DNA of 64,000 nt from a virus. Lineage: Duplodnaviria > Heunggongvirae > Uroviricota > Caudoviricetes. The notes under the pieces were generated by a model, which saw only the letters and a program-made list of their open reading frames with translations, was not told the DNA's origin and did no database searches. Shown here piece by piece: positions 1-64,000 of the stretch (positions are counted from its first letter, which is position 1; the number at the start of each line of letters is the position of its first letter). The stretch lies in the IMG/VR virus record IMGVR_UViG_3300045049_000270; one strand, given 5' to 3'. The translations under genes and the position numbers were made by a program.

Positions 1-1
1 G

Positions 2-1120
2 ATGTTGAAAAGCCGTGGATGGGATCAAGCAAGAGACCGTCGAGTATTGCAAGCCGAAAGCCAGCTTACAAATTTACGTAATTTGGATATTGAAGTTGAA
101 ATCGAAAAGCATAAAAAACTGGGTGATTTCAAGGTTCTAACCACTGAATTGAACCGTACCAAACGCGATCTTCGTAGAATGGAAGGTGATCTGCTTACCA
201 AGAACTCTAGCCTAGAACGATATTTGACTGATCTTTCAGCAGCTGAAAATCACCATTGTCCGACATGTGGTCAAGAAACCCATGACGGCAGTAATGAGCG
301 TATTATTGCTGAGTTGAAAGAAAAGATTGCCAAGATTGAACCAGAGCTTATCGCCATTGCTACCGAGGTCGAAGAGCACTCAACAGTCGTAAAACAACTG
401 GAAGAGGGTTTGGCGTTGATTGGTGACGAACCAATCACAACATATGCAAGCTTGGAACAAGCACTTGAACATCGTAATACGATTAACAATCTGCTTGAGA
501 CTATATCTCGTGAAACTGAGTCGGTAAACCCATATCAAGATCAAATTAATACACTTGAAACAAGCGGTATTCAGGAAGTCTCTTATGAAACATTGAACGA
601 ATTACAAGTCTTGTTGAAACATCAAGATTTCTTGTTCAAGATGCTAACAAGCAAGGACTCGTTTATTCGTAAGAAAATCATAGACCAGAATATCAATCAC
701 TTGAATCACAGATTGAATTTCTACTTGGAAAAGTTGGCTCTACCACATGAGGTGACATTCCATTCAGATTTGAGTGTGGAAATCAATTTACTTGGTCGTG
801 ACTTTGACTTTGAACAATTGAGTCGTGGCGAATCTACTCGCGTTATTCTGGCAACTAGCTGGGCATTCCGTGATGTGTGGGAAAGCTTGAATCAAACGGT
901 CAATCTACTTTTCGTGGATGAGATGGTAGACAATGGACTTGATCAACAAGGTAGTGAGAATGCGTTGGATTTGATGAAACGTATGGCACGTGATAGAAAC
1001 AAGAACATTTTCTTGATCTCACACAAAGATGATTTGGTAGGTCGAGTGAACAAGTTGCTGCTGGTGAAGAAAGAGAATTCCTTTACTAGATTTGACAATG
1101 ACGCAGAAGACATTGAATAA
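2..1120 (+). CDS. gp46: Recombination exonuclease subunit, Rad50/SbcC-like ATPase (T4 gp46-like), 5'-truncated by the window
   Basis: CPTCG zinc hook in a coiled coil, LSRGE ABC signature, LLFVDE Walker B, ISH H-loop. Confidence 0.93.
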   Translation: MLKSRGWDQARDRRVLQAESQLTNLRNLDIEVEIEKHKKLGDFKVLTTELNRTKRDLRRMEGDLLTKNSSLERYLTDLSAAENHHCPTCGQETHDGSNERIIAELKEKIAKIEPELIAIATEVEEHSTVVKQLEEGLALIGDEPITTYASLEQALEHRNTINNLLETISRETESVNPYQDQINTLETSGIQEVSYETLNELQVLLKHQDFLFKMLTSKDSFIRKKIIDQNINHLNHRLNFYLEKLALPHEVTFHSDLSVEINLLGRDFDFEQLSRGESTRVILATSWAFRDVWESLNQTVNLLFVDEMVDNGLDQQGSENALDLMKRMARDRNKNIFLISHKDDLVGRVNKLLLVKKENSFTRFDNDAEDIE

Positions 1121-1138
1121 CTGACAACTCTGTTGTAC

Positions 1139-1167
1139 AATTTGGCACCCACGACGGGTGCCAAATT
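1139..1167. terminator. Stem-loop, probable terminator
   Basis: AATTTGGCACCC-acgac-GGGTGCCAAATT inverted repeat just after the gp46 stop. Confidence 0.6.
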
Positions 1168-1170
1168 CAT

Positions 1171-1506
1171 TTGAGCCAAGATATGTCATCAACAGTAATA
1201 ATAAAGATTCCAAGGCTTAACGCAATGCGCATAAAGCTCCAGAGCATTATGCTCCAAGCTGGCGTCGTCACTAAAGGAGTGGATGTGCAAAAGATTATCC
1301 AAAATCGGCTGGACGAATATTATGGAAAATCAGTTCATAACTGCGCTGAAATAGGCAATGAATCAGGTAAAAGTGGTTTAAGTATGCGTATTTTTAAAAT
1401 CGTAACACCGGATTCATATTGGCTTGTAGCAATGAAATTGGCTCCCAATGATCTAGAAGAAAAAATTATCCGATATTCAACAATAACCTACACGGACACA
1501 CTATGA
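1171..1506 (+). CDS. Hypothetical protein
   Basis: 111-aa ORF with ATGA overlap to the next ORF; start uncertain. Confidence 0.6.
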   Translation: MSQDMSSTVIIKIPRLNAMRIKLQSIMLQAGVVTKGVDVQKIIQNRLDEYYGKSVHNCAEIGNESGKSGLSMRIFKIVTPDSYWLVAMKLAPNDLEEKIIRYSTITYTDTL

Positions 1507-1862
1507 TGGACCAACCAGAAGACAAGAAAGAAGAAATTAAAATCGAAAACGTCGAAGTCAATCCATTCGACGAATATTGGGATCCGCGGTCACTGTTCAA
1601 GGATATTCAGTATCGTCTGTTGTTTGAGAACAAGAATGAGTTCTACAACAACTATCTGGCTGGAGAACTAGAGGATCTCATGAATTCGCAATGTGGTGAA
1701 GAAGGTAAAGATTGGTTCATCCGTTATGAATTCAATTCCAACGCAGAATATGGTATTGAACTATATTGCCAGAATACTGGTTGGATGATTCTAACAAAGC
1801 TTGTTAATCCAGAACACGAAGCTTTGCCAAAGATTAAACGGATTGAAAAACGTAATCGCTGA
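1503..1862 (+). CDS. Hypothetical protein
   Basis: 119-aa ORF with phage-like codon usage. Confidence 0.75.
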   Translation: MMDQPEDKKEEIKIENVEVNPFDEYWDPRSLFKDIQYRLLFENKNEFYNNYLAGELEDLMNSQCGEEGKDWFIRYEFNSNAEYGIELYCQNTGWMILTKLVNPEHEALPKIKRIEKRNR

Positions 1863-2333
1863 TTAGCTGTTGATGGTTGATGAGCCCTTAACGGGCTCAT
1901 CAACCATCCTGAAGATTTTTCGAACGTGTTCTCGGTGGCAGAGCATAAACATCATGAGGTCAGATTCTGATTCGAGTTTGATGCTCTTAATCGCAGCGAG
2001 CTTTTTACTGCGGATACGATAGATCTTATATTGGGACGACAAACAAGACTTCAACCAATTGGTCAATTCTATATTGAGTTTATCAAGCACCGACCAAGTT
2101 CTTTCTTGTGAAATGAATACTTCATATTCGAAGATTTCGCCTTCTTTCTTCTGAACCTCACGGACATTCAGGTTCTGTCGAGACGCTAGTCTACTTCTAC
2201 GACCAGATTGGCGACTATTGAAGTGGTTCCTTTTTGGAGTACTATATGATTGCCGCCAAGATCTAATTCGACGTCCAATTCTTACACGTCTTCCACGCAA
2301 GGGTGCTGCTCTACGACGTGGTCTCTTTGCCAT
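1863..2333 (-). CDS. Hypothetical protein with Arg-rich N-terminus
   Basis: Tightly coupled to the resolvase gene; C-terminal LESESDLMMFML resembles the small-protein family motif. Confidence 0.7.
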   Translation of the reverse strand: MAKRPRRRAAPLRGRRVRIGRRIRSWRQSYSTPKRNHFNSRQSGRRSRLASRQNLNVREVQKKEGEIFEYEVFISQERTWSVLDKLNIELTNWLKSCLSSQYKIYRIRSKKLAAIKSIKLESESDLMMFMLCHREHVRKIFRMVDEPVKGSSTINS

Positions 2334-2334
2334 T

Positions 2335-2847
2335 TTATGCTGTAATTTGCAAGATAATACTTTTGTTTAGTGTAAAGAATTCTTCGAGTTCTGTCACAAT
2401 AAACTTACCATGCTTACCAGTATATACTGAGTGATTACCGAAAGTATATTTTTCTGATCCGTCAAATGGTACCGCAGCAAAGAACCCTTTGCGATTGATC
2501 TTAAAAGCAACATACCAAACATCACCTTCTTCGACGCAATCTAGAGTTTGATCAATCCACGTATCCAACTGAGGAATGGCACCTGGTGTCATCAATGAAT
2601 GAAAAGGGAAATCGGCGTAGAATTTCGACTCCAATACCAACTTTGGCATGAAGTCAGGAGGTTGAATGTCACCTTTTGCATGACGTACTTGACCCTCGCT
2701 CAAATATTCACGGCGGATGGCATTTGTGCCACCAATATATGCGCCTGAACCAGGAACACGAATAAATGATCCTTCAAAAATTCCAGCAAGAATTTTACAG
2801 AGCTCGCGCTCTCCAGCATTACCCTTAACCTTAGCCTTACTTGGCAT
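2335..2847 (-). CDS. Holliday junction resolvase-like PD-(D/E)xK nuclease
   Basis: KxKGxxGERE N-terminus, GDI and ExK motifs; AAGGA RBS. Confidence 0.8.
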   Translation of the reverse strand: MPSKAKVKGNAGERELCKILAGIFEGSFIRVPGSGAYIGGTNAIRREYLSEGQVRHAKGDIQPPDFMPKLVLESKFYADFPFHSLMTPGAIPQLDTWIDQTLDCVEEGDVWYVAFKINRKGFFAAVPFDGSEKYTFGNHSVYTGKHGKFIVTELEEFFTLNKSIILQITA

Positions 2848-3112
2848 ATTTTTTCCTTATTGTGGCAAGGGCGCTTGCTGCCCTTGCCAATCTTTGTTAT
2901 AGTTACGGTATGGTGAGCATACCTCTATTATTTAATTAGAACTGTTAGAGGATGTAACCACCTAAATGATTAAGCCATTATAACTGCAGGTGTGATGGCA
3001 GTCTAATCATTTGCCGAGCAGTAACGGCGCTGATACCTTTATAATTATTAGTATAATAAATTTGATAGTAGTACCAGATCATCTAATACAAATATAAGCC
3101 CATAGATGGTCG

Positions 3113-3145
3113 AATGGCACTAAGATTTGATATCTTAGTGCCATT
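3113..3145 (-). terminator. Stem-loop terminator
   Basis: AATGGCACTAAGAT/ATCTTAGTGCCATT 14-bp inverted repeat downstream of 3151..3336. Confidence 0.65.
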
Positions 3146-3150
3146 TCTCA

Positions 3151-3336
3151 TTAGAGTAGCATCATACCCGATTGCTCAGTTGATTTGATTCGCTTCTTGA
3201 TTGCTTCGATCATTATTCGACGTTCGTCAACACATAAAGTCCAAGCTTCTTCACGTGGTAAACTACCTCTGGAATGCCACATCAATTCATGAATTTGTTC
3301 AGTTAGCTCATCTCGTTCCTGTTTTAGATATGCCAA
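3151..3336 (-). CDS. gp51-like baseplate hub/tail assembly protein, probably the C-terminal part of a -1 frameshift fusion
   Basis: EEAWTLxxDERxIMI pattern typical of gp51/GT-type chaperone tails; weak TTG start; frame stays open back to the slippery site at 3381..3387. Confidence 0.6.
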   Translation of the reverse strand: MAYLKQERDELTEQIHELMWHSRGSLPREEAWTLCVDERRIMIEAIKKRIKSTEQSGMMLL

Positions 3337-3374
3337 ATATTCTGGTATCTTTTCAGGTGAGGTATGGAGGAGCT

Positions 3375-4214
3375 TTACCCGAAAAAATTTGATGGATCAA
3401 ATTCAACCGTGGTTTTAAACAGTTCCTGGCATTTTGCACACTGTACTTCTTGATCCTTCTGGACACCAGCTTCATTAACTTTCTTTAGCTGTAATTCAAT
3501 TTTCTTTGTCCAATCAGCTGGAATATTATTGATAAAGTCACGAATCATGGATCGGTCGATAACCTGGCCCTCAGGAACTACAATCATCTCGATACTATCA
3601 ACGATTGATTCGACATTCATTTGATTGATACGATCAAAACTAATATTCAATTCGCGTTGTTTTTCTTCTTCTGAAGCGTCAGAATCTTCTAGAATCTGCA
3701 TCTTACGAGCTTCTTGAAAAGCTAGTGTGCTGATATTAGTGCTCGTAACCAGATTAAACGGACGAACATACACAATAACTTCATCGTTCAAACGAACAGG
3801 ATATTCAGGCTCGAGCGGGACCGCAGTATCAAGAATAGCTGAAATGCTAAATGCAAATGTGTTTTCGGCCTTGCATTTTGGACATTCGCATTCGATATCC
3901 ATTTGATCGCCGAATGTAGATGCACGAATAGCCAGTAGAACCGCGTCAACATCCGGTGTTGGGAGTCTTTGTGGATCAGCAATGTTTGGAACACAGCTAC
4001 GAATACATGATTCAATAGCATGGCCACTCATTAGCGCATCAGGGCTCTTCATAAGCATTTCATCGGCACCGCGCATTGGTAGAACGGGTACGTCGCCATT
4101 TGGGGCAAATGTGACGTTTCCTTCTGGTTGGAAACGACCTCCACTCGGCAATCGTACATTTATACCAGGAGCACGATAATATTTTGCCAAAGGATTTGGA
4201 GTCATAGATGTCAT
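3375..4214 (-). CDS. gp26: T4 gp26-like baseplate hub subunit / tail assembly chaperone
   Basis: NPLxxYxR, LPSxG, two CxxC pairs, C-terminal NFF; late promoter upstream. Confidence 0.75.
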   Translation of the reverse strand: MTSMTPNPLAKYYRAPGINVRLPSGGRFQPEGNVTFAPNGDVPVLPMRGADEMLMKSPDALMSGHAIESCIRSCVPNIADPQRLPTPDVDAVLLAIRASTFGDQMDIECECPKCKAENTFAFSISAILDTAVPLEPEYPVRLNDEVIVYVRPFNLVTSTNISTLAFQEARKMQILEDSDASEEEKQRELNISFDRINQMNVESIVDSIEMIVVPEGQVIDRSMIRDFINNIPADWTKKIELQLKKVNEAGVQKDQEVQCAKCQELFKTTVEFDPSNFFG

Positions 4215-4243
4215 AGTTTCCTCGTTAAGTACACTGTTTACTC

Positions 4244-4290
4244 TATTTATGAGTGAGTAATTATCTATGTACTTAATGTCTGAATAAATA
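4244..4290. promoter_or_regulatory. Divergent pair of T4-like late promoters (ATAAATA)
   Basis: TATTTAT at 4244..4250 (minus) and ATAAATA at 4284..4290 (plus) between gp26-like and tape measure genes. Confidence 0.7.
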
Positions 4291-4318
4291 TTCAGATAAC
4301 TTATAAACTGGATTCACC

Positions 4319-7111
4319 ATGGCAGACGTATCTAACCAAGATTTTGCTGAGCTATTATCTCATATAAAAGATCTCACTGGTTCTATGAACAAACTGGTGA
4401 AGAATAGTGATGCAGAACTAAAATATACCAAAGATGTTGCTTCGAAACATGGCGAAGGTTCATTCAAAGGTGCCAGAAAAGACGCTGGTGACGTATCAAA
4501 AGCGTTTACTGCTCTTGGTAACGGTGTGGTTCGTTTTGCTAAACACTTAGAATCCAACACAATCAATGTATCTGGTTCCTTTAAGAAACTAAGCACCGCC
4601 ACTGAAGGTGCATCCGGTTTCTTTTCTAAAACGGCCGCAACCTTTGTGGCAGCAGGTGCCATGATTGGTGTTGCGGTTGAGGAAAATATCAAACGCACAT
4701 TCCAGACATATCAGGGGATGCGAAATATTGGTCAAACATTTGGTGGTAGTTTACTCCAATTACAACTGTCAGCAGCTCAAGCCCGTTTGCCTTTAGATAA
4801 ATTTGCAGAACTCTTGAAGAACAATGGTCAAGCAGCGGCCTCACTCGGCGCACAAGGACTTGGCCAGTGGAGCCGAGGTTTGCGCGAAAGTTTGAAAGAC
4901 GTTGGTGAATTGGGTATGTCAACTGATCAACTGAATGACGTGGTTGGTAACTATACTCAAACAATGATGTTATTTGGTCGTTTGCAAACCACGACTAATC
5001 AACAAGCCATTGCCTCGATGCGCGATTTGTCAATTGAAGCAACTGCGTTGGCTGGGGTTAGTGGTAAAAATCGCATGGAATTGATGAAGGATGCAAATAC
5101 TGCTCTGCAATCCGCGACTTTACGTTCGGCGGCAATTACACAAGAAGGCCGTAACAGCCAAGCAGTAATTAATGCTACTACGAAAGCAACGATGTTCTTG
5201 GCTTCGCTACCGGGTGAAGCCGGTTCTACACTATCAAAGATGTTGGCTGATACTGTTGGTAGCAATGGTGCATATATGACCGAGGCGGTGAAGGATTTCA
5301 CCAATGCTGGCTTATATGGTGTTGCCAATATGATGGACACTATGGCTGACAAGGTAAAAAGTGGTAAAGACCTATCTCCTGAGGACGAAGCCAAATTTTA
5401 TCGAGACTTCATAGCTCAAGGTAAAGCCAATATGGCAACCTTGAATTTGCAAGCTCAAGCAGGTAATCAATCGGCCATCAAAGCTATTTCGATGATCAAG
5501 GATATGGAAAACCAAGCTGGTAATTTTACAGCCGATAATATCCGTAAGCAACGTGAACAAGCACAAATGCAAACTGATGCAACTAAAGCAATCAGTAATC
5601 TTCAGGAAATATTCAACGAAGTAAGTGGTGCAATTCGTGAACGTTTCCTAAAAACAATCATCGCGTGGTCTGAAACACCATCTTTCAAGGATCTTATCGA
5701 AAACTTTAAGAAGCTCGGTGGGCAAGTATCTGAACTATGGTCAAAATATTTTACTCCTGAAAATTTACAGAAAATCGGTAATGCTATTTTCTGGCTTGGC
5801 GAAAAATTCATAAGTGGTATTAGTCTTGCTGTAGATGGTTTCACCAAAATAGTAAGTGTTGTGAATAGGATGGTCGATACATTCGGTAGACTTGGGACCG
5901 CCGCGATGTTATTGGCTGCGTATTTTGGAACAAAATTTCTTGCTAAACGTTATGCACAAGCTCAGACCGATTCACGCCAGCGTGTAGCTATGGCGGCTGG
6001 CGTGAGTCAAGCATTGGCCCGATACAGTTCTGGTGGAGCGTTGCGTGTCATTGGTGGAGGATTTGGCAGTAACGCTATTGCTGAAGCTGAAGAAGAATTA
6101 CGGGAAACTGGGTTGAATGCAGCACGTGGTACACGTTGGCGGCGCGCTGGATATAATGCTGGTCAACGATTTGGACGAGGTATATCGGCCATTCGTAATT
6201 TCCCGTCAACAGCTATAGAACTTGCCAGAAATGCGCCTGGTGGTTTGTTGCGTGGAGCAGGTACACTAGCTAAAGGAGTTGGTCCATCGTTACTGAGAGG
6301 CGCCATGCGTTATGGTGGTATCGCCAGTGCGTTGGGTGGTGTCGCTCTTGATATGGCGCCAAATTTCCGTGGCAAAGAAACACTTTCAAATGCTTTATCG
6401 ATGGGTGGTCTAGGAGCCCAGATTGGTTCAATTTTTGGTCCACTTGGTACATTGATTGGTGGTGGAGTGGGTGCTCTAGCTGGTATAATCATGTCAAATT
6501 GGGAACCAATTAAGAATGCCTTAGGTAAGGCAATTGATTGGATAGGTAGTGCCGTAACTAAAGTATTTGGATGGGTAGCAACTGCATTTAAATTCACACC
6601 GATCGGTATGGCGGTTTCACTATTTGAGTCGCTGAAGAACAATGGATTGACTGGTACCTTCGATGCTATAAAAGAAAAGTTTGATGGTTTCTTTGCTGGT
6701 ATTGGTAATATGGCGAGCAGTGTTGGTGAATGGATTGCTAACAAATTCTCATGGTTAAAGAATTTTGATGTTTTTGGAATCATGAAGAAGGCCATTCTTG
6801 CATTGCCTGGAGGTTCACTATTGGTGAACGCATTTGAAAAAGCAGTAGGTACTACGAACGTTTCGGGGCCGGCTTCAAGTGCTACTACACCCAATACACC
6901 GAATGTAGAAGTAGATCGTTTACAAAACTTAGTAAATACACTCCAGAAACAAAATGCTGACATGCAGAAACAAATGCATTCTCAACAACAAGTTATGTTG
7001 AAGATTCTTGAAGCCTTGCAACATGGTAATGCACAAGATCGCGCAATTGCAATGGCGGCACAAGATTCAATGAAGAAACTCGGCATGAATATGGATCCTA
7101 ATAAAGCATAA
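4319..7111 (+). CDS. Tape measure-like protein
   Basis: 930 aa, Ala/Gly-rich and helical, hydrophobic Gly-rich segments and periodic W/F; adjacent to chaperone and portal. Confidence 0.75.
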   Translation: MADVSNQDFAELLSHIKDLTGSMNKLVKNSDAELKYTKDVASKHGEGSFKGARKDAGDVSKAFTALGNGVVRFAKHLESNTINVSGSFKKLSTATEGASGFFSKTAATFVAAGAMIGVAVEENIKRTFQTYQGMRNIGQTFGGSLLQLQLSAAQARLPLDKFAELLKNNGQAAASLGAQGLGQWSRGLRESLKDVGELGMSTDQLNDVVGNYTQTMMLFGRLQTTTNQQAIASMRDLSIEATALAGVSGKNRMELMKDANTALQSATLRSAAITQEGRNSQAVINATTKATMFLASLPGEAGSTLSKMLADTVGSNGAYMTEAVKDFTNAGLYGVANMMDTMADKVKSGKDLSPEDEAKFYRDFIAQGKANMATLNLQAQAGNQSAIKAISMIKDMENQAGNFTADNIRKQREQAQMQTDATKAISNLQEIFNEVSGAIRERFLKTIIAWSETPSFKDLIENFKKLGGQVSELWSKYFTPENLQKIGNAIFWLGEKFISGISLAVDGFTKIVSVVNRMVDTFGRLGTAAMLLAAYFGTKFLAKRYAQAQTDSRQRVAMAAGVSQALARYSSGGALRVIGGGFGSNAIAEAEEELRETGLNAARGTRWRRAGYNAGQRFGRGISAIRNFPSTAIELARNAPGGLLRGAGTLAKGVGPSLLRGAMRYGGIASALGGVALDMAPNFRGKETLSNALSMGGLGAQIGSIFGPLGTLIGGGVGALAGIIMSNWEPIKNALGKAIDWIGSAVTKVFGWVATAFKFTPIGMAVSLFESLKNNGLTGTFDAIKEKFDGFFAGIGNMASSVGEWIANKFSWLKNFDVFGIMKKAILALPGGSLLVNAFEKAVGTTNVSGPASSATTPNTPNVEVDRLQNLVNTLQKQNADMQKQMHSQQQVMLKILEALQHGNAQDRAIAMAAQDSMKKLGMNMDPNKA

Positions 7112-7146
7112 CCACCTTTTTGACAGGTTCGCATAACATTAATAGA

Positions 7147-7153
7147 ATAAATA
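7147..7153 (+). promoter_or_regulatory. Late promoter ATAAATA
   Basis: Motif 29 nt upstream of the portal start. Confidence 0.65.
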
Positions 7154-7181
7154 TTCAAAATTCCTAAGGAAGAAGAATAAC

Positions 7182-8942
7182 GTGACATGGCGTAAGCATT
7201 TTCGTATGGTAAAGATGCCGGGGCAGAAAAATCCTGGATCTACCGGTGGAAGTCTGGGTGGTTCTGGTAGTAAATTTTCAAGCTATTTGCCAGAAATTTA
7301 TGCCGGACATCCAAATAGAATTCAACGATATTTTCAATATGAGGATATGGATCGAGACAGCGAGATCAATGCGGCTCTCGATACTATTGCCGACTTCTGT
7401 ACTCAAAGTGAAGAACAGAATGATCAGCCTTTTTATATTAGATACAACGATGAAGCAACAGATACCGAAGTAACAATTATTCACCAATTACTTCAGAAGT
7501 GGTGCAAACTTAATAACTTTCGTAGTCGCTTGTATACTGCGTTTCGAAATGTTATTAAGAACGGTGATCAATTCTTCTTACGTGATCCAGAAACAAAAGA
7601 ATGGTTGTGGATTAGCCACTTTGATGTTGAACTCGTTCGAGTAGACGAAGCGGCTGGTAAAATTCCAATGGAATATGTTATTCGTAATCTGGATTACGGC
7701 AAGCAAGATAAATTTGCTACCAAGCCCGCCGATCCAAATGAATACAATACTCCAATGGGTATGGCGACTTCACCATTTACTCGTACATCAAGTGCATCAG
7801 TATCTCCTGGTAATATGTTCACACTTCCGGGACAGGGAGCTGATCCTCGTATGGGTAATCAATCAGTCCCACAAAGCCACGTTGTTGATGCCAAGCATGT
7901 TGTGCATTTGAGCTTGTCAACTGGTATGGATGAGAATTGGCCTTTTGGATCATCAGTGCTGGAACCAGTATTCAAGACCTTTAAGCAAAAAGAATTGTTG
8001 GAAGATGCAGTTATCATTTACCGTGTTCAACGTGCTCCAGAACGACGCATTTTCTACATCGACGTGGGTGGTATGAACCCAGTTATGGCTAATGCTCACG
8101 TTGAAAAGATTAAAAATGATATTCACCAACGTCGTATTCCAAACCGTACAGGTGGTGGCAATTCGATCATGGATGCTGCATACAACCCGTTGACTATGAT
8201 GGAAGATTACTTCTTTGCACAGACGCCAGAAGGTCGCGGCTCTAAGGTAGAAACATTGCCTGGAGGTGATAACCTTGGTGAGATTTCAGACTTGGAATTC
8301 TTTAATAAGAAACTACGTGCTGGTTTGCGTATTCCATCATCATACTTGCCTGGTGGAGAAGATAATCAACAGATTGCCTACAACGACGGTAAGATGGGGG
8401 CGGCAATGATTCAGGAATTCCGTTTCAACAAATATTGTATGCGTTTGCAGAATATGCTCGCGCCAGTATTTGATAAGGAATTCAAATTGTTTATTAAAGA
8501 AAACGGCATTCAAATTGAAGAAAGCCTTTTCGAAATGCTGTTCAATCCACCACAAAACTTCACAAAATATCGCCAGATTGAACTCGATGCGGCACAAATG
8601 AATGTGTATGCCCAAGTTGCTGACAATAAACGATTGGCAGAACGTTTCAAGTTGAAGCGTTTCTTGAATCTTACTGATGAAGAGATTCTGGAAAATGAAC
8701 GTATGTGGGCTGAAGAAAACCCACAAAAAATGAAGAGTGCAATTGGTACCACCTCAGCAGATGCAAATCCACCTGATGGATTAAGTTCTGTGGGTGTTAG
8801 TTCTTCCGCTGGTGACGACTTCGGCGATATGGGAGATGATAATCTCGAGGACACCACATCTGAAGAGGGTGGTGAAGAAAATAATACTGAGGAAGGTGGT
8901 TCTGAAGGAGTAGGAGCAATACCCCCAGAAGGAGAAGAATAA
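7182..8942 (+). CDS. gp20: Portal vertex protein (T4 gp20-like)
   Basis: LLEDAVIIYRVQRAPERRIFYIDVG, EDYFF, GRGSKVETLPGG motifs. Confidence 0.97.
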   Translation: MTWRKHFRMVKMPGQKNPGSTGGSLGGSGSKFSSYLPEIYAGHPNRIQRYFQYEDMDRDSEINAALDTIADFCTQSEEQNDQPFYIRYNDEATDTEVTIIHQLLQKWCKLNNFRSRLYTAFRNVIKNGDQFFLRDPETKEWLWISHFDVELVRVDEAAGKIPMEYVIRNLDYGKQDKFATKPADPNEYNTPMGMATSPFTRTSSASVSPGNMFTLPGQGADPRMGNQSVPQSHVVDAKHVVHLSLSTGMDENWPFGSSVLEPVFKTFKQKELLEDAVIIYRVQRAPERRIFYIDVGGMNPVMANAHVEKIKNDIHQRRIPNRTGGGNSIMDAAYNPLTMMEDYFFAQTPEGRGSKVETLPGGDNLGEISDLEFFNKKLRAGLRIPSSYLPGGEDNQQIAYNDGKMGAAMIQEFRFNKYCMRLQNMLAPVFDKEFKLFIKENGIQIEESLFEMLFNPPQNFTKYRQIELDAAQMNVYAQVADNKRLAERFKLKRFLNLTDEEILENERMWAEENPQKMKSAIGTTSADANPPDGLSSVGVSSSAGDDFGDMGDDNLEDTTSEEGGEENNTEEGGSEGVGAIPPEGEE

Positions 8943-9172
8943 TGGAAACTGACGATTTTAATAATGATTTGCCAACAAATTATGACCCAGATTCTGACGA
9001 ATTGGGAGCAGCAGATATTATGGATACGCGTAAAGATCGTCTAACGCTTCGAGATCTAAATCGTCTCAAGAAACTTCGTGCTTTTCGCAAGTTAGAAATG
9101 TTGAAGCGACAAGATACATTGGCTGCAATCTATGGCCAAGGTGGTGGTGAAGAAGACGAAGGCGGATTCTAA
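8942..9172 (+). CDS. Small head-module protein
   Basis: TAATG-coupled to the portal gene; RLTLRDLNRLKKLR basic helix. Confidence 0.75.
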   Translation: METDDFNNDLPTNYDPDSDELGAADIMDTRKDRLTLRDLNRLKKLRAFRKLEMLKRQDTLAAIYGQGGGEEDEGGF

Positions 9173-9182
9173 AATCCACAAC

Positions 9183-9218
9183 AATAAAATGGCGAGGGAA
9201 TTCCCTCGCCATTTTATT
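9183..9218. terminator. Bidirectional terminator
   Basis: Perfect palindrome AATAAAATGGCGAGGGAA/TTCCCTCGCCATTTTATT. Confidence 0.8.
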
Positions 9219-9368
9219 TTGATCTCATCTTATCAATGTAACAAAACCGTAATAACACATTATTTGGTAAAAATCGCGTTTTTTCGGGCTTATGGCAACT
9301 TCGAATTAACTACGAACTAAATAACAAAGAACGAACATTATATGTGCGTTAATTTAGGGAGACTTAAA

Positions 9369-10334
9369 ATGCGTTCAATTTTGGAAAAAGCACTGATCGC
9401 GCTGCTCAACGAAGAGCGTGAAAAGGCAGAAGCGCTTTTCCACGATTTCATTCTTGAACGTTCTCGCCAGATTCATGAATCATTGCGTCAGGGCGAGGAC
9501 TTTGTTCTCGATGAAAGCTGGGAAGCTGGTCTTGCTATGGACGAAATGTTCACCGAATCAGATTTGATCGGCGAAGATGACGACACAGAAGACGAAGAAC
9601 AAGTCAACGAATTCGCTAACGATGGCGAAGAAGATGGCGAAGAAATTTCAGCAGATGCTGAAGCAGATGCAGACGACGAAGCAGCAGACGATGCCGCTGA
9701 AGATTCAGCAATCGATGCAGAAGATGACGTCGTAGGTGACGAAGAAGGTATCGAAGCACGCGTCGATGACCTCGAAGCAGAATTGACACGTCTGGCCGCA
9801 GAGTTCGATGAACTTGTAGCTGGTGAAGACGAAGTTATTGATGATGTTCGTGGTGATCTAGAAGGCGGTGAATTTGGTCCAGAAGGCGACGACGTTGTTG
9901 GTGGTGCCGAAGACGAATTCGCAGACGACACAGGTGTTGAAGAAGAAGGTTTTGACCCACTAGGTGAATCAGTTACATCAGAACTTGAAAAAGTTAAGGT
10001 GACCATGGCTGATGGCGTCGAACAAGGTGGTAAGTCATTCACACAAAACAAAAAGAGCCCAGCTCTGCAACCTAAGCTTGGCGACCGCGCACTCAAGGGT
10101 GAGCCAGTCGAAATCAAGGCTAAGGAACATGTTGGTTTCGAAAAAGAAACAGCCCCAGGTGTTGCTGATCAAAAGATCGTAAAGGCACGTAATACAAAGG
10201 CTAAGGCAGCAGATGGTCGTACTAAGGTTAGCAAAGAAGGTGACAAATCAGCTGAGCTGAATGATCCATTGCTGAGCAAGGAAAACGACAAGAGCTTGAT
10301 TGGTTCTACTAAGGTCCCAATGGGTAAGAACTAA
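9369..10334 (+). CDS. Acidic prohead core protein
   Basis: Very D/E-rich, between portal and protease; CTAAATA promoter at 9317 and GGAGA RBS before ATG 9369. Confidence 0.75.
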   Translation: MRSILEKALIALLNEEREKAEALFHDFILERSRQIHESLRQGEDFVLDESWEAGLAMDEMFTESDLIGEDDDTEDEEQVNEFANDGEEDGEEISADAEADADDEAADDAAEDSAIDAEDDVVGDEEGIEARVDDLEAELTRLAAEFDELVAGEDEVIDDVRGDLEGGEFGPEGDDVVGGAEDEFADDTGVEEEGFDPLGESVTSELEKVKVTMADGVEQGGKSFTQNKKSPALQPKLGDRALKGEPVEIKAKEHVGFEKETAPGVADQKIVKARNTKAKAADGRTKVSKEGDKSAELNDPLLSKENDKSLIGSTKVPMGKN

Positions 10335-10338
10335 GATC

Positions 10339-10971
10339 ATGGACAGATTTCTAACAGAACGTTTGACATACGATCAAGCAAATATCAAGGTTGAAGCGGT
10401 AGCACCTTTCGAAGGGGCACCAAAGAAACTTTACATGAACGGCATCTTTATTCAAGGTGGTGTTCGTAACTTGAACGAACGTGTGTATCCGGTCTCAGAA
10501 ATCCGCCGTGCTGTTGAAAGTGTAAACGAGATCCTTGTTAGAGGTGAAAGCGTTCTGGGTGAAGCAGATCACCCAGAAGAGCTGAATATTAACTTGGATC
10601 GAGTCAGCCACATGATTACCCAGATGTGGATGGATGGTCCAAACGGTATGGGCAAATTGCAAATTTTGCCAACACCTATGGGCAACATCGTAACAACTCT
10701 CCTTGAGAGTGGTGTGAAGTTGGGTGTTTCCAGTCGTGGTAGCGGTAACGTTAACGACGCTGGCGAAGTCTCCGACTTCCAAATCGTAACAGTTGACATC
10801 GTTGCACGTCCTAGCGCGCCAAACGCTTATCCAAGAGCGGTTTACGAAGCTAAGAATAGCAAGCGCGGTGCAATTATCGAAGATCTAGCTCATGCCGTAA
10901 TGCATGATGAAAAGGCTAAGAAGCACTTACAAAAAGAGCTTCTGGATTGGATCAAAAATTTGAAAGCCTAA
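10339..10971 (+). CDS. gp21: Prohead protease (T4 gp21-like)
   Basis: GIFIQ, NxRVYP, GEADHP, LGVSSRGSG, DIVAxPS motifs. Confidence 0.96.
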   Translation: MDRFLTERLTYDQANIKVEAVAPFEGAPKKLYMNGIFIQGGVRNLNERVYPVSEIRRAVESVNEILVRGESVLGEADHPEELNINLDRVSHMITQMWMDGPNGMGKLQILPTPMGNIVTTLLESGVKLGVSSRGSGNVNDAGEVSDFQIVTVDIVARPSAPNAYPRAVYEAKNSKRGAIIEDLAHAVMHDEKAKKHLQKELLDWIKNLKA

Positions 10972-10983
10972 TTGGAGTGGTCC

Positions 10984-12408
10984 ATGGATAACATTGTTAA
11001 AAAGTTGTTTGAAGCTGGATTGCTCAGTGAGGAAGACACAAAGTCATTGCAAGAAAGTTTTGACGCTCGTGTTCAAGAAGCTACGTCAGGTCTTCGCGAA
11101 TCTCTGGAAACACAGATCCGTGAAGAAATGGCACAACGTTTTGAACATGACAAGTCAACATTGGTAGAAGCAATGGATCGTATGCTCACTGATGTAGTTC
11201 AGAAAGTTGAGGAACAGCGCGCAAGCGAGATTGCTCAACTGCGTGAAGCTCGTGAACGTTACGATGCAGCCGTTAAGGAAGCTCGTGATACTTACAAGAC
11301 TCGCGTTCAGGAACACGCCCAAGTTTTGGAATCCTTCGTTATGAAGAAGCTCGGTTCAGAATTGGCCGAATTCAACGAAGATAAGAATGCAGTTGCCGAA
11401 ATGCGTATCAAGCTGGCTACACAAGTAGCAGAAGGCAAAGATATGTACAAAGCACGTCTGAAAGAGCATATGGCTCTGATGCGTGATTTCGTGTTGGAAA
11501 AGCTGGCTGGTGAATTGGCGCAAGTCAAAGAACAAGCTAAAGCTCTCGAAGCTGAACGCGCAGCTATTGTTGCCGAATCAGCAGAACACAAGGCTGCTCT
11601 CGAAGAAGCTTACACACAACGCATCAAGCAAATTGATGAGTTTACTGTTCGTCAAGTTTCTAAAGAACTGCGTGAATTCCAAGAAGACAAGCGTGCCCTA
11701 GTGGAAAAGCGTGTTCAGCTAGTTGCTGAGTCACGTAAAAAGTTGGCTGAAACACAACGTGAGTTTGTGGCGACAGCAGCTAAGATGGTTGACAAACAAG
11801 TCACAGAAACATTGAAGGCTGAATTGACACAATTGCACGAAGAACTCGAAAAGAATCGTCAGAATGCGTTCGGACGTCGCATTTTCGAAGCAGTAGCAGC
11901 TGAGTTTATGACAAGCTATTTCGGCGAAAGCACTGAAGTTAAGAAGATGGAAGCCATTCTCGAGTCACAAAAGGCAGAAATGGAAGCCATGAAGCAACAA
12001 CTTCAAGAGTCTCAACGTATTGCTGATGCAGCATCACGTAAGGCTAAGCTGGCTGAAGAACAAGCTAAACGCACACAAATTATGGCCGAACTCACAGGTA
12101 ATTTGTCACGTGAGAAGAAAGCCGTTATGGAAGAACTCTTGGAAACTGTGAAAACAACACAGCTTCGTGAGTCTTTTAATAAATATCTTCCAGCAGTCCT
12201 CAGTGAGGGCAGCAAGAAGAAAGACGCTCCGCAGAGCCGCCAACGTACATTGACTGAGGCACCTGTTAAGGAGTTGAGCACTGTTGCTATTACCGGCGAT
12301 CAGCGCACTAATCGACTGCGTGAAACAGTCCAGGCTGAAGGAACAGAACAAACAGCCGTATCAGACGATACAGCCACAATTCTGCGACTAGCCGGTTTGA
12401 AAAAGTAA
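10984..12408 (+). CDS. gp22: Prohead scaffolding protein (T4 gp22-like)
   Basis: Long coiled coil between protease and MCP; GGAG RBS; ends ILRLAGLKK. Confidence 0.88.
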   Translation: MDNIVKKLFEAGLLSEEDTKSLQESFDARVQEATSGLRESLETQIREEMAQRFEHDKSTLVEAMDRMLTDVVQKVEEQRASEIAQLREARERYDAAVKEARDTYKTRVQEHAQVLESFVMKKLGSELAEFNEDKNAVAEMRIKLATQVAEGKDMYKARLKEHMALMRDFVLEKLAGELAQVKEQAKALEAERAAIVAESAEHKAALEEAYTQRIKQIDEFTVRQVSKELREFQEDKRALVEKRVQLVAESRKKLAETQREFVATAAKMVDKQVTETLKAELTQLHEELEKNRQNAFGRRIFEAVAAEFMTSYFGESTEVKKMEAILESQKAEMEAMKQQLQESQRIADAASRKAKLAEEQAKRTQIMAELTGNLSREKKAVMEELLETVKTTQLRESFNKYLPAVLSEGSKKKDAPQSRQRTLTEAPVKELSTVAITGDQRTNRLRETVQAEGTEQTAVSDDTATILRLAGLKK

Positions 12409-12427
12409 TTTTGGAGTAAATTTTACC

Positions 12428-13651
12428 ATGACTAAACTCTTTGAATCCCAGTGGTCAGTTACTAAGAAAGCTCTCTGCGAAGGTAAGGATCTGACACACA
12501 ACCAAGATGGCTCAGTTAACCCAACTAAGAAGGCCATCATGGAAACTGTTCTTGAGAACACATACCGTGAAATCAAGCAAACAGCAGCACTGATGGAAAA
12601 TGCAACAATCGGCGCCACAAACAGCGCAAACGTTGCAACACTGAACAAGGTTATCCTGCCAGTTATCCGTCGTGTGATGCCAACAGTTATCGCTAACGAA
12701 ATTATTGGTGTTCAGCCAATGACTGGTCCAGTTGCACAAATCCACACACTGCGCGTTCGCTATGCTGACACAGTGCAAGGTTATGTACAAGCTGGTAACG
12801 AAGCATTGTCACCATTTGATATTGCACGTGCATATTCAGGTGACACAAGCAACGTTCAAGCTCCTAAGGCTGCATCAACTACAACACTGGAAGGTGTTGC
12901 TGGTAAGCGTCTGAGCATCCAGATCGTTAAGGAAGTTGTTGAAGCTAAGACACGTAAGCTGTCAGCACGTTGGACATTCGAAGCTGCGCAAGATGCACAA
13001 GCACAGCAAGGTATTGACATCGAAGCTGAAATTATGGCTGCGTTGGCACAAGAAATCACAGCAGAAATTGACCAAGAAATCTTGACATCACTGCGTGCTC
13101 TCCCAGGTGCTCCAACAGCGATCTTCGATCAAGCACAAGTTTCAGGTACACCACACTTCGTCGGTGACGTCCACGCTGCTCTGGCTATCTTGATTAACCG
13201 TCAAGCTAACTTGATCGCTGCACGTACACGTCGCGGTGCAGGTAACTGGGTTGTTGTTTCACCAACAGCTTTGACAATCCTGCAATCAGCAACAACATCA
13301 GCTTTCGCACGTACAACAGAAGGCGCATTCGAAGCTCCAACAAACACAAAGTATGTTGGTATGCTGAACAACTCAATGCGTGTTTACGTTGACCAGTACG
13401 CACAAGACAGCACACCAGTGCTGGTTGGTTACAAGGGTCAAGGCGAAATCGATGCGGCAGCTTACTACTGCCCATACGTTCCACTGACATCAAGTGGTGT
13501 TGTTATCGATCCTAACACGTTCGAACCAGTTGTCAGCTTTATGACACGTTACGGCTTCTTGGAACTGACAAACTCAGCTTCAAGCTTGGGTAACGCGGCT
13601 GACTACCTCGGACTTGTAGGTATAAATACCGCTAACTTAAAGTTTTTGTAA
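12428..13651 (+). CDS. gp23: Major capsid protein (T4 gp23-like)
   Basis: GVQPMTGP, KTRKLSARWT, EITAEIDQEI, YCPYVPL, MTRYG motifs; strongly biased codons. Confidence 0.98.
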   Translation: MTKLFESQWSVTKKALCEGKDLTHNQDGSVNPTKKAIMETVLENTYREIKQTAALMENATIGATNSANVATLNKVILPVIRRVMPTVIANEIIGVQPMTGPVAQIHTLRVRYADTVQGYVQAGNEALSPFDIARAYSGDTSNVQAPKAASTTTLEGVAGKRLSIQIVKEVVEAKTRKLSARWTFEAAQDAQAQQGIDIEAEIMAALAQEITAEIDQEILTSLRALPGAPTAIFDQAQVSGTPHFVGDVHAALAILINRQANLIAARTRRGAGNWVVVSPTALTILQSATTSAFARTTEGAFEAPTNTKYVGMLNNSMRVYVDQYAQDSTPVLVGYKGQGEIDAAAYYCPYVPLTSSGVVIDPNTFEPVVSFMTRYGFLELTNSASSLGNAADYLGLVGINTANLKFL

Positions 13652-13658
13652 AATTTAC

Positions 13659-13676
13659 ACACTGCTTCGGCAGTGT
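13659..13676 (+). other. CUUCGG tetraloop hairpin downstream of the MCP gene
   Basis: ACACTGC-TTCG-GCAGTGT. Confidence 0.8.
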
Positions 13677-13703
13677 TGTAGAAAATACAACAAACAGTCA
13701 AAC

Positions 13704-13732
13704 AAAAACGGGGAACAATGTTCCCCGTTTTT
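13704..13732. terminator. Bidirectional terminator
   Basis: AAAAACGGGGAAC-aat-GTTCCCCGTTTTT. Confidence 0.85.
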
Positions 13733-14091
13733 TATTGGCTAATGAATAAGCCCTGTTGTGCCATCTGCCCTACAAAGTTACCTAAATTCTTTTCAACTTG
13801 AATTCTGACAATTTTGTATCCATTCTTTATAGCCTCTAGATTTTCTCTAGCATCCTTTGTTTCTTTCGATAATTTGATGCCTGCTCGTGCTTTATTTCGT
13901 TTACGCAATCGTTCTTTATGTACATCGTCTACTAGGATTGCACCAGGAAACAATGCTCTATATGAGTCAAAGGTATGACCATGAATCTTCAGATGAGTTG
14001 CTGTGATGATTCTAAAAGATTTAGAGCATATTTGGCATATCGGATATGTATCTGTTGTCATTATTAAACGTGAAATAAATATTTGGCACAT
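13732..14091 (-). pseudogene. Internally deleted homing endonuclease remnant
   Basis: CQIC...HLKIH zinc finger, truncated NUMOD3-like GIKLSKETK joined to a DUF559-like GYKIVRI tail, with no catalytic core. Confidence 0.55.
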
Positions 14092-14108
14092 TATACAGGA
14101 ATTTGGCT

Positions 14109-14531
14109 ATGCGCTTTCAAGAAATCACTGAACTCTTTGACAATAGAGCAAGTTGGCATTATACCAAAATCGATAAGAATCAAGTTGAAGCCACATTTAC
14201 TATTGGTGAAAACACGCATATAGTTGGCTTTGGTATTGTTGATGTGAGTGAAGAAGGTGATACTTGGGAAGTGGCTTTTGACACCAATCGTCAATTTGAT
14301 ATGACTGGCACTGGTAATGCTTATACGGTATTTGCAACTGTGGCCAATGTCATTCTGGACTTTGTCAAACGGGCGAAACCATATAGAATAGAATTCTCAG
14401 CAGAGAAAAATGAAGGATCAAGAGTGACAGTTTATAGGAAGATGGCTAAACAATTGGCATCAAAGATTGGTTATAATATTGAAGAAGAACAACGTTACAT
14501 AAGCGTATATTACGTATTGACTAGAAAATAA
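14109..14531 (+). CDS. Putative internal head protein
   Basis: ATAAATA at 14075; N-terminus MRFQEITE resembles a T4 capsid-targeting sequence. Confidence 0.7.
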   Translation: MRFQEITELFDNRASWHYTKIDKNQVEATFTIGENTHIVGFGIVDVSEEGDTWEVAFDTNRQFDMTGTGNAYTVFATVANVILDFVKRAKPYRIEFSAEKNEGSRVTVYRKMAKQLASKIGYNIEEEQRYISVYYVLTRK

Positions 14532-14557
14532 AAGAGGAGCGATTGCTCCTCTTTTAT
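14528..14557. terminator. Bidirectional terminator between convergent genes
   Basis: ATAAAAGAGGAGC-gatt-GCTCCTCTTTTAT. Confidence 0.85.
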
Positions 14558-14832
14558 TAATTATCACGTTGCAGAATATTGGCTATTAATACTGTATTGT
14601 TGCTGACATCGAGTATTTCATATTTGCCATTCGGCTCTCGAATTAAAAATTTGTTATTCAATAGTTTAATTGTTGAATGATTCAATGACAGTCGTTCATA
14701 AATCTTTCTGCCATCAGAAATCATATCAACATATGATTTGATGCATTCATGACGTTCTATGATTTCTCCATTTCTATCGAATGCAGTAACAGTCCATGCT
14801 TTGGTAGAATATATCCACTCACCAATTATCAT
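14557..14832 (-). CDS. Small paralogue, family A (divergent)
   Basis: Last gene of the coupled array; ends ILDVSNNTVLIANILQ. Confidence 0.7.
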   Translation of the reverse strand: MIIGEWIYSTKAWTVTAFDRNGEIIERHECIKSYVDMISDGRKIYERLSLNHSTIKLLNNKFLIREPNGKYEILDVSNNTVLIANILQRDN

Positions 14833-15095
14833 TAATTGTATTCCTCATCGTAGCCATACTGCAACATAATTTGCATCATGTCTCCATCAGTATCAAGCAG
14901 AAATTCGTCATCACCAATCAGTAATCGTACGGTTTTGTTATACGTTAGTTGTTTACGTTTATGCCAAGCAAATTCAAGAGCGGCTTTCAACGTTTTAATG
15001 TAAGTATTAACCATCACCTGACGTTCAAAATCTGGGGCACTCACTGTCCATTTATATGCAAGGTCGCCAGTACTTCTTATGATTATTTGCATCAT
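14832..15095 (-). CDS. Small paralogue, family A
   Basis: C-terminal LLDTDGDMMQIMLQY. Confidence 0.8.
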   Translation of the reverse strand: MMQIIIRSTGDLAYKWTVSAPDFERQVMVNTYIKTLKAALEFAWHKRKQLTYNKTVRLLIGDDEFLLDTDGDMMQIMLQYGYDEEYN

Positions 15096-15346
15096 TTAGA
15101 ATATCTTAATAGAAATGCTACCACGTCTGCATCATCTAATACGTCAAGGAACGTCTTCCCTTCACCAGTATACACACTAATCGTTGATGGATACTTCAAT
15201 GCTTGGTGATACTTCTTCACTTCATCTACTGCTTCTTTAGCTGACTTTACCTCAAAGATATCCCATTTACCAGATATACCACGCCGTAGATGAATGAATA
15301 TATCGTTACCAACTATTTGGATTGCAATCTCTCGATTTACAGTCAT
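15092..15346 (-). CDS. Small paralogue, family A
   Basis: C-terminal DVLDDADVVAFLLRYS. Confidence 0.8.
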   Translation of the reverse strand: MTVNREIAIQIVGNDIFIHLRRGISGKWDIFEVKSAKEAVDEVKKYHQALKYPSTISVYTGEGKTFLDVLDDADVVAFLLRYSK

Positions 15347-15624
15347 ATTGCTTTGAGCATAACGTACATAAGATCACCATCTGTTTCAATGGTGTAAACT
15401 GTTCTATCTTTGAAAATTACACGAATTGGTGCATCTTCAATTGCGATATTCTTCTCGTTCATATGATTCATAGCTGCATCATATGCTGTTCTAAAGTCAG
15501 CAAAACAATCAGCAATGCGATATACAGAAAAACCATCTAATAACAGAGTTTGACGCTTATATAGAAGCCAATGTGGCTTCTGATTTAACGCTTTATATTC
15601 AATAGAAACTTCTGAAGGTTTCAT
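15343..15624 (-). CDS. Small paralogue, family A
   Basis: C-terminal TIETDGDLMYVMLK. Confidence 0.8.
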   Translation of the reverse strand: MKPSEVSIEYKALNQKPHWLLYKRQTLLLDGFSVYRIADCFADFRTAYDAAMNHMNEKNIAIEDAPIRVIFKDRTVYTIETDGDLMYVMLKAI

Positions 15625-15938
15625 AGTGTATATCGCAAAATAAGTTGAACTATGTCAAATTCATCAAATAAGTTGATTTGAAGAGTTTCTTCTTCGTCTA
15701 TGTTCTTGATATTGATCAGGCAACCCATCATGAAGGGGTGAGTCTTGTATTTGAAACGAATCGTATCAATTACGTCTCTGATCGTATTCACACGAATTTC
15801 ATGACTATCGCAAATGTCATCAAATTCTGGGAAGATGATTGTCCAATTGTAATCTGGATCTACTTCTTCGCTATATCGCTCTACCGTGATTTTTTTACGA
15901 TTATGAGTATTATTTGGTACTACTATCATATTCTTCAA
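15621..15938 (-). CDS. Small paralogue, family A
   Basis: C-terminal NLFDEFDIVQLILRYT. Confidence 0.8.
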   Translation of the reverse strand: MKNMIVVPNNTHNRKKITVERYSEEVDPDYNWTIIFPEFDDICDSHEIRVNTIRDVIDTIRFKYKTHPFMMGCLINIKNIDEEETLQINLFDEFDIVQLILRYTL

Positions 15939-16197
15939 TTCTCAATAACAACGAAATCATATCGGTGTCATCTGCTATGATTTCAAATTCTGATGTATTA
16001 TCATTGAAATCATGACGCACAACAAATGGATAACCTTTCAACTGTTTGGTGACCATTATGGCTTCACGCTTTGATGCAAAACTTTGCAGTATTGTGTTAT
16101 ACCACAATACTGACAATTCTTCTAAATCGACATTAGCAGATAAAAACACAATTGATGTGCCCACACCCAACCAGACTACAGGAGTTTTGGTTATCAT
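15910..16197 (-). CDS. Small paralogue, family A
   Basis: C-terminal IIADDTDMISLLLR. Confidence 0.8.
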   Translation of the reverse strand: MITKTPVVWLGVGTSIVFLSANVDLEELSVLWYNTILQSFASKREAIMVTKQLKGYPFVVRHDFNDNTSEFEIIADDTDMISLLLRIEEYDSSTK

Positions 16198-16532
16198 TTC
16201 GAATCAGCAGTGAGAATGTGAACCATCGCGTCACTTTCAGTTTCTACTAATTCGAAAAACCCAGACATCCAAGATTTACCAAGCCCTTCTGGACGAACTT
16301 CCAAATATATTGGTAAATCTTTGAAAGCTTTAACCATCTGTTTGGCTCTGAATATCCGTTTAAAAGCGGTGCCAAGAGATTTATGAGTTTCACGCTCTGA
16401 ATCAAAACTACAAAGTCTCATACTGAGAGCTTTGCCATATGCACGCAATGGCAAACATACCTGCCATTCGTTATGACCACGAACAATGACAAGCATTGGA
16501 TCGTAATATTGGGTATAGTTGAATTCTACCAT
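16194..16532 (-). CDS. Small paralogue, family A
   Basis: C-terminal LVETESDAMVHIL. Confidence 0.8.
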   Translation of the reverse strand: MVEFNYTQYYDPMLVIVRGHNEWQVCLPLRAYGKALSMRLCSFDSERETHKSLGTAFKRIFRAKQMVKAFKDLPIYLEVRPEGLGKSWMSGFFELVETESDAMVHILTADSK

Positions 16533-16846
16533 TAACTGTATTTCAAAATTAATTCAATCAATTGAACATCACTACAATCGGTCAAATCCCCAGATTGATT
16601 ACCATCTTCGGTTACCAATATAATTGGAAATTGTTTGTAATTCTGATCATTTTTTGAATACTGTTCTTTTTGTTCTTTGGCAAATTTTATACTTTCAGCC
16701 AAACTTTTAGTGAAATTAGTGACAACAGATGAAGTGGTTACAACAATTTCACCATTCAAAATAATGTAACTTGGTTTTGCGTTAATCCAATTACCAATTC
16801 TATTTCTATAAATGGTAAACCAGGGCTTAATTTCATCATTCATCAT
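16532..16846 (-). CDS. Small paralogue, family A
   Basis: C-terminal DCSDVQLIELILKYS. Confidence 0.8.
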   Translation of the reverse strand: MMNDEIKPWFTIYRNRIGNWINAKPSYIILNGEIVVTTSSVVTNFTKSLAESIKFAKEQKEQYSKNDQNYKQFPIILVTEDGNQSGDLTDCSDVQLIELILKYS

Positions 16847-17124
16847 TGATAACTCAAAATAGCAACAAGATGATCATCGTCATTTGCAAGAATATGAGGT
16901 TCTTCACTTTGTGAAAATATTACAATTGGCAGCTTATGATAATAAGGTGTGAGATCCCTTATTATCTTCATAGCGTTGTATGCATCCATGAAATTGCTGT
17001 ATTCGAGCCCCGTATTAGGACCAAAAGCTGGTTTCCCTGTATGTGCTGTGGTCATTAACGGATATGTGAATTTCCAGCCAAATTCATATTGAATCAACGA
17101 TAAGTGAAAAACAGGTAATATCAT
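16843..17124 (-). CDS. Small paralogue, family A
   Basis: C-terminal ILANDDDHLVAILSY. Confidence 0.8.
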   Translation of the reverse strand: MILPVFHLSLIQYEFGWKFTYPLMTTAHTGKPAFGPNTGLEYSNFMDAYNAMKIIRDLTPYYHKLPIVIFSQSEEPHILANDDDHLVAILSYQ

Positions 17125-17417
17125 AAGTACGCCAAAATTGCTGCTACAACATCACTATCTGTTTCGATTTCCATCCATTGACCATTTTTCATGACAATGA
17201 TTGGAATATCAGTTAATTCTGCATTTTCTTCTTTTACTTTAAACGCGTCACTGATAGCATTTTTCAATGGTTGATATTGAGCTTGCTCATATATGTCATG
17301 ATCATCATAGAAGATGAGTAAGTCGTGTTCATAATACCAACTAGGGACTAGAACAGCAAAAGCATCAGCGGTTGTTGAGTAGAAAATCCCAATGTTGTAG
17401 AAATCTAGAGGTTTCAT
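17121..17417 (-). CDS. Small paralogue, family A
   Basis: C-terminal EIETDSDVVAAILAY. Confidence 0.8.
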   Translation of the reverse strand: MKPLDFYNIGIFYSTTADAFAVLVPSWYYEHDLLIFYDDHDIYEQAQYQPLKNAISDAFKVKEENAELTDIPIIVMKNGQWMEIETDSDVVAAILAYL

Positions 17418-17647
17418 TTTGAATACTTCAAAATTGCAAGTAATGCATCATTTTCACTTTCGACGACAAAAACACCGTCTTTTTCCATTAGGAGAATTTC
17501 CAGATAGTTCAAATAATCGTAATTTACCCGCAAATTCGCTGCCGTTTCTAGTGCCTGCGTGAAAGTCAGCCGTTCAATCCATGTATTATATGAAGGATAG
17601 ATCCTTTCAGGATCAGGATATCGGACAACCCAAGGTTTCTTTTTCAT
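17414..17647 (-). CDS. Small paralogue, family A
   Basis: C-terminal VVESENDALLAILKYS. Confidence 0.8.
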   Translation of the reverse strand: MKKKPWVVRYPDPERIYPSYNTWIERLTFTQALETAANLRVNYDYLNYLEILLMEKDGVFVVESENDALLAILKYSK

Positions 17648-17677
17648 CTTGGTGATATGTTATTGTTATCGCTTTTC

Positions 17678-17986
17678 TCATAATCCACTGTATTTCAAAA
17701 AGAACTCTAGAGCGGCGATCTCATCGTCAAGATAAACTCGGTCACTATTACAAACCATGATAATTGGTAGTTCACCGTACATCTCAGGTGCCAAAGTCTT
17801 CAACTTTTTAGCTATTCGTATCGCATCATTCAAATCAGTAGCACGATCTTTGCTGTACATAACATCACCAGATACTGACCAACGAAGAAACTCTTTGCCG
17901 TTAAGTGTTGGCCATTTGACAACCCATTTTGTATATTTGGCAATAATGGCGTCAGTCTCCAACATAATGTAAATCTTCTCAGACAT
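17678..17986 (-). CDS. Small paralogue, family A
   Basis: C-terminal YLDDEIAALEFFLKYS. Confidence 0.8.
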   Translation of the reverse strand: MSEKIYIMLETDAIIAKYTKWVVKWPTLNGKEFLRWSVSGDVMYSKDRATDLNDAIRIAKKLKTLAPEMYGELPIIMVCNSDRVYLDDEIAALEFFLKYSGL

Positions 17987-17990
17987 TACA

Positions 17991-18425
17991 TCATCCCATT
18001 AGCGATAGATCCCCTAGGATCGACGCCAAATCGTCTTTCGGACCAAATACATATCCGCACGTGTCCAGTGGAATCAAATGCGTTACAGAGCCGTCTCGTA
18101 GGGGATAGGTAGGATCATGACATACACCACACACATGGCCTGCTTGAACAGCGGCCAAGAGTTTCTGCTGAAGAAGCGTTCCATCGACACTCAAAGTAAT
18201 GGCGGTGCCAAACCCACGATCACCCTTCCAATGATCGAACAGAGCACGTTCAAAGTCTGAACGAGTGCCATGCTTCATGACATTCTCGAATAAGTTGGTA
18301 GCATGTGAACCCTGGGCAACTGCTTTGCCAGGGTTCATGCTGGCAAGATCTGTGCGCATCAGGATATAGAGGCATGGCTCAGATGAATATGAAACTGCGT
18401 TCTTTTGTTTTTCTTTTGACATCAT
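17991..18425 (-). CDS. pth2: Peptidyl-tRNA hydrolase, Pth2 family
   Basis: YILMRTDLxxMxPGKAVAQGSHA signature and C-terminal TCxxxFGP...LxL. Confidence 0.85.
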   Translation of the reverse strand: MMSKEKQKNAVSYSSEPCLYILMRTDLASMNPGKAVAQGSHATNLFENVMKHGTRSDFERALFDHWKGDRGFGTAITLSVDGTLLQQKLLAAVQAGHVCGVCHDPTYPLRDGSVTHLIPLDTCGYVFGPKDDLASILGDLSLMG

Positions 18426-18815
18426 TCACTCCAATGGTAGAGTGAATGGTAACACTAACTCAGTGACTTGTGTATGGTTTGGCAACCAGTTTATCTGAAA
18501 TGGCTTTCACTATGAGTTCATTTACTACTGTAACAACAGATCTAGCATCAAAGAGCCCGCCAGCATAGCTCATGTCTGGGCGAACACCGAATACATGATT
18601 CCAGCAGTAAGCAAGCCTAGCTTATTCGGTGTAAGCCTAATAGATCCATATGGTGTATATAGGGTTCGGTCTTCACTGCTCATAAGCTCACGCAGTAAGT
18701 CGACTGTAAAGATTGCATGCGATAGCAGCATATTAGGAACCTCTACATACAATACGTGTAAGAGTAACACACATGCAGATGAGTAGTGTTAAAACCGTGT
18801 TAAACGTATTAGGTA

Positions 18816-18843
18816 TTGACTAGAAGGCGGTATCGTATAGACT
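18816..18843 (+). promoter_or_regulatory. Sigma70-like early promoter
   Basis: TTGACT-16 nt-TAGACT. Confidence 0.55.
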
Positions 18844-18868
18844 GCATTTTTCATTAGGATTGGCAACG

Positions 18869-19048
18869 ATGAAAACCCTAGACGAATTTATCGGCACGAT
18901 ATTGACAGAGGATGAAATCGAACAACTACAAGAACAAGGCGTTCGCGTTAAACGCCCTGGATTCATGTACACCATGGAGTTCATCGGTAGTCGTGTAAAT
19001 GTTCATTTGGATAAACAAAATATGGTTCTTGGAATCAATCAGGGTTGA
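18869..19048 (+). CDS. Peptidase inhibitor I78 / potato inhibitor I-like protein
   Basis: VRVKRPGFMYTMEFIGSRVNVHLDxxNxVxxIxxG matches the family pattern RV..PG...TMD....R.NV.LD....V..V..G. Confidence 0.7.
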   Translation: MKTLDEFIGTILTEDEIEQLQEQGVRVKRPGFMYTMEFIGSRVNVHLDKQNMVLGINQG

Positions 19049-19068
19049 TCTTGGTAAGCTTGCCTTGA

Positions 19069-19338
19069 TTGGCAATAAAGTTTGCCATATCATCTATGTT
19101 TTCAAAACATTCAAATAAAATGAACGAAATCGTAGTCAACAACACTCAACAGCAAGTGACAGCGTCTTTTGATCTTCTGAATTTCATAATTAGTATGACA
19201 GAAGAAATTCTGTCAGATGTGGAATTCGCTTACCCCCGCAATGAATTTGATGAAGAACGAGCTAATACGATGCTACAAAAAATCCAAGGGGAAGCACGAG
19301 CGTTAAAGACCGTGGTCGAAAATATTAAGAAGTCATGA
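19069..19338 (+). CDS. Hypothetical protein
   Basis: Helical ORF with ATGA overlap to the next gene; start uncertain. Confidence 0.6.
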   Translation: MAIKFAISSMFSKHSNKMNEIVVNNTQQQVTASFDLLNFIISMTEEILSDVEFAYPRNEFDEERANTMLQKIQGEARALKTVVENIKKS

Positions 19339-19631
19339 TCTTCTTGATGCCCTTGATTGAAAATCGTAGATCAAGAAAATACTGGCAAGTCAAAGCAGGA
19401 ATCAAAATCGACGTTGTTGGGAAACGTATACGTAATTTTGATTTCAAAGATGACAACGCGCTGCAATTCAAATCCTTCCGTGAAGCCATGTTATTTGTCA
19501 AGGAAAAATGGGGATTCCCGATTGCAATATCAGACTGGGTTTTCGGTTCAGAACCAGCCTCTAACGTGCATGACGTAGAGATCGTCATGAATGAAACGGA
19601 AGCCATACAAGCACTTCTTCAATACACATGA
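19335..19631 (+). CDS. Small paralogue, family A
   Basis: SFREAM helix, FPIAI, C-terminal IVMNETEAIQALLQYT. Confidence 0.8.
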   Translation: MIFLMPLIENRRSRKYWQVKAGIKIDVVGKRIRNFDFKDDNALQFKSFREAMLFVKEKWGFPIAISDWVFGSEPASNVHDVEIVMNETEAIQALLQYT

Positions 19632-19930
19632 TCAATTGTCCATTGATAGCTTGGAGTAGATGGAGTCGATGGAGTCCATACCGTTGGTATATCTATCCAA
19701 ATGCAACATTTGATATTGAAGATAATATAATCATAAAATATAGACTTTCGACTTTACCTACTTCGGATGAAAAACCCAAGTCGTTTTCTGAAACGTTGGC
19801 TTCAGTTAAAAAGGATTACCACTATCCAATAGTGGTATTTAAGAATGAAATTGATAAAGCAACATCAGATTCTTTATTCATCATCGAAAATGAACATGAT
19901 GAAGTCGAAGCTATATTGAAATTCTCATGA
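19628..19930 (+). CDS. Small paralogue, family A
   Basis: YPIVV, C-terminal IIENEHDEVEAILKFS. Confidence 0.8.
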   Translation: MINCPLIAWSRWSRWSPYRWYIYPNATFDIEDNIIIKYRLSTLPTSDEKPKSFSETLASVKKDYHYPIVVFKNEIDKATSDSLFIIENEHDEVEAILKFS

Positions 19931-20244
19931 TCGAAAAAGTATTGTTGGTTTATTACATCTGCTATGACCAAACGTGGGAATTGCTGTTTGATGCAGAAAT
20001 AAATGTTGATGATGGATTTGGATTTCTCTATACGGTTGGGACATCAGAACACAGTTTTGATTCGTTCAGTGTAGCAATCAAATCAGCATGGTTCTATAAA
20101 AATAAGATCGATGCAAGACTTGGTGATAAACGCAAATTGTTTGTGATCAAGAATCCACGTGATAGTCGATTCTTCAACGATGATATAAGTATGTCGATAG
20201 AAACTGATAATGATATGGTTGAAGCCATTCTGAGGTTTTCATGA
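19927..20244 (+). CDS. Small paralogue, family A
   Basis: C-terminal SIETDNDMVEAILRFS. Confidence 0.8.
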   Translation: MIEKVLLVYYICYDQTWELLFDAEINVDDGFGFLYTVGTSEHSFDSFSVAIKSAWFYKNKIDARLGDKRKLFVIKNPRDSRFFNDDISMSIETDNDMVEAILRFS

Positions 20245-20564
20245 GTACCGAAATCATAGCCACCTTAGTTGGTCCAGTCCCCGAAGCTTGGGAATTACAA
20301 CCTTGGGTGGTTTACCCGAATAGAACAGTATTCGTCAATGATCAATTAAATCAAATTACCTTAGAACTATTCACATCTGGTAGATGGGATAAGGTCTTAA
20401 ATCTGTTCATCCCAGAAAAATTGGGCCAAAAGTTTGTAAAAACCAGGCAAGAAGCAATCACTTACGCATTAACATTGGGTAAACCAGTTGTAATTAAAAC
20501 GACAAATAGATTAGTCCTAATAAATGACGAATATGAAGCTATAGTAGCTCTATTAGATCAATAA
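20241..20564 (+). CDS. Small paralogue, family A
   Basis: TRQEAITYA, KPVVI, C-terminal LINDEYEAIVALL. Confidence 0.8.
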   Translation: MSTEIIATLVGPVPEAWELQPWVVYPNRTVFVNDQLNQITLELFTSGRWDKVLNLFIPEKLGQKFVKTRQEAITYALTLGKPVVIKTTNRLVLINDEYEAIVALLDQ

Positions 20565-20566
20565 AA

Positions 20567-20592
20567 TGATGGCACCTAATTAGGTGCCATCA
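20567..20592. terminator. Palindromic terminator between convergent genes
   Basis: TGATGGCACCTA-at-TAGGTGCCATCA. Confidence 0.7.
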
Positions 20593-20609
20593 ACCAATAC
20601 AACCACCAA

Positions 20610-21398
20610 TTAACCTATCGAAAAGCCATATCCACCGGCACGTGAATCGATTAGATCCTTCAATTCCTTCTCCAATCTCTCCATCTCAGCCGCCGCTTCA
20701 GTCTTCAAAGCTTCACCATTCAGCTGAAATCCACCCTGCGGTCCAGCAATCTGGCTAAACATACCACGAGCTTCACCTAACATCTGTTTACACACCGCAG
20801 TTGTATAATCACGCAACCACGGACGTGCATATGTATCCGCAAATAATACTTCCTCAGGACGGGTATTCCATACCTGCATTAAGATAGTTTCAACAGCCAC
20901 AAACGCACGGTCAAATGTGATACGATGACTTACCGGCTCCCATTGAAACAATAACTCACGACCAAACATACGGCCAGCTTGACTCTGAAATTGCATCGCT
21001 AAGTCATAGGTGGCTAACGTACCAGATCCACCAGCACTCATACCACCAGGATTGTTGATCAAATACAAATTGTTCGAAAACGCAAGACTGAACGGATCAA
21101 TCTGGGGACCACCCTGGTTACCACCAATACCACGACGAAAAACCTTAGTAACCTCCTGAACCTCATTAGGCAAAGTATATTGAGTAGTATCCGGTTGAAG
21201 ATCCAAAAAGATATACGATTCCTCCAACGAATTATTCGATCTCTGGCGATAACGATCCAATGCATATTGCACAGCTAAATCATAATGCTCAGGGTCTAAA
21301 TCAATATCAATCATACCAGAACCAAGTCGTAATTGCACTTCCTTGATAATCCTCTGGCGTCCACTCATCTGATTGGAATCCATATACCAATCCCCCAT
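20610..21398 (-). CDS. gp13: Neck protein (T4 gp13-like)
   Basis: LRLGxGMIDIDL, WLRDYTTA, GPQGGFQLNG, acidic helix and terminal F-x-I-G; late promoter at 21413..21419 (minus). Confidence 0.9.
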   Translation of the reverse strand: MGDWYMDSNQMSGRQRIIKEVQLRLGSGMIDIDLDPEHYDLAVQYALDRYRQRSNNSLEESYIFLDLQPDTTQYTLPNEVQEVTKVFRRGIGGNQGGPQIDPFSLAFSNNLYLINNPGGMSAGGSGTLATYDLAMQFQSQAGRMFGRELLFQWEPVSHRITFDRAFVAVETILMQVWNTRPEEVLFADTYARPWLRDYTTAVCKQMLGEARGMFSQIAGPQGGFQLNGEALKTEAAAEMERLEKELKDLIDSRAGGYGFSIG

Positions 21399-21478
21399 AT
21401 AGTAATTACCAATATTTATCGCAATTCCTCATCAATTAACACTCCAGTAGCTTCCCAAAAACAACCCCCATTATCACC

Positions 21479-21760
21479 ACGAATATTCCATGGAGGTACC
21501 TAATACTCATCACGAAGTATTACCAAAACCCAGAGAGAAGTCGTCAAAATCCTCAACGAAGAACTCATGAAGGTTATCCATGACACCCTAATCATGAATA
21601 GAAACCCCGAGAGAACTACAAAAATTGGCTATACCACTACTATGGTGGTTAAACCAATAATGAAGAAACCACCAATAATATCAACGAATATTCATGGAGG
21701 TTGAGATCGTTTCAGGGTCTACGGACCCTTCATGGACGACATCAAACCCAGAGAGAAGTC
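21479..21760. repeat. Intergenic direct repeats
   Basis: ACGAATATT(C)CATGGAGGT at 21479 and 21684; AAACCCAGAGAGAAGTC at 21526 and 21744; a degenerate copy at 21602. Confidence 0.8.
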
Positions 21761-21895
21761 TTCAAATTTGGTGAGTATTTTTAGCATCAAATTAGTGTGA
21801 TGGCACAACATCATTCGCTAGAAATCGCATAGCAATAAACGCTTGAGATTTGGTAGGTGAATTCCCGATAAATATACAATCTGAGGGAGACTTTA

Positions 21896-22981
21896 ATGCC
21901 AAGACTTTCTATCTGGAATTCTGGACGGAAATCCAATAACTACAAATTCATAGACCGTTCCATCGCTCAATACTTCCAAGTGGGAGGTACAGCCATCCTT
22001 GTACACAAATACATTGGTATTCAGGATCCGAATGGTGTGGACGAAAACGGTAATCCGAATGGGGTTGCTCCTGGTGGGGAGACAAAAATTCAGGATATCC
22101 TATTCTTGGAGAATCGTGATCGAGCTTATGCGCCTGATGTTTACGAATTGCGTGGCATCTATAATGTTTCAGACTCTGAATTCGATCTATCGCAATTTGG
22201 TCTCTTCCTTCAGAATGACACGGTATTCATTGAAGTTCATCTCAATGACATGATCAAGATCCTGGGTCGAAAACTGATGCCAGGTGATGTAATCGAACTT
22301 CCACATTTGCGCGATGATGCTTTATTGGATCCGAATGCGCCAGCAATCAACAAATTCTATTCCATCAGTGATTCTGACCGTGCAAGTGATGGATACTCTC
22401 AGACATGGTATCCACATATCTGGCGTGTGAAATGCGCACCACTTACTGACTCACAAGAATACGAACAGATTTTGCAACAGAATGCATTGGATCCGTTTGG
22501 ACTCGAAACAAACACCAAATTACAGGATATTATGTCCAATGTGGCAACCACTATGGGTATTGATAATTCAGTAGTGGCCGAAGCCAAACAATACGTTAAG
22601 GAACGATATTTCCAGACTCAGCAGTACTACATTGTTCCTGGGGATGAAATTGGTAGCCAATATCCATGGGTTTTTGCTGGAGATGGTGTACCCCCAGATG
22701 GTGCAGTTCCGGTCGGTGCTGGTAACGTCTTCCCAATTAATGCAAATGTAGGTGATTACTATTTGCGTACAGATTACGAACCAAATGTTCTATTCCAGAA
22801 AGATGCAAACGGTTCATGGATTCGACAAGAACTGGATTATCGTCAGCAAGATTGGAGTATGGCAACCAGAGTGCTGGAGAGCTTCATAAATAACAACAAT
22901 ACTACCACACTTAATGACGGCTCTGTGGTCCCACAAAAACAACCGCTTAGCCGCGTGGTACTTCCTAAGGTGGACTTCTAA
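21896..22981 (+). CDS. gp14: Neck/head completion protein (T4 gp14-like)
   Basis: IQDILFLENRDR, DLSQFGL, PGDVIELPH motifs; ATAAATA at 21868. Confidence 0.85.
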   Translation: MPRLSIWNSGRKSNNYKFIDRSIAQYFQVGGTAILVHKYIGIQDPNGVDENGNPNGVAPGGETKIQDILFLENRDRAYAPDVYELRGIYNVSDSEFDLSQFGLFLQNDTVFIEVHLNDMIKILGRKLMPGDVIELPHLRDDALLDPNAPAINKFYSISDSDRASDGYSQTWYPHIWRVKCAPLTDSQEYEQILQQNALDPFGLETNTKLQDIMSNVATTMGIDNSVVAEAKQYVKERYFQTQQYYIVPGDEIGSQYPWVFAGDGVPPDGAVPVGAGNVFPINANVGDYYLRTDYEPNVLFQKDANGSWIRQELDYRQQDWSMATRVLESFINNNNTTTLNDGSVVPQKQPLSRVVLPKVDF

Positions 22982-23481
22982 TGGCAGATATGAATTTCAG
23001 TGATGCTTGCATCAATTTGATCAAGCAATTTGAGGGCTTGGCTCGTTATGACCAGTCAACTGGATTGGTCTATCCATACAAGGATCCAATTGGTCTCCCA
23101 ACAATTGGTTATGGTAGTCGTATCGACCTGAATGAGTGTGCAGTCACAATGCAAACTGCCCCAATGACTACAGATCAATGTGAACAATTGCTCGAGATGG
23201 TACTTGGACAATTTGTTGATGCGGTTAACTCAATTGTAACTGTCGATTTGACCCAACATCAGTTCGACGCGTTGGTGGATTTCGCATATAATGCAGGTGT
23301 TGGTAATCTGAAGTCATCCACCCTTTTGAAATATGTGAATGCTGGTAATTTTGATGCTGCCGCAAATGAATTCCCAAAATGGAATAAAGCTCGCCAAAAT
23401 GGAGTGTTGGTTGCCCTACCTGGGTTGACTCGCCGCCGCAATGCCGAACGCACATTGTTCTTGACACCGGACGCTCAATAA
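22981..23481 (+). CDS. Phage lysozyme (GH24)
   Basis: IKQFEG...YKD...TIGYG catalytic E/D/T pattern; QFDALVDFAYNAG; LPGLTRRR. Confidence 0.93.
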   Translation: MADMNFSDACINLIKQFEGLARYDQSTGLVYPYKDPIGLPTIGYGSRIDLNECAVTMQTAPMTTDQCEQLLEMVLGQFVDAVNSIVTVDLTQHQFDALVDFAYNAGVGNLKSSTLLKYVNAGNFDAAANEFPKWNKARQNGVLVALPGLTRRRNAERTLFLTPDAQ

Positions 23482-24914
23482 TGGCTGTAACACCAACGTT
23501 CAATACCGTTGATTTCTTCTACGATGGCCAGATCAAACGTTTCTTACTTCAAGTAATTCGTGCATTTTCTGGCTTTCAATATCAAACTGGTGTGCTTGCT
23601 GACGGTACCCAGCAGACCCGAGTTGTACCATGCCGTATGGCTACGCAAAACCGCCAAGTCGGTTATATCATGCAGAACAACTCTGCAAACACTTTGACTT
23701 CTTGTCCACTGATTACAGTCTTCATCAAGGGTGTAGAAATCAATCGTGAACGTACACAGTCACCTTCCCATGTTAGTACTGTTCATGTGAACGAGCGACA
23801 GTTCAACCCAGCTACTCAACAATATACAGGTGCTTTGGGTAACCAATACACGATTGAACGTCGTATGCCACATCCACTGGATATTACGATTCAGGTGGAT
23901 GTATGGACCAGCAATGAAATGCAAAAACACCAACTGTTTGAACAAATATTCATGATGTTCAATGTTGGTTTCGATATTCAGAACTCTGATAATCCAGTTG
24001 ATTGGTCAGCATTGACAACCATGTTATTAGAGGATGTGACTTGGAGTTCAAAAGCCATCCCTGTTGGTTCTAGTGATCAAATTGACATCATGACATTTAT
24101 GTTCAAGTTACCAGTTTGGATTACACCTCCAGCGAAGGTAAAGGAACAGCATATGATCCAACAGATTGTTACCAATATTCACAACAATTCAACAGAAATA
24201 TATCACGATTTAGATAACGGCTATATGTTGCCAGATACTGCCGGATATGAAGGTGGGGGTGGTATTGGTCCTATTACATCACGTGTAATTACAACGCCCG
24301 GTGATAATCAAATTGAGATTTCTAATGGTATTATCACATTACTCGGACCAGATGGTAGCCAAACTGATGCAAATGGTAATATTTTCAAATGGTCGGATTT
24401 GATAGTAAAGTATGGTACTTTGGTGCCAGCTCATAGTGCTTTGCGATTAATTCATAGCATTGATGATGGCTATTCCAACCTAGATGTGATTGGGACGATC
24501 CAATATGGTACGCAGCCTAATCAGTTAGTCTGGCAAGTAAATGTCGATACTTTACCAAGCAATACGTTGCCAGCAATCAATGCAATTATTAATCCGCTTA
24601 CTACATATCCAGGTGCAACATTAGCAAATGGAACAATATTTCCAGCCGCCGTGTCGGGCCAGAGTTATATGATAACTGAGGATGTGGCTGGGGGTATTGC
24701 TTGGGGTCAGGGTATCAATGCATCTGCTGGTGATATTATTACATATACGAATAGTGGTTGGGTAATCTCTTTTGATGCATCACAAGCTACTTCAATTCAA
24801 TTTGTGTCTAACTTGAGTTCAGGAGCACAATTGAAGTACGATCCCACTGCTGGTCGATGGCAAATGGCTATCGACGGCACCTATTATGCTGGTTACTGGC
24901 GCCTACAATTATAA
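23481..24914 (+). CDS. gp15: Tail sheath stabiliser/terminator (T4 gp15-like) with C-terminal extension
   Basis: FFYDGQIKRFLLQ, MPHPxDI, QKxQLFEQI motifs. Confidence 0.85.
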   Translation: MAVTPTFNTVDFFYDGQIKRFLLQVIRAFSGFQYQTGVLADGTQQTRVVPCRMATQNRQVGYIMQNNSANTLTSCPLITVFIKGVEINRERTQSPSHVSTVHVNERQFNPATQQYTGALGNQYTIERRMPHPLDITIQVDVWTSNEMQKHQLFEQIFMMFNVGFDIQNSDNPVDWSALTTMLLEDVTWSSKAIPVGSSDQIDIMTFMFKLPVWITPPAKVKEQHMIQQIVTNIHNNSTEIYHDLDNGYMLPDTAGYEGGGGIGPITSRVITTPGDNQIEISNGIITLLGPDGSQTDANGNIFKWSDLIVKYGTLVPAHSALRLIHSIDDGYSNLDVIGTIQYGTQPNQLVWQVNVDTLPSNTLPAINAIINPLTTYPGATLANGTIFPAAVSGQSYMITEDVAGGIAWGQGINASAGDIITYTNSGWVISFDASQATSIQFVSNLSSGAQLKYDPTAGRWQMAIDGTYYAGYWRLQL

Positions 24915-24919
24915 TTCAC

Positions 24920-24948
24920 TTGACGCCGCTCATATGGTGTACTAGACT
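24920..24948 (+). promoter_or_regulatory. Sigma70-like promoter
   Basis: TTGACG-17 nt-TAGACT. Confidence 0.7.
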
Positions 24949-24978
24949 TGCGCATCTAATCACTTGAGAAGGTGCGCG

Positions 24979-25365
24979 ATGTCAGATGAAGCGAATGACT
25001 ATCTCCAGATGACCGAAGGTTCAGTAACTGGTTCAACTTACACTCCGCTTTCAGACGAAGAAGTTACGAAGCTTGCAAAAGCAATGTATCGTAATGAGGT
25101 GTTCTTCAGTTTCATGATTCCCGAGAATCAGCGAATACGGATGATTCCGATGGTGTTCATGGTTGTGCTCTTTATGGATGACATAACAAAGAAACAGCTA
25201 GTAGCAAACGAAATTGATGTGTTTTACGAATACATGTCTGAAGCTGGCCCTCGGGGAATTAACGGATATCCTACGTTTTTCTCCTGTCGCTCGATGACTC
25301 GTAATGACGGTAATCGAGTCATCAACAAATATAATGAAATCCGCAGACTTCTGGGAGATGATTAA
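24979..25365 (+). CDS. Hypothetical protein
   Basis: ORF after the promoter; GPRGINGYPTFFS motif. Confidence 0.75.
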   Translation: MSDEANDYLQMTEGSVTGSTYTPLSDEEVTKLAKAMYRNEVFFSFMIPENQRIRMIPMVFMVVLFMDDITKKQLVANEIDVFYEYMSEAGPRGINGYPTFFSCRSMTRNDGNRVINKYNEIRRLLGDD

Positions 25366-25628
25366 TGGCTGATTCGCTTACCGAAGAACAATGGAGGGCA
25401 TTAAAACCACCGTTTCACTGGATGAAGGTAAGGAAGACTTCATGGCCTAGTTTTGTTTTTGAAATGGCAGAAAAACATCTGTACACTCTTACGTCCGGTT
25501 GGTGGTACCACGGTCTGGAAACAAACGATTATCATCTATTCGTATTTGAACGAGCAGAGGACATGGTAGCGTTCAAACTGTGGATTGCCTCCGATCCGTT
25601 CAAAGAGGAATATGGAGAAATTGAGTAA
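25365..25628 (+). CDS. Small protein, family B
   Basis: FVFERAEDMVAFKLW motif. Confidence 0.8.
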   Translation: MADSLTEEQWRALKPPFHWMKVRKTSWPSFVFEMAEKHLYTLTSGWWYHGLETNDYHLFVFERAEDMVAFKLWIASDPFKEEYGEIE

Positions 25629-26184
25629 GCGAGTTTTTAAGGTAAAGCATAAACAGACCTCTGAATATTGGCATGGACATGGCAGCGTTTTTGGTTTGCA
25701 GGGTAAGGTTTTTCATTCAGCCTTAGATGCTGCTCATGATATCGATCTTGCTAGAATTAGATTAGAAAGTAATCAAGGTCATCGAAATCGTGTCCAAAAC
25801 ACACTGGCAAATCTAGTCATTATCGAAGAAGTAAATCCAGAAAATCACTCAGAAACTATTAACTTCATTAAAACTGAAGATGCAATCGCAGCAATGCGAT
25901 TACAAAATGCCATTAAAGCCAAATACGGATATCCATTTTTGTGTTTATGGCTCAAAGTCACTAGTAAGCCAGAATATGAAAATGCGAAATATCTGGTGAA
26001 AATCAGCAATAATTATAAAGGATTCAGGGAACGCTTGAAAGAGTTAGGTTGTAGTTCAAGAACGTACAAGAAACTTGGTGATTGGCTTGTCATTTTTGAC
26101 GATGACGCAGCACTACGAATTAAGCTTCTTGACGGATATGACCAATTCATTGCACTTGAGACGTTTATTGAAGATCTAATCTGA
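25585..26184 (+). CDS. Hypothetical protein
   Basis: About 190-aa ORF; true start probably slightly downstream. Confidence 0.7.
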   Translation: MPPIRSKRNMEKLSKRVFKVKHKQTSEYWHGHGSVFGLQGKVFHSALDAAHDIDLARIRLESNQGHRNRVQNTLANLVIIEEVNPENHSETINFIKTEDAIAAMRLQNAIKAKYGYPFLCLWLKVTSKPEYENAKYLVKISNNYKGFRERLKELGCSSRTYKKLGDWLVIFDDDAALRIKLLDGYDQFIALETFIEDLI

Positions 26185-26236
26185 AAAGCAGTATCATAAA
26201 ACCAATTTCCCATAAAAAATAATAAAAAGGGAGCAT

Positions 26237-26878
26237 ATGAAAATAATTGGTTTCGTGGGCTTCAAAGGCTCTGGAAAGGATACTGCATCACAACCCTTAA
26301 TAGAACAAGGGTATCAACGGACCTCATTTGCTAGTGTACTCAAGGATTGTTGCTCGGCCATATTTGGTTGGGATCGTCAAATGCTTGAAGGCACTGACGT
26401 CGAGAGTCGTTTAAAACGAGAAGAAACAGATTTATGGTGGGCTGAAAGGCTGAAACGTCCCGGCTTCAGCCCACGTCGAGCATTTCAAATCTTTGGGACA
26501 GATATAGTCAGAAATCATTTTGATGATAATATTTGGATTTACGCCGTAGAACGCCAAATCACACAAGCAGGTGGTGATTGGGTAATTACAGACTGTCGAT
26601 TTCCGAATGAGCTCAAACTTATCAAGGATTTAGGTGGCAAGGTGATTCGCGTCAAACGTGGCCCGGAACCAGAATGGTATGAACATGCGAAGCTGGCTAA
26701 TGTCAAAGAAGACCGAGATTTGGACAATCAAAAAGCAGAAGATCTAATGGCTACAGTCTACAAAAATGTTCATATTAGTGAATGGGCATGGATCGGCAGT
26801 CCGCTTATTGATCATACTATCGAAAATGATTCTGCCGCCGAGGAACTTCATTTGAAAGTGAAAAAGATTGTAGGGTAA
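26237..26878 (+). CDS. Deoxynucleoside monophosphate kinase (T4 gp1-like)
   Basis: GFKGSGKDT P-loop, FGTDIVR, ITDCRFPNE, HISE. Confidence 0.93.
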   Translation: MKIIGFVGFKGSGKDTASQPLIEQGYQRTSFASVLKDCCSAIFGWDRQMLEGTDVESRLKREETDLWWAERLKRPGFSPRRAFQIFGTDIVRNHFDDNIWIYAVERQITQAGGDWVITDCRFPNELKLIKDLGGKVIRVKRGPEPEWYEHAKLANVKEDRDLDNQKAEDLMATVYKNVHISEWAWIGSPLIDHTIENDSAAEELHLKVKKIVG

Positions 26879-26912
26879 TGAAATTACCAAATAGTAAAAG
26901 GCGAAACGCATA

Positions 26913-27488
26913 GTGACAACTGACAAACTATTCAAAGATCAGAATACTTGCATGTCTGGTGGAGCGGATGGCGCCGATCTCCAGTGGGGAATGTGTGCTG
27001 GTAAAGCAGGGCATCAAGTCATTCATTGGAGCTTTGACGGCCATAGATCACAAGCTCCAGCGCAAGAGTTAGTCAGAATTCCTGAAGATTTGCTTAAAGA
27101 AGCCGACGAACACTTGAAAGTAGCCAATAAAACACTGAAAAGAAAATTGCCCTTTCATAAACCATGGATTATCAATTTACTTCGTCGCAATTACTACCAG
27201 GTAGGTAACTCCCAGTCAGTTTATGCGGTTTCTACTTTAAAAGACGGCAAAGTTCAAGGTGGAACAGCTTGGGCTGTTCAAATGTATCTGGATTTGCACC
27301 CGGATAATCCTCAATGCTATGTATTTGATCAGGATGTAGAACAATGGTTTACGTGGTCCAATAACGAATGGACTGCAATAGAGACTCCTCCTCCCCCTAC
27401 TGGTGTTTGGGCAGGCGTGGGTACTCGTGACCTCAACCAAGCTGGCAAACAGGCTATACGCAAGCTTATGGGTTATACGCCTGATTAA
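26913..27488 (+). CDS. SLOG/DprA-like nucleotide-binding protein
   Basis: SGGADGAD, RRN, GGTAWAV, AGVGTR motifs. Confidence 0.65.
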   Translation: MTTDKLFKDQNTCMSGGADGADLQWGMCAGKAGHQVIHWSFDGHRSQAPAQELVRIPEDLLKEADEHLKVANKTLKRKLPFHKPWIINLLRRNYYQVGNSQSVYAVSTLKDGKVQGGTAWAVQMYLDLHPDNPQCYVFDQDVEQWFTWSNNEWTAIETPPPPTGVWAGVGTRDLNQAGKQAIRKLMGYTPD

Positions 27489-27570
27489 CAGCTAATTTAA
27501 TGTAGGAAATGCGCAGTTTCGGGTAACTCCAGATAAATACTCTACAAAAGTATTTTTGGAGGATACCCAT

Positions 27571-30459
27571 ATGGCAACATTGCTCAGTCCCGGCGTCGAC
27601 GTCGAGATTACAGACGAGTCATTCTATAATTCGTCTGGTAACGGTACCGTCCCTCTGATTGTTTTCGCAACAGCGGAAAATAAGGCTTCCCCAACAGGTA
27701 CAGGTATTGCTCCTGGTACTGTTCCGGGTACTGCTGGCCAGTTGTACAATATCTCCAGCCAGCGCGAGCTAATTCAGACATTCGGTAATCCACATTTCGA
27801 TTCAGTTCAAGGGACCACAGTTTATGGTTCCGAACTTAACGAATACGGTTTGCATGCAGCTTATCAATTCCTGGGTATCAGCAACAGCATTTATGCGCTG
27901 CGTGCTGATATCGACTTGGGCCAATTGCAACCAAACCAATCAGCACCAGTTGGTGCGCCAGTTAATGGTACATTCTGGTTTGACACAGCTGATACATTAT
28001 TTGGTGCATTCCAGAGTTCAGGTGCAACAAACACGTTGAATCCATTCAGCGTAAAGAATGTAACAGTTTTCTCCAGCACTACACAGTTGGATTCAAATGG
28101 TTACCCATTGGCAACCTTGGGTCAAGATGGTGATTTTGGTATTGTTACTGCCAATGCACCATTTATGATGTTTGAACGTATCAACACGAACAATGTCAGC
28201 GCTTGGTATCCAATTGGTTCCAAGGGTTGGACTTTGGCTAAGAATATTTTGCGTGGTTCAGCAGCGGTAGGTGCAGGCGGCATAACAGTTGCTCAAGGTG
28301 ACACCTTCTCAATTAATGGTGTTGCGGTCGTGGTTGGTACTGACACTTCGGCAGCTGGTATTACAACAGCAATCAACACGGCAATTGCTGCATCAAATCA
28401 ATCTGGTCTGATTACTGCATCATATGATTCAGCTGGTCGTATCATTCTTTCATACGCAGTTAACATGATTCTGGCTAATGTTGTTAATACACCATTGGCT
28501 TACTTGAATCTGGTAGCTGGTACTTATAACAGTGTTAAACTGACATTTGCTCCACACAACAAGATCCCACAAGGTAGCACCCAGGGTGATGTTTGGATTA
28601 AAACTACAACACCAAATCAAGGAGCCAATTACGTTGTTAAGCAATACAGCTCAACAACTGGATCATGGACAACTTTGACGGCCCCGTTGTATGACAACGA
28701 TGCAGATGCCAGCGCTGGTATTGGTGGTACTGTTCCAACTGGTTCAGTTTATGTTCAATATGATGCTGCTCCGTTGAACAATTATGCAACTGCTAGTTTC
28801 GATCTTCGTTATTACAACGGTTCGGCGTGGACAGATCTCGTTTTTGAACAAAGTGCAACTGCACCAACAACAGCACCAGCACAAGGTACATTGTGGTTCA
28901 ATAACGACTTCCAAGTTGATATTATGTACACCGATGGTGAATTGTGGCATGGTTACAAGAACCAATTTCCAAATACTGATCCAAATGGTGTAATTCTTTC
29001 TGGTTCAGCACCATTGTTGCAAACAGATGGTACATCATTGGTAGATCAAGACCTGTGGATTGATACGTCAGATCTTGAACACTATCCAAAGATTTACCGT
29101 TATGTAGCTGCGACTAAGACATGGACATTGCTCAATAACGCAGATCATACAACTCCATACGGTATTGTTTTTGCTGATGCACGCACAAATAGTGGTCCAG
29201 CTTATACTGGTTCTGGTACGAACTATAACTTCAACTCAGTTCTAGCAGCTGATATGCTGGTGTCAAACTATGTGGATCCTGATGCTCCTGATCCACGTAC
29301 ATATCCACTTGGAACATTGTTATTCAACACACGTTATTCAACATATAACGTGAAGAAGTGGGAACCAAACTGGTTCAACAAGGGTGGCTTCGAGACGGCA
29401 ACTGACTTCACACAAACATCATACAATGTGGGTGAAGCTACAGTCACATTTCCACCAGTAACAAATGCTGGTCGTTGGGTAACAGCTTCTGGAAACGATG
29501 TAACTGGCGCACCATACATGGGTCGTCATGCACAACGTCAGATGATTGTTCAAGCTTTGGCAGCACAATTCGCAAATAACCAGCAAATTCGCTCAGAAGT
29601 AGTTTTCTTCAACTTGATCGCTTGCCCAGGATACGTTGAATTGTTGAGCGAAATGGTTACTCTGAATAACGATTGTAAGGAAGTGGCTTTCATCGTTGGT
29701 GATACACCAGCACGTTTGACTCCAGATTCAACATCAATCTCACGTTGGGCGACAAACACAAACAACGTTGCGACTGATGGCGATAATGGTTTGGTGACAA
29801 AGAATCGTAACATTGGATTGTACTACCCATGGGGTTTCAGTACAAACATTGACGGTACTAACGTTGTAGTTCCACCATCAACGATTGCCTTGTACACCTA
29901 CGCATTTAACGATCAAATTGCTTACCCATGGTTTGCACCAGCAGGTTTCACACGTGGTTTAGTATCAAATGCGACTTCAGTTGGTTACTTGGATTCAACA
30001 AAGAATGATGAGTATGTTTCAGTTATTCTGAACCCGGGCCAACGCGATACTTTGTATACAAACAGCATCAACCCAATTGCATACATTCCAAATCGCGGTT
30101 TGGTAGTTTACGGCCAGAAGACTTTGGATCCGCTGTCACAAGCAACAGATCGTGTAAATGTGGCTCGCTTGTGTAACTACTTACAGTATCATTTGGATTT
30201 GGTTGCCAAGCCATTCTTGTTTGAACAAAATGATCAACAAACACGTGATGCGTTCCGAGTAGCGATTGAACGTTTCCTGAGTGGTCTAGTTGGTTTGCAA
30301 GCTCTGAATGACTTTGCTGTTGTTTGCGATACATCAAACAACACACCAGCTCGTATTGATGCAAATGAATTGTGGTGCGATATCTTTATCCAACCAATCA
30401 AATCAATTGAGTTCATCTACTTGCCAGTTCGTATACAGAACACTGGTGCAACACACTAA
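27571..30459 (+). CDS. gp18: Tail sheath protein (T4 gp18-like) with large insertions
   Basis: LLSPGV N-terminus, PWFAPAGFTRG, INPI, GQKT, DRVNVARL, PIKSIEFI; GGAGG RBS; ATAAATA at 27533. Confidence 0.96.
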   Translation: MATLLSPGVDVEITDESFYNSSGNGTVPLIVFATAENKASPTGTGIAPGTVPGTAGQLYNISSQRELIQTFGNPHFDSVQGTTVYGSELNEYGLHAAYQFLGISNSIYALRADIDLGQLQPNQSAPVGAPVNGTFWFDTADTLFGAFQSSGATNTLNPFSVKNVTVFSSTTQLDSNGYPLATLGQDGDFGIVTANAPFMMFERINTNNVSAWYPIGSKGWTLAKNILRGSAAVGAGGITVAQGDTFSINGVAVVVGTDTSAAGITTAINTAIAASNQSGLITASYDSAGRIILSYAVNMILANVVNTPLAYLNLVAGTYNSVKLTFAPHNKIPQGSTQGDVWIKTTTPNQGANYVVKQYSSTTGSWTTLTAPLYDNDADASAGIGGTVPTGSVYVQYDAAPLNNYATASFDLRYYNGSAWTDLVFEQSATAPTTAPAQGTLWFNNDFQVDIMYTDGELWHGYKNQFPNTDPNGVILSGSAPLLQTDGTSLVDQDLWIDTSDLEHYPKIYRYVAATKTWTLLNNADHTTPYGIVFADARTNSGPAYTGSGTNYNFNSVLAADMLVSNYVDPDAPDPRTYPLGTLLFNTRYSTYNVKKWEPNWFNKGGFETATDFTQTSYNVGEATVTFPPVTNAGRWVTASGNDVTGAPYMGRHAQRQMIVQALAAQFANNQQIRSEVVFFNLIACPGYVELLSEMVTLNNDCKEVAFIVGDTPARLTPDSTSISRWATNTNNVATDGDNGLVTKNRNIGLYYPWGFSTNIDGTNVVVPPSTIALYTYAFNDQIAYPWFAPAGFTRGLVSNATSVGYLDSTKNDEYVSVILNPGQRDTLYTNSINPIAYIPNRGLVVYGQKTLDPLSQATDRVNVARLCNYLQYHLDLVAKPFLFEQNDQQTRDAFRVAIERFLSGLVGLQALNDFAVVCDTSNNTPARIDANELWCDIFIQPIKSIEFIYLPVRIQNTGATH

Positions 30460-30476
30460 GTAGTTGAATAATTAAC

Positions 30477-30512
30477 ATGGTTCTGCCAATTGTAAAAGAT
30501 TGGCAGAACCAT
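30477..30512 (+). terminator. Stem-loop terminator
   Basis: ATGGTTCTGCCAAT/ATTGGCAGAACCAT. Confidence 0.65.
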
Positions 30513-30525
30513 TACCATTGGAACT

Positions 30526-30864
30526 ATGAAAAAAGAAAGAAATTTCAAGATCCGCATTCATAATCTGGACTTAACTACCACTACATTTTTTGTAGCCGCC
30601 GAAGATCACGCCGAGGTATTCCGTAGATTTTCCGGCATCATTCGGAACAAAGGTTATGTGGAATCTCGATCCTACTGGCGTGGATATCACCAACAGATTA
30701 ATTTACATAATTATAATCGTATTGTAGCGATGAGTACCCGCCAGAATTGCAAAACCCGAACATATTATTTCATGCCAGTCAATACCCAAAAGTCAGCATT
30801 TCGACTATCATATTCAGATCGAGTAAAAATTGAAGTAGCCATGGAAGTCACAAAACTGAAATAA
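30526..30864 (+). CDS. Hypothetical protein
   Basis: 112-aa ORF. Confidence 0.65.
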   Translation: MKKERNFKIRIHNLDLTTTTFFVAAEDHAEVFRRFSGIIRNKGYVESRSYWRGYHQQINLHNYNRIVAMSTRQNCKTRTYYFMPVNTQKSAFRLSYSDRVKIEVAMEVTKLK

Positions 30865-30867
30865 TAT

Positions 30868-30896
30868 TTGCTTGATTGCTTGTCAATTGTTACTAT
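30868..30896 (+). promoter_or_regulatory. Sigma70-like promoter of the candidate ncRNA
   Basis: TTGCTT-17 nt-TACTAT. Confidence 0.6.
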
Positions 30897-30901
30897 CTAT
30901 G

Positions 30902-31138
30902 AAGCTGTAAAGCTAGTGGGCGAAGGGCTTCACTGTCCTGAACCTATAAAGTCTTCTACTGGTGACTAGGCTGCGTTTGGCAGAACGCACAATGGTAGGT
31001 CTCGATTAGCCTCGAGGGGTAGAAAGACATGTGTGAGTTTACACACTAAGTCCACTAGGGTATGTTCACGGTTAGTCTACCCGGCCTGCCCGACTAAGCT
31101 GCCCCAAGTGCGCAATTGGGGTAACCGTGAGCTTTTTT
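30902..31138 (+). ncRNA. Candidate structured non-coding RNA of unknown family
   Basis: GC-richer than its flanks; at least 8 nested stems; own promoter; closing stem followed by T6. Confidence 0.65.
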
Positions 31139-31209
31139 CATCTAAATTAACTGCGTCTATATCGTTCTTCAATAAATACGAGTTGGATATCCAACTTTGG
31201 AGGAACGAT

Positions 31210-31797
31210 ATGTCTTCTACACTTTCACGCTTTGGCGTACCATTGGGCGGCGGTGCCGGTCGTGGTGGTATTCTTCAGCCAAAGGTAAAGTACAAGTTCC
31301 GCGTTCGTGTAATTAACTTTGGACCACTACAAGGTGGTATGGAACTGTCACAACAGGTCATGTCTGTTGGTCGTCCAAAGCTTGCTCATGAACCTGTAGC
31401 TGTACACTCATACAATTCAACAATGTACTACCCTGGTAAGGGTCAGTACGAAGCCATCTCACTGAAAGTACGTGACGATGTTACCAACTCAGTGGCAACA
31501 CTAGTTGGTTATCAAGAACAAAAGCAATTGAATCACTTTGACCAGACAAGCGCATTGGCTGGTATCAATTACAAGTTCAATATGTATATTGAAACCCTGG
31601 ACGGTGGTGACGACACTGTTCTGGAACAATGGTACTTGGAAGGTTGCTTCTTGGCTAACGTTGAGTATGATGAATTTGAATACTCAAGCTCAGAAGTGAT
31701 GACAATCACAATGAGCATCCGTTATGATAACGCAACACAAAGCGGTGGCTTGATGCCAACAACAGTTCAATTGCTGACAGGCTCAATGCTCGGTTAA
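31210..31797 (+). CDS. gp19: Tail tube protein (T4 gp19-like)
   Basis: QPKVKYKFRV, WYLEGCF, IRYDNA; ATAAATA at 31172 and GGAGG RBS before ATG 31210. Confidence 0.88.
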   Translation: MSSTLSRFGVPLGGGAGRGGILQPKVKYKFRVRVINFGPLQGGMELSQQVMSVGRPKLAHEPVAVHSYNSTMYYPGKGQYEAISLKVRDDVTNSVATLVGYQEQKQLNHFDQTSALAGINYKFNMYIETLDGGDDTVLEQWYLEGCFLANVEYDEFEYSSSEVMTITMSIRYDNATQSGGLMPTTVQLLTGSMLG

Positions 31798-31801
31798 TTG
31801 A

Positions 31802-33211
31802 ATGGCAACAAGATTTGATCAATTCGGCAATCCGGTCATTTGGGCCGGACCGAACGATGCGGCGACTGTTTTTGGGCAAAACCAACAGGCGTTTAGTGCA
31901 AATGCTCAGAGCTACGCGGGGACACCACGCCCCCGCTATTTGTTCATGGTGCGATTTGTTCGTGCAAGTGGATCTGGCAGTGCTAAATGGGCTGACGGGA
32001 TGTCTTTTGCCGTCCGCATGTTTGATCGACCAAAAGTTCAACCTGTTGTACAAGAACTTAATCAATATAATAAGAAACGCTTGATTCAAACTGGTGTAAA
32101 ATATTCACCAGTAAAGATCTCTTTTTACGATACCATAGATGCCGCCGTACAGCAAATGTGGTATGAATATACAAATTTCTATTTTGGCGACTTCCGCCAA
32201 AGTACGGGTCGAGCTTGGCTTTACGATGTTACTGCTCCTAATTTCCAAGGTGGCGAAAATGGCTTTGGTTTTTCTCCAAACTTGGGTTTTGATTCAGTAA
32301 ATGATTTGAGCAAGACTGCATATTTCTTTGACAAGATAGAATGCTATCAGTTCTATGCTGGTGAATATCTGCAATTCGACTTAATTAACCCCAAGATTGT
32401 TTCCTTCGATCCTGATGCATTTGAGAGTGAACGCTCAGAAGCTCATGGTATTGATATGTCTATCGAATATGAAGCAATCGAATATCAAAATCAAAACCTG
32501 CCGGCGTCAATACGTTCCAATTCATTCTTGAGTTCATGGTTTGGTAAACTAAACCCAGCATACGATCCCTTCACAGTTCCTGGCTATATTCCTGGTGCTA
32601 ATGCACCAGGAGATTATTCACAGAGCGCGGGTTTGGCTTCATCTTTAAATATTGGTTCTGATTTATTGGGTTTGGCTGCTACTTTCTTGGCTCCTGGTGG
32701 TACGAATCAACTTGGTAATGCTGCTAAAACTATTGGGACTGGTATTTTGGGTTCATTTGGAACTGCGATATTTGGCCAGAATAATCCTTTAAGTGGTGCA
32801 GTTCAGGGTGCCATTCCAGGTATTATGAATGGTAGTTTCAATGGTGCCAGTTTTGGTAATCAATTGATTAATGGAATCTCAAGAAATCCATCTGCTGCTT
32901 TGGCCACATTGACTACTAATCAGCAGATTCCTGCTACTGTTTTTAATCAATCATTGGGTGTAATTGGTAAATTTGTAAGTCCAAATGCACCAGCTTCAAC
33001 AACTCAAGGCTTGGCCGCCGCCGCCGCCACTAGTGCCGCAGTAAGTAACGGCTTATCGGTTGATAATGTAATTGCCAATACAAATACAAATCTAAATCCA
33101 TCGTCAGCTCTTCTTGCAACTATGAATGCCAATAGTCCATCAGGAGCTCAAGTGGGTTACTTCAATGCACCACAAATTGGTGATTTTGACGATCCATCTA
33201 ATTATTCGTAA
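31802..33211 (+). CDS. Tail tube-like baseplate protein (gp48/gp54-like)
   Basis: DRPK, NQYNKKR, YSPVKISFYD, LINPKI tube-fold motifs plus a low-complexity C-terminus. Confidence 0.7.
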   Translation: MATRFDQFGNPVIWAGPNDAATVFGQNQQAFSANAQSYAGTPRPRYLFMVRFVRASGSGSAKWADGMSFAVRMFDRPKVQPVVQELNQYNKKRLIQTGVKYSPVKISFYDTIDAAVQQMWYEYTNFYFGDFRQSTGRAWLYDVTAPNFQGGENGFGFSPNLGFDSVNDLSKTAYFFDKIECYQFYAGEYLQFDLINPKIVSFDPDAFESERSEAHGIDMSIEYEAIEYQNQNLPASIRSNSFLSSWFGKLNPAYDPFTVPGYIPGANAPGDYSQSAGLASSLNIGSDLLGLAATFLAPGGTNQLGNAAKTIGTGILGSFGTAIFGQNNPLSGAVQGAIPGIMNGSFNGASFGNQLINGISRNPSAALATLTTNQQIPATVFNQSLGVIGKFVSPNAPASTTQGLAAAAATSAAVSNGLSVDNVIANTNTNLNPSSALLATMNANSPSGAQVGYFNAPQIGDFDDPSNYS

Positions 33212-33216
33212 TTCTT

Positions 33217-33648
33217 ATGACAAAATACAGTCAAGGCGAATATACGCCGGTCAATGCATCTAAGTACGTGGGTAAATATCCTATCGCTTATCGTTCGTCA
33301 TGGGAATTGTCAGTTTTCCGTGTATTAGATGCTCATCCAAACGTAACCCAATGGGCTAGTGAGAGTATCACTATTCCATATATGCATCCATTGACTGGTA
33401 AGTGGACATTTTATGTCCCAGACCTTTTGATCGTCTTTACTGATAAAAACGGTGTTAAACGTGCCGAATTGGTTGAAATCAAACCAGCAAAAGAAACATA
33501 TGACGATAGAGCAAAGAGCAAACGAGATAAAGCGGTGTTGGCCGTAAATAAAGCGAAATGGGCAGCCGCTATGGCGTGGTGTCATAAAAATGGTTTGACC
33601 TTTCGTGTACTTACGGAAATTCAACTTTTCCATACTGGTAAAAAATGA
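33217..33648 (+). CDS. gp4: Head completion nuclease (T4 gp4-like, TnsA-like)
   Basis: KYVG, YRSSWE, WASE, YVPD, VEIKP, NKAKW, FRVLTE. Confidence 0.93.
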   Translation: MTKYSQGEYTPVNASKYVGKYPIAYRSSWELSVFRVLDAHPNVTQWASESITIPYMHPLTGKWTFYVPDLLIVFTDKNGVKRAELVEIKPAKETYDDRAKSKRDKAVLAVNKAKWAAAMAWCHKNGLTFRVLTEIQLFHTGKK

Positions 33649-34193
33649 GTACAAAAATCCAAGAAGCATTAGAACTACCAACTCTTGAAAATTTGCTGAA
33701 AGCAAGCGCGAAGGACGTGGCTGATGTTAATGCCGAACCGGAACAAGATATACCTGAAGAACAGGATCCATTAGCAATGCAACTAGGCGAAGTTCTAGGC
33801 ACAGGCGGCGCGGTCCTACCACCAGAAGCGGTAGATGAAAAAGAAGCTAAAGATCACGCTGATAGTATGGATCACATTTATGAAGAAACTTTGCAACACG
33901 CAAAGGATCTGATGGATCTTGGATACAACGTGGATACTCGTTCAGCTGGTCGTATATTTGAAAATTCGGCCAATATGTTCAAGATTGCACTTGAAGCAAA
34001 GAATTCCAAACGTAAAGCCCAGCTTGATCGAATCAAACTAGATCAAGAACAACAGAAGATTGATATTGTTGAACGCAAAACCAGAAATGAAAATGATGAG
34101 ATATCATCTGGCGTGATCGATACTGGTAGCGTAATCATCGAAGATCGTAATGAATTGATTCGCCGTTTACGTGGTGATAATTCCGATAAATAA
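33645..34193 (+). CDS. Putative terminase small subunit
   Basis: DLMDLGYNV helix pair and C-terminal DRNELI; near the large terminase. Confidence 0.6.
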   Translation: MSTKIQEALELPTLENLLKASAKDVADVNAEPEQDIPEEQDPLAMQLGEVLGTGGAVLPPEAVDEKEAKDHADSMDHIYEETLQHAKDLMDLGYNVDTRSAGRIFENSANMFKIALEAKNSKRKAQLDRIKLDQEQQKIDIVERKTRNENDEISSGVIDTGSVIIEDRNELIRRLRGDNSDK

Positions 34194-34221
34194 ACGGATA
34201 TTATAGCTCCGGAGACCCCGA

Positions 34222-35010
34222 ATGAATTTCAGACAATACTTGGAAGAAAGCACGAAGACATACAAGTACCGTATGAAAGCGGTTGTCGATTTGAGCGAAG
34301 GCGACACACTTGATCGCATCGAAACTTATCTACAACGCTTCAAATTGGTTGATATCTCACGTCCTTTCAAAACGATTCTTCAAAAGGCACCTCTCGACTT
34401 TCCTAATGTTCAAAATGCCGAAGTCTTTATGATTGACTTCGAAACAGCTTTTCCATTGAGCAGCTATGTAGCAGCAGAAGAACTGCGTACACTTCTCAAT
34501 ATTCCTGGTGGCAGTATTGTTGTTCGTGGTGCAAACGAACCAATCGAGATTGAAACCAAGCTGTTGAATCAGAAGGCGGAAGTAGAAGAAGCAGCTGAAA
34601 AGAAAGATTTGAAGCCAGCACCTTTGCTTAATACTGACTCTCAATATCCTGAGAGCGAGCAAGGTACTGATGGTCAAAACTATTACGGCAATTCATACAA
34701 TAGTCGTTTCCTTGACACTATCAAGGAAATTGAAGATTCCCGTAAAGCAACTAAATTCGATCCACCAGCACCATTGTTTAAATGGCTAGAAATGCCAAAG
34801 AAAAGCAATGAACCGGTACAGCCAGAAGTAAATTTCAATTCGGATATTGAAATGCCAAAGGTTGAAAAGGCTGACAAAGATGCTCGTGAAGTTTCTCCAA
34901 ATGGTAACTTCTCAACATTAGATGCTGAATTCAAGAAAGATTTTATTAACCCACGCACTGGTGCGGCAAAGACTCTTGCGCCCAAGATGCCCAAAGCGAA
35001 GAAGAAATAA
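34222..35010 (+). CDS. Putative head-associated protein
   Basis: ATAAATA at 34186; MNFRQYLEE leader. Confidence 0.7.
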   Translation: MNFRQYLEESTKTYKYRMKAVVDLSEGDTLDRIETYLQRFKLVDISRPFKTILQKAPLDFPNVQNAEVFMIDFETAFPLSSYVAAEELRTLLNIPGGSIVVRGANEPIEIETKLLNQKAEVEEAAEKKDLKPAPLLNTDSQYPESEQGTDGQNYYGNSYNSRFLDTIKEIEDSRKATKFDPPAPLFKWLEMPKKSNEPVQPEVNFNSDIEMPKVEKADKDAREVSPNGNFSTLDAEFKKDFINPRTGAAKTLAPKMPKAKKK

Positions 35011-36143
35011 TGAGCAAATTGGACATTAATCGTATTTTGAAGCTGGCAGGTGTTAAACAGCTGAATGAAAACGGCGACTATGACTTTGGTCATGTCGAGC
35101 CACGTACTCATAAAGTTGAAGCTATACCAAGCAAGCCAGGTCAAGCTAATCTACCAGTTCGCATGATCAATCGTCAAGGTGATAATCCTTTGGTTGATGA
35201 AGAAGATGGCGAACCAATGCAAGGTGAAGAACCAGTAAAGCCATTGGAACAAGAACAAATCTGCACATTGCTGGTTAATGGTCACCCGCATGAAGTAACC
35301 ATCCAATATGCTGGTAAAATGTTTATAACCTATCGTGATAACTTAACTGGTAAAACTGACACAGTGCTACGCTCAGAATTCGAAGCAGATTTGAACGCTC
35401 CTGCCGAAGCAGAGGTAGATGAAGATAATTGGGGCAAGCCAATTAGTTTTCAAACACCATCATATCATCAAACAGATGATATGGAAATGAATCAAAACAA
35501 TTTGGAAGACGATCCACGCTGGAACGAAGTTAATGCGTTGCAAGCACAACAGCAATTTACTGCGGCAAAAGAATTGATCAACCAAATTCGTTATGATCAT
35601 CATATGCAAGAATCTATTGATGAAGGTGTGATGGACATTATCCATGCTGCTGTACCACCAGAAACAGTTGAAAAGTTGCATCAATTACTCGCAAAGATTG
35701 GTATTCACGATGCTGCAATTCTTGCTCATGACGTTGATTTAACACCAGCTGGTTACACTAAATTGGCACATAAGCTGACTGGTGAAGCTATGAGTGATGC
35801 GGATGCAAAGGATTATTGCAAGCATGTTATGCATGCTTTGGCTCAACAATTGGAAGAACATGTACCACACGTGGTAGATGAATCTGATGAAATGCTGCAC
35901 GAGTTCATCGGTGGAGAGCATCGATTCAATTATGTCACGGATACTATGGGAAATGTTCAGATTTCTGATGCAGTAACTGGTGCGAGTGTTTATCTGCAGG
36001 GTCAAGATGCACAAGAGTTTCTTGGTGCAATTGAACAAGCTGGTGGTGACGAAGATTTAGAACAAGACATCATGTCACAGTATGAACACGTCATGGATGG
36101 ACAATTGGATGCGGAAGGCAATGAAATTGGCTTGAATTTCTAA
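35010..36143 (+). CDS. Putative internal head protein
   Basis: INRILKLAGV leader; acidic; several (L/V/I)xE sites. Confidence 0.7.
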   Translation: MSKLDINRILKLAGVKQLNENGDYDFGHVEPRTHKVEAIPSKPGQANLPVRMINRQGDNPLVDEEDGEPMQGEEPVKPLEQEQICTLLVNGHPHEVTIQYAGKMFITYRDNLTGKTDTVLRSEFEADLNAPAEAEVDEDNWGKPISFQTPSYHQTDDMEMNQNNLEDDPRWNEVNALQAQQQFTAAKELINQIRYDHHMQESIDEGVMDIIHAAVPPETVEKLHQLLAKIGIHDAAILAHDVDLTPAGYTKLAHKLTGEAMSDADAKDYCKHVMHALAQQLEEHVPHVVDESDEMLHEFIGGEHRFNYVTDTMGNVQISDAVTGASVYLQGQDAQEFLGAIEQAGGDEDLEQDIMSQYEHVMDGQLDAEGNEIGLNF

Positions 36144-36161
36144 TAAATCGGTAGAAATTAC

Positions 36162-36194
36162 AAGAAAGGGACGGGAAGCCGTCCCTTTCTTTTT
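36162..36194 (+). terminator. Terminator
   Basis: AAGAAAGGGACGG-gaag-CCGTCCCTTTCTT followed by a T-tract. Confidence 0.85.
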
Positions 36195-36228
36195 AAATAA
36201 AGATATAAACCAATAATAAAGAAGTCGT

Positions 36229-36612
36229 ATGCATATTCTTTTTGAATCTCATCCAAAAATAAAAGGTTGTATGAACACTATGACAAAAAAAGAACGGAGC
36301 ACTGTTGATTTCTCCAAATGGGAACTCAATAGTGCCGGATACGTTCATAGTGTTGAAACTACTATGCCAGACTATTCATTCGAAGACAAACTATTGTGGG
36401 AAGATAGCGAAAAGCAAAACAGCATTGAAACAAGTGGTATGCTTCCTTTAGAAATTCAAGAATGGTTTGATGAGAATGTAAAAGGGCTTTGGTTTTATGA
36501 AGTGCGATTTGGAACCAATAAAGCTGAAAGAATGTTTTATAAGAAAATGGTTTTCACATTCCACTTCGAAAAAACAGAAGATGCAGCGATTTTTAAATTG
36601 AAGTGGTGTTAA
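36229..36612 (+). CDS. Small protein, family B
   Basis: EWFDENVKGLW and C-terminal FHFEKTEDAAIFKLKW. Confidence 0.75.
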   Translation: MHILFESHPKIKGCMNTMTKKERSTVDFSKWELNSAGYVHSVETTMPDYSFEDKLLWEDSEKQNSIETSGMLPLEIQEWFDENVKGLWFYEVRFGTNKAERMFYKKMVFTFHFEKTEDAAIFKLKWC

Positions 36613-38196
<1,584 letters not shown>

Positions 38197-38231
38197 TAAA
38201 TAAGTCTAGTTATTAACCAATCGGATAACCA

Positions 38232-41200
38232 ATGATCGATTTTAGTGAACTTGCCCTTGAAACCTTTCAGGTACTTCGTGCCTATGGTAAGGATATTGTA
38301 CTCTATGACGAAAATGGTAACCGAGTATTTGAACCATCAGACGCTCGCCGTTTCTATCTGTCGGATGACAACATCCTTGTCAGTGTGCTTGAAGATGGCG
38401 ATAACAGTTCGATCAAGGTTTACTTGAGTGGTAACATCACCATTGCAGAAGTTATGGAATTTGTGACAGTGCTTCGCCGCATTGCCACCCAATTTAATGT
38501 TCTGTTCAATGTGCGCAAGTACAACAAACAAATCGTGCCACGTGATTTCGCAACCCAAGCGGCGGTTCAAGAGCAACAGGAGTATTCTTCAATGAACATT
38601 ATGGAAGGTTTGTACGGTACGAGCAAGAGCTCGTACCTGAAGCTTGAAAATGCTCGAATGATCGTTCGTCATAGCGCTCGTGTTAAAGAAAACATGATCG
38701 GTGGACGTGGTCGTTCAATTCAGAGCATCTTCGTAGAAAACGCAAAGGGTGAACGTTTCTTGTTCCCTGTAAACGTTCTGTCAGGCGCCCGCGCGATGAC
38801 ACAACACGTTAACCACGGTGGCACATTTGCTGATGAAGTTGGACAGCAAATTATCCGTATGGCGCAAGATTTTTCAAATCTGGCAACCGTTGCTAATCAC
38901 ATTCATGTTAATCAAGATGCATTACCAGGCCAAGCCCTGAAAATGCGTGAATCGATTCGTGAAAGTGCAAAGGCGATCCGTCTAAGTTTTGAACGTATGT
39001 GTCGAGATTTACCAGCCTACATTCGTGAAAGCGAACGTATTACTGCCGCGCAATCTTTGACAGAGTCACCGGAAGCATTTAGTGAACGTGTTGAAATGTT
39101 ACGTTCCTTTTTGATGGTAGAAGGTGTTGAATTGGCGGATTCTGTTCTTGAAACAGTATGTCATCGTGTTGCTGTTGAAGAAGATATGCGCCCAAATGCA
39201 AATCCTTCTGATGGTGAAGAACCACAAGATGGCAATAACTATGCTGATCAACAACAAGAAAAGACTGCTGTTCAACCAAAGCAACCAATTAAGCCAATGA
39301 CTCCTGGTCAAAATCAAGACTCTGATGACAATGTGTATTCAGGCCAAGATGGTGCATTCCATGAAGATGAAGACATGGCAAATGCCGATCCAGACGAAGA
39401 ACTGGCTGAAGAAAACGAAGTAATTCGTGCATTTGAAGCATGGATGGATGAATTTAATCCTGATTCAATGTTTGAGGGTAAGTCATACAAGCACAACGAT
39501 GACGACGAAGAGTCTGCTGACGAGAAGAAAAAGCAAGACAAGGAACGCCGTGAAGAGCGCGAAAACAAGAAGCGTACTGACGAATCAGTTGAAGAATTGA
39601 AAGCTAAGGTGGAAAAGCTGTCAAAAGAATATGCTGATTGTGATGACTTCCCAACAGCACGCCATGAAATCAAGGCTGAGTTGGATAAAGCGAAGGAAGA
39701 ACTGGCTAAGGCTGAATCTCTGGAAGAAGGCAAATCATTCAAGCGTAACAAGGATGAAGACGCCGACGACAAGAAGAAGCAAGACAAGCAACGTCGTGAC
39801 GATCAAAAGGGTAAGCAAGAACGTACTGACGAAAGCGTTTATGGTGCTAAGTGGTTCAAGAACAAAGGTCAATGGCTAGATGCTGTTCATCACATCAATG
39901 TTGATGACGACAATGGTTCAGCTGCTTCTTACGGTGGTAAGCTAGTAGCAAAATGGTATGATGACCGCAATGAAGGTTGGGTAAGCGATGCCCACATGCA
40001 TGTATCAGAAGGAAATATAGAAGAAATGAGATTCCACGAACTTAATGCAATGCTCGAGGGTAAGAGCTTCAAGCGTAATAAAGATGACGATGCAGATCAA
40101 AAGAAGAAAGATGATCAAAAGCGTCGTGAAGAACGTCGTAAAGAACCTGTCGAAGAAGGTAAATCCTTCAAACGTAATGATGACGAAGACGGTGATGTAA
40201 AGCAAAAGCGCAAGGAAGACCAAAAACGTCGTGAAGAACGCAAGCAAGAACCCGTTGAAGAAGGCAAGAGCTTTAAGCGTAATAAGGATGACGACGCTGA
40301 CGCGAAGAAGAAGGAAGATCAAAAACGCCGTGAAGAAAAGCGTCGTGAGCCAGTAGAAGAAGCTGAAAACATTAAGAAGGGTGCTTTCCATAAGTGGCTG
40401 GGCAAGTCAGAAAACTCACCAATTACTGATGCTGATATCAAGAAGGGCCTCAACTCACGTGATCCACATGCTCGCAAGATGGCACAATTTGCCAAGAACA
40501 TGGAAAAGGCACATGAGTCTGTAGAAATGGACGAAGGCAAATCATTCAAACGTAATGATGAAGAATCAAAAGGTAAGAAGGATAAGCATGAAGAGCGTCG
40601 CAAAGCACGAGAAGAAAAGAAGCGTACTGACGAAGCCGTAAGTCCTACCACAATGGAAGTTCTTCGCGACCATGGTTACGATGTTGAATTTGTTCCATCA
40701 CATATGCGTAATAACGATGATTATCGTCATGATCAGTGGACAGTTACACACATGGGTGAATATAGTGACTTCCCAGATGTGATTGGCAAGGTTTATGATC
40801 AAGATGAGGGTTGGGAATTGGCTGCTAGACATTTCCAGAAATCCGGTGGGATGACACCAAGCACTGGTGCTGAACTGGGTGAAGGCAAGAGCTTTAAACG
40901 TAACGATGACGACGATGCTCAATCCAAGAAGGAAAAGGATCAAGAACGTCGTAAAGCACGTGATGAAAAGCGTCGTACAGACGAAGGTGCCAAATTCGAA
41001 ATGGGCCCACTTGACATTGAATATGCGTTCCCATCTGGTGGCAAATACGGCTTCTCGAATGAAGCTGATGGTTGCTACTATACTGATGGTGTAAAAGTTT
41101 GGAAGGGTGAACGCATTAGTCCTTACGCTGAGGACTTCTTGGAACGCTCAGCGGCGAATCTTATAGCACAGATGAAAGAATTAATGAAAGCTGGTGCATT

Positions 41201-41897
41201 GCAAGAAGTTGATGGTGAGATTGATGAAGCATCAGACCTCAGCTTCAACGATGCTAAGGCTGAACTGCCACAAGTCAAGGATAAACTTAGCAAGATGAGT
41301 CCATTCCATCCTGATTATATCAAGATGAAGGCACGTCTGAATAAATTGCAAGACCGTCTGTCACGTATGCAAGATGACGAATTGGATGAAGACGATATGC
41401 ATCACGAACAATGGCACGTTTTCGATCATAATGATAATCCAGTTGATGGTCCATTCGGTAGCAAGGAAGAAGCAGAACAACGTTGCCGCCGTGGCGAATA
41501 TCCAAAGTTCACTGGTCGCCATGTTTCCGAAGCGTCAGATATCAGCTTCAATGATGCAAAGGCTGAACTACCAGATGTCAAAGATCGTCTGAAGAAGATG
41601 AATCCTTTTCACCCAGATTACGTGAAAACAAAGGCACGTCATGACAAGCTGCAAGATCGCTTGGCACGTAATGGTGGCGACGAAGAAACAGATGAAAGTT
41701 ATGTTTCTGGCACAGCTGGTTATTCTGGTGACACTTCAGACGTTATCGAAGATTTGTGCAAAGACGATTTCATTATGCCACGTGATCAAGCTCATGGCTT
41801 AGCTGATGAAGTTGAAGCTAAGGATAAGGACGGTCATCCGGTAGATCAAGCTATGATTGATCGCATGCGTACACTTGCTGGTTTGAACAAAATCTAA
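38232..41897 (+). CDS. Large head-associated repeat protein (probable polyprotein)
   Basis: ATAAATA at 38196; globular N-terminus (GERF, GARAM), 7 EGKS(F/Y)K(R/H)N repeats, 2 ASDxSFNDAKAELP repeats, C-terminal RMRTLAGL. Confidence 0.8.
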   Translation: MIDFSELALETFQVLRAYGKDIVLYDENGNRVFEPSDARRFYLSDDNILVSVLEDGDNSSIKVYLSGNITIAEVMEFVTVLRRIATQFNVLFNVRKYNKQIVPRDFATQAAVQEQQEYSSMNIMEGLYGTSKSSYLKLENARMIVRHSARVKENMIGGRGRSIQSIFVENAKGERFLFPVNVLSGARAMTQHVNHGGTFADEVGQQIIRMAQDFSNLATVANHIHVNQDALPGQALKMRESIRESAKAIRLSFERMCRDLPAYIRESERITAAQSLTESPEAFSERVEMLRSFLMVEGVELADSVLETVCHRVAVEEDMRPNANPSDGEEPQDGNNYADQQQEKTAVQPKQPIKPMTPGQNQDSDDNVYSGQDGAFHEDEDMANADPDEELAEENEVIRAFEAWMDEFNPDSMFEGKSYKHNDDDEESADEKKKQDKERREERENKKRTDESVEELKAKVEKLSKEYADCDDFPTARHEIKAELDKAKEELAKAESLEEGKSFKRNKDEDADDKKKQDKQRRDDQKGKQERTDESVYGAKWFKNKGQWLDAVHHINVDDDNGSAASYGGKLVAKWYDDRNEGWVSDAHMHVSEGNIEEMRFHELNAMLEGKSFKRNKDDDADQKKKDDQKRREERRKEPVEEGKSFKRNDDEDGDVKQKRKEDQKRREERKQEPVEEGKSFKRNKDDDADAKKKEDQKRREEKRREPVEEAENIKKGAFHKWLGKSENSPITDADIKKGLNSRDPHARKMAQFAKNMEKAHESVEMDEGKSFKRNDEESKGKKDKHEERRKAREEKKRTDEAVSPTTMEVLRDHGYDVEFVPSHMRNNDDYRHDQWTVTHMGEYSDFPDVIGKVYDQDEGWELAARHFQKSGGMTPSTGAELGEGKSFKRNDDDDAQSKKEKDQERRKARDEKRRTDEGAKFEMGPLDIEYAFPSGGKYGFSNEADGCYYTDGVKVWKGERISPYAEDFLERSAANLIAQMKELMKAGALQEVDGEIDEASDLSFNDAKAELPQVKDKLSKMSPFHPDYIKMKARLNKLQDRLSRMQDDELDEDDMHHEQWHVFDHNDNPVDGPFGSKEEAEQRCRRGEYPKFTGRHVSEASDISFNDAKAELPDVKDRLKKMNPFHPDYVKTKARHDKLQDRLARNGGDEETDESYVSGTAGYSGDTSDVIEDLCKDDFIMPRDQAHGLADEVEAKDKDGHPVDQAMIDRMRTLAGLNKI

Positions 41898-41928
41898 TTT
41901 TGACGTACTAAGTAGGTGGCAGTAACCT

Positions 41929-41964
41929 GGCATATGGTGTGGAAAATGCACCATATGCCTTTCT
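41929..41964 (+). terminator. Terminator
   Basis: GGCATATGGTGT/GCACCATATGCC followed by TTTCT. Confidence 0.75.
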
Positions 41965-42000
41965 ATTTGATATTTCGAAATCGAAAAAGAATTAAGGAAG

Positions 42001-42207
42001 ATAAATAGAAATGTCGGCGCAAAAAAACAATTTGCGGCGTCTAGGCAAAGACAGTTACACTAGAAGTACTTAAAGAAAGCGGCAAAGTAAAGGCAAACTA
42101 AATTATAAAACTTTTATTTTGCAGTTTAAGAGCTGTTAGCGTAAACTGTAAGAAGTAGGCAACTACAAATTACAACAAATAAACAACAAAAATAAAGGCA
42201 AAACAAA
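42001..42207 (+). promoter_or_regulatory. Late promoter and long A-rich leader of the ssDNA-binding protein gene
   Basis: ATAAATA at 42001, repeated (A)GGCAA, a stem-loop near 42119..42151, then an unstructured A/C tract. Confidence 0.6.
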
Positions 42208-43179
42208 ATGGCATCCCTTCAAGAAATTCAAGCAAAGCTTCTCGAACAAGCAAACAAGTCAACTGGCGAACGTCCAAACCAGAGCACTGGTGATAACGCT
42301 TCGTATCCTTTCTGGAATACTCCAGAAAACGCAACTTCCCAACTTCGTTTCCTTCCTGATGGTGATCAGGACAATACGTTTTTCTGGCAAGAACGTCAGA
42401 TCATCAAGCTGCCTTTCAGCGGCGTTGTTGGTCAATCGGACAACGAAGTAACCGTGCAAGTTCCTTGCGTTGATATGTTCGGTGATCGTTGCCCAATTAC
42501 TGAAGCCATCCGCCCATGGTGGAAGGACGACAGCAAGAAGGATTTGGCTCGCGTTTACTACAAGAAGAAGAGCTACCTGTTCCAAGGCTTCGTTGTAAAC
42601 AGCGCATTCGAAGAACAGAATGTCCCAGAAAATCCAATTCGTCGTTTTATCATCAACCCAAGCATTTATGAAATCATCAAGAATTCATTGATGAATCCAG
42701 AAATGGAAGATCTACCAACCGACTTTATCGGTGGTCGTGACTTCAAGTTGACGAAGACAAAGAAGGGCGAATATGCGAACTATTCAACATCACAATGGTC
42801 ATTCAAGGTTCGTGCTTTGAACGAAGCAGAATTGAGTGCAATTGACCAATATGGTTTGTGGAACCTGAAGGAATTCCTGGGCGCCCGTCCAGACCGTGAC
42901 GGTATCGACATGATCAAGGCGATGTTTGAAGACAGCTTGGCTGGTCGGCCATTCGACATGGCAAGCTACGGTTCTGTATATCGCCCACAAGGTGCATTTA
43001 AGCAAGGTGGCGCTACTGCACCAGCAGCTTCAACAGCGCGTTACTCAGCACCAGCTGCCAGCGATGACACTCACGAAGAGTCATATGCTCCAGCACCAGC
43101 GGCTGCCCCAGCAGCATCAAGCGCAAAGCCAAACGCACAGGATATCCTAGCGCGTATTAAGGCTCGCACATCTAACTAA
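42208..43179 (+). CDS. gp32: Single-stranded DNA-binding protein (T4 gp32-like)
   Basis: LRFLPD, C...CPI, GRDFKLTK, ANYSTS; located upstream of uvsX. Confidence 0.9.
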   Translation: MASLQEIQAKLLEQANKSTGERPNQSTGDNASYPFWNTPENATSQLRFLPDGDQDNTFFWQERQIIKLPFSGVVGQSDNEVTVQVPCVDMFGDRCPITEAIRPWWKDDSKKDLARVYYKKKSYLFQGFVVNSAFEEQNVPENPIRRFIINPSIYEIIKNSLMNPEMEDLPTDFIGGRDFKLTKTKKGEYANYSTSQWSFKVRALNEAELSAIDQYGLWNLKEFLGARPDRDGIDMIKAMFEDSLAGRPFDMASYGSVYRPQGAFKQGGATAPAASTARYSAPAASDDTHEESYAPAPAAAPAASSAKPNAQDILARIKARTSN

Positions 43180-43264
43180 TTCATATTAGTTCAAGATTAA
43201 AGGGAAGCAGGCAACTGCTTCCCGATGCGCTTATCACACCAAAATAGGCAAAGAATAATAACAA

Positions 43265-44338
43265 ATGAAAGCGATTGACATTTCCAAGTTTCGTAAATCA
43301 ATCACTAGTGCAATTAACGGCATTAGTGTTGGTTTTAATGATCCACAGACGTGGGTCAGTACTGGTAACTATGCGCTGAACTATTTGATCTCAAGCGACT
43401 TCTTCAAGGGTGTACCACTTGGTAAGTCAACGATGTTTGCGGGTCAATCTGGTTCAGGTAAGTCATTCCTGGTATCAGGCAACATCGTGCGTGAAGCACA
43501 AAAGCAAGGTATTTTTGTGGTCTTGATCGACACTGAAAATGCACTTGATGAAGCATGGCTGAAGGCACTTGACGTAGACACATCGGAAGACAAACTGATG
43601 CGTATCAGCGCAGCTATGATTGATGATGTGGCTAAGATTATTAGCGACTTCATGAAAGAATACAAAGCAATGTACAAAGACGTTCCACGCGATGAACGGC
43701 AAAAGGTGATGTTCATCGTTGACTCACTGGGTATGTTGATGACGCCAACTGATGTTGATCAATTTGAACGTGGTGAATTGAAGGGTGACATGGGTCGCAA
43801 GCCAAAGGCACTGAAAGCATTGGTGACAAATGTTACTAATATGTTTGGTGAATACGATGTTGGTTTGGTCACAACTAACCACTCTTATGCTTCACAAGAT
43901 ATGTTTGATCCTGATGACAAGATCTCTGGTGGCCAGGGTGTTGTTTATGCTGCTTCAATTGTAGTTGCCATGCAGAAACGTAAACTGAAGGAAGATGCCG
44001 AAGGTAATAAGACGTCAGAAGTAATGGGCATTCGTGCAGCTATTAAGGTGATGAAGTCACGTTATGCTAAGCCATTCGAAGCAATGGAAGTAAAGATCCC
44101 ATACGATACTGGTATGGATCCATATTCTGGTTTGATCGAATTGTTTGAAAGCAAGGGAGTATTGCAAAAAGATGGCAATAAGCTAAAATATGTGGCTACT
44201 GACGGAACTGAACACAAGATGTTCCGTAAGCAAATCACTGATGAACTGCTCATGCAAATCATGCTTGAGTGGAATCACAAGCTTGCTGCTGATGAAGCAA
44301 ATCTCCAAGATCCAGTTGTCGAGGATGATAGCGAATGA
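43265..44338 (+). CDS. uvsX: RecA-like recombinase UvsX
   Basis: STGNYALN, GQSGSGKS, IDTENA, IVDSLG, SGGQG. Confidence 0.96.
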   Translation: MKAIDISKFRKSITSAINGISVGFNDPQTWVSTGNYALNYLISSDFFKGVPLGKSTMFAGQSGSGKSFLVSGNIVREAQKQGIFVVLIDTENALDEAWLKALDVDTSEDKLMRISAAMIDDVAKIISDFMKEYKAMYKDVPRDERQKVMFIVDSLGMLMTPTDVDQFERGELKGDMGRKPKALKALVTNVTNMFGEYDVGLVTTNHSYASQDMFDPDDKISGGQGVVYAASIVVAMQKRKLKEDAEGNKTSEVMGIRAAIKVMKSRYAKPFEAMEVKIPYDTGMDPYSGLIELFESKGVLQKDGNKLKYVATDGTEHKMFRKQITDELLMQIMLEWNHKLAADEANLQDPVVEDDSE

Positions 44339-44598
44339 GCATCGAGGTTGAAGTTGATTTGTTTCTAGAACTTTGGGATTCTGTAAAAGACTTCATCCCT
44401 GCAAAGTCACGTGACGATGTTGCTGAGGAATTCCTCAGCACATTAGTGAATTTCGGGGTTGATGCCAAAGAACTGGGCATTATTGCGGAAGAAGACCGCA
44501 ATCTGCATAATGCGTATGAAGCTATGTATGGCCAGGAAATCGTTGACGAAGATGAAGAAGACGATGGTGGTGATTATAGTGAACTGAACTTCGATTAA
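44335..44598 (+). CDS. Hypothetical acidic protein
   Basis: Coupled ORF between uvsX and uvsY. Confidence 0.75.
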   Translation: MSIEVEVDLFLELWDSVKDFIPAKSRDDVAEEFLSTLVNFGVDAKELGIIAEEDRNLHNAYEAMYGQEIVDEDEEDDGGDYSELNFD

Positions 44599-44609
44599 AA
44601 GGAAAAATA

Positions 44610-45077
44610 ATGAGCGGGTGGTATGGCCGTATTACTGCGGATCCAGAAGATCTGACGCCACTCGTCGAGTGTTTGCTCCATTACGAACAAGAGCATGAAG
44701 AAGCACTCGCCGAGGTTAAAACAAAAGGCAAGATCGAACACATTTCAAAACAGATACCAGGTTGGTCTGCGTATCGTTTTGCACAATTGCAAGAGCTTGA
44801 AGCGGTCCTTGAATATTTGAATATTCAATTGCGAAAAGTAAAGGGTGAACGTTATCAGTTTTATATGGAAAAGTATGCACGACAACTAACCAGTCGTGAT
44901 GCTGACAAGTATGCTGATGCTGATCCAAAAGTTCTCGATCTTGCACTGCTCATTAACCAAGTTGCGTTAACACGTAATAAGTTCCTTGCAATCATGAAAG
45001 GATTAGAATGTTTGAATTGGCAAATTTCAAACATTGTAAAATTGCGTGTGGCTGGAATCGAGGACGCGACTATCTAA
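44610..45077 (+). CDS. uvsY: Recombination mediator UvsY-like
   Basis: Helical protein ending IVKLRVAGIED; downstream of uvsX. Confidence 0.8.
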   Translation: MSGWYGRITADPEDLTPLVECLLHYEQEHEEALAEVKTKGKIEHISKQIPGWSAYRFAQLQELEAVLEYLNIQLRKVKGERYQFYMEKYARQLTSRDADKYADADPKVLDLALLINQVALTRNKFLAIMKGLECLNWQISNIVKLRVAGIEDATI

Positions 45078-45325
45078 GTGGTTCGGGGTTTAATTTTGTT
45101 CCATTGGCTTTCCCAAATGGTGATAAGGTTAAATCCCGCTTCTTTCAATCTGGCTTCTCTATCTAATGTTTCTCGATATAGTTGGCCAAATGTCTTGCCG
45201 TTAGAACCATTTATGGCATTAGAATCAAAGCATTCTAAATTGCCGTGCCAATAATCACTATAAAATTCATAAATTGTGTTTGTGTGATAATCAATCGCAT
45301 CCTCCTCTTGGTGAGGGTGAATCAA
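45074..45325 (-). pseudogene. Vsr/DUF559-like endonuclease remnant
   Basis: YEFYSDYWHGN and GFNLITIWE C-terminal motifs; N-terminal part missing. Confidence 0.65.
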
Positions 45326-45446
45326 TTGACTGGACTTGGAACGGGTATTGGCTAGAAGTTGATGACAATGTTGCCCTTCAGTTAAAGATCATGTTCCCAA
45401 CGATTTTCTTCCGCACACATCATATGCCAGATCTCAAGCGATAGGC

Positions 45447-45475
45447 TTGTTGCCAGTTGATTTCTTCGCTATACT
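45447..45475 (+). promoter_or_regulatory. Sigma70-like promoter
   Basis: TTGTTG-17 nt-TATACT. Confidence 0.55.
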
Positions 45476-45499
45476 GTGGCACATTTTGGGAATACACGA

Positions 45500-46150
45500 A
45501 TGCTCACAGTTGAAGATTTGCTAGACGGCCTTTATGAATTGGCATCGAACTGCATTGAACGCGATGCTTGGAAAACGAATTTCATCTACAATGTGTATAG
45601 TAGCGTTAATACTTCGCCTGGGCGAGCTCTTTCAACGGCGCAAGCTAATGTCATTCTGAAGCTTGCCCGTCAACATACTAGCAATCTAGCGAACCACCAG
45701 AAATGGAAGGTTGCTGATATTCAGGCTGCCATTAGTCGGCCGCAGTACAAAACTCCTCCAGTCCAAAGTCAAAATATTCCACGCGAGGTTCGATATCTTG
45801 GCGGAAATAAATTAGCCTTCAGGTTCAAGATGGACGAAACCGTCACACGTGAACTGAAAGCGCTGCGAAATTCACATCCAAGTGAAAAAGCATTTTTCAA
45901 TCGAAAGTATCGCGTTTGGGTTGTAACCGTATCTCCAGTAAACTTAGAAGCAGTCCAGGGAATCATCGCCCGGCATAAGTTTGCATACGAACAAGCGACT
46001 TTGGAATTCTTCATGCGGATGACGAACGGCAAAGATGCCTTACCTTCGATAAGGTACAATAACGACACTGGCAATCTTGTTTTCACTATTCCCAACAATC
46101 CTGTTTTGGCTCAATTGGTTGAAGCTTGCATGGGTGGCATCACACAATGA
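45500..46150 (+). CDS. Hypothetical protein with possible HARP-like domain
   Basis: FRFKMD...LK.L...FFNRKYRVWVV pattern. Confidence 0.65.
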   Translation: MLTVEDLLDGLYELASNCIERDAWKTNFIYNVYSSVNTSPGRALSTAQANVILKLARQHTSNLANHQKWKVADIQAAISRPQYKTPPVQSQNIPREVRYLGGNKLAFRFKMDETVTRELKALRNSHPSEKAFFNRKYRVWVVTVSPVNLEAVQGIIARHKFAYEQATLEFFMRMTNGKDALPSIRYNNDTGNLVFTIPNNPVLAQLVEACMGGITQ

Positions 46151-47001
46151 ATGTATTGGAACTTGTACCAACACCAGCGAACGCACGTCGCATCAAGCGT
46201 TTGATGTCAATCATGAATCTGAGCGTAGATCCAGTAGTTGCTGATTTGGCAGAGCTTGATGTATTTGATGCAGCCGCAGCTTTTGATGCACTTCCTCCTA
46301 CTCAAAGATCGATTGCCGCTTCTAAATTTACAAGTGTTGTAAGTTACCTTGCTGATTACAATTGGCGAGGAATGATTGTCGCTAATGATGATCTGGAGTT
46401 ATTGAAAGCACAGTTGCTAACTGCCTTGGTAAGTGGGTTGCGACCAATAAGCATTGTCACAGTTGATAGCAGCAACCGTAAGATTGAGGCTATCACATCG
46501 AAATTGAATTCGTTGAATATTGATTACGAAGTAATTGATGATCGCTTTTCTGGTCTTACCAAAGACGTTGTGGTCGTCTCTCCGATCAATCTTACGCATG
46601 CGGTACTTCGTGAGCTGCGAAAGGGCATATGTATCAACCAATCAACTAATATTTGTGCTCCAAACTATCCTCTTTACCCTTCACCAGGGCAAAAAATTAA
46701 TAAACTGGTGAATTATGAATTGCTCGGAATGGAGTTTGAACATTTGATTTTAGGTATTGCCGAAAATCAATTTGAGCATCGTTACTCGCAAGATCATTAT
46801 TACCAAAAGAAGCAAATTCTTCATTGGTACGAGACTAAGAATTTCTGTAATGCTCTGTCGGCGCTGCATCCAGAACAGAACTTCGGCGAATTGTTTGATG
46901 TTGGTAATAACCAATTCATACAAAAGCGCGGTTTCATTCTTTCTGCACCTGACCACTTTGCCAAAATCATTGGTATCAATCTAGACCTTCTGAACGCATA
47001 A
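46147..47001 (+). CDS. Hypothetical protein, possibly a degenerate SNF2-type ATPase lobe
   Basis: ATGA-coupled; RGMIVANDDLELLKAQLL resembles a decayed ILADEMGLGKTxQ. Confidence 0.6.
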   Translation: MNVLELVPTPANARRIKRLMSIMNLSVDPVVADLAELDVFDAAAAFDALPPTQRSIAASKFTSVVSYLADYNWRGMIVANDDLELLKAQLLTALVSGLRPISIVTVDSSNRKIEAITSKLNSLNIDYEVIDDRFSGLTKDVVVVSPINLTHAVLRELRKGICINQSTNICAPNYPLYPSPGQKINKLVNYELLGMEFEHLILGIAENQFEHRYSQDHYYQKKQILHWYETKNFCNALSALHPEQNFGELFDVGNNQFIQKRGFILSAPDHFAKIIGINLDLLNA

Positions 47002-47010
47002 TTTTGCGAG

Positions 47011-47038
47011 CGAAGAGCCATCAATTGATGGCTCTTCG
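47011..47038. terminator. Palindromic stem-loop
   Basis: CGAAGAGCCATCAA/TTGATGGCTCTTCG perfect palindrome. Confidence 0.6.
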
Positions 47039-47129
47039 TACATTTTGCTGAAAGTGAATAGGTGGTTATAGAATACCACCTATTAGAACTGGAATTAACC
47101 AGTTCCTTTTGTGCAAAAAGTACATAAGA

Positions 47130-48650
47130 ATGTCACAAAAAGTAGTTCTTAAAATTGAGGACGAGGTCAACATCAAGTTTATCGATCTTGATCCTCATAC
47201 TCGAAGAAAGATTGTCGAAGGTCTAAAATATTTCATGCCTCATGCTCGTCATACTCCAGCTTATAAGCTGGGTAGATGGGATGGTACAGTCAGTTTTGCC
47301 ACAGTTGGCGGCGCTTCATATCTCAATCTTCTAGATAGAATTCTTCCTATTCTAGCTGAGAGCGGCTACGATCTTGAACGTGATCTAGAAATTATCGATG
47401 AACGACCTGTTTGGGATTTCCAATTTGATGAAATCGACGAAGAAGTAGTAGCCGAACGCAAATGGCCAGCAGGTCATCCAGCAGAGGGCGAACCAATTAT
47501 GTTGCGTGACTACCAAGTCACAGCAATTAACACGTTTCTAAAGAACACACAATGCATACAAGAGATTAGTACGGGTGCGGGAAAAACTCTTCTCACTGCG
47601 GTGATGAGTTTGATGGCGGAAAAATATGGCCGTTCAATCGTTATCGTACCATCGAAGTCATTGGTTGTTCAAACTGAAGTCGATTACAAGAACATGGGTC
47701 TTGATGTTGGCGTTTACTATGGTGAACGCAAAGAACTCAATCGCACTCATACAATTTCAACTTGGCAATCACTCGCAGCATTGATGAAGAAAACAGCGGC
47801 AGGTGAAGCTGATGAATACACGATTGGTGAATTCCTTGAAGGTATGGTCGCCGTAATCGTTGACGAAGTTCACTCAGCTAAGTCAAACGATTTGAAGACA
47901 TTACTGACTGGTCCTCTGGCAAACGTGCCGTTGCGTTGGGGAGTTACTGGTACAGTACCTAAAGACGAAATCGACAAGGTAAGCATTAAGGTCGGTCTTG
48001 GTGACGTCGTAGGGCATATCACAGCAGCAGAATTACAAGAGAAAGGTGTGCTGTCACAATGTGACGTGAATATCGTGCAATTGGATGACGATCACGTTGA
48101 ACATAGTTCCTATGCTGAAGAGCATGACTATTTGGTCAGCGATAAAAGGCGTATGGAATGGATCGCGAAGTTCTCACAGAAGGTCAATCAGGATGGCAAC
48201 ACACTTATTCTAGTTGCTAAGGTGGAAACTGGTCATATGTTGCAGGGCATGATTCCAGATAGTGTATTCGTATATGGCCAGACTAAGAATTCAGAACGGT
48301 TTGAACAATATGAAGAAGTAAATACGTCATCAAACAAAATCATTATTGCCACATATGGTGTGGCGGCTGTGGGGATTAACATTCCACGTATTTTCAATCT
48401 GGTTTTAGTTGAACCTGGTAAGAGTTTTGTTCGTGTCATTCAAAGTATTGGCCGTGGCATTCGTAAAGCCAAGGACAAAGACTACGTCGCGATTTTCGAC
48501 ATTACTAGTACTCTCAAGTATAGTACACGACATCTATCGAAGCGTAAGACCTTTTACCGGGAGGCGAACTATCCATTTAATACGACAAAGGTAAAATACC
48601 TTACAGATTTAAATGGCGAAACATTAGAATTGAATAAGAAGAAAAAATAA
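47130..48650 (+). CDS. uvsW: SF2 helicase UvsW
   Basis: WDG, RDYQ, TGAGKT, DEVH, TGT, QSIGRGIR. Confidence 0.95.
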   Translation: MSQKVVLKIEDEVNIKFIDLDPHTRRKIVEGLKYFMPHARHTPAYKLGRWDGTVSFATVGGASYLNLLDRILPILAESGYDLERDLEIIDERPVWDFQFDEIDEEVVAERKWPAGHPAEGEPIMLRDYQVTAINTFLKNTQCIQEISTGAGKTLLTAVMSLMAEKYGRSIVIVPSKSLVVQTEVDYKNMGLDVGVYYGERKELNRTHTISTWQSLAALMKKTAAGEADEYTIGEFLEGMVAVIVDEVHSAKSNDLKTLLTGPLANVPLRWGVTGTVPKDEIDKVSIKVGLGDVVGHITAAELQEKGVLSQCDVNIVQLDDDHVEHSSYAEEHDYLVSDKRRMEWIAKFSQKVNQDGNTLILVAKVETGHMLQGMIPDSVFVYGQTKNSERFEQYEEVNTSSNKIIIATYGVAAVGINIPRIFNLVLVEPGKSFVRVIQSIGRGIRKAKDKDYVAIFDITSTLKYSTRHLSKRKTFYREANYPFNTTKVKYLTDLNGETLELNKKKK

Positions 48651-48711
48651 TCAAGGCTTCTGTTTACAATTGTCTCCATACCATCTAGAAAAGTTTGGCT
48701 TGGGGACAATT

Positions 48712-48912
48712 TTATGACAATTCTGGACATTCAAGCATTTCACGATTGGCATGAGATATTTTCATCTTGGCAATTGCGTCTGGTGAGTGTGAAATTCCTT
48801 TATTTGGTGCGATGCGCCCTTTGAAAGGTTTACTTTTTGCAGTTTCAATAATTCTAAAGTACCATGTTGTATACTTATTAGCTAAGAACATATGTCTCCT
48901 GTTATGCATGTC
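48712..48912 (-). pseudogene. Homing endonuclease remnant (HNH/NUMOD3-type)
   Basis: FLANKYTTWYFRII N-terminus joined directly to NUMOD3-like NKGISHSPDAIAKMK; nuclease domain absent. Confidence 0.6.
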
Positions 48913-48940
48913 ATATGTTCTATTATTGACAGGTGACAAA

Positions 48941-49441
48941 ATTAAGATACTTTTACCAGAAAACCGAAGCTTTGACATGAACGAGATACCAGATGAGGTG
49001 GATGATCTTCGGTACTGTGTTCTGGATTATAGCAACCAGCAAGACGTTGATTTCTTCTTTATACCACTGATTTTCTTGGATAACTTCCCACGTCCTGCTG
49101 CTGATTTGCAATTGGGACCATACCGCATCCAAATGCCATTAGATTGGTCAATTATGATCGTTGACAAAATCAGTGGTGCAATGGAAATCTTGGAATTGAA
49201 GAATATTAATGACCGAGAATTCACGGCATTTGCCATGAATCCAATTAACGGCTACATGCCACACTTTTTGGATATCACCATCTTGAACATCTTCCCAGAT
49301 GTGAACTGGTATTTCCCAAAACTCAAATACGGCCATATTCTAGCTGTGCCTGTTGAGGACGGCGATTCTCCACTTTGTGTTTATTTTGTCAAAGACACAA
49401 ATAAATTACCAGACGTCTTAGACATTACCAAAATCGTCTAA
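48941..49441 (+). CDS. Hypothetical protein (start uncertain)
   Basis: Protein-like sequence from IKILLPENRSFD; WYFPKLK motif. Confidence 0.7.
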   Translation: MKILLPENRSFDMNEIPDEVDDLRYCVLDYSNQQDVDFFFIPLIFLDNFPRPAADLQLGPYRIQMPLDWSIMIVDKISGAMEILELKNINDREFTAFAMNPINGYMPHFLDITILNIFPDVNWYFPKLKYGHILAVPVEDGDSPLCVYFVKDTNKLPDVLDITKIV

Positions 49442-49477
49442 AAGAAAGCCCGATGAAAAACATTTCTTCATCGGGCT
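49440..49477 (-). terminator. Terminator with U-tract on the minus strand
   Basis: AGCCCGATGAA/TTCATCGGGCT preceded on plus by AAAGAA. Confidence 0.7.
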
Positions 49478-49577
49478 CACTAACCTGCGGTTTTGGGGAG
49501 ACTCAGGTAAAATTCATCTGGGGATTTGTTTTCCCCTACAAAAATATTTATCATAGATCTCAAAAGAGATAGGGATA

Positions 49578-50108
49578 ATGAGCGAAACGCCAAAACTAGA
49601 TATTTTCTATGAATTAGAAAATGCAGATCTGAAAAATATGGATTTCTATGCCAATTTGGAACCAGAACTGCAAAAACAATTTTCACCATTAGTGGCAATG
49701 CGTTGGATGAGTGCCGTTCCTGATAGTTCACCTTACAAAGATTACTATATAATGATGGTGAATGGTATAGTCAATGTTGACTTTTGGTCACTCAGGGATC
49801 ACCCAGAACTGCAATGGAAGCTTATGGCTTTAGCAGGTTGCGGTACGAAGATCCGCCATTCATGGATCCCCATGGCTAAACGTAAGAAGATCGGCAAGAT
49901 CGCAGAATTCATGCTGCGATGGTATCCAAGTGCTAATGATATGGAACTTGGAATTATAATGTCAGGAATGAATAGAGATGGATTCGAGCAGTTTGTTAAA
50001 ACAACCGGCGCAAGCGACGAAGAACTCAAAGAACTCCTCAAACAATACGACGTCGAAAACGGCACGAGCGCCCCGAAAAAAGCAATCACAAGAAAACGAA
50101 AAGCCTAA
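49578..50108 (+). CDS. Putative clamp-loader small subunit (gp62-like)
   Basis: FSPLVAMRWMS, HPELQWKL, HSWI patterns. Confidence 0.55.
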   Translation: MSETPKLDIFYELENADLKNMDFYANLEPELQKQFSPLVAMRWMSAVPDSSPYKDYYIMMVNGIVNVDFWSLRDHPELQWKLMALAGCGTKIRHSWIPMAKRKKIGKIAEFMLRWYPSANDMELGIIMSGMNRDGFEQFVKTTGASDEELKELLKQYDVENGTSAPKKAITRKRKA

Positions 50109-50778
50109 ATTTGAATGTGAATTCTGTAAGAAGTCATTCGCTCGAGAAAGCACATTAGCGGTTCACATTTGTGTTAACAAGCAACGATGGTTGAGTAGAG
50201 ATGAGAAATATGTGAAGATGGGCTTCTTCATATACAAAAAGTTCTATGATCTCAATTATCGGAATGCGAAGCCACGCTCGTATGATGACTTTATGAAAAG
50301 TTCACATTACACTGGTTTTGTGAAGTTTGGAAGATATCTACTAGATATCAACGCTATAAACCCAGAAGCATTTGTTGAGTTTTTACTCAAGGCGCGAGTG
50401 CCAATGAAAAATTGGGAAAAGCCATTCGTTTATGAACAATATATTCGAGAGTTAAATAAACGCGAACCAGCTGATGCCGCATTTGAACGCAATGTATTGT
50501 TGATGCAGCAATGGTCTCTGGATACCGGTGTTGATTGGACAGAATTCTTTAAACAAGTTAGTCCCATATTAGCCACAAAATGGATTCAGGGTGGGCGGGT
50601 AAGTCCTTGGGTATTGTATGCGGCGTCAACATCTGAACATCTGTTTAATCGCCTTAGCGATGAACAATTGAAGATGATCGAACAATGTGTTGATCCAAGA
50701 TTTTGGACACGTAAATTTGAGCAGCAGCCAGATGATTTCAAATTCATCAAGGATTTACTACGAGAAGCGGGAGTATAA
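49978..50778 (+). CDS. Zinc-finger protein of the replication module
   Basis: CEFC...HIC zinc finger; GRVSPWV. Confidence 0.75.
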   Translation: MDSSSLLKQPAQATKNSKNSSNNTTSKTARAPRKKQSQENEKPKFECEFCKKSFARESTLAVHICVNKQRWLSRDEKYVKMGFFIYKKFYDLNYRNAKPRSYDDFMKSSHYTGFVKFGRYLLDINAINPEAFVEFLLKARVPMKNWEKPFVYEQYIRELNKREPADAAFERNVLLMQQWSLDTGVDWTEFFKQVSPILATKWIQGGRVSPWVLYAASTSEHLFNRLSDEQLKMIEQCVDPRFWTRKFEQQPDDFKFIKDLLREAGV

Positions 50779-51104
50779 TGACACCAGAACAACGAGCTTT
50801 GATGTATGGCCCTCTTGAGGAAGATGCGATAGAATCTGAGGCTCAGTATCAACCAGAAGACATAGAAACTTCTCTAGCAAGTGCGGGTGGTGGTATGGTG
50901 ACTATTGCTGTTGGTAAATCAACAGCAACCGTACCCACTATCGCATATACAAAAATACTGGAAAATCGTGTTATTGAGCTTGAACGAGCCCTCAGAAATG
51001 CAAATAACACTAACCGCAGAATGTCTGTTTCATTGAATCAATTAGTGAAAGCCGTTCAAAATTTGGAATCACAGCTAAACAATAAATTGGATAAACCATT
51101 CTAA
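50778..51104 (+). CDS. Hypothetical coiled-coil protein
   Basis: TAATG-coupled; heptad-rich C-terminus. Confidence 0.75.
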   Translation: MTPEQRALMYGPLEEDAIESEAQYQPEDIETSLASAGGGMVTIAVGKSTATVPTIAYTKILENRVIELERALRNANNTNRRMSVSLNQLVKAVQNLESQLNNKLDKPF

Positions 51105-51592
51105 TGGCTACCTCTTGCTATATTACTGATTATACGAAGAACGTTCGCTCAGCCTTGTTCTTCAAACTTGATGACTTTAGTGAAGTCATCGATGCTTGGG
51201 AAAAACAAGATGCACTTCTAGTTGACCTTAGCCAACAAGTAGATATGTTTGCTAATATCACTAGATGGTGCGATCTTGAGCCTTTACATTGGCAATTAAT
51301 TCTTGCTACAAATTTCAGATCAATTGATGCTCTTCCTGAAGAAGATCAAGAAGACATGACAAATCCTACGGTAGCCAGCTTTCATCGTATGATTATGGGA
51401 CTTGTGCTATGTTTGGAAGAACGTTGCCAATATGCTCATGTGGATACAATTAAGATAATAAGGACTGGTGAACTGGATTGTAGTTATGAATTCACAATTA
51501 GTATGATGGCTATTCGAGCCAATGACGGTAATCAACAGAATAAGCCGAAACCCACATTTTCAGTTGTTGTGGATAACACTGACAAAAAATGA
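51104..51592 (+). CDS. Hypothetical protein
   Basis: TAATG-coupled 162-aa ORF. Confidence 0.75.
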   Translation: MATSCYITDYTKNVRSALFFKLDDFSEVIDAWEKQDALLVDLSQQVDMFANITRWCDLEPLHWQLILATNFRSIDALPEEDQEDMTNPTVASFHRMIMGLVLCLEERCQYAHVDTIKIIRTGELDCSYEFTISMMAIRANDGNQQNKPKPTFSVVVDNTDKK

Positions 51593-51657
51593 AAGAATAT
51601 TAAAATATGCGATGCAAACTACTGGGCTTTCCGATCACATCATAAGAAAAAGATATT

Positions 51658-52248
51658 ATGGTTAGAACTGATATTGACATTGACTTTGCCAATAGAGATT
51701 TGGCATTGGCAGAGCTTGCTCATATTCCTGCGTCAATCGAAAAGAATAATGCCTTTGTACGACATAACAGTGGCGTATACTTTCAAAATATTCCTGTCAA
51801 TCCGTTTACCGAATTGGCAAGTATTCCATATCAACAAGCTGAAGAGTTAGGATATATCAAGATCGACTTCTTGAACAACAGTATCTATTCTGGCGTAAGA
51901 GATGAAAAGCATCTTGATGAATTGTGTAATAGGGAGCCAGATTGGGAATTTCTTGAATCACACGATTTCGTTGATATGCTTGCCCATTTACATGGTCATT
52001 TTGATGTAGTCGACGCTATCAAGCCAAAAAATGTAATTGATTTGGCAATTTGTTTGGCTCTAATTCGCCCAGGTAAGCGGCATCTACTAAATAAAAGTAG
52101 AGCCGAAATTGATAAAGAGATTTGGATCCAGCCTTCAGATGGAACCTATCATTTTAAGAAGTCACATAGTTTAGCCTATGCGATGTCAATAGTGGTTCAG
52201 ATGAATCTTATTGTCGAACAGGCATTAGAAAGCAGTGACAACGAATGA
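51658..52248 (+). CDS. Minimal DNA polymerase III alpha (DnaE)-like protein
   Basis: DIDIDF, HNSGV, GYIKIDFL, ALIRPG, FKKSHSLAYA motifs in 196 aa. Confidence 0.85.
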   Translation: MVRTDIDIDFANRDLALAELAHIPASIEKNNAFVRHNSGVYFQNIPVNPFTELASIPYQQAEELGYIKIDFLNNSIYSGVRDEKHLDELCNREPDWEFLESHDFVDMLAHLHGHFDVVDAIKPKNVIDLAICLALIRPGKRHLLNKSRAEIDKEIWIQPSDGTYHFKKSHSLAYAMSIVVQMNLIVEQALESSDNE

Positions 52249-52675
52249 TAAACGATCATTAATTGAGCCATCAGCACAAATATGCGTTGGTACTGATGGT
52301 TATCGAGAACCATGGTTGTGTGCCGATGTCACTAGAGGCAATGAAATCTGGTATACCATTCGCCTCTTTCCGCTCTACCATCATGAGAAGCGATTAACAA
52401 CTGGTCGCTTTGTTCAATACAGTTCAAGTCCTCTAGACTATCAAGCAACTGTTCGACTTAACACTACAAAACCATTGCCAGTTTATGCTGGTATTGAGTT
52501 TCCAACTTTCAATGCGATTGTGCAAAAGCAGGTCGAATGGTGTGTCGAACAATGTGCAGAATTGGGTGGTCAATGGTCAATTCATATTGAATCATTTTCT
52601 GTTACTGATCTTGCAATAAATTATACCTTCAATAATCCTACTGTAGCCGTTGCTTTTAAATTGATCTGGCTATGA
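52235..52675 (+). CDS. Small protein, family B
   Basis: EWC...GQW and C-terminal YTFNNPTVAVAFKLIW. Confidence 0.75.
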   Translation: MTTNDKRSLIEPSAQICVGTDGYREPWLCADVTRGNEIWYTIRLFPLYHHEKRLTTGRFVQYSSSPLDYQATVRLNTTKPLPVYAGIEFPTFNAIVQKQVEWCVEQCAELGGQWSIHIESFSVTDLAINYTFNNPTVAVAFKLIWL

Positions 52676-52914
52676 GCCATTTCAAAGTAATGCAGCCTCG
52701 TGTTCTTCCTCGTTTTGAAACGTTGAAGTTTATAGTCGCTATCAATCAAATAGCTAGTTTTCGAGAACTAGCTTCAATCTATAGCTGGTGTTATATGAAC
52801 TGTACTGAATGGAACCTCCAAATTGCCAACAATCTGGAGGATCCTGGTGTGGTATTGTTTGGATTTAATGATGAATTAGAAGCCCTGATGTTTAAACTTA
52901 CTTGGGCTTGCTAA
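52672..52914 (+). CDS. Small protein, family B
   Basis: SWCYMNC and C-terminal FGFNDELEALMFKLTW. Confidence 0.78.
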   Translation: MSHFKVMQPRVLPRFETLKFIVAINQIASFRELASIYSWCYMNCTEWNLQIANNLEDPGVVLFGFNDELEALMFKLTWAC

Positions 52915-53298
52915 TCATTTCTGATCTGGCATTTTTCGAACTAATGTGATTTGACGCTTGCGAATGCGTCGAGATATGGTTTCCTGCAAACTTACTGCGT
53001 GGCCGGATACCAAATTGAAGTCTTTTCTACTAAAGTGCCGTAAGTACGGACGGAAGATCAAGAATTGTTCTTTAAAAAAGATGTTGATAGGAATTTGACG
53101 GTTACTTCCCCACCACCATTCCTCACCATATTTCAAGAATTGCAATCTTAATGCTTCATTTGGAATCATATCTAAAACATACATTGACAACAAATTGTTA
53201 TCTGAATTTTGAATGATACCAATGTACTCCCGTTCATCAAACTGGCCGTAGCTCAGAAAGGGAAATGCTTCTAGAATTTTTGAGATATTTTCGTTCAT
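52915..53298 (-). CDS. Hypothetical late protein
   Basis: FPFLS, YIGIIQN, WWWGSNRQIPINIF; late promoter at 53325..53331 (minus). Confidence 0.8.
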   Translation of the reverse strand: MNENISKILEAFPFLSYGQFDEREYIGIIQNSDNNLLSMYVLDMIPNEALRLQFLKYGEEWWWGSNRQIPINIFFKEQFLIFRPYLRHFSRKDFNLVSGHAVSLQETISRRIRKRQITLVRKMPDQK

Positions 53299-53402
53299 GA
53301 ACGGTTTTTACAAAGTGTTGCAGGTATTTATGCCACATGAATCTTTAATCACTGGGGAAACTCTAGAAATGAACATAAATAATCATATCTAGAAGGACAT
53401 CC

Positions 53403-54227
53403 GTGATGGCTAATGTCAATATTTACCAATTTCCACAAGTCGTACAAGTGTCAAGACCCAATGCGATTTCTGCTGCATCGGTAATAAACCGTACCGACTT
53501 CAATGCTTTCAAAAACATTGATAATAATGTCGAGTTTTTGATCAAGGATTGGGACAATAAGCCAGTTAATCTTACTAATCTGACCGTAACTATTTACATC
53601 GTTGATTATCAGAACCAAATCTTAATGTCCATCACCAATCCAGTACTTACTATTGTCAATCCTACGCGTGGTCATTGTCGACTTACTCTGTTGAAACAAG
53701 ATACATTCGACTGGATACCTGGATACTTCAGTTATAGTTTGACTGTTACTGATTCTACTGGTTTAGAAACTGCTCTTTATATCGACAAGTCACGGGTAGT
53801 TCAAGGGTTCTTTGAATTGCAACAAGGTCCGTTACCAAACCCAGTGAGCGCCACTATCCTGACGCCAGACTCGTTCACCGCACAATCATGGGGTTCAGAT
53901 ACAAGCATTTCATCATATCTAGTTGCACAAGAATATCCTGGTGCTGCCCAGTCAGACAACCGTTCAGGTCTGCAAACAATAGCGGTATATGCCAATAACT
54001 TTTCTGGTACATTATGGGTTCAAGCAAGCTTAGAAAATTCCCCACCAAATGATGACAATCAATGGTTTGATGTGACACTCAATACTGGTAATACAAGTGC
54101 CAATTTTACGAGTTATACTGGTATTACGCATTTTTCTTTTGTTGGAAGTTATATGTGGTTGCGTTTTATTCAGCAGTTATCTGGTATCAATCAAGGTAGC
54201 ATCACCCAAATCTTGCTAAAAAATTGA
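53403..54227 (+). CDS. Putative virion structural protein
   Basis: ATAAATA at 53375; beta-rich, S/T/N-rich. Confidence 0.7.
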   Translation: MMANVNIYQFPQVVQVSRPNAISAASVINRTDFNAFKNIDNNVEFLIKDWDNKPVNLTNLTVTIYIVDYQNQILMSITNPVLTIVNPTRGHCRLTLLKQDTFDWIPGYFSYSLTVTDSTGLETALYIDKSRVVQGFFELQQGPLPNPVSATILTPDSFTAQSWGSDTSISSYLVAQEYPGAAQSDNRSGLQTIAVYANNFSGTLWVQASLENSPPNDDNQWFDVTLNTGNTSANFTSYTGITHFSFVGSYMWLRFIQQLSGINQGSITQILLKN

Positions 54228-54252
54228 TGCCCGCTATATACCGCAATACAAT
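54224..54252 (+). promoter_or_regulatory. Sigma70-like promoter
   Basis: TTGATG-17 nt-TACAAT. Confidence 0.55.
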
Positions 54253-54336
54253 GTGGTATAGGCAATCAAATTATATAGATGGCCACATTCGGTGGCCATC
54301 GTCATCTTACAAATACAAAAATCAACGGAGCATTCA

Positions 54337-55413
54337 ATGGCTTTGCAAGAGCTTAGAGAAGCACTAGCAAACGGTGGTGTCGTAGTCAATCAAGATCCTG
54401 ATTTCATTATAGATGCAATTAGATCAAACCTTCCCGGTGTTGTGAAGCGCGTACAAGGCGGAATCAATATTAATTGCCCCATGTGTGTTGCTCGTGGCGA
54501 GCCAAGACCAGATACGAAATATCGATGTGGTATTCGATTCTTTCCTGGTGGAAGCCTAGCTATTAACTGCTTTAATTGCCGATTGGCAACTCGTTGGTCT
54601 CCTGGCTTGCCATTAAACCGCAATGTCCGGGATTTTCTTATTCACCTCGGTATTAATGAACTGGATGTGAAGAAGCTGAACTTCACTGCATGGAAAATGA
54701 TGCAGAATGCTGAAACAAAATTTGTGGCTGAAAACCCAGTTTTCATTCCAGCATTTAATGAAGTAGAACTGCCCAAAAATGCCAAGACAATTTCAGAATG
54801 GGCACAAGCTGGTGAAACTAGCTTGGATTTTCTTGAAGTTGCCCAATATGCCATCTCACGCGGAGATGATGTCTGGTGTGCTAGTGAATTTTATTGGACC
54901 CCAGATACAGAACACATTATGAATCGGCGCGTTATCCTGCCGTTCTATTGGAAAGACAAGCTCGTTGGATATTCAGGGCGACTTATTGATGAAGAATTAG
55001 TCAAAAAAGGAAAGCCAAAATATTACTCAGAAGTACCAGCGCATTATTTGTTTAACAATTCTATGATAGACAAACCCCGCAAGTTTATAATCTTGGTCGA
55101 AGGTGTTTTTGATGCATTGGCAATCGAAGGTGTTGCCACACAAGGCGCAAAGCTATCAGAGCAACAAGCATTCTGGCTGAAGCAATCAGGAAGACAGATT
55201 ATCGTTCTTCCGGACCGCGACAAAGCTGGTCAAAAACTCATCGATTTGGCATTGGAACATGACTGGATGGTGAGCCTCCCAGAATGGGATGCTGGAATTA
55301 AAGATGCCAACGATGCTGTTAAAACCTATGGTCGTTTATATACAGTACGTTCGATTATTGACGCAGCGACGGATAACAAGCTAAAAATTAACCTAGCTAG
55401 AAAAAGATTTTAA
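54337..55413 (+). CDS. gp61: DNA primase (T4 gp61/DnaG-like)
   Basis: CPMC/CFNC zinc domain, GYSGR, PKY, VEGVFD, PDRDKAG, KDAND TOPRIM motifs. Confidence 0.93.
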   Translation: MALQELREALANGGVVVNQDPDFIIDAIRSNLPGVVKRVQGGININCPMCVARGEPRPDTKYRCGIRFFPGGSLAINCFNCRLATRWSPGLPLNRNVRDFLIHLGINELDVKKLNFTAWKMMQNAETKFVAENPVFIPAFNEVELPKNAKTISEWAQAGETSLDFLEVAQYAISRGDDVWCASEFYWTPDTEHIMNRRVILPFYWKDKLVGYSGRLIDEELVKKGKPKYYSEVPAHYLFNNSMIDKPRKFIILVEGVFDALAIEGVATQGAKLSEQQAFWLKQSGRQIIVLPDRDKAGQKLIDLALEHDWMVSLPEWDAGIKDANDAVKTYGRLYTVRSIIDAATDNKLKINLARKRF

Positions 55414-55415
55414 GA

Positions 55416-56987
55416 ATGGTATACAAAAAAGAAAAAGAAGAAATCAAAAGTTATCCATTGGAAGTACAAGAGAATTATTTGAACTTTCTGATGAGTGATC
55501 CAGTGGCATTTACGCGATGCCAAAATATTCTGGATGTAAATCACTGGAATGACCGTTTGAAGCCAGCAATTCGATATCTGTTGAAATTTGCGGAAGAATT
55601 CAGGGCACTTCCAACACCGGAACAAATTAAGGCTGAAACAGCAATCCAAATTACGAAGGTCGAAAGTATTCAGGAACAACATACTGAATGGTTCTTAAAA
55701 GAGATTGAAGGTTTTTGTCGTCATCGAGCAATCGAAAATGTGATTTATGATGGTGCCGATCTAATCACAACCGGACATTATTCGACAGTTGAACAACGCC
55801 TTCGTGATGCAATCACAATCTCGCTGCAACGTGATCTTGGTACGGATTATTTTGCCGATCCCAAGTCGCGTATTCAAGCAGTACTCGATCGTAGTGATAT
55901 GGTGGCTACTGGTTGGCGTGATCTTGATGCAAAGCTTTACGGTGGTTTCACCAAAGGCGCATTGAATATCTTTGCTGGTGGCTCAGGATCTGGTAAGTCA
56001 TTGTTCTTGCAAAATCTGGCCTTGAACTGGGTTTTTATGGGGTTGCATGTGATCTATATCACGCTTGAACTATCAGAAAACTTGGTTTCTACACGCTTGG
56101 ATGCAATGGTTGCTGGTGTTAGCACTAAAGATGTTTTTAAGAAACTTGACGATGTAGACCTGAAGGTGCGATTGAAAGGTAAACAATCAGGTGGTAGTTT
56201 GATTGTGAAGAAGATGGCGGAGGCTGGCACATCTGCTAACGTTATTCGTGCATATTTGAAAGAATATGAAATTCAAACTGGTCGTAAACCAGATGCATTG
56301 GTTATCGATTATTTGGATTTGATGTATCCAAATAACATGAAGATCAATCCAAGCGACATGTTTGTAAAAGACAAATACGTAGCTGAAGAAATGCGTGCTT
56401 TGATGAGTGAATATAACGTGTTGAATGCTACCGCATCACAGTTGAATCGTGCATCAGTTGAAGCTCATGAATTTGATCACAGCCACATTGCTGGTGGTAT
56501 TTCAAAGATCAACACAGCTGATAATGTGTTTGGTATTTTCACATCGCAACCCATGCGTGAACGTGGTGAATACCAAATTCAGTTTTTGAAAACACGTTCA
56601 TCATCAGCAGTTGGACAACGTATCAATTTGAAGTTTGATACTGCATCTTTACGTATTATGGATGTTGATGAAGGCGAAGAAATGATGCAAACTCGTGATC
56701 TTCAGAGTATTGGTAAAGCAATCAAGAATCGCATCAAAGAAGACGAACAAGCAGATGCCGAAGAAAAGAAGCCAGCTTTGGGTACGAATTTCAATGTTAA
56801 GGCAAAACCAGGACATGAAATTGGTAATCCAGATCGTACAGAATCTACGCCACCGTGGATGGCAAAAGATGAGTCACGTGCCGCAGCTAATGGTGCTTTG
56901 ACGCAAGTTGCGAAAGAACCACCGAAAGCATCGCCAACGCGTACAAATATTATGGATATTTTGAAACGCACGCAACGTGACGTTTGA
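55416..56987 (+). CDS. gp41: Replicative helicase (T4 gp41/DnaB-like)
   Basis: TGWxxLD, GGSGSGKS, ITLELSE, IDYLDL, TASQLNR, KTR. Confidence 0.96.
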   Translation: MVYKKEKEEIKSYPLEVQENYLNFLMSDPVAFTRCQNILDVNHWNDRLKPAIRYLLKFAEEFRALPTPEQIKAETAIQITKVESIQEQHTEWFLKEIEGFCRHRAIENVIYDGADLITTGHYSTVEQRLRDAITISLQRDLGTDYFADPKSRIQAVLDRSDMVATGWRDLDAKLYGGFTKGALNIFAGGSGSGKSLFLQNLALNWVFMGLHVIYITLELSENLVSTRLDAMVAGVSTKDVFKKLDDVDLKVRLKGKQSGGSLIVKKMAEAGTSANVIRAYLKEYEIQTGRKPDALVIDYLDLMYPNNMKINPSDMFVKDKYVAEEMRALMSEYNVLNATASQLNRASVEAHEFDHSHIAGGISKINTADNVFGIFTSQPMRERGEYQIQFLKTRSSSAVGQRINLKFDTASLRIMDVDEGEEMMQTRDLQSIGKAIKNRIKEDEQADAEEKKPALGTNFNVKAKPGHEIGNPDRTESTPPWMAKDESRAAANGALTQVAKEPPKASPTRTNIMDILKRTQRDV

Positions 56988-57046
56988 GTCCAATCACTTG
57001 GTATCTTGCGAAATAAATAGATACATATTGTGAGAAGCCATTCAGG

Positions 57047-57316
57047 ATGGATGAAGATATCCGAAAATTTATCGATTTGACTGAAAGTCTGGTAATACCA
57101 CCGATGCCTATGCAGCAACCGGTGGTATTAGAACCAGAAGTTCCAGATCAACCAGAACTTGAAGATGAGTTAGTCCAGGATATGGAAAAACTCATCTTCA
57201 AGCTTCGTAGTTATCAAGATCCCGACATTGGTGAATATTCTGCAGGAGTCGAAGCTGGCATGAATCGTGCCGCCGATATGGTGCAGAACCTGTTGAATCG
57301 TTTACGAGGTATGTAA
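57047..57316 (+). CDS. Putative internal head protein
   Basis: ATAAATA at 57013; DIRKFIDLTE leader. Confidence 0.7.
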   Translation: MDEDIRKFIDLTESLVIPPMPMQQPVVLEPEVPDQPELEDELVQDMEKLIFKLRSYQDPDIGEYSAGVEAGMNRAADMVQNLLNRLRGM

Positions 57317-57564
57317 TGGAAAAGCAGTTCCGCAGCATTATTGAAGAGCTGAGCTCCTATGCTCCTACCAATAACAAGGAGCTTTTTATTGAAAGTCGTG
57401 CTCAACAAGTTATCGCATCAGCACGCCATTTAATCAAGCTGTTGGAAAGCAGCTTCCCGGAAGAAGTATCTGAAGATCTCACAAAACGACTTTTGCTCGC
57501 TATCAAAAATGATGATGTTGAAAAGTTTGCACGTAAGATGCGTCAACTTCGAGAAGGCAAATAA
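57316..57564 (+). CDS. Small late protein
   Basis: TAATG-coupled; RSIIEEL, IESRAQQVI. Confidence 0.75.
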   Translation: MEKQFRSIIEELSSYAPTNNKELFIESRAQQVIASARHLIKLLESSFPEEVSEDLTKRLLLAIKNDDVEKFARKMRQLREGK

Positions 57565-59660
57565 TGAAGAAGTACGATAACATTGAACAACAAATCACAG
57601 AAGGTTTCTGGGATGCTATTGTCAATAAGGCAAAAGGCATTGGCCTTACCACTAAAGCCGCTTTGGGTAGCAATTACGCAAAGGGACAACTCGATACCCA
57701 CACATTAGCTACCGAACTTTATAACCAATTCAAACAATGGTCTGGTAGAGTAGGTGCAAAAGGTACACGCAATGATGTAGCTGATTTCCTCGTTCACCAA
57801 GTGAATTTGGGGGTAGATTTTGTCAATCAAGAATTGAAAATCAAATATAATGGTTCAGCCCCCGAAATTCAAGGTGCATCACAGCCGCAGCAATCTCAAC
57901 AAAGTGGCGGCAACGATTACGATTCCTTAGTTGGCACAAGCTCAACGGGTGGTACCAATGGCGAAAATGTTTCTACTGAAAAATATGAACCAGCACCAGA
58001 CGAGTTCCAACCAAACTTGTCAAATATTGCTCGCTTCATGAAAACAGCTATTTGGACACAATTCAAAGAACAACGTGATTCTACTGGATATGATCAATCT
58101 ACCGCAGTCCCATTTACAAAAACACCAGACGGCACTTTCATCTTTGCAGATAAAGATGAAGAAGATGAACTCCGTAAGTTAATTCAGGTAGTTAATGTAA
58201 AGCCAGTTGAAACCGCTGATGAGATGAAGCGTGATAATTTCTTCATCACTTGGGAAGACTTCAAGAACAAAGTTCCTGGTGCCAGCCGTATTGGTAAGGA
58301 TACTCCAGAAGAAGCAGATTTATTCCGTCAATCATGTTTCCAAGCTTTAAGCATTTACGGTAAGAATTTTCCGAAGGCGCTACATCGCTTTATTCTGGCT
58401 ATCCCACCTGAGACACCAAACCGTCAAGCAGCAAAGGATAGTTTGGCAATTATTGAAAATAAAGAATTGACCGAAGATGCTGAAGATGCAGCACTTCGTA
58501 AATTGTTCGCTAAAATTGCACAAGATGCTATTCGTTCAGGTGCATTCCGTCATGCTGCTCATAGCTATGCTGACCACTTACGCCAAGGTGGCCGATTCTA
58601 TGGTGACTATCAAGCTGCTCCAGGCCAAGATGCTCCTCAAGAACCACAGCAAGAAGATCTCTTGGCCAAAGCCAAGCAATTGGGTGATTATTTGGGCATC
58701 AAATTAAGTAAATGGGATTTGCGCGCCTTCCGTAACAAGAACAAGCAAATGTTCTATGACTTCATGACTGATTTGAAGAACGAGAACCCAGAGGATTGGG
58801 ACCCCGACTTCATCGAACATTGCAAAGCTATCTTTAATATAAAGGGTGAAATTCCGGGTCCACAAGGTCAAGAACAAGAAAATAACCACCCTGGTATGTC
58901 ACAAATTGGTAAGGGGCAAGCAGCCAATGACGCTGGTCCAGGTCAATTCATCGATATCCGTGGTGAACATATCAAATGGGATGAAAAGGATGGCACATTG
59001 ACTATTGGTACACGAGATGCGCGTAATGGAAATAAAATCATTACTCGGGTTTACGAACCATTAGCGAGTGGTGGTTGGGCAGAGCGTGGTACTGGACGTC
59101 AGTTTTCTGCCCAGAATGGATTTGCTGCTAAGTTGACAGACTTGCAAGATGAATACATGAAGGCAACAGGTATGGATAGACCACAGGATATGCCAAATGC
59201 CGAAGAAACAGATGGAATTCCTGTTGGGGCCAAAGTAAAGGCTAATAATGGTGAATACACCTTTAATGGTTCAGAATGGAAGAATGCTGAAGGTCAAGCA
59301 GTGACATCTGAAAAATCGATTAACTGGTTGAATGATCAATACGAAAAGCAGAAGAATGGTGCCGAGATGCCAATGCAACCTGCTCATGTTGAGCCAAAAC
59401 AAGCAGAACAGCCAAAACAAGCAGAACAACCGCAATCCAATGTGGTTCAGCCAATCAAACCATCTGAACCAGAGCAAGCAGTGAATAATAAACAGGAAGT
59501 CCCAAACAACGCAACGTTTACCATTCCAAACACCAATAGAGTGATACAACGCAAGCCAGATGGTTGGGTTGACAATAAAGGCCAAAAGATCACAAATCCG
59601 TCACAAGTTGAACTTTTTGACCGTGGTTGGATGAAGAAGAATCGTCCTGGTGCTGCGTAA
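57564..59660 (+). CDS. Large putative internal/ejected virion protein
   Basis: TAATG-coupled; QITEGFWD leader; modular with low-complexity linkers. Confidence 0.7.
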   Translation: MKKYDNIEQQITEGFWDAIVNKAKGIGLTTKAALGSNYAKGQLDTHTLATELYNQFKQWSGRVGAKGTRNDVADFLVHQVNLGVDFVNQELKIKYNGSAPEIQGASQPQQSQQSGGNDYDSLVGTSSTGGTNGENVSTEKYEPAPDEFQPNLSNIARFMKTAIWTQFKEQRDSTGYDQSTAVPFTKTPDGTFIFADKDEEDELRKLIQVVNVKPVETADEMKRDNFFITWEDFKNKVPGASRIGKDTPEEADLFRQSCFQALSIYGKNFPKALHRFILAIPPETPNRQAAKDSLAIIENKELTEDAEDAALRKLFAKIAQDAIRSGAFRHAAHSYADHLRQGGRFYGDYQAAPGQDAPQEPQQEDLLAKAKQLGDYLGIKLSKWDLRAFRNKNKQMFYDFMTDLKNENPEDWDPDFIEHCKAIFNIKGEIPGPQGQEQENNHPGMSQIGKGQAANDAGPGQFIDIRGEHIKWDEKDGTLTIGTRDARNGNKIITRVYEPLASGGWAERGTGRQFSAQNGFAAKLTDLQDEYMKATGMDRPQDMPNAEETDGIPVGAKVKANNGEYTFNGSEWKNAEGQAVTSEKSINWLNDQYEKQKNGAEMPMQPAHVEPKQAEQPKQAEQPQSNVVQPIKPSEPEQAVNNKQEVPNNATFTIPNTNRVIQRKPDGWVDNKGQKITNPSQVELFDRGWMKKNRPGAA

Positions 59661-59679
59661 GCAGCAAATGTTGCAAAAC

Positions 59680-59707
59680 ATGGTGAGGAAATCTTCCTCA
59701 CCATTTT
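59680..59707 (+). terminator. Terminator
   Basis: ATGGTGAGGAA/TTCCTCACCAT followed by TTT. Confidence 0.7.
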
Positions 59708-59721
59708 CATGAGTCAACGCC

Positions 59722-59750
59722 TTGCTTGGTTTCAATATTTCGTATAGAGT
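59722..59750 (+). promoter_or_regulatory. Sigma70-like promoter
   Basis: TTGCTT-17 nt-TAGAGT. Confidence 0.5.
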
Positions 59751-59774
59751 GTGCCAAAAACAAATGGCACCTCT

Positions 59775-60779
59775 ATGAGCATACCACATTTTTCCTCACT
59801 TTCAGCCAAACGAAAGCAATTCGTATTTGATCATTTCGATGAATTTCAAGTTCAAGAAAAGATCGACGGCAGCTATCTGAAATTCAAAAACGACACTGGC
59901 TTCTACTGGGCCACGCGTAAGGGAAGCAATTCACCCATCTATAAATCACCAGATGAATGGGGGGCTGATTTTTGGGTTACTGGCTTTCGCGCCGCTCATA
60001 CCGCATTGATTCAATCATTGCCAGCATTTCATGATAATTACTTCAATTGGGGGCCTTTGTATCCATCTGGGGTATTGCTTGAACTTGAAGTTGTATTCGC
60101 CGACACACCTAACACTATCTTTTACTCAGATAAAAACCATCTGATTATCCACACCCCAGTTGGCCAATTTGCTTATGCTTTGACACAAACTGTGACGTTA
60201 TCTGATGTGCCGGTAACAGATGATGGATACACAATTAAACGGATCTCAAAAACGTATGATTTTGAAATCACAAATCTAGCTTATCACGATAATATCACGA
60301 TGCTGGGCTCAGGACTTATTAAACGCGGATTCATTAACAATGTTGATGAACTTGAACAAGGCTTGCTACATCATGTGCAAACTAGTTTGAGTGTTCTATC
60401 TGGAACTGGGGCAGCCAGAATGGAAGGATTGGTTTTCAAACATCAAGATGGTTGGATGTTCAAAATTGTTGATAAACAATGGTTTACTGAAGCCAACAAA
60501 CAGAATTACGCATTCCGTAACACATTGTTCAAGTCACCACGCGGCTTCAGAAATTCGTTGATGGATCGATTTTACGATATGCTGGCAAAAGGTACAGATG
60601 CAAAGATTGCCGCTTCAGAAGCATTGAAACAGCTTGATGTTGAACATCAGCTTTATATGAAATGGGATCATTCTCGACTTGAAGCATTCGTACATAAACG
60701 CAATCTTGAAGCTCTGGCCAGCATCAGAGCACAATTAAACAATATCGCAGTAAATGGCTTACCTAATGAAAGTAACTGA
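59775..60779 (+). CDS. ATP-grasp RNA ligase-like nucleotidyltransferase
   Basis: Motif I EKIDGS, motif III LELE, motif IV EGLVF, motif V FKIVDK. Confidence 0.75.
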   Translation: MSIPHFSSLSAKRKQFVFDHFDEFQVQEKIDGSYLKFKNDTGFYWATRKGSNSPIYKSPDEWGADFWVTGFRAAHTALIQSLPAFHDNYFNWGPLYPSGVLLELEVVFADTPNTIFYSDKNHLIIHTPVGQFAYALTQTVTLSDVPVTDDGYTIKRISKTYDFEITNLAYHDNITMLGSGLIKRGFINNVDELEQGLLHHVQTSLSVLSGTGAARMEGLVFKHQDGWMFKIVDKQWFTEANKQNYAFRNTLFKSPRGFRNSLMDRFYDMLAKGTDAKIAASEALKQLDVEHQLYMKWDHSRLEAFVHKRNLEALASIRAQLNNIAVNGLPNESN

Positions 60780-61086
60780 TTGGTTCAAAAAGAAGATTAA
60801 CGAGAATAAAACCACTGGTAGTTATGTGGTTATTTGTGAAGAAGCAAAGACAGTTTGGCCCTATGTTGAAGTTGCCCCGCAGGCTGGCTACGAGACGTAC
60901 TACGAGCTTCAAGCAGCAATCTTCACACTGAACAAGCAAATAAAGAAAGAATCGGCCATATCGTCATACTACCCAATGGTGATGCCATTACTGAATAATT
61001 TGTATTTCTTCTTCACGACTGAACAAGAGAAACAAGCGGCAATCACATACTTAGAAACCAACAATAACGAATTCAAACTATTATGA
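60766..61086 (+). CDS. Small paralogue, family B (WP subgroup)
   Basis: VTDWF...WPYV...FFFTTEQE. Confidence 0.78.
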   Translation: MKVTDWFKKKINENKTTGSYVVICEEAKTVWPYVEVAPQAGYETYYELQAAIFTLNKQIKKESAISSYYPMVMPLLNNLYFFFTTEQEKQAAITYLETNNNEFKLL

Positions 61087-61415
61087 GTACCAAACCTGAT
61101 CGCCCAAGTATCTTGTCCTGGGTACAGGATCATCAAGATTATGTTACTACTATTGCCATCAGGGAGAACTGGCCATTTGTAGAAATTGATTTATCGGGCC
61201 TATGGCCAGAGTACGGTGTCACCGATCATGAGGCGATTGCGATTATTACTAACCATTTATATGAAATATGTGATAGTGGATGGGATTGGTATTCAAAATG
61301 GCAAGTGAATTCATCCACTACAATCGTCATAGGATTTACTTTTAATACTGATGCGGTGGCATTCAAATTAACTATCAACGATTATTTCCTATCAAAATCA
61401 CGTCGCCATGCATGA
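61083..61415 (+). CDS. Small paralogue, family B (WP subgroup)
   Basis: SILSW...WPFV...IGFTFNTDAVAFKL. Confidence 0.8.
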   Translation: MSTKPDRPSILSWVQDHQDYVTTIAIRENWPFVEIDLSGLWPEYGVTDHEAIAIITNHLYEICDSGWDWYSKWQVNSSTTIVIGFTFNTDAVAFKLTINDYFLSKSRRHA

Positions 61416-61746
61416 CAAAAATATATTTGCCTGGTTTAAAGAACTCGAAGAAAAATTAGGTCAATACAAATATAATCATAACTTCTGCCGAGATGTAATC
61501 AAAGAATGGCCATATATTTCGTTTGAATCGAAAAAGGATTGGACTTTAATGAAACAAGGACAGAATCCAGTATGGTCAGCCGAAGTACGTTCGATCATCA
61601 AAGAGATATGCCCACCCGAAGATTTTATTGTGGTAGCGTACGGTCCACAATTGGTAATTGGCTTTCAGGATGTAACTACTGCGGTCGCCGTCTCAATGCA
61701 GATAAGCAAGAATTCTGATTCGTACATGGTGACCTATGGGTGGTAA
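61408..61746 (+). CDS. Small paralogue, family B (WP subgroup)
   Basis: NIFAW...WPYI...IGFQDVTTAV. Confidence 0.8.
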   Translation: MHDKNIFAWFKELEEKLGQYKYNHNFCRDVIKEWPYISFESKKDWTLMKQGQNPVWSAEVRSIIKEICPPEDFIVVAYGPQLVIGFQDVTTAVAVSMQISKNSDSYMVTYGW

Positions 61747-62080
61747 GTCTATTCAATCATGGTTAAATGACTATAAGACGGATTATGCTCATGGGATTCC
61801 AACTATACAATTTCGAGACCTGGTTGCACAGCTTATGCAAGGCGATTGGCCTCGAATGATTATCGAGGAAACAGACCCCGGAGACCGTGCTTGGCATCAT
61901 ATGCCAAGATGGTGCAATAGTGTTCACGATTGTCTACTAGAAATTTTTGAATCGGATGAAGATTTCTTAGTCGTTTTTCATAGTGGAAAATGCCTAGTGT
62001 TTTTCACCAGTATTAGTGAAGCAGTGCAGGCTAGACTACTAATAACAGCCAATCGAGGGTTTGAGATATCATATGAGTGA
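61736..62080 (+). CDS. Small paralogue, family B (WP subgroup)
   Basis: SIQSW...WPRM...VFFTSISEAVQARL. Confidence 0.8.
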   Translation: MGGKSIQSWLNDYKTDYAHGIPTIQFRDLVAQLMQGDWPRMIIEETDPGDRAWHHMPRWCNSVHDCLLEIFESDEDFLVVFHSGKCLVFFTSISEAVQARLLITANRGFEISYE

Positions 62081-62444
62081 TAAAACGATCGTTGAATGGT
62101 ATAGACAAATCAGATCCTATCTAGAGGAACCAGATGTCGAAAATTACAATTGGGTGACTTTGATTGAACAAAACTGGCCGCATATCAAAATAGTAATTCC
62201 AAAGGCAACAAGTGCTCGTCATCTTGAATATTGGATGTCCAAGTATGCATTTGTGGCGGATGAAGCACTTGGTGGCCCCGGGCATTGGATCTCGGCCGCC
62301 GAGACCTATTTCGGTCGAACAGGTGAAGATTACGGTATAGTCGTTACAATTGGATTTTCCACGATTGTTGACGCAGTAAATGTTAGACTTTTCTTTTCAC
62401 CACTAGAAGAACAGCATATTGTGAGTTTTGGTTATGACAAATGA
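62073..62444 (+). CDS. Small paralogue, family B (WP subgroup)
   Basis: TIVEW...WPHI...IGFSTIVDAVNVRL. Confidence 0.8.
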   Translation: MSDKTIVEWYRQIRSYLEEPDVENYNWVTLIEQNWPHIKIVIPKATSARHLEYWMSKYAFVADEALGGPGHWISAAETYFGRTGEDYGIVVTIGFSTIVDAVNVRLFFSPLEEQHIVSFGYDK

Positions 62445-62829
62445 AACAGTAAGAGAATGGCGAGATCGTAAGAAACTGGAACATACCGGTAGATGGCCTA
62501 TCGCATTTGCTAGGGTGATACCACAGTACTGGCCATACGCCGTCCTGACTTTCTCGAACGAGGATTGTATGAAGCTTGGATTATCTTGTATCAAGTATTA
62601 TTACTATGATCACCCAGAAACCAAAGGAACTTTATGTATGTTGACCCACAAAAAGCTAAAGGAAGCATTGGGTGGATCAGATAAAGATTTTGTGATCTCG
62701 TACAAACAAGGTAAAACTTGTTCTTTCGTGATTGGCTTCACTGACATAACAATTGCCATTCAAGCAATACTATCGTTTGATGCAAGCATCGCTAGTGAAT
62801 TTTCGTTACATAAACCGGAGGAAAAATAA
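62434..62829 (+). CDS. Small paralogue, family B (WP subgroup)
   Basis: TVREW...WPYA...IGFTDITIAIQAIL. Confidence 0.8.
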   Translation: MTNETVREWRDRKKLEHTGRWPIAFARVIPQYWPYAVLTFSNEDCMKLGLSCIKYYYYDHPETKGTLCMLTHKKLKEALGGSDKDFVISYKQGKTCSFVIGFTDITIAIQAILSFDASIASEFSLHKPEEK

Positions 62830-63869
62830 TGGGAGGTCGAGCTTTTGACAATGTCGTACCTGTCCCTCAGGAGACAATTTTCAAGATCTGTGCCTGGGTT
62901 TCGACTCTGTTTGAGCTTCGCGATGAGAGTTACGACCCCACCAAATTTGAGGACTTCTGCCTGGGTTTGATGTCGTCCATGAAGGGCTTTAGCCCTGACA
63001 CGATTGGCTACCTCCATGAATTATTCGTGAAGAATGGTTTAAGGACATTGGGGTCTACTGGGAAGAAGTTGTATTGTGGTGATGTGGATATTGGTGTATC
63101 TGATGCTGAGTGGACTTATAGCTCCTTAGTGGATTTTCTGACTATTAGATTTGGTAGTGACAATATCAAGACCAATGAGAGTTTGAATCAGATTTATACT
63201 CGGGTGTATGTTCCTAGTAGTGGATGGCACCAGGTTGATTATATGTTGGGTGATGTTCGGTTATTGGAGTTTACTCATTGGAGTCCTGCTCCTGATACGT
63301 CATTGTATTCGGGTAGTCATCGTACTGAATTGATTAAGGCTGTGGCGAAGGCCTTATCGTCGTGGACGTGGGTGATGCCATCTGATTGTGCCTATAATAA
63401 TGGTGAGATGATTGCTCGTATTGGTTATACTTTGAACCATGATCGGGGATTAGTTCATGGTGCTCGGTATGCACCAGCAAGAATTGATGGACGTGGATAC
63501 ACTAAGAAAATGGTTCCGGTCACTGCTGCCAATATTGTCGCTTGTATGAGGCAGGTAAGTGATGCTCATAGTTGTAATTATTTGAGTGAAGTGGAGATGT
63601 TGTCATTTTTCCGCCATAGTGTAGATGAGATATTGACGAAAACCTCTGTGGATCCTGTATTCATTAGTCAGCAATTATTTGGTATTGGGGTGATGCCGGA
63701 GTCACTAAATAGTTACGAGCAAGTAGTTGAAGCCATTATGGCCAACTCTGAACTATGTAACCTACGTGACCTGATATGGCAGTTGTATGTTGAGCGACTG
63801 ATGCAGATAGGTCAGCCTATTCCATCGCCGGGACTCAATGACCTATTCATTTTTCACCGAGTTAACTGA
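62829..63869 (+). CDS. Pol-beta superfamily nucleotidyltransferase
   Basis: MGGxAF N-terminus, LGSTGKK...GDVD (GS...DxD) and QVD third aspartate. Confidence 0.75.
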   Translation: MGGRAFDNVVPVPQETIFKICAWVSTLFELRDESYDPTKFEDFCLGLMSSMKGFSPDTIGYLHELFVKNGLRTLGSTGKKLYCGDVDIGVSDAEWTYSSLVDFLTIRFGSDNIKTNESLNQIYTRVYVPSSGWHQVDYMLGDVRLLEFTHWSPAPDTSLYSGSHRTELIKAVAKALSSWTWVMPSDCAYNNGEMIARIGYTLNHDRGLVHGARYAPARIDGRGYTKKMVPVTAANIVACMRQVSDAHSCNYLSEVEMLSFFRHSVDEILTKTSVDPVFISQQLFGIGVMPESLNSYEQVVEAIMANSELCNLRDLIWQLYVERLMQIGQPIPSPGLNDLFIFHRVN

Positions 63870-64000
63870 AAGTAAGTTAATTCCTAGTTATTGGCATGTA
63901 AGCCAATATAGTGCTGAGGATATTGGAAATCTTATCTATTTGTATTGTATGGGGTTGCATGTTCTTGCGACCAACCCTATCACTGCACAATATGCCTCTG

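Follow-up and report, generated by a model that had tools for sequence, protein, structure and literature searches.

A pseudoknotted RNA core set in a tRNA-like frame and conserved among unrelated phages

Between the tail sheath and tail tube genes of a phage genome lies a structured RNA whose fold is real and conserved, and whose core occupies the anticodon-arm position of a tRNA-like frame. It belongs to an RNA family that is nearly restricted to phages, is uncatalogued and moves between unrelated phages as a module. The RNA was studied in a stretch of 64,000 nucleotides from IMG/VR virus record IMGVR_UViG_3300045049_000270, referred to here as the window. Tentatively, and arguing from sequence comparison, we propose that this conserved, covarying RNA, which is probably a stable transcript of its own, may serve in trans as a decoy or scaffold, shaped like a tRNA, for proteins of RNA processing and repair, including Ro60 where the phage encodes it. 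The features of the window that matter here are the following.

27556..30459, + strand: tail sheath gene (context)
30526..30864, + strand: ORF of 112 aa behind the sheath gene and directly 5′ of the RNA; kept in the nearest relatives only
30868..30896, + strand: putative sigma-70-like promoter, TTGCTT (30868-73), 17 nt, TACTAT (30891-96)
30903..30914, + strand: P0, a 5′ hairpin with a GNRA tetraloop (GUAA or GCAA); five syntenic copies aligned, jumbo-phage clade only
30913..31058, + strand: tRNA-shaped frame, a four-way junction closed by P1 (30913-21/31050-58); covariation
30924..30939, + strand: hairpin AGGGC/GTCCT (30924-28/30935-39) in the D-arm position, abutting the invariant UGAAC; covariation
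30939..30949, + strand: core motif A, UGAACCYAUAA, in which CCUA at 30943-46 is the pseudoknot's 5′ strand
30951..31028, + strand: core three-way junction closed by P2 (30951-60/31018-28); covariation
30961..30970, + strand: core motif B, GGUGACURGG, with the 3′ strand of the pseudoknot, UAGG, at 30967-70
30972..30989, + strand: hairpin P3, TGCGTT/AACGCA (30972-77/30984-89); covariation
30990..30997, + strand: core motif C, consensus UAANGRUA (CAAUGGUA in the window), an unpaired junction strand
31000..31017, + strand: hairpin P4, CTCGA/TCGAG (31001-05/31012-16), of variable length; covariation
31031..31046, + strand: hairpin in the T-arm position, GTGTG 31031-35/CACAC 31042-46, with a 6-nt loop in the window; covariation
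31064..31138, + strand: 3′ domain, a branched hairpin (closing stem 31064-74/31122-32) followed by U6 at 31133-38; clade-specific
31173..31212, + strand: TAAATA (31173-78), which we take to be a T4-type late-promoter word, then the tail tube gene's ribosome-binding site and start codon
31210..31797, + strand: tail tube gene (context)

The order is hairpin, UGAACCYAUAA, 5′ strand of P2, GGUGACURGG, P3, UAANGRUA, P4, 3′ strand of P2, hairpin.

Conservation of the fold and signals for its transcription

The original prediction placed a promoter, a series of helices and a run of six T in this region, and all of these words lie where it had put them. Nevertheless, folding energy alone gives the 241 nt no support: for the whole, z is -1.05 and 36 of 200 shuffles fold equally well. 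Taken separately, domain 1 reaches z -2.48 and domain 2 z -2.17. It is the homologues that decide, and on their account the fold of the stretch is accepted. As had been anticipated, relatives could be collected upstream of tail tube genes; 11 loci were found by the tail tube protein, and four of them (L001-L004) carried a related spacer. Together with the window these four form a syntenic set, found by tail-tube synteny without the use of any RNA motif. In this set, 94.0% of 217 cells in domain 1 are paired, against 81.3% in shuffles and 36-49% when the pairing is slid. Both-sided change is seen in 21 of 44 domain-1 pairs, including five of the nine in P1 and six of the ten in P2, which is 100% paired; none of 500 shuffles reaches such values. 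All the proposed domain-1 helices (P1, AGGGC/GTCCT, P2, TGCGTT/AACGCA and CTCGA/TCGAG) covary in the five copies, with a covariation score of 0.55 versus 0.28 in shuffles. The covariation that had been asked of the RNA is also present in the model-fitted alignment, which leans towards the model (0.556, against 0.195 in shuffles and 0.12-0.19 when slid).

Other parts of the proposed structure had to be amended. There is a helix where GTGTG/TACAC had been suggested, with CACAC at 31042-46 as the best partner strand. A suggested pseudoknot, ACCTAT/GTAGGT, shows no compensatory change and has one pair broken in three of the five copies; the alternative pairing GGGTAGA/TCTACCC finds no partner at a constant place in the homologues, and the inner domain-2 hairpin TTAGTC/GACTAA is not kept. 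Instead of a unit of about 235 nt, what is conserved is a core of about 105 nt in a frame of about 145 nt, the 3′ domain being that of one clade.

The true pseudoknot and the GNRA-capped hairpin at 30903-14 were absent from that prediction. CCUA (30943-46) pairs with UAGG (30967-70) inside helix P2, and the general form is CCYA/URGG. Because the motifs were partly set by the search patterns, their positions were freed one after another. With Y and R independent, 70 true-looking loci comprise 37 U-A, 32 C-G, no C-A and a single U-G, the last in a likely chance locus; pairing is mixed in 22 other loci. Among 94 representatives under 80% identity, this position is U-A in 57 and C-G in 37. With both middle positions free, the two strands are complementary in 74 of 76 distinct hits (CCUA/UAGG in 43, CCCA/UGGG in 28, CUCA/UGAG in two and CCAA/UUGG in one), and the two non-complementary hits are in coding sequence and lack P2. 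When UGAA of motif A was freed, it was retained in 40 of 41; for motif B, GAC was retained in 67 hits, and only two of the 29 hits without it look like true members. The second A and the G of motif C are invariant in 65 aligned rows. In effect, about 20 near-invariant bases in three junction strands surround a 4-bp pseudoknot, and the helices vary freely.

The RNA is likely made as its own stable transcript, to judge from conserved promoter-like sites. A sigma-70-like site lies 25-60 nt upstream of the core in 13 of 91 representatives (2% of shuffles), and an intrinsic terminator lies downstream of it in nine of 89 (1% of shuffles). In the window, the promoter words are present and their position is kept in relatives, although their score is 8 of 12 and a simple promoter scan did not call them; likewise, the T run does follow the 3′ domain, but a simple scan called no terminator there. 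The plus strand, favoured from the start, folds more stably than the minus strand in 87 of 94 representatives. In copies such as L026, L077 and L115, the RNA is enclosed by its own promoter word and terminator, and a second promoter word serves the next gene. Across the family, the genes downstream encode tail tube, DNA polymerase, HNH, tRNA or unknown products. Since they vary, a leader reading is disfavoured, in agreement with the earlier view that this is not the UTR of the tail tube gene. A coding reading was also rejected, as the GTG-started frame at 31033 only prolongs the tail tube frame upstream, and the latter possesses a ribosome-binding site of its own.

The family, its frames and its neighbours

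The window comes from a jumbo myophage of T4-like type and contains genes for portal, major capsid, sheath, terminase and tail tube; its nearest relative is a complete 524-kb record (G001). The tail tube protein shares 65% identity with its counterpart in Sinorhizobium phage Phosso and 56% with the one in Agrobacterium phage Atu_ph07. Behind the sheath gene, a 14-bp inverted repeat (30477-30512), kept as a hairpin in L001 and L002, is probably the sheath terminator. The 112-aa ORF that follows matches no Pfam family, a protein search gave one homologue, and it is no family-wide partner of the RNA. The gap between sheath and tube genes is an insertion hot spot: in the related phages at L013 (Atu_ph07), L014 (PA5oct) and L005-L011 it is taken by Ro60 with no RNA beside it, by a homing endonuclease or by other ORFs. 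Elsewhere in the window, a highly charged protein of 1221 aa with many EGKSFKRN-type repeats is encoded directly behind the terminase gene (38232-41897), and about 20 small minus-strand ORFs (54-144 aa) stand in a row behind the major capsid gene (13732-19606).

Beyond this gap, a two-motif pattern found 111 viral loci, some of them by chance. A stricter pattern found about 130 metagenome stretches and a single match among 185,579 GTDB genomes, located in an uncultured bin on a contig of 4.4 kb. Combined, the patterns yield 144 distinct cores, which fall into 94 clusters under 80% identity and are carried by unrelated lytic and temperate phages. These include jumbo phages, phages of about 100 kb and two integrase-bearing phages of about 42 kb that share almost no genes. 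A covariance model, R1, yielded 78 matches in 96 sources; it finds the window at 30908-31058 with 92.8 bits, the window having been in its seed. From outside the seed, it finds a copy at 288268-288417 of the cultured phage Phosso, accession PV764938.1, where the RNA is unannotated, and none in Atu_ph07, PA5oct or G050. Against cultured phages, blastn with the window RNA and three other members gave nothing significant, and with the Phosso copy it gave only that copy itself. One locus (L037) holds two divergent copies of the core within 1 kb on the minus strand (2422-2565 and 3329-3415).

In the frame, UGAAC has a hairpin adjoining it in 66 of 92 representatives; among shuffles, the share is 25%. 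Some copies are plainly tRNA-like, with an acceptor-like stem, a D loop with GG and a 7-nt T loop; such T loops occur in L137, L191, L021, L126, L146 and L428, with UUCRAAU-type words in several homologues, and an ACCA end is encoded in L211 and L428. Directly 5′ of one fully tRNA-framed copy stands a TnpB/Cas12f-like gene (L021:2722-3837). Other copies have the closing stem alone, of 5-6 bp in L059, or no frame. In the window, the four-way junction of the frame takes its jumbo-phage form, preceded by the GNRA hairpin and followed by the branched 3′ domain.

The 3′ domain differs between lineages. That of the window is replaced in Ro60-linked jumbo-phage copies by about 200 nt ending in GAUCGR, and is missing in many others. 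The longer domain is multi-branched, with common AGUAG and CGAA words, and occurs in L127:4430-4640 (Phosso), L250-L257, L071, L067, L028 and L029; Ro-less relatives have a domain of about 70 nt in its place. The ~200-nt domain may be the Ro-docking part or a separate RNA. A second non-coding stretch (GGGUUAUCUU...GGUCCAAGUCGUCCGAAAGGAUG) is shared by Phosso and G042 (L127:4650-4800; about 400-500 nt after the core in L250), stands after the long RNA and before the next gene, and is possibly another RNA. At L015:2290-2420 (minus strand), ARAGORN calls the 3′ domain, a cloverleaf that folds strongly, as tRNA-Gln, and the short 3′ domains may derive from tRNA genes.

With regard to neighbours, 14 of the 66 representatives whose flanks are long enough have a tRNA on the same strand no more than 300 nt away, which in one case is the RNA's own 3′ domain, versus none of 16 chance loci; the other 52 of the 66 copies have no close tRNA. 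Two small temperate carriers, G029 (complete) and G004 (54% complete), have no tRNA genes in their available sequence. L034 has an RNA ligase gene directly beside it. Of the 49 RNA-bearing records searched for TROVE, 15 have it (eight of 19 near-complete ones), 13 of them within 4 kb and on the same strand, and three directly upstream. Phosso, which has TROVE/Ro60 beside the RNA, is additional to these 15. TROVE was not found in the other 34 (11 of 19 near-complete), the nearest complete relative included. Conversely, the RNA is present in 14 and not in 65 of 79 phage Ro60 neighbourhoods, a search whose query came from a carrier and in which a few loci are cut short; Atu_ph07 has Ro60 at the sheath-tube spot without the RNA. 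In a FastTree tree of 83 proteins, those Ro60 sequences that are linked to the RNA are spread over at least three separate parts. Many Ro-linked copies represent one jumbo-phage clade at an insertion hot spot. As homing endonucleases also occupy the sheath-tube gap, part of the Ro60 link may reflect a shared insertion site. In a 296-kb phage record, a wcaG RNA (RF01761, over the cut-off; L257:1537-1652) lies between the RNA and Ro60.

What the RNA may do

In the reading that we tentatively prefer, the RNA would be transcribed from its upstream promoter or within tRNA operons, and its tRNA-like frame would let the ends be trimmed and protected. The invariant unpaired bases of the core would dock an RNA-handling protein, usually one of the host and Ro60 where it is present, and the role would be to shield phage RNA metabolism from host attack. 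The frame is read as a device for processing and protection because acceptor-stem sequences differ among copies, a difference that would accord with protected ends more readily than with aminoacylation. In most cases the host would supply the partner protein, as the RNA has no phage gene for a constant companion: by blastp, no protein family is common to the window and all eight genomes compared, and an obligate phage protein partner was rejected on this basis.

The lack of an obligatory phage protein also suits the main rival, which we consider doubtful, namely that the core belongs to a new ribozyme class, which cleaves itself or processes RNA, inside a protective tRNA-like frame. The near-invariant junction strands around a small pseudoknot, with helices free to vary, point the same way, and motifs B and C recall what we take to be the P7 and J8/7 words of group I introns. 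In addition, the RNA starts a few bases from the 3′ end of a tRNA in L059, L235 and L227, as theta ribozymes do (PMC10879173). Nevertheless, no Rfam ribozyme or intron model matches and no P7-like helix is conserved after motif C. In many copies the RNA's own promoter lies a few bases before its start, which leaves nothing upstream to be cut, and P1 closes the ends. A fuller version is unlikely, in which the core, as the catalytic centre of such a class, is carried by unrelated phages in natural tRNA-shaped scaffolds and set next to tRNA arrays, Ro60 and RNA ligases so as to process or repair RNA.

It is decidedly unlikely that the core is an aptamer for a small molecule, serving as a trans-acting sponge for a host signal or as a riboswitch. 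Its size and pseudoknot, like the invariant purines of its junction, are features typical of aptamers, and in one clade the RNA ends 15-30 nt upstream of a gene start. However, the downstream genes have no common pathway, there is no conserved expression platform, and the next gene in the window has its own late-promoter word. A cis-acting transcription element, such as a signal for antitermination or for processing at the 5′ ends of transcription units in phages, would explain why the RNA is often right behind a promoter-like site and within tRNA arrays. It is very improbable, given the copies in which promoter word and terminator box the RNA in and the next gene has a second promoter word; furthermore, the closed 5′/3′ ends and the encoded CCA suggest a released RNA. 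The poorest candidate, hardly credible, is a decoy that mimics the decoding region of 16S rRNA (h44/h45) for the factors or nucleases acting there: the best score of motifs B and C in the E. coli rRNA operon is at 16S 1479-1507 and one of 200 shuffles reached it, in a test devised after the likeness had been noticed and with a gap of 1-3 nt allowed, but similar words also match 23S 2068 and 2243, so that rRNA readily yields such word matches, the pairing of the bases is another one (P3, P2), and model R1 finds nothing significant in the operon.

Several narrower ideas were rejected. Anticodon mimicry by YAU fails, as the pseudoknot takes these bases up in its pairs and they do not stand in register with the D arm. 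An intron in a tRNA would leave no anticodon arm once the core was removed. Complementarity of UGAACC to a tRNA T-loop word is short enough for chance, and the word is partly paired already. Mimicry of the 23S peptidyl-transferase centre rests on word matches, with other pairing and no covariation between motifs A and C.

The fold is compact and strongly covarying, is nearly limited to phages, and is present beside a Ro60 gene in the cultured phage Phosso, whose host, Sinorhizobium meliloti, is harmless and genetically tractable. The RNA would be a new ribozyme or aptamer class, or a new effector domain for tRNA-mimic RNAs. It is a natural case of a single cargo domain in interchangeable tRNA-like frames.

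Comparison with known RNAs

The RNA had been judged to be none of the familiar kinds and a new structured RNA of phages, and both opinions are upheld by its covariation and by the following scans. When the window was scanned with Rfam 15, together with 52 loci that are homologous or neighbouring, the RNA matched none of the families, tmRNA, RNase P, SRP and 6S included. ARAGORN found no tRNA or tmRNA in the window; the anticodon-arm position holds the core. Among known self-cleaving ribozymes and group I introns, no Rfam model matched, and there are no conserved bases or P7 helix after motif C.

A tRNA-like frame whose anticodon arm is replaced by a pseudoknotted insert is also the plan of tmRNA. 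Unlike tmRNA, the new RNA has no ARAGORN or Rfam call as tmRNA and shows no tag reading frame and no conserved alanine identity in its acceptor stems. GOLLD and ROOL are far larger than the new RNA. They too are structured non-coding RNAs of unknown function near tRNAs in phages and prophages (PMC5737381), but the new RNA has no Rfam match. Theta (HDV-like) ribozymes are phage RNAs that abut tRNA 3′ ends (PMC10879173); in contrast, the new RNA is a three-way junction with a single 4-bp pseudoknot to the 5′ leader, matches no ribozyme model, and lies away from tRNAs in most copies. In T4, rnaC and rnaD (NC_000866.4) are described as having "yet unknown functions" (PMC9697503). Like the new RNA, they are phage RNAs, of 120-140 nt and in a tRNA cluster, and rnaC ends in a T-arm-like hairpin; however, neither matches model R1 and none of the three core motifs is found. 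The role of stable RNAs of phage tRNA clusters is a long-open question that the Phosso copy makes directly testable.

No description of the RNA was found in the literature searched; the Minerva preprint, in the part available, concerns other RNAs. In three supplementary files of Fremin et al. 2023 (PMC10690425), which lists 8,495 IMG/VR candidates, no motif word was found, and a fragment of the RNA could be listed among those candidates.

A further parallel is with YrlA and phage Y RNAs (PMC4201824), such as Yrl1 and Yrl2 of phiLo (PMC12135203), which also have tRNA-like arms and a closed 5′/3′ stem. The YrlA covariance model (RF02553) gave nothing over the cut-off and not even a sub-threshold match on the RNA itself; in G022 (C1:61693-61829), a full-length sub-threshold YrlA-like match lies just upstream of Ro60 and the new RNA just downstream of it. 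The Ro-binding word of Y RNAs, GNCGAAN0-1G (Chen et al. 2014, PMC4201824), occurs in the window at 30919-25, yet in only three of 94 representatives, none of them Ro-linked. As both the model and the word fail, the RNA is not classed as a Y RNA. Most carriers also lack Ro60, and the arms of the new RNA stand in normal D-to-T order around a large pseudoknotted core. On the other hand, some copies end in CCA, as in Y RNAs, and in 13 of 49 records and in Phosso the RNA is on the same strand as Ro60 and less than 4 kb from it, with no TROVE in the nearest complete relative, G001. In phiLo, the phage Ro60 binds phage RNAs and host PNPase (PMC12135203), and phage TROVE proteins were placed in RNA repair by Iyer et al. 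(PMC7824862). The new RNA may work like a Y RNA in some lineages.

Follow-up and report, generated by a model that had tools for sequence, protein, structure and literature searches.

Do the six small genes that lie between an RNA-ligase-fold gene and a nucleotidyltransferase (NTase) gene in a jumbo myophage form one system with the two enzymes, and on what would these enzymes act? The window, a stretch of 64,000 nucleotides from a virus of the Caudoviricetes (IMG/VR record IMGVR_UViG_3300045049_000270), stems from the genome of an Atu_ph07/Phosso-like jumbo myophage. On its + strand follow, in order, the gene of a putative ligase-fold enzyme (59775..60779, 334 aa; assigned from its fold model, its motifs and a match to a DUF6267 profile), six overlapping paralogues of 110–131 aa, and the gene of a Pol-beta-superfamily NTase (62829..63869, 346 aa, beginning MGG; assigned from invariant catalytic residues). 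The six array members, all + strand, are P1 (60754..61086; the most divergent, with orthologues in relatives), P2 (61083..61415; by profile score the nearest to a genome-wide family with a DA-x2-FKL motif), P3 (61408..61746; ferredoxin/RRM-like fold predicted by AF2), P4 (61736..62080; no orthologue in the closest relative, G001), P5 (62073..62444; orthologue 30% identical) and P6 (62434..62829; orthologue 29% identical). A sequence-only reading of this DNA had described the genes as overlapping or coupled, which holds for all seven junctions of the eight successive ORFs: computed with ATG starts at 59775, 62073 and 62434, the overlaps are 26, 4, 8, 11, 8, 11 and 1 nt. Two of its limits needed revision. 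For the ligase gene, placed at GTG 59751, the most likely start is ATG 59775, in view of homologues that begin M(S/G)IxHF. Nor is the NTase the last gene of the unit: the next ORF (63838..64000, +; only its start lies within the window) shares 32 nt with it, and in L006, Atu_ph07 and Phosso a homologue of this ORF follows the NTase. This ORF shares 63% identity with the L006 gene and matches Atu_ph07 gp64 (E 4.5e-5), a protein that appears in the virion Table S5 (PMC6102473). The enzyme genes are located within a block of virion genes, near primase and helicase genes. No end-healing kinase or phosphatase was seen from 53.4 kb to the window end, which counts against a role of the pair in filling and sealing RNA.

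The same reading had proposed one promoter for the locus. The candidate (59722..59751, +; TTGCTT ... TATAGAGTG, 15-nt spacing) has a poor -35 element, and a sigma-70 consensus scan, which found 9 sites against 18.4 expected, returned none at 59722, where the element is below threshold. Its TATAG element at 59743 is aligned in the window, L004, L006, Atu_ph07 and Phosso, that is, in four of five relatives (not in L007). Upstream, a hairpin followed by a short T run (59680..59704, +; z -4.4, with 0 of 200 shuffles equally stable) likely terminates the upstream virion-type gene block. It was not called by the consensus scan; hairpins occur at the matching place in L004, L006 and L007, and in PA5oct a terminator is listed at the equivalent junction, after EST35_0227. 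The promoter thus fails as a consensus site, whereas hairpin and shared TATAG element support a transcription boundary near 59722.

The assignment of the first gene as ATP-grasp ligase-like is supported. Its product carries EKIDG (residue 28), TRK, ELEVVF, EGLVF (217) and FKIVD (229), and thereby the KxDG lysine and motifs Ia, III, IV (EG) and V (K) of ATP-grasp covalent nucleotidyltransferases; E30-K31-D33-G34, R50, E107, E219-G220 and K232 (alignment numbering) are invariant in 11 homologues. The AF2 model (pLDDT 87) has a C-terminal helical bundle and no OB domain. Its top VIA matches are RNA ligases (5cot, Z 9.3, rmsd 3.8, 178 aligned; 1xdn, 8.8; 2hvq, 8.2), consistent with an adenylyltransferase fold (Z 9.3, 8.8, 8.3 and 8.2 to RNA ligases over 173–214 residues); RNA ligases take all six top places, DNA ligases come to about 7, and Z-scores of 8–9 are only modestly above background. 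Against PF09414 (Rnl2) the protein scores 19.8 bits (E 9e-4), under the curated cut-off of 27 bits, and close homologues reach 25.2–25.4. The family is borderline for PF09414, because the G002 orthologue, found by six-frame search, scores 28.4 bits. We rejected identification with canonical Rnl2 on the basis of the sub-threshold score and of Rnl2-family ligases encoded elsewhere in relatives. The window protein has no Pfam match to DUF6267 (PF19782) at E ≤ 1, and its homologue P0008 matches below cut-off (E 0.002). With a DUF6267 profile seeded from three PF19782-positive proteins, hhalign aligned 88 columns (93.7%, E 2e-7). By this profile comparison, the window ligase is a distant relative of DUF6267, a domain of T4-like cyanophages and uncultured phages that frequently neighbours, or is fused with, a HIGH cytidyltransferase; the term was not found in the literature searched. 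The two share a homologous ligase-like domain and the same NTase partner. They differ in motif I (EKIDG in the window, KWDG in DUF6267) and in position (upstream versus downstream of the NTase), and the window protein has no cytidyltransferase domain.

The Pol-beta assignment of the last gene is likewise supported by GS (75), DVD (85/87) and QVD (135–137). G75, S76, D85, D87 and D137 are invariant in 36 aligned homologues, and GS..DxD is found in 120 and QxD in 123 of 128 matches. In the Atlas, the protein has a feature score of 0.97 to a viral 'Nucleotidyltransferase' cluster, and its model matches unnamed viral clusters and a PF01909-bearing cluster at TM 0.65. The NTase profile retrieved no solved Pol X from PDB sequences at E ≤ 1, only two chance rows, and no characterised protein-NMPylating enzyme or CD-NTase proved similar in Pfam, PHROGs or PDB sequence searches. 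Among individual homologues, P0038 matches DNA_pol_B_palm (PF14792, E 7.6e-4), P0115 carries a fused ATP-dependent DNA-ligase domain (E 4e-9), P0099, L089 and L126 show fusion to a HIGH cytidyltransferase-like domain, and P0036 to GNAT domains. We considered and rejected RlaP (PF10127) as its identity: none of the 36 aligned homologues matches at E ≤ 0.1, and a true RlaP is encoded elsewhere in three of five relatives' genomes, as are Rnl2-family ligases in four of five. Since relatives already encode these enzymes, the pair may do another job.

The proposed linkage of the two enzymes stands. A ligase-like or DUF6267 domain, and with it the genetic association with an RNA-ligase-fold gene that characterises RlaP-type NTases, is present in 72 of 80 NTase loci (19 + 47 separate, 6 fused) and in 39 of 44 clusters at 90% identity; DUF6267 itself is adjacent or fused to the NTase in 53 of the 80 loci. 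Six of 128 NTase matches carry an N-terminal ligase-like domain (E ≤ 6e-13) and three a C-terminal DUF6267. Eight of 80 loci lack a ligase-like domain, four of these having a short flank. RsoM2USA has the ligase and no NTase match within 16 kb, Lak-B6 the NTase and no ligase within 11 kb, S-PM2 has DUF6267 beside a cytidyltransferase instead of the NTase, and in PA5oct two genes separate the pair. Ligase and NTase are a conserved, but not obligate, pair. A scan gave at least 326 confirmed viral loci.

All six array proteins share an invariant N-terminal W, WP and C-terminal F, so that their description as paralogues largely holds, with the kinship of P1 the weakest. Shuffle z-scores link P3–P6 at 8–10 and P2 at about 4–5; the best z for P1 is 2.5–3.5 within the window and 7.5 to a relative's P3 orthologue. 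P1 has orthologues in G001 (49%), in P0147 and probably in the first L006 member, and each of the three loci with an array has a P1-type gene immediately behind the ligase. Compared with G001, where P4 has no counterpart and the P2 orthologue is 40% identical, array proteins are 29–49% identical versus 58% and 63% for the enzymes, and thus diverge more rapidly. The P3 model (pLDDT 86) is ferredoxin/RRM-like with two extra N-terminal helices and has generic ferredoxin-like VIA matches (Z 5.8–7.6). No array protein matches Pfam RRM (PF00076), and the predicted fold is common to ACT and other ferredoxin-like domains. In being small phage proteins with a predicted RRM-like fold, the array members resemble the T4 translational repressor RegA, whose RRM fold is noted in PMC7824862. 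The Pfam match of P3 to RegA is non-significant (E 0.18, 28 residues), and RegA is not among the 50 fold matches listed.

Profiles of the family from which array members were left out put its size in G001 at about 86–97 copies: one gives 86 matches there, 33 in G002, 49 in Phosso, 3 in Atu_ph07 and 4 in PA5oct, and another gives 97 ORFs in G001. On such a profile P2 scores 23.5 bits (E 1e-5; best decoy 8.3 bits), P3, P4 and P6 score 8.9–9.7 bits (0 of 2286 decoys as high), P5 scores 6.9 bits (one decoy as high) and P1 4.5 bits (12 of 2286 as high), which by profile alone does not place P1 in the family. Judged by profiles and motifs, the array is a sub-group of this genome-wide DA-x2-FKL family, for which no Pfam or PHROG family was found among 30 members tested (DA-x2-FKL-x-W). 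Array and family share a C-terminal strand-F-x4-A-x2-FKL helix, a length of about 110 aa, acidity and tandem overlapping arrangement. Unlike the rest of the family, the array adds an N-terminal W helix, a WP strand and a C-terminal strand, most of its members have lost FKL, and it sits inside an enzyme operon. The W..WP extension is present in 13 of 13 array rows versus 3 of 101 other members. Array size does vary between the fixed enzymes, as the sequence-only reading had asked: 6, 5 or 2 copies in the array-bearing lineage and 0 in others. Of 44 clusters at 90% identity, only two have an array between the enzymes, and both belong to the lineage of the window. That reading took the array as part of the enzyme system, and named unlinked array and enzymes in relatives as evidence to the contrary. 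This is largely what we find, with no array between the enzymes in 42 of 44 clusters and family members scattered over dozens of unrelated places within the same phages. In G002 and Phosso, the enzyme genes overlap directly despite 33 and 49 family matches.

Published mass spectrometry places NTase orthologues in virions, under the labels 'hypothetical' or 'structural' only: Atu_ph07 gp65 with 10 peptides and 36.8% coverage (PMC6102473 Table S5; its mass matches the table entry) from PEG-purified virions, which weakens the case for packaging, and PA5oct EST35_0231 with 6 peptides and 57% coverage (PMC7318152 Table S5). The ligase-like gp66 (Atu_ph07) and EST35_0228 (PA5oct) are not listed in these tables (PMC6102473, PMC7318152), nor is any of five family members checked in two cultured phages. 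A Gly-Gly element in 90 NTase homologues follows Met1 in 58 and Glu in 22. In 19 of these 22 leader-bearing homologues, L/I-x-E directly precedes Gly-Gly, and it also occurs inside fusion linkers. L/I-X-E is described in PMC9026906 as the site of the T4 prohead protease gp21, which cuts capsid-targeting propeptides of internal and ejection proteins. With this predicted cleavage site, the leader-bearing homologues resemble such proteins; the window NTase (MGGRAF) and ligase (MSIPHF), in contrast, have no cleavable leader, and packaging of the window NTase therefore rests on its orthologues. Taken together, the NTase is probably loaded into the phage head.

As interchangeable specificity subunits, the six small proteins would steer ligase or NTase to different RNAs or proteins. 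The changing copy number (2, 5 or 6) between fixed enzymes with overlapping junctions throughout, the near confinement of the W..WP sub-group to the locus, the constant place of the P1-type gene and a predicted fold common among RNA-binding proteins would fit this. We nevertheless regard it as improbable, and at most a local co-option in one lineage, since the enzymes stand without an array even in phages with many family copies, members turn up in dozens of further contexts, and NTase orthologues are found in virions whereas the family members checked are missing from the virion tables. The members are for the most part acidic (window pI 4.9–5.6, except P6 at 8.3), which RNA binders typically are not. 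A frameshifted P3 (P0145) on one 290-kb contig also speaks against it, although this could be a sequencing error. A bolder version, in which a head-packed Pol-beta NTase of T4-like jumbo phages, always matured to a free N-terminal Gly-Gly, is injected for host RNA repair or tagging before gene expression, with the array, a branch of the largest small-protein expansion, recruited as swappable RRM-fold adaptors choosing the substrates of NTase and ligase in one lineage, seems highly improbable. Against a passenger array it counts that the W..WP extension is nearly confined to the array, that the array has the same place and order in three phages, a constancy not required of passive passengers, that the profile does not place P1 in the family, and that a tree gave no resolved branching. 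Since most relatives keep the enzymes without them, the six small genes are probably passengers, and we are confident that the enzymes do not need the array.

As to substrate, the comparison closest at hand is RlaP (PF10127) with Rnl1/Rnl2, which Iyer et al. 2021 (PMC7824862) treat as RNA-repair pairs of jumbo phages; RlaP adds 1–2 NMP to damaged RNA 3'-OH ends, according to PMC12776372. The window pair likewise ties a Pol-beta NTase to an ATP-grasp RNA-ligase-fold enzyme in a jumbo phage, with the same catalytic logic. It differs in its NTase family, which lacks an RlaP match, in its ligase under the PF09414 cut-off, in its virion gene block, and in having virion-associated NTase orthologues; true RlaP and Rnl2 are encoded at other sites of these genomes. 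A Pol X-like enzyme plus ligase that together fill gaps and seal nicks in the DNA of the injected genome, as a minimal kit with the array as passenger, would accord with virion association, the P0038 and P0115 matches and the nearby primase and helicase genes. It is unlikely, given the helical C-terminus without OB domain and better RNA-ligase matches of the ligase model, the absence of ligase-like orthologues from both virion tables and the lack of a solved Pol X among the matches of the NTase profile at E ≤ 1. Alternatively, the NTase, once injected, could help in host takeover or counter-defence by NMPylating proteins or by making a nucleotide product, and the adenylating ligase-fold enzyme could belong to this pathway. 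This would agree with the virion association, with head-protease sites recalling T4 injected proteins, with a mature N-terminal Gly-Gly kept whether by Met removal or by cleavage, and with HIGH cytidyltransferase-like and GNAT fusions suggestive of metabolite or protein chemistry. It is nonetheless quite doubtful: Pfam, PHROGs and PDB sequence searches turned up no resemblance to characterised NMPylases of proteins or to CD-NTases, and a persistent RNA-ligase-fold linkage fits nucleic-acid ends better. We consider the chances evenly divided between RNA on one side and DNA or protein on the other.

We somewhat favour a conserved RNA fill-and-seal enzyme pair that would restore missing nucleotides at broken RNA ends and rejoin them, its NTase probably virion-loaded, accompanied by a lineage-specific passenger array. 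In this hypothetical scenario, with a division of labour modelled on the RlaP plus Rnl2 proposal, (i) the NTase would be brought in along with the genome and, through D85/D87/D137 and two metals, add NMP to a 3'-OH; (ii) the ligase, made after infection, would be adenylated at K29 (motif I), move AMP to a 5'-phosphate and seal the end. The array may have originated when, in this lineage, a single copy of the family inserted where the two enzyme genes overlap, gained the N-terminal W..WP extension and duplicated locally, with translational coupling keeping the copies in phase.

The enzyme pair is widespread and unannotated in cultured phages, and the virion tables open the way to a direct test, in a model Pseudomonas phage, of a virion-borne enzyme that had gone unnoticed. 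Should the pair repair RNA by filling and sealing, the phage would bring a pre-emptive counter-defence along in its head; should the substrates be DNA or proteins, the pair would have a new activity early in infection.

All eight open reading frames (ORFs) described by the sequence-only reading as a single operon are present, from the gene with an RNA-ligase fold (ligase-like, 59775..60779, +), through the array of six small genes P1–P6 (60754..62829), to the Pol-beta nucleotidyltransferase (NTase) gene (62829..63869, +). Successive junctions overlap by 26, 4, 8, 11, 8, 11 and 1 nt, a ninth ORF overlaps the NTase gene by 32 nt, and the probable start of the ligase-like gene is the ATG at 59775. 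The six small ORFs are indeed paralogues with an invariant W, WP and F; the signal is clear for P3–P6 (z 8–10), lower for P2 (z 4–5) and weak for P1. Upstream of the ligase-like gene, a hairpin at 59680–59704 (z -4.4) recurs in related loci (L004 of the relative genome G001, L006, and L007 of the relative genome G002), and the consulted portion of the PA5oct annotation lists a terminator at the equivalent junction. The promoter claimed here was borne out only in part: the consensus scan called none and gives no support for a sigma-70 promoter at 59722, but a TATAG element lies 3' of the hairpin in five of six aligned sequences.

Besides genes that we take, from their translations, to encode portal, prohead protease and major capsid proteins, the window carries RecA-like and UvsW-like genes, a primase and a helicase. 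The order primase, helicase, small genes, a larger virion-type gene, ligase-like gene and NTase gene is common to the window, Phosso and Atu_ph07; PA5oct has the same primase-to-NTase order, but with two genes inserted. Among 50,697 phage records searched, matches were confined to jumbo myophages for both the NTase (three records; Phosso and Atu_ph07) and the ligase-like protein (four records; Phosso, Atu_ph07 and RsoM2USA). The window also encodes, at 17991–18425 (-), what is presumably a Pth2-type peptidyl-tRNA hydrolase look-alike, judging by its GK-x-x-AQ motif, which fits the translation-rescue genes in the same phage group.

The linkage of the two enzymes extends well beyond the window. 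A locus scan yielded 599 candidate stretches, at least 326 of them confirmed, of which the best 80, obtained with the narrower alignment A8, were analysed; single-protein locus scans yielded little. In 72 of these best 80 of at least 326 loci, the NTase shares its locus with a ligase-like or DUF6267 domain, as separate genes (19 ligase-like, 47 DUF6267) or fused (6). By cluster, this holds for 39 of 44 when loci are grouped at 90% identity and for 11 of 13 when they are grouped at 50%; the sample is uneven, 56 of the 80 loci falling into a single 50% cluster. DUF6267 is remotely homologous to the ligase-like protein (profile–profile comparison, 93.7%). Ligase–NTase fusions make up six of the 128 NTase matches, and a domain scan of 29 chosen proteins found three NTase–DUF6267 fusions among the 128. 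The other eight of the 80 loci show no such partner, four of them with a short flank. Within the stretches fetched, RsoM2USA has the ligase-like gene and no NTase, Lak-B6 has the NTase and no ligase-like gene, and S-PM2 has DUF6267 with a cytidyltransferase. In other lineages, a small gene with an MR(L/I)-x-E leader stands between ligase and NTase, as in loci L062, L063, L065, L066, L071, L091 and L094, and at 7322–7567 of L050; the similar PA5oct product EST35_0230 is a virion protein in the part of the source consulted.

The array varies in size between the fixed enzymes, with six genes in the window, five in G001 (L004), two in L006 and none in G002 (L007), Phosso and Atu_ph07. A search with the array alignment returned eight proteins only, all of the types found in the window's lineage. 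In G001, the closest complete relative, from which the genome-wide counts were taken, the array orthologues stand in unchanged order and share 49, 40, 39, 30 and 29% identity with those of the window; the two enzymes share 58 and 63%, and P4 has no orthologue there. P0145, from a near-identical phage on a 290-kb contig, is a frameshifted P3 of 100 aa, which may be either a real loss or an error. The array is related to a genome-wide family of small proteins with a DA-x2-FKL motif (FKL family). Starting with the array, iterative searches of G001 and the window collected 108 ORFs, with no matches on reversed ORFs. An independently built profile, which started with a distant array of G001 and excluded members of the array between the enzymes, gathered 101 ORFs: four elsewhere in the window (25365–25625, 36229–36612, 52235–52675 and 52672–52914) and 97 in G001, whose largest cluster holds 25; in the count of 97, one to three false members may persist (the starting list omitted three doubtful rows) and ORFs spanning the borders of 20-kb stretches may be missed. 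On this profile, P2 scores 23.5 bits, P3, P4 and P6 8.9–9.7, P5 6.9 and P1 4.5, with 8.3 bits as the best of 2,286 reversed decoys. Tandem family arrays in G001 lie at 197846–205485 (25 members), 369054–375654 (16), 463623–470318 (14) and 41379–44895 (8), and a 45-row family profile gave 86 matches in G001, 33 in G002, 49 in Phosso, three in Atu_ph07 and four in PA5oct.

Neither Pfam nor PHROGs gave a name to the six array ORFs or to 30 family members, an Atlas feature search with P3 gave only leads below 0.9, and BFVD returned a single unnamed match (E 6e-4). P3 is predicted to fold into two helices and a ferredoxin/RRM-like core (pLDDT 86) with generic matches only (Z up to 7.6); the top hit, 3g8q (a tRNA deaminase domain, Z 7.6), ties with unrelated ferredoxin-like domains and was not read as a function. 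In the portions of the sources consulted, none of the five family members checked in cultured phages (PA5oct EST35_0247, 0274 and 0275; Atu_ph07 gp255 and gp258) is flagged as a virion protein, and a promoter is listed ahead of EST35_0274. At 15092–17986 (-) and 19335–20564 (+), the window has another group of small tandem ORFs, about 13 in number and 77–112 aa long, with a D-x-D-x2-A-x-L-x-Y-like tail; FKL-family profiles at E<=0.01 did not gather it, and it is possibly another expanded family.

The NTase search covered 1.84 billion representatives and produced 128 matches, of which 120 contain the GS..DxD pattern and 123 the QxD pattern, and G75, S76, D85, D87 and D137 are invariant across 36 aligned rows. 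RlaP identity was rejected, since none of these 36 homologues matched RlaP (or a PHROG) and a true RlaP is encoded elsewhere in three of five related genomes. The Atlas groups the NTase with viral 'Nucleotidyltransferase' and DUF6267-containing clusters. Other homologues are a tandem double NTase (P0068), a GNAT fusion (P0036) and a fusion to an ATP-dependent DNA-ligase domain (P0115). Motifs I, Ia, III, IV and V of the ligase-like protein show no variation across 11 homologues. Its AF2 model (pLDDT 87) finds RNA ligases as best structural matches among 48,161 chains, at Z-scores only modestly above background (5cot 9.3, 1xdn 8.8, 6n0t 8.3, T4 Rnl2 8.2; DNA ligases about 7), and its modelled C-terminus is a helical bundle with no OB fold. 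Canonical Rnl2 identity was likewise rejected, as the protein scores below the PF09414 cut-off and Rnl2-family ligases are encoded elsewhere in four of five related genomes. PDB sequence searches gave no match for either enzyme.

A Pol-beta NTase alongside an RNA-ligase-fold enzyme is a known kind of pairing. RlaP adds one or two NMP onto damaged RNA, according to the consulted part of PMC12776372, and its cooperation with a ligase is a proposal in section 3.4.9 of PMC7824862. By analogy to both, RNA would be the most likely substrate of the pair, a reading that we believe and doubt in about equal measure; the NTase would add an NMP to a 3'-OH and the ligase-like enzyme would seal via lysyl-AMP. 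We consider DNA gap repair by the pair unlikely; NMPylation of proteins or metabolites by the pair appears quite unlikely. The six small proteins had been read as interchangeable specificity subunits of two enzymes. The enzyme folds and motifs, the linkage and the variable array support parts of that interpretation, but the array as part of the system is not supported, standing between the enzymes in only two of 44 clusters among the best 80 loci. The enzymes very probably do not require it, and its use as adaptors in the window's own lineage is highly improbable. A quick, poorly resolved tree built from 15 array members and 30 from the wider family does not recover a single origin for the array (six changes). 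Against a pure passenger, the W..WP extension occurs in 13 of 13 array rows versus three of 101 other family members, and the array is kept in place across three phages.

NTase orthologues without the RNA-ligase-like protein appear in the consulted portions of two virion tables. Atu_ph07 gp65, an orthologue of 32.16 kDa, is represented by 10 peptides in Table S5 of PMC6102473, a PEG-purified preparation; gp64, gp67, gp68 and gp69 are also listed there and the ligase-like gp66 is absent. In PA5oct, the protein matched by the NTase profile is EST35_0231, represented in Table S5 of PMC7318152 by six peptides (57% coverage); the ligase-like EST35_0228 is absent from that file. These orthologues are virion-detected although the gene stands behind a terminator and a possibly early promoter. 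A tandem array of another kind follows the Atu_ph07 NTase and gp64 (gp55–gp63; 9582–16573 of locus L002). Its paralogues are about 250 aa long and carry an M(R/K)W(H/E/Q)QL-x-E-type leader, and every one of them is in the same portion of the virion table. Arrays are attracted to the NTase neighbourhood in more than one lineage.

Among the 128 NTase matches, 10 lack the motif, 28 are off the Gly-Gly pattern (several of which start MGG or MSG) and 90 were scored. The residue before the Gly-Gly element is Met1 in 58 of these, Glu in 22, a Met inside the protein in six and some other residue in four. In 19 of the 22 Glu cases, versus 16% expected, it is preceded by L/I-x-E, which is the T4 gp21 cleavage site (PMC9026906); the site also occurs within fusion linkers of NTase homologues. 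The window NTase has no leader, as is the case for both virion-detected orthologues.

The literature searched yielded no description of the enzyme pair or of the small-protein family, nor the term DUF6267; supplements S1.8 and S5 of PMC7824862 may list the enzymes. New here are the neighbourhood counts, the placement of NTase orthologues in virion tables and the cleavage-site statistic. From the virion tables, the Gly-Gly position and the L/I-x-E sites, we infer that the mature NTase has Gly as its first residue and that, in many lineages, it is loaded into the head.
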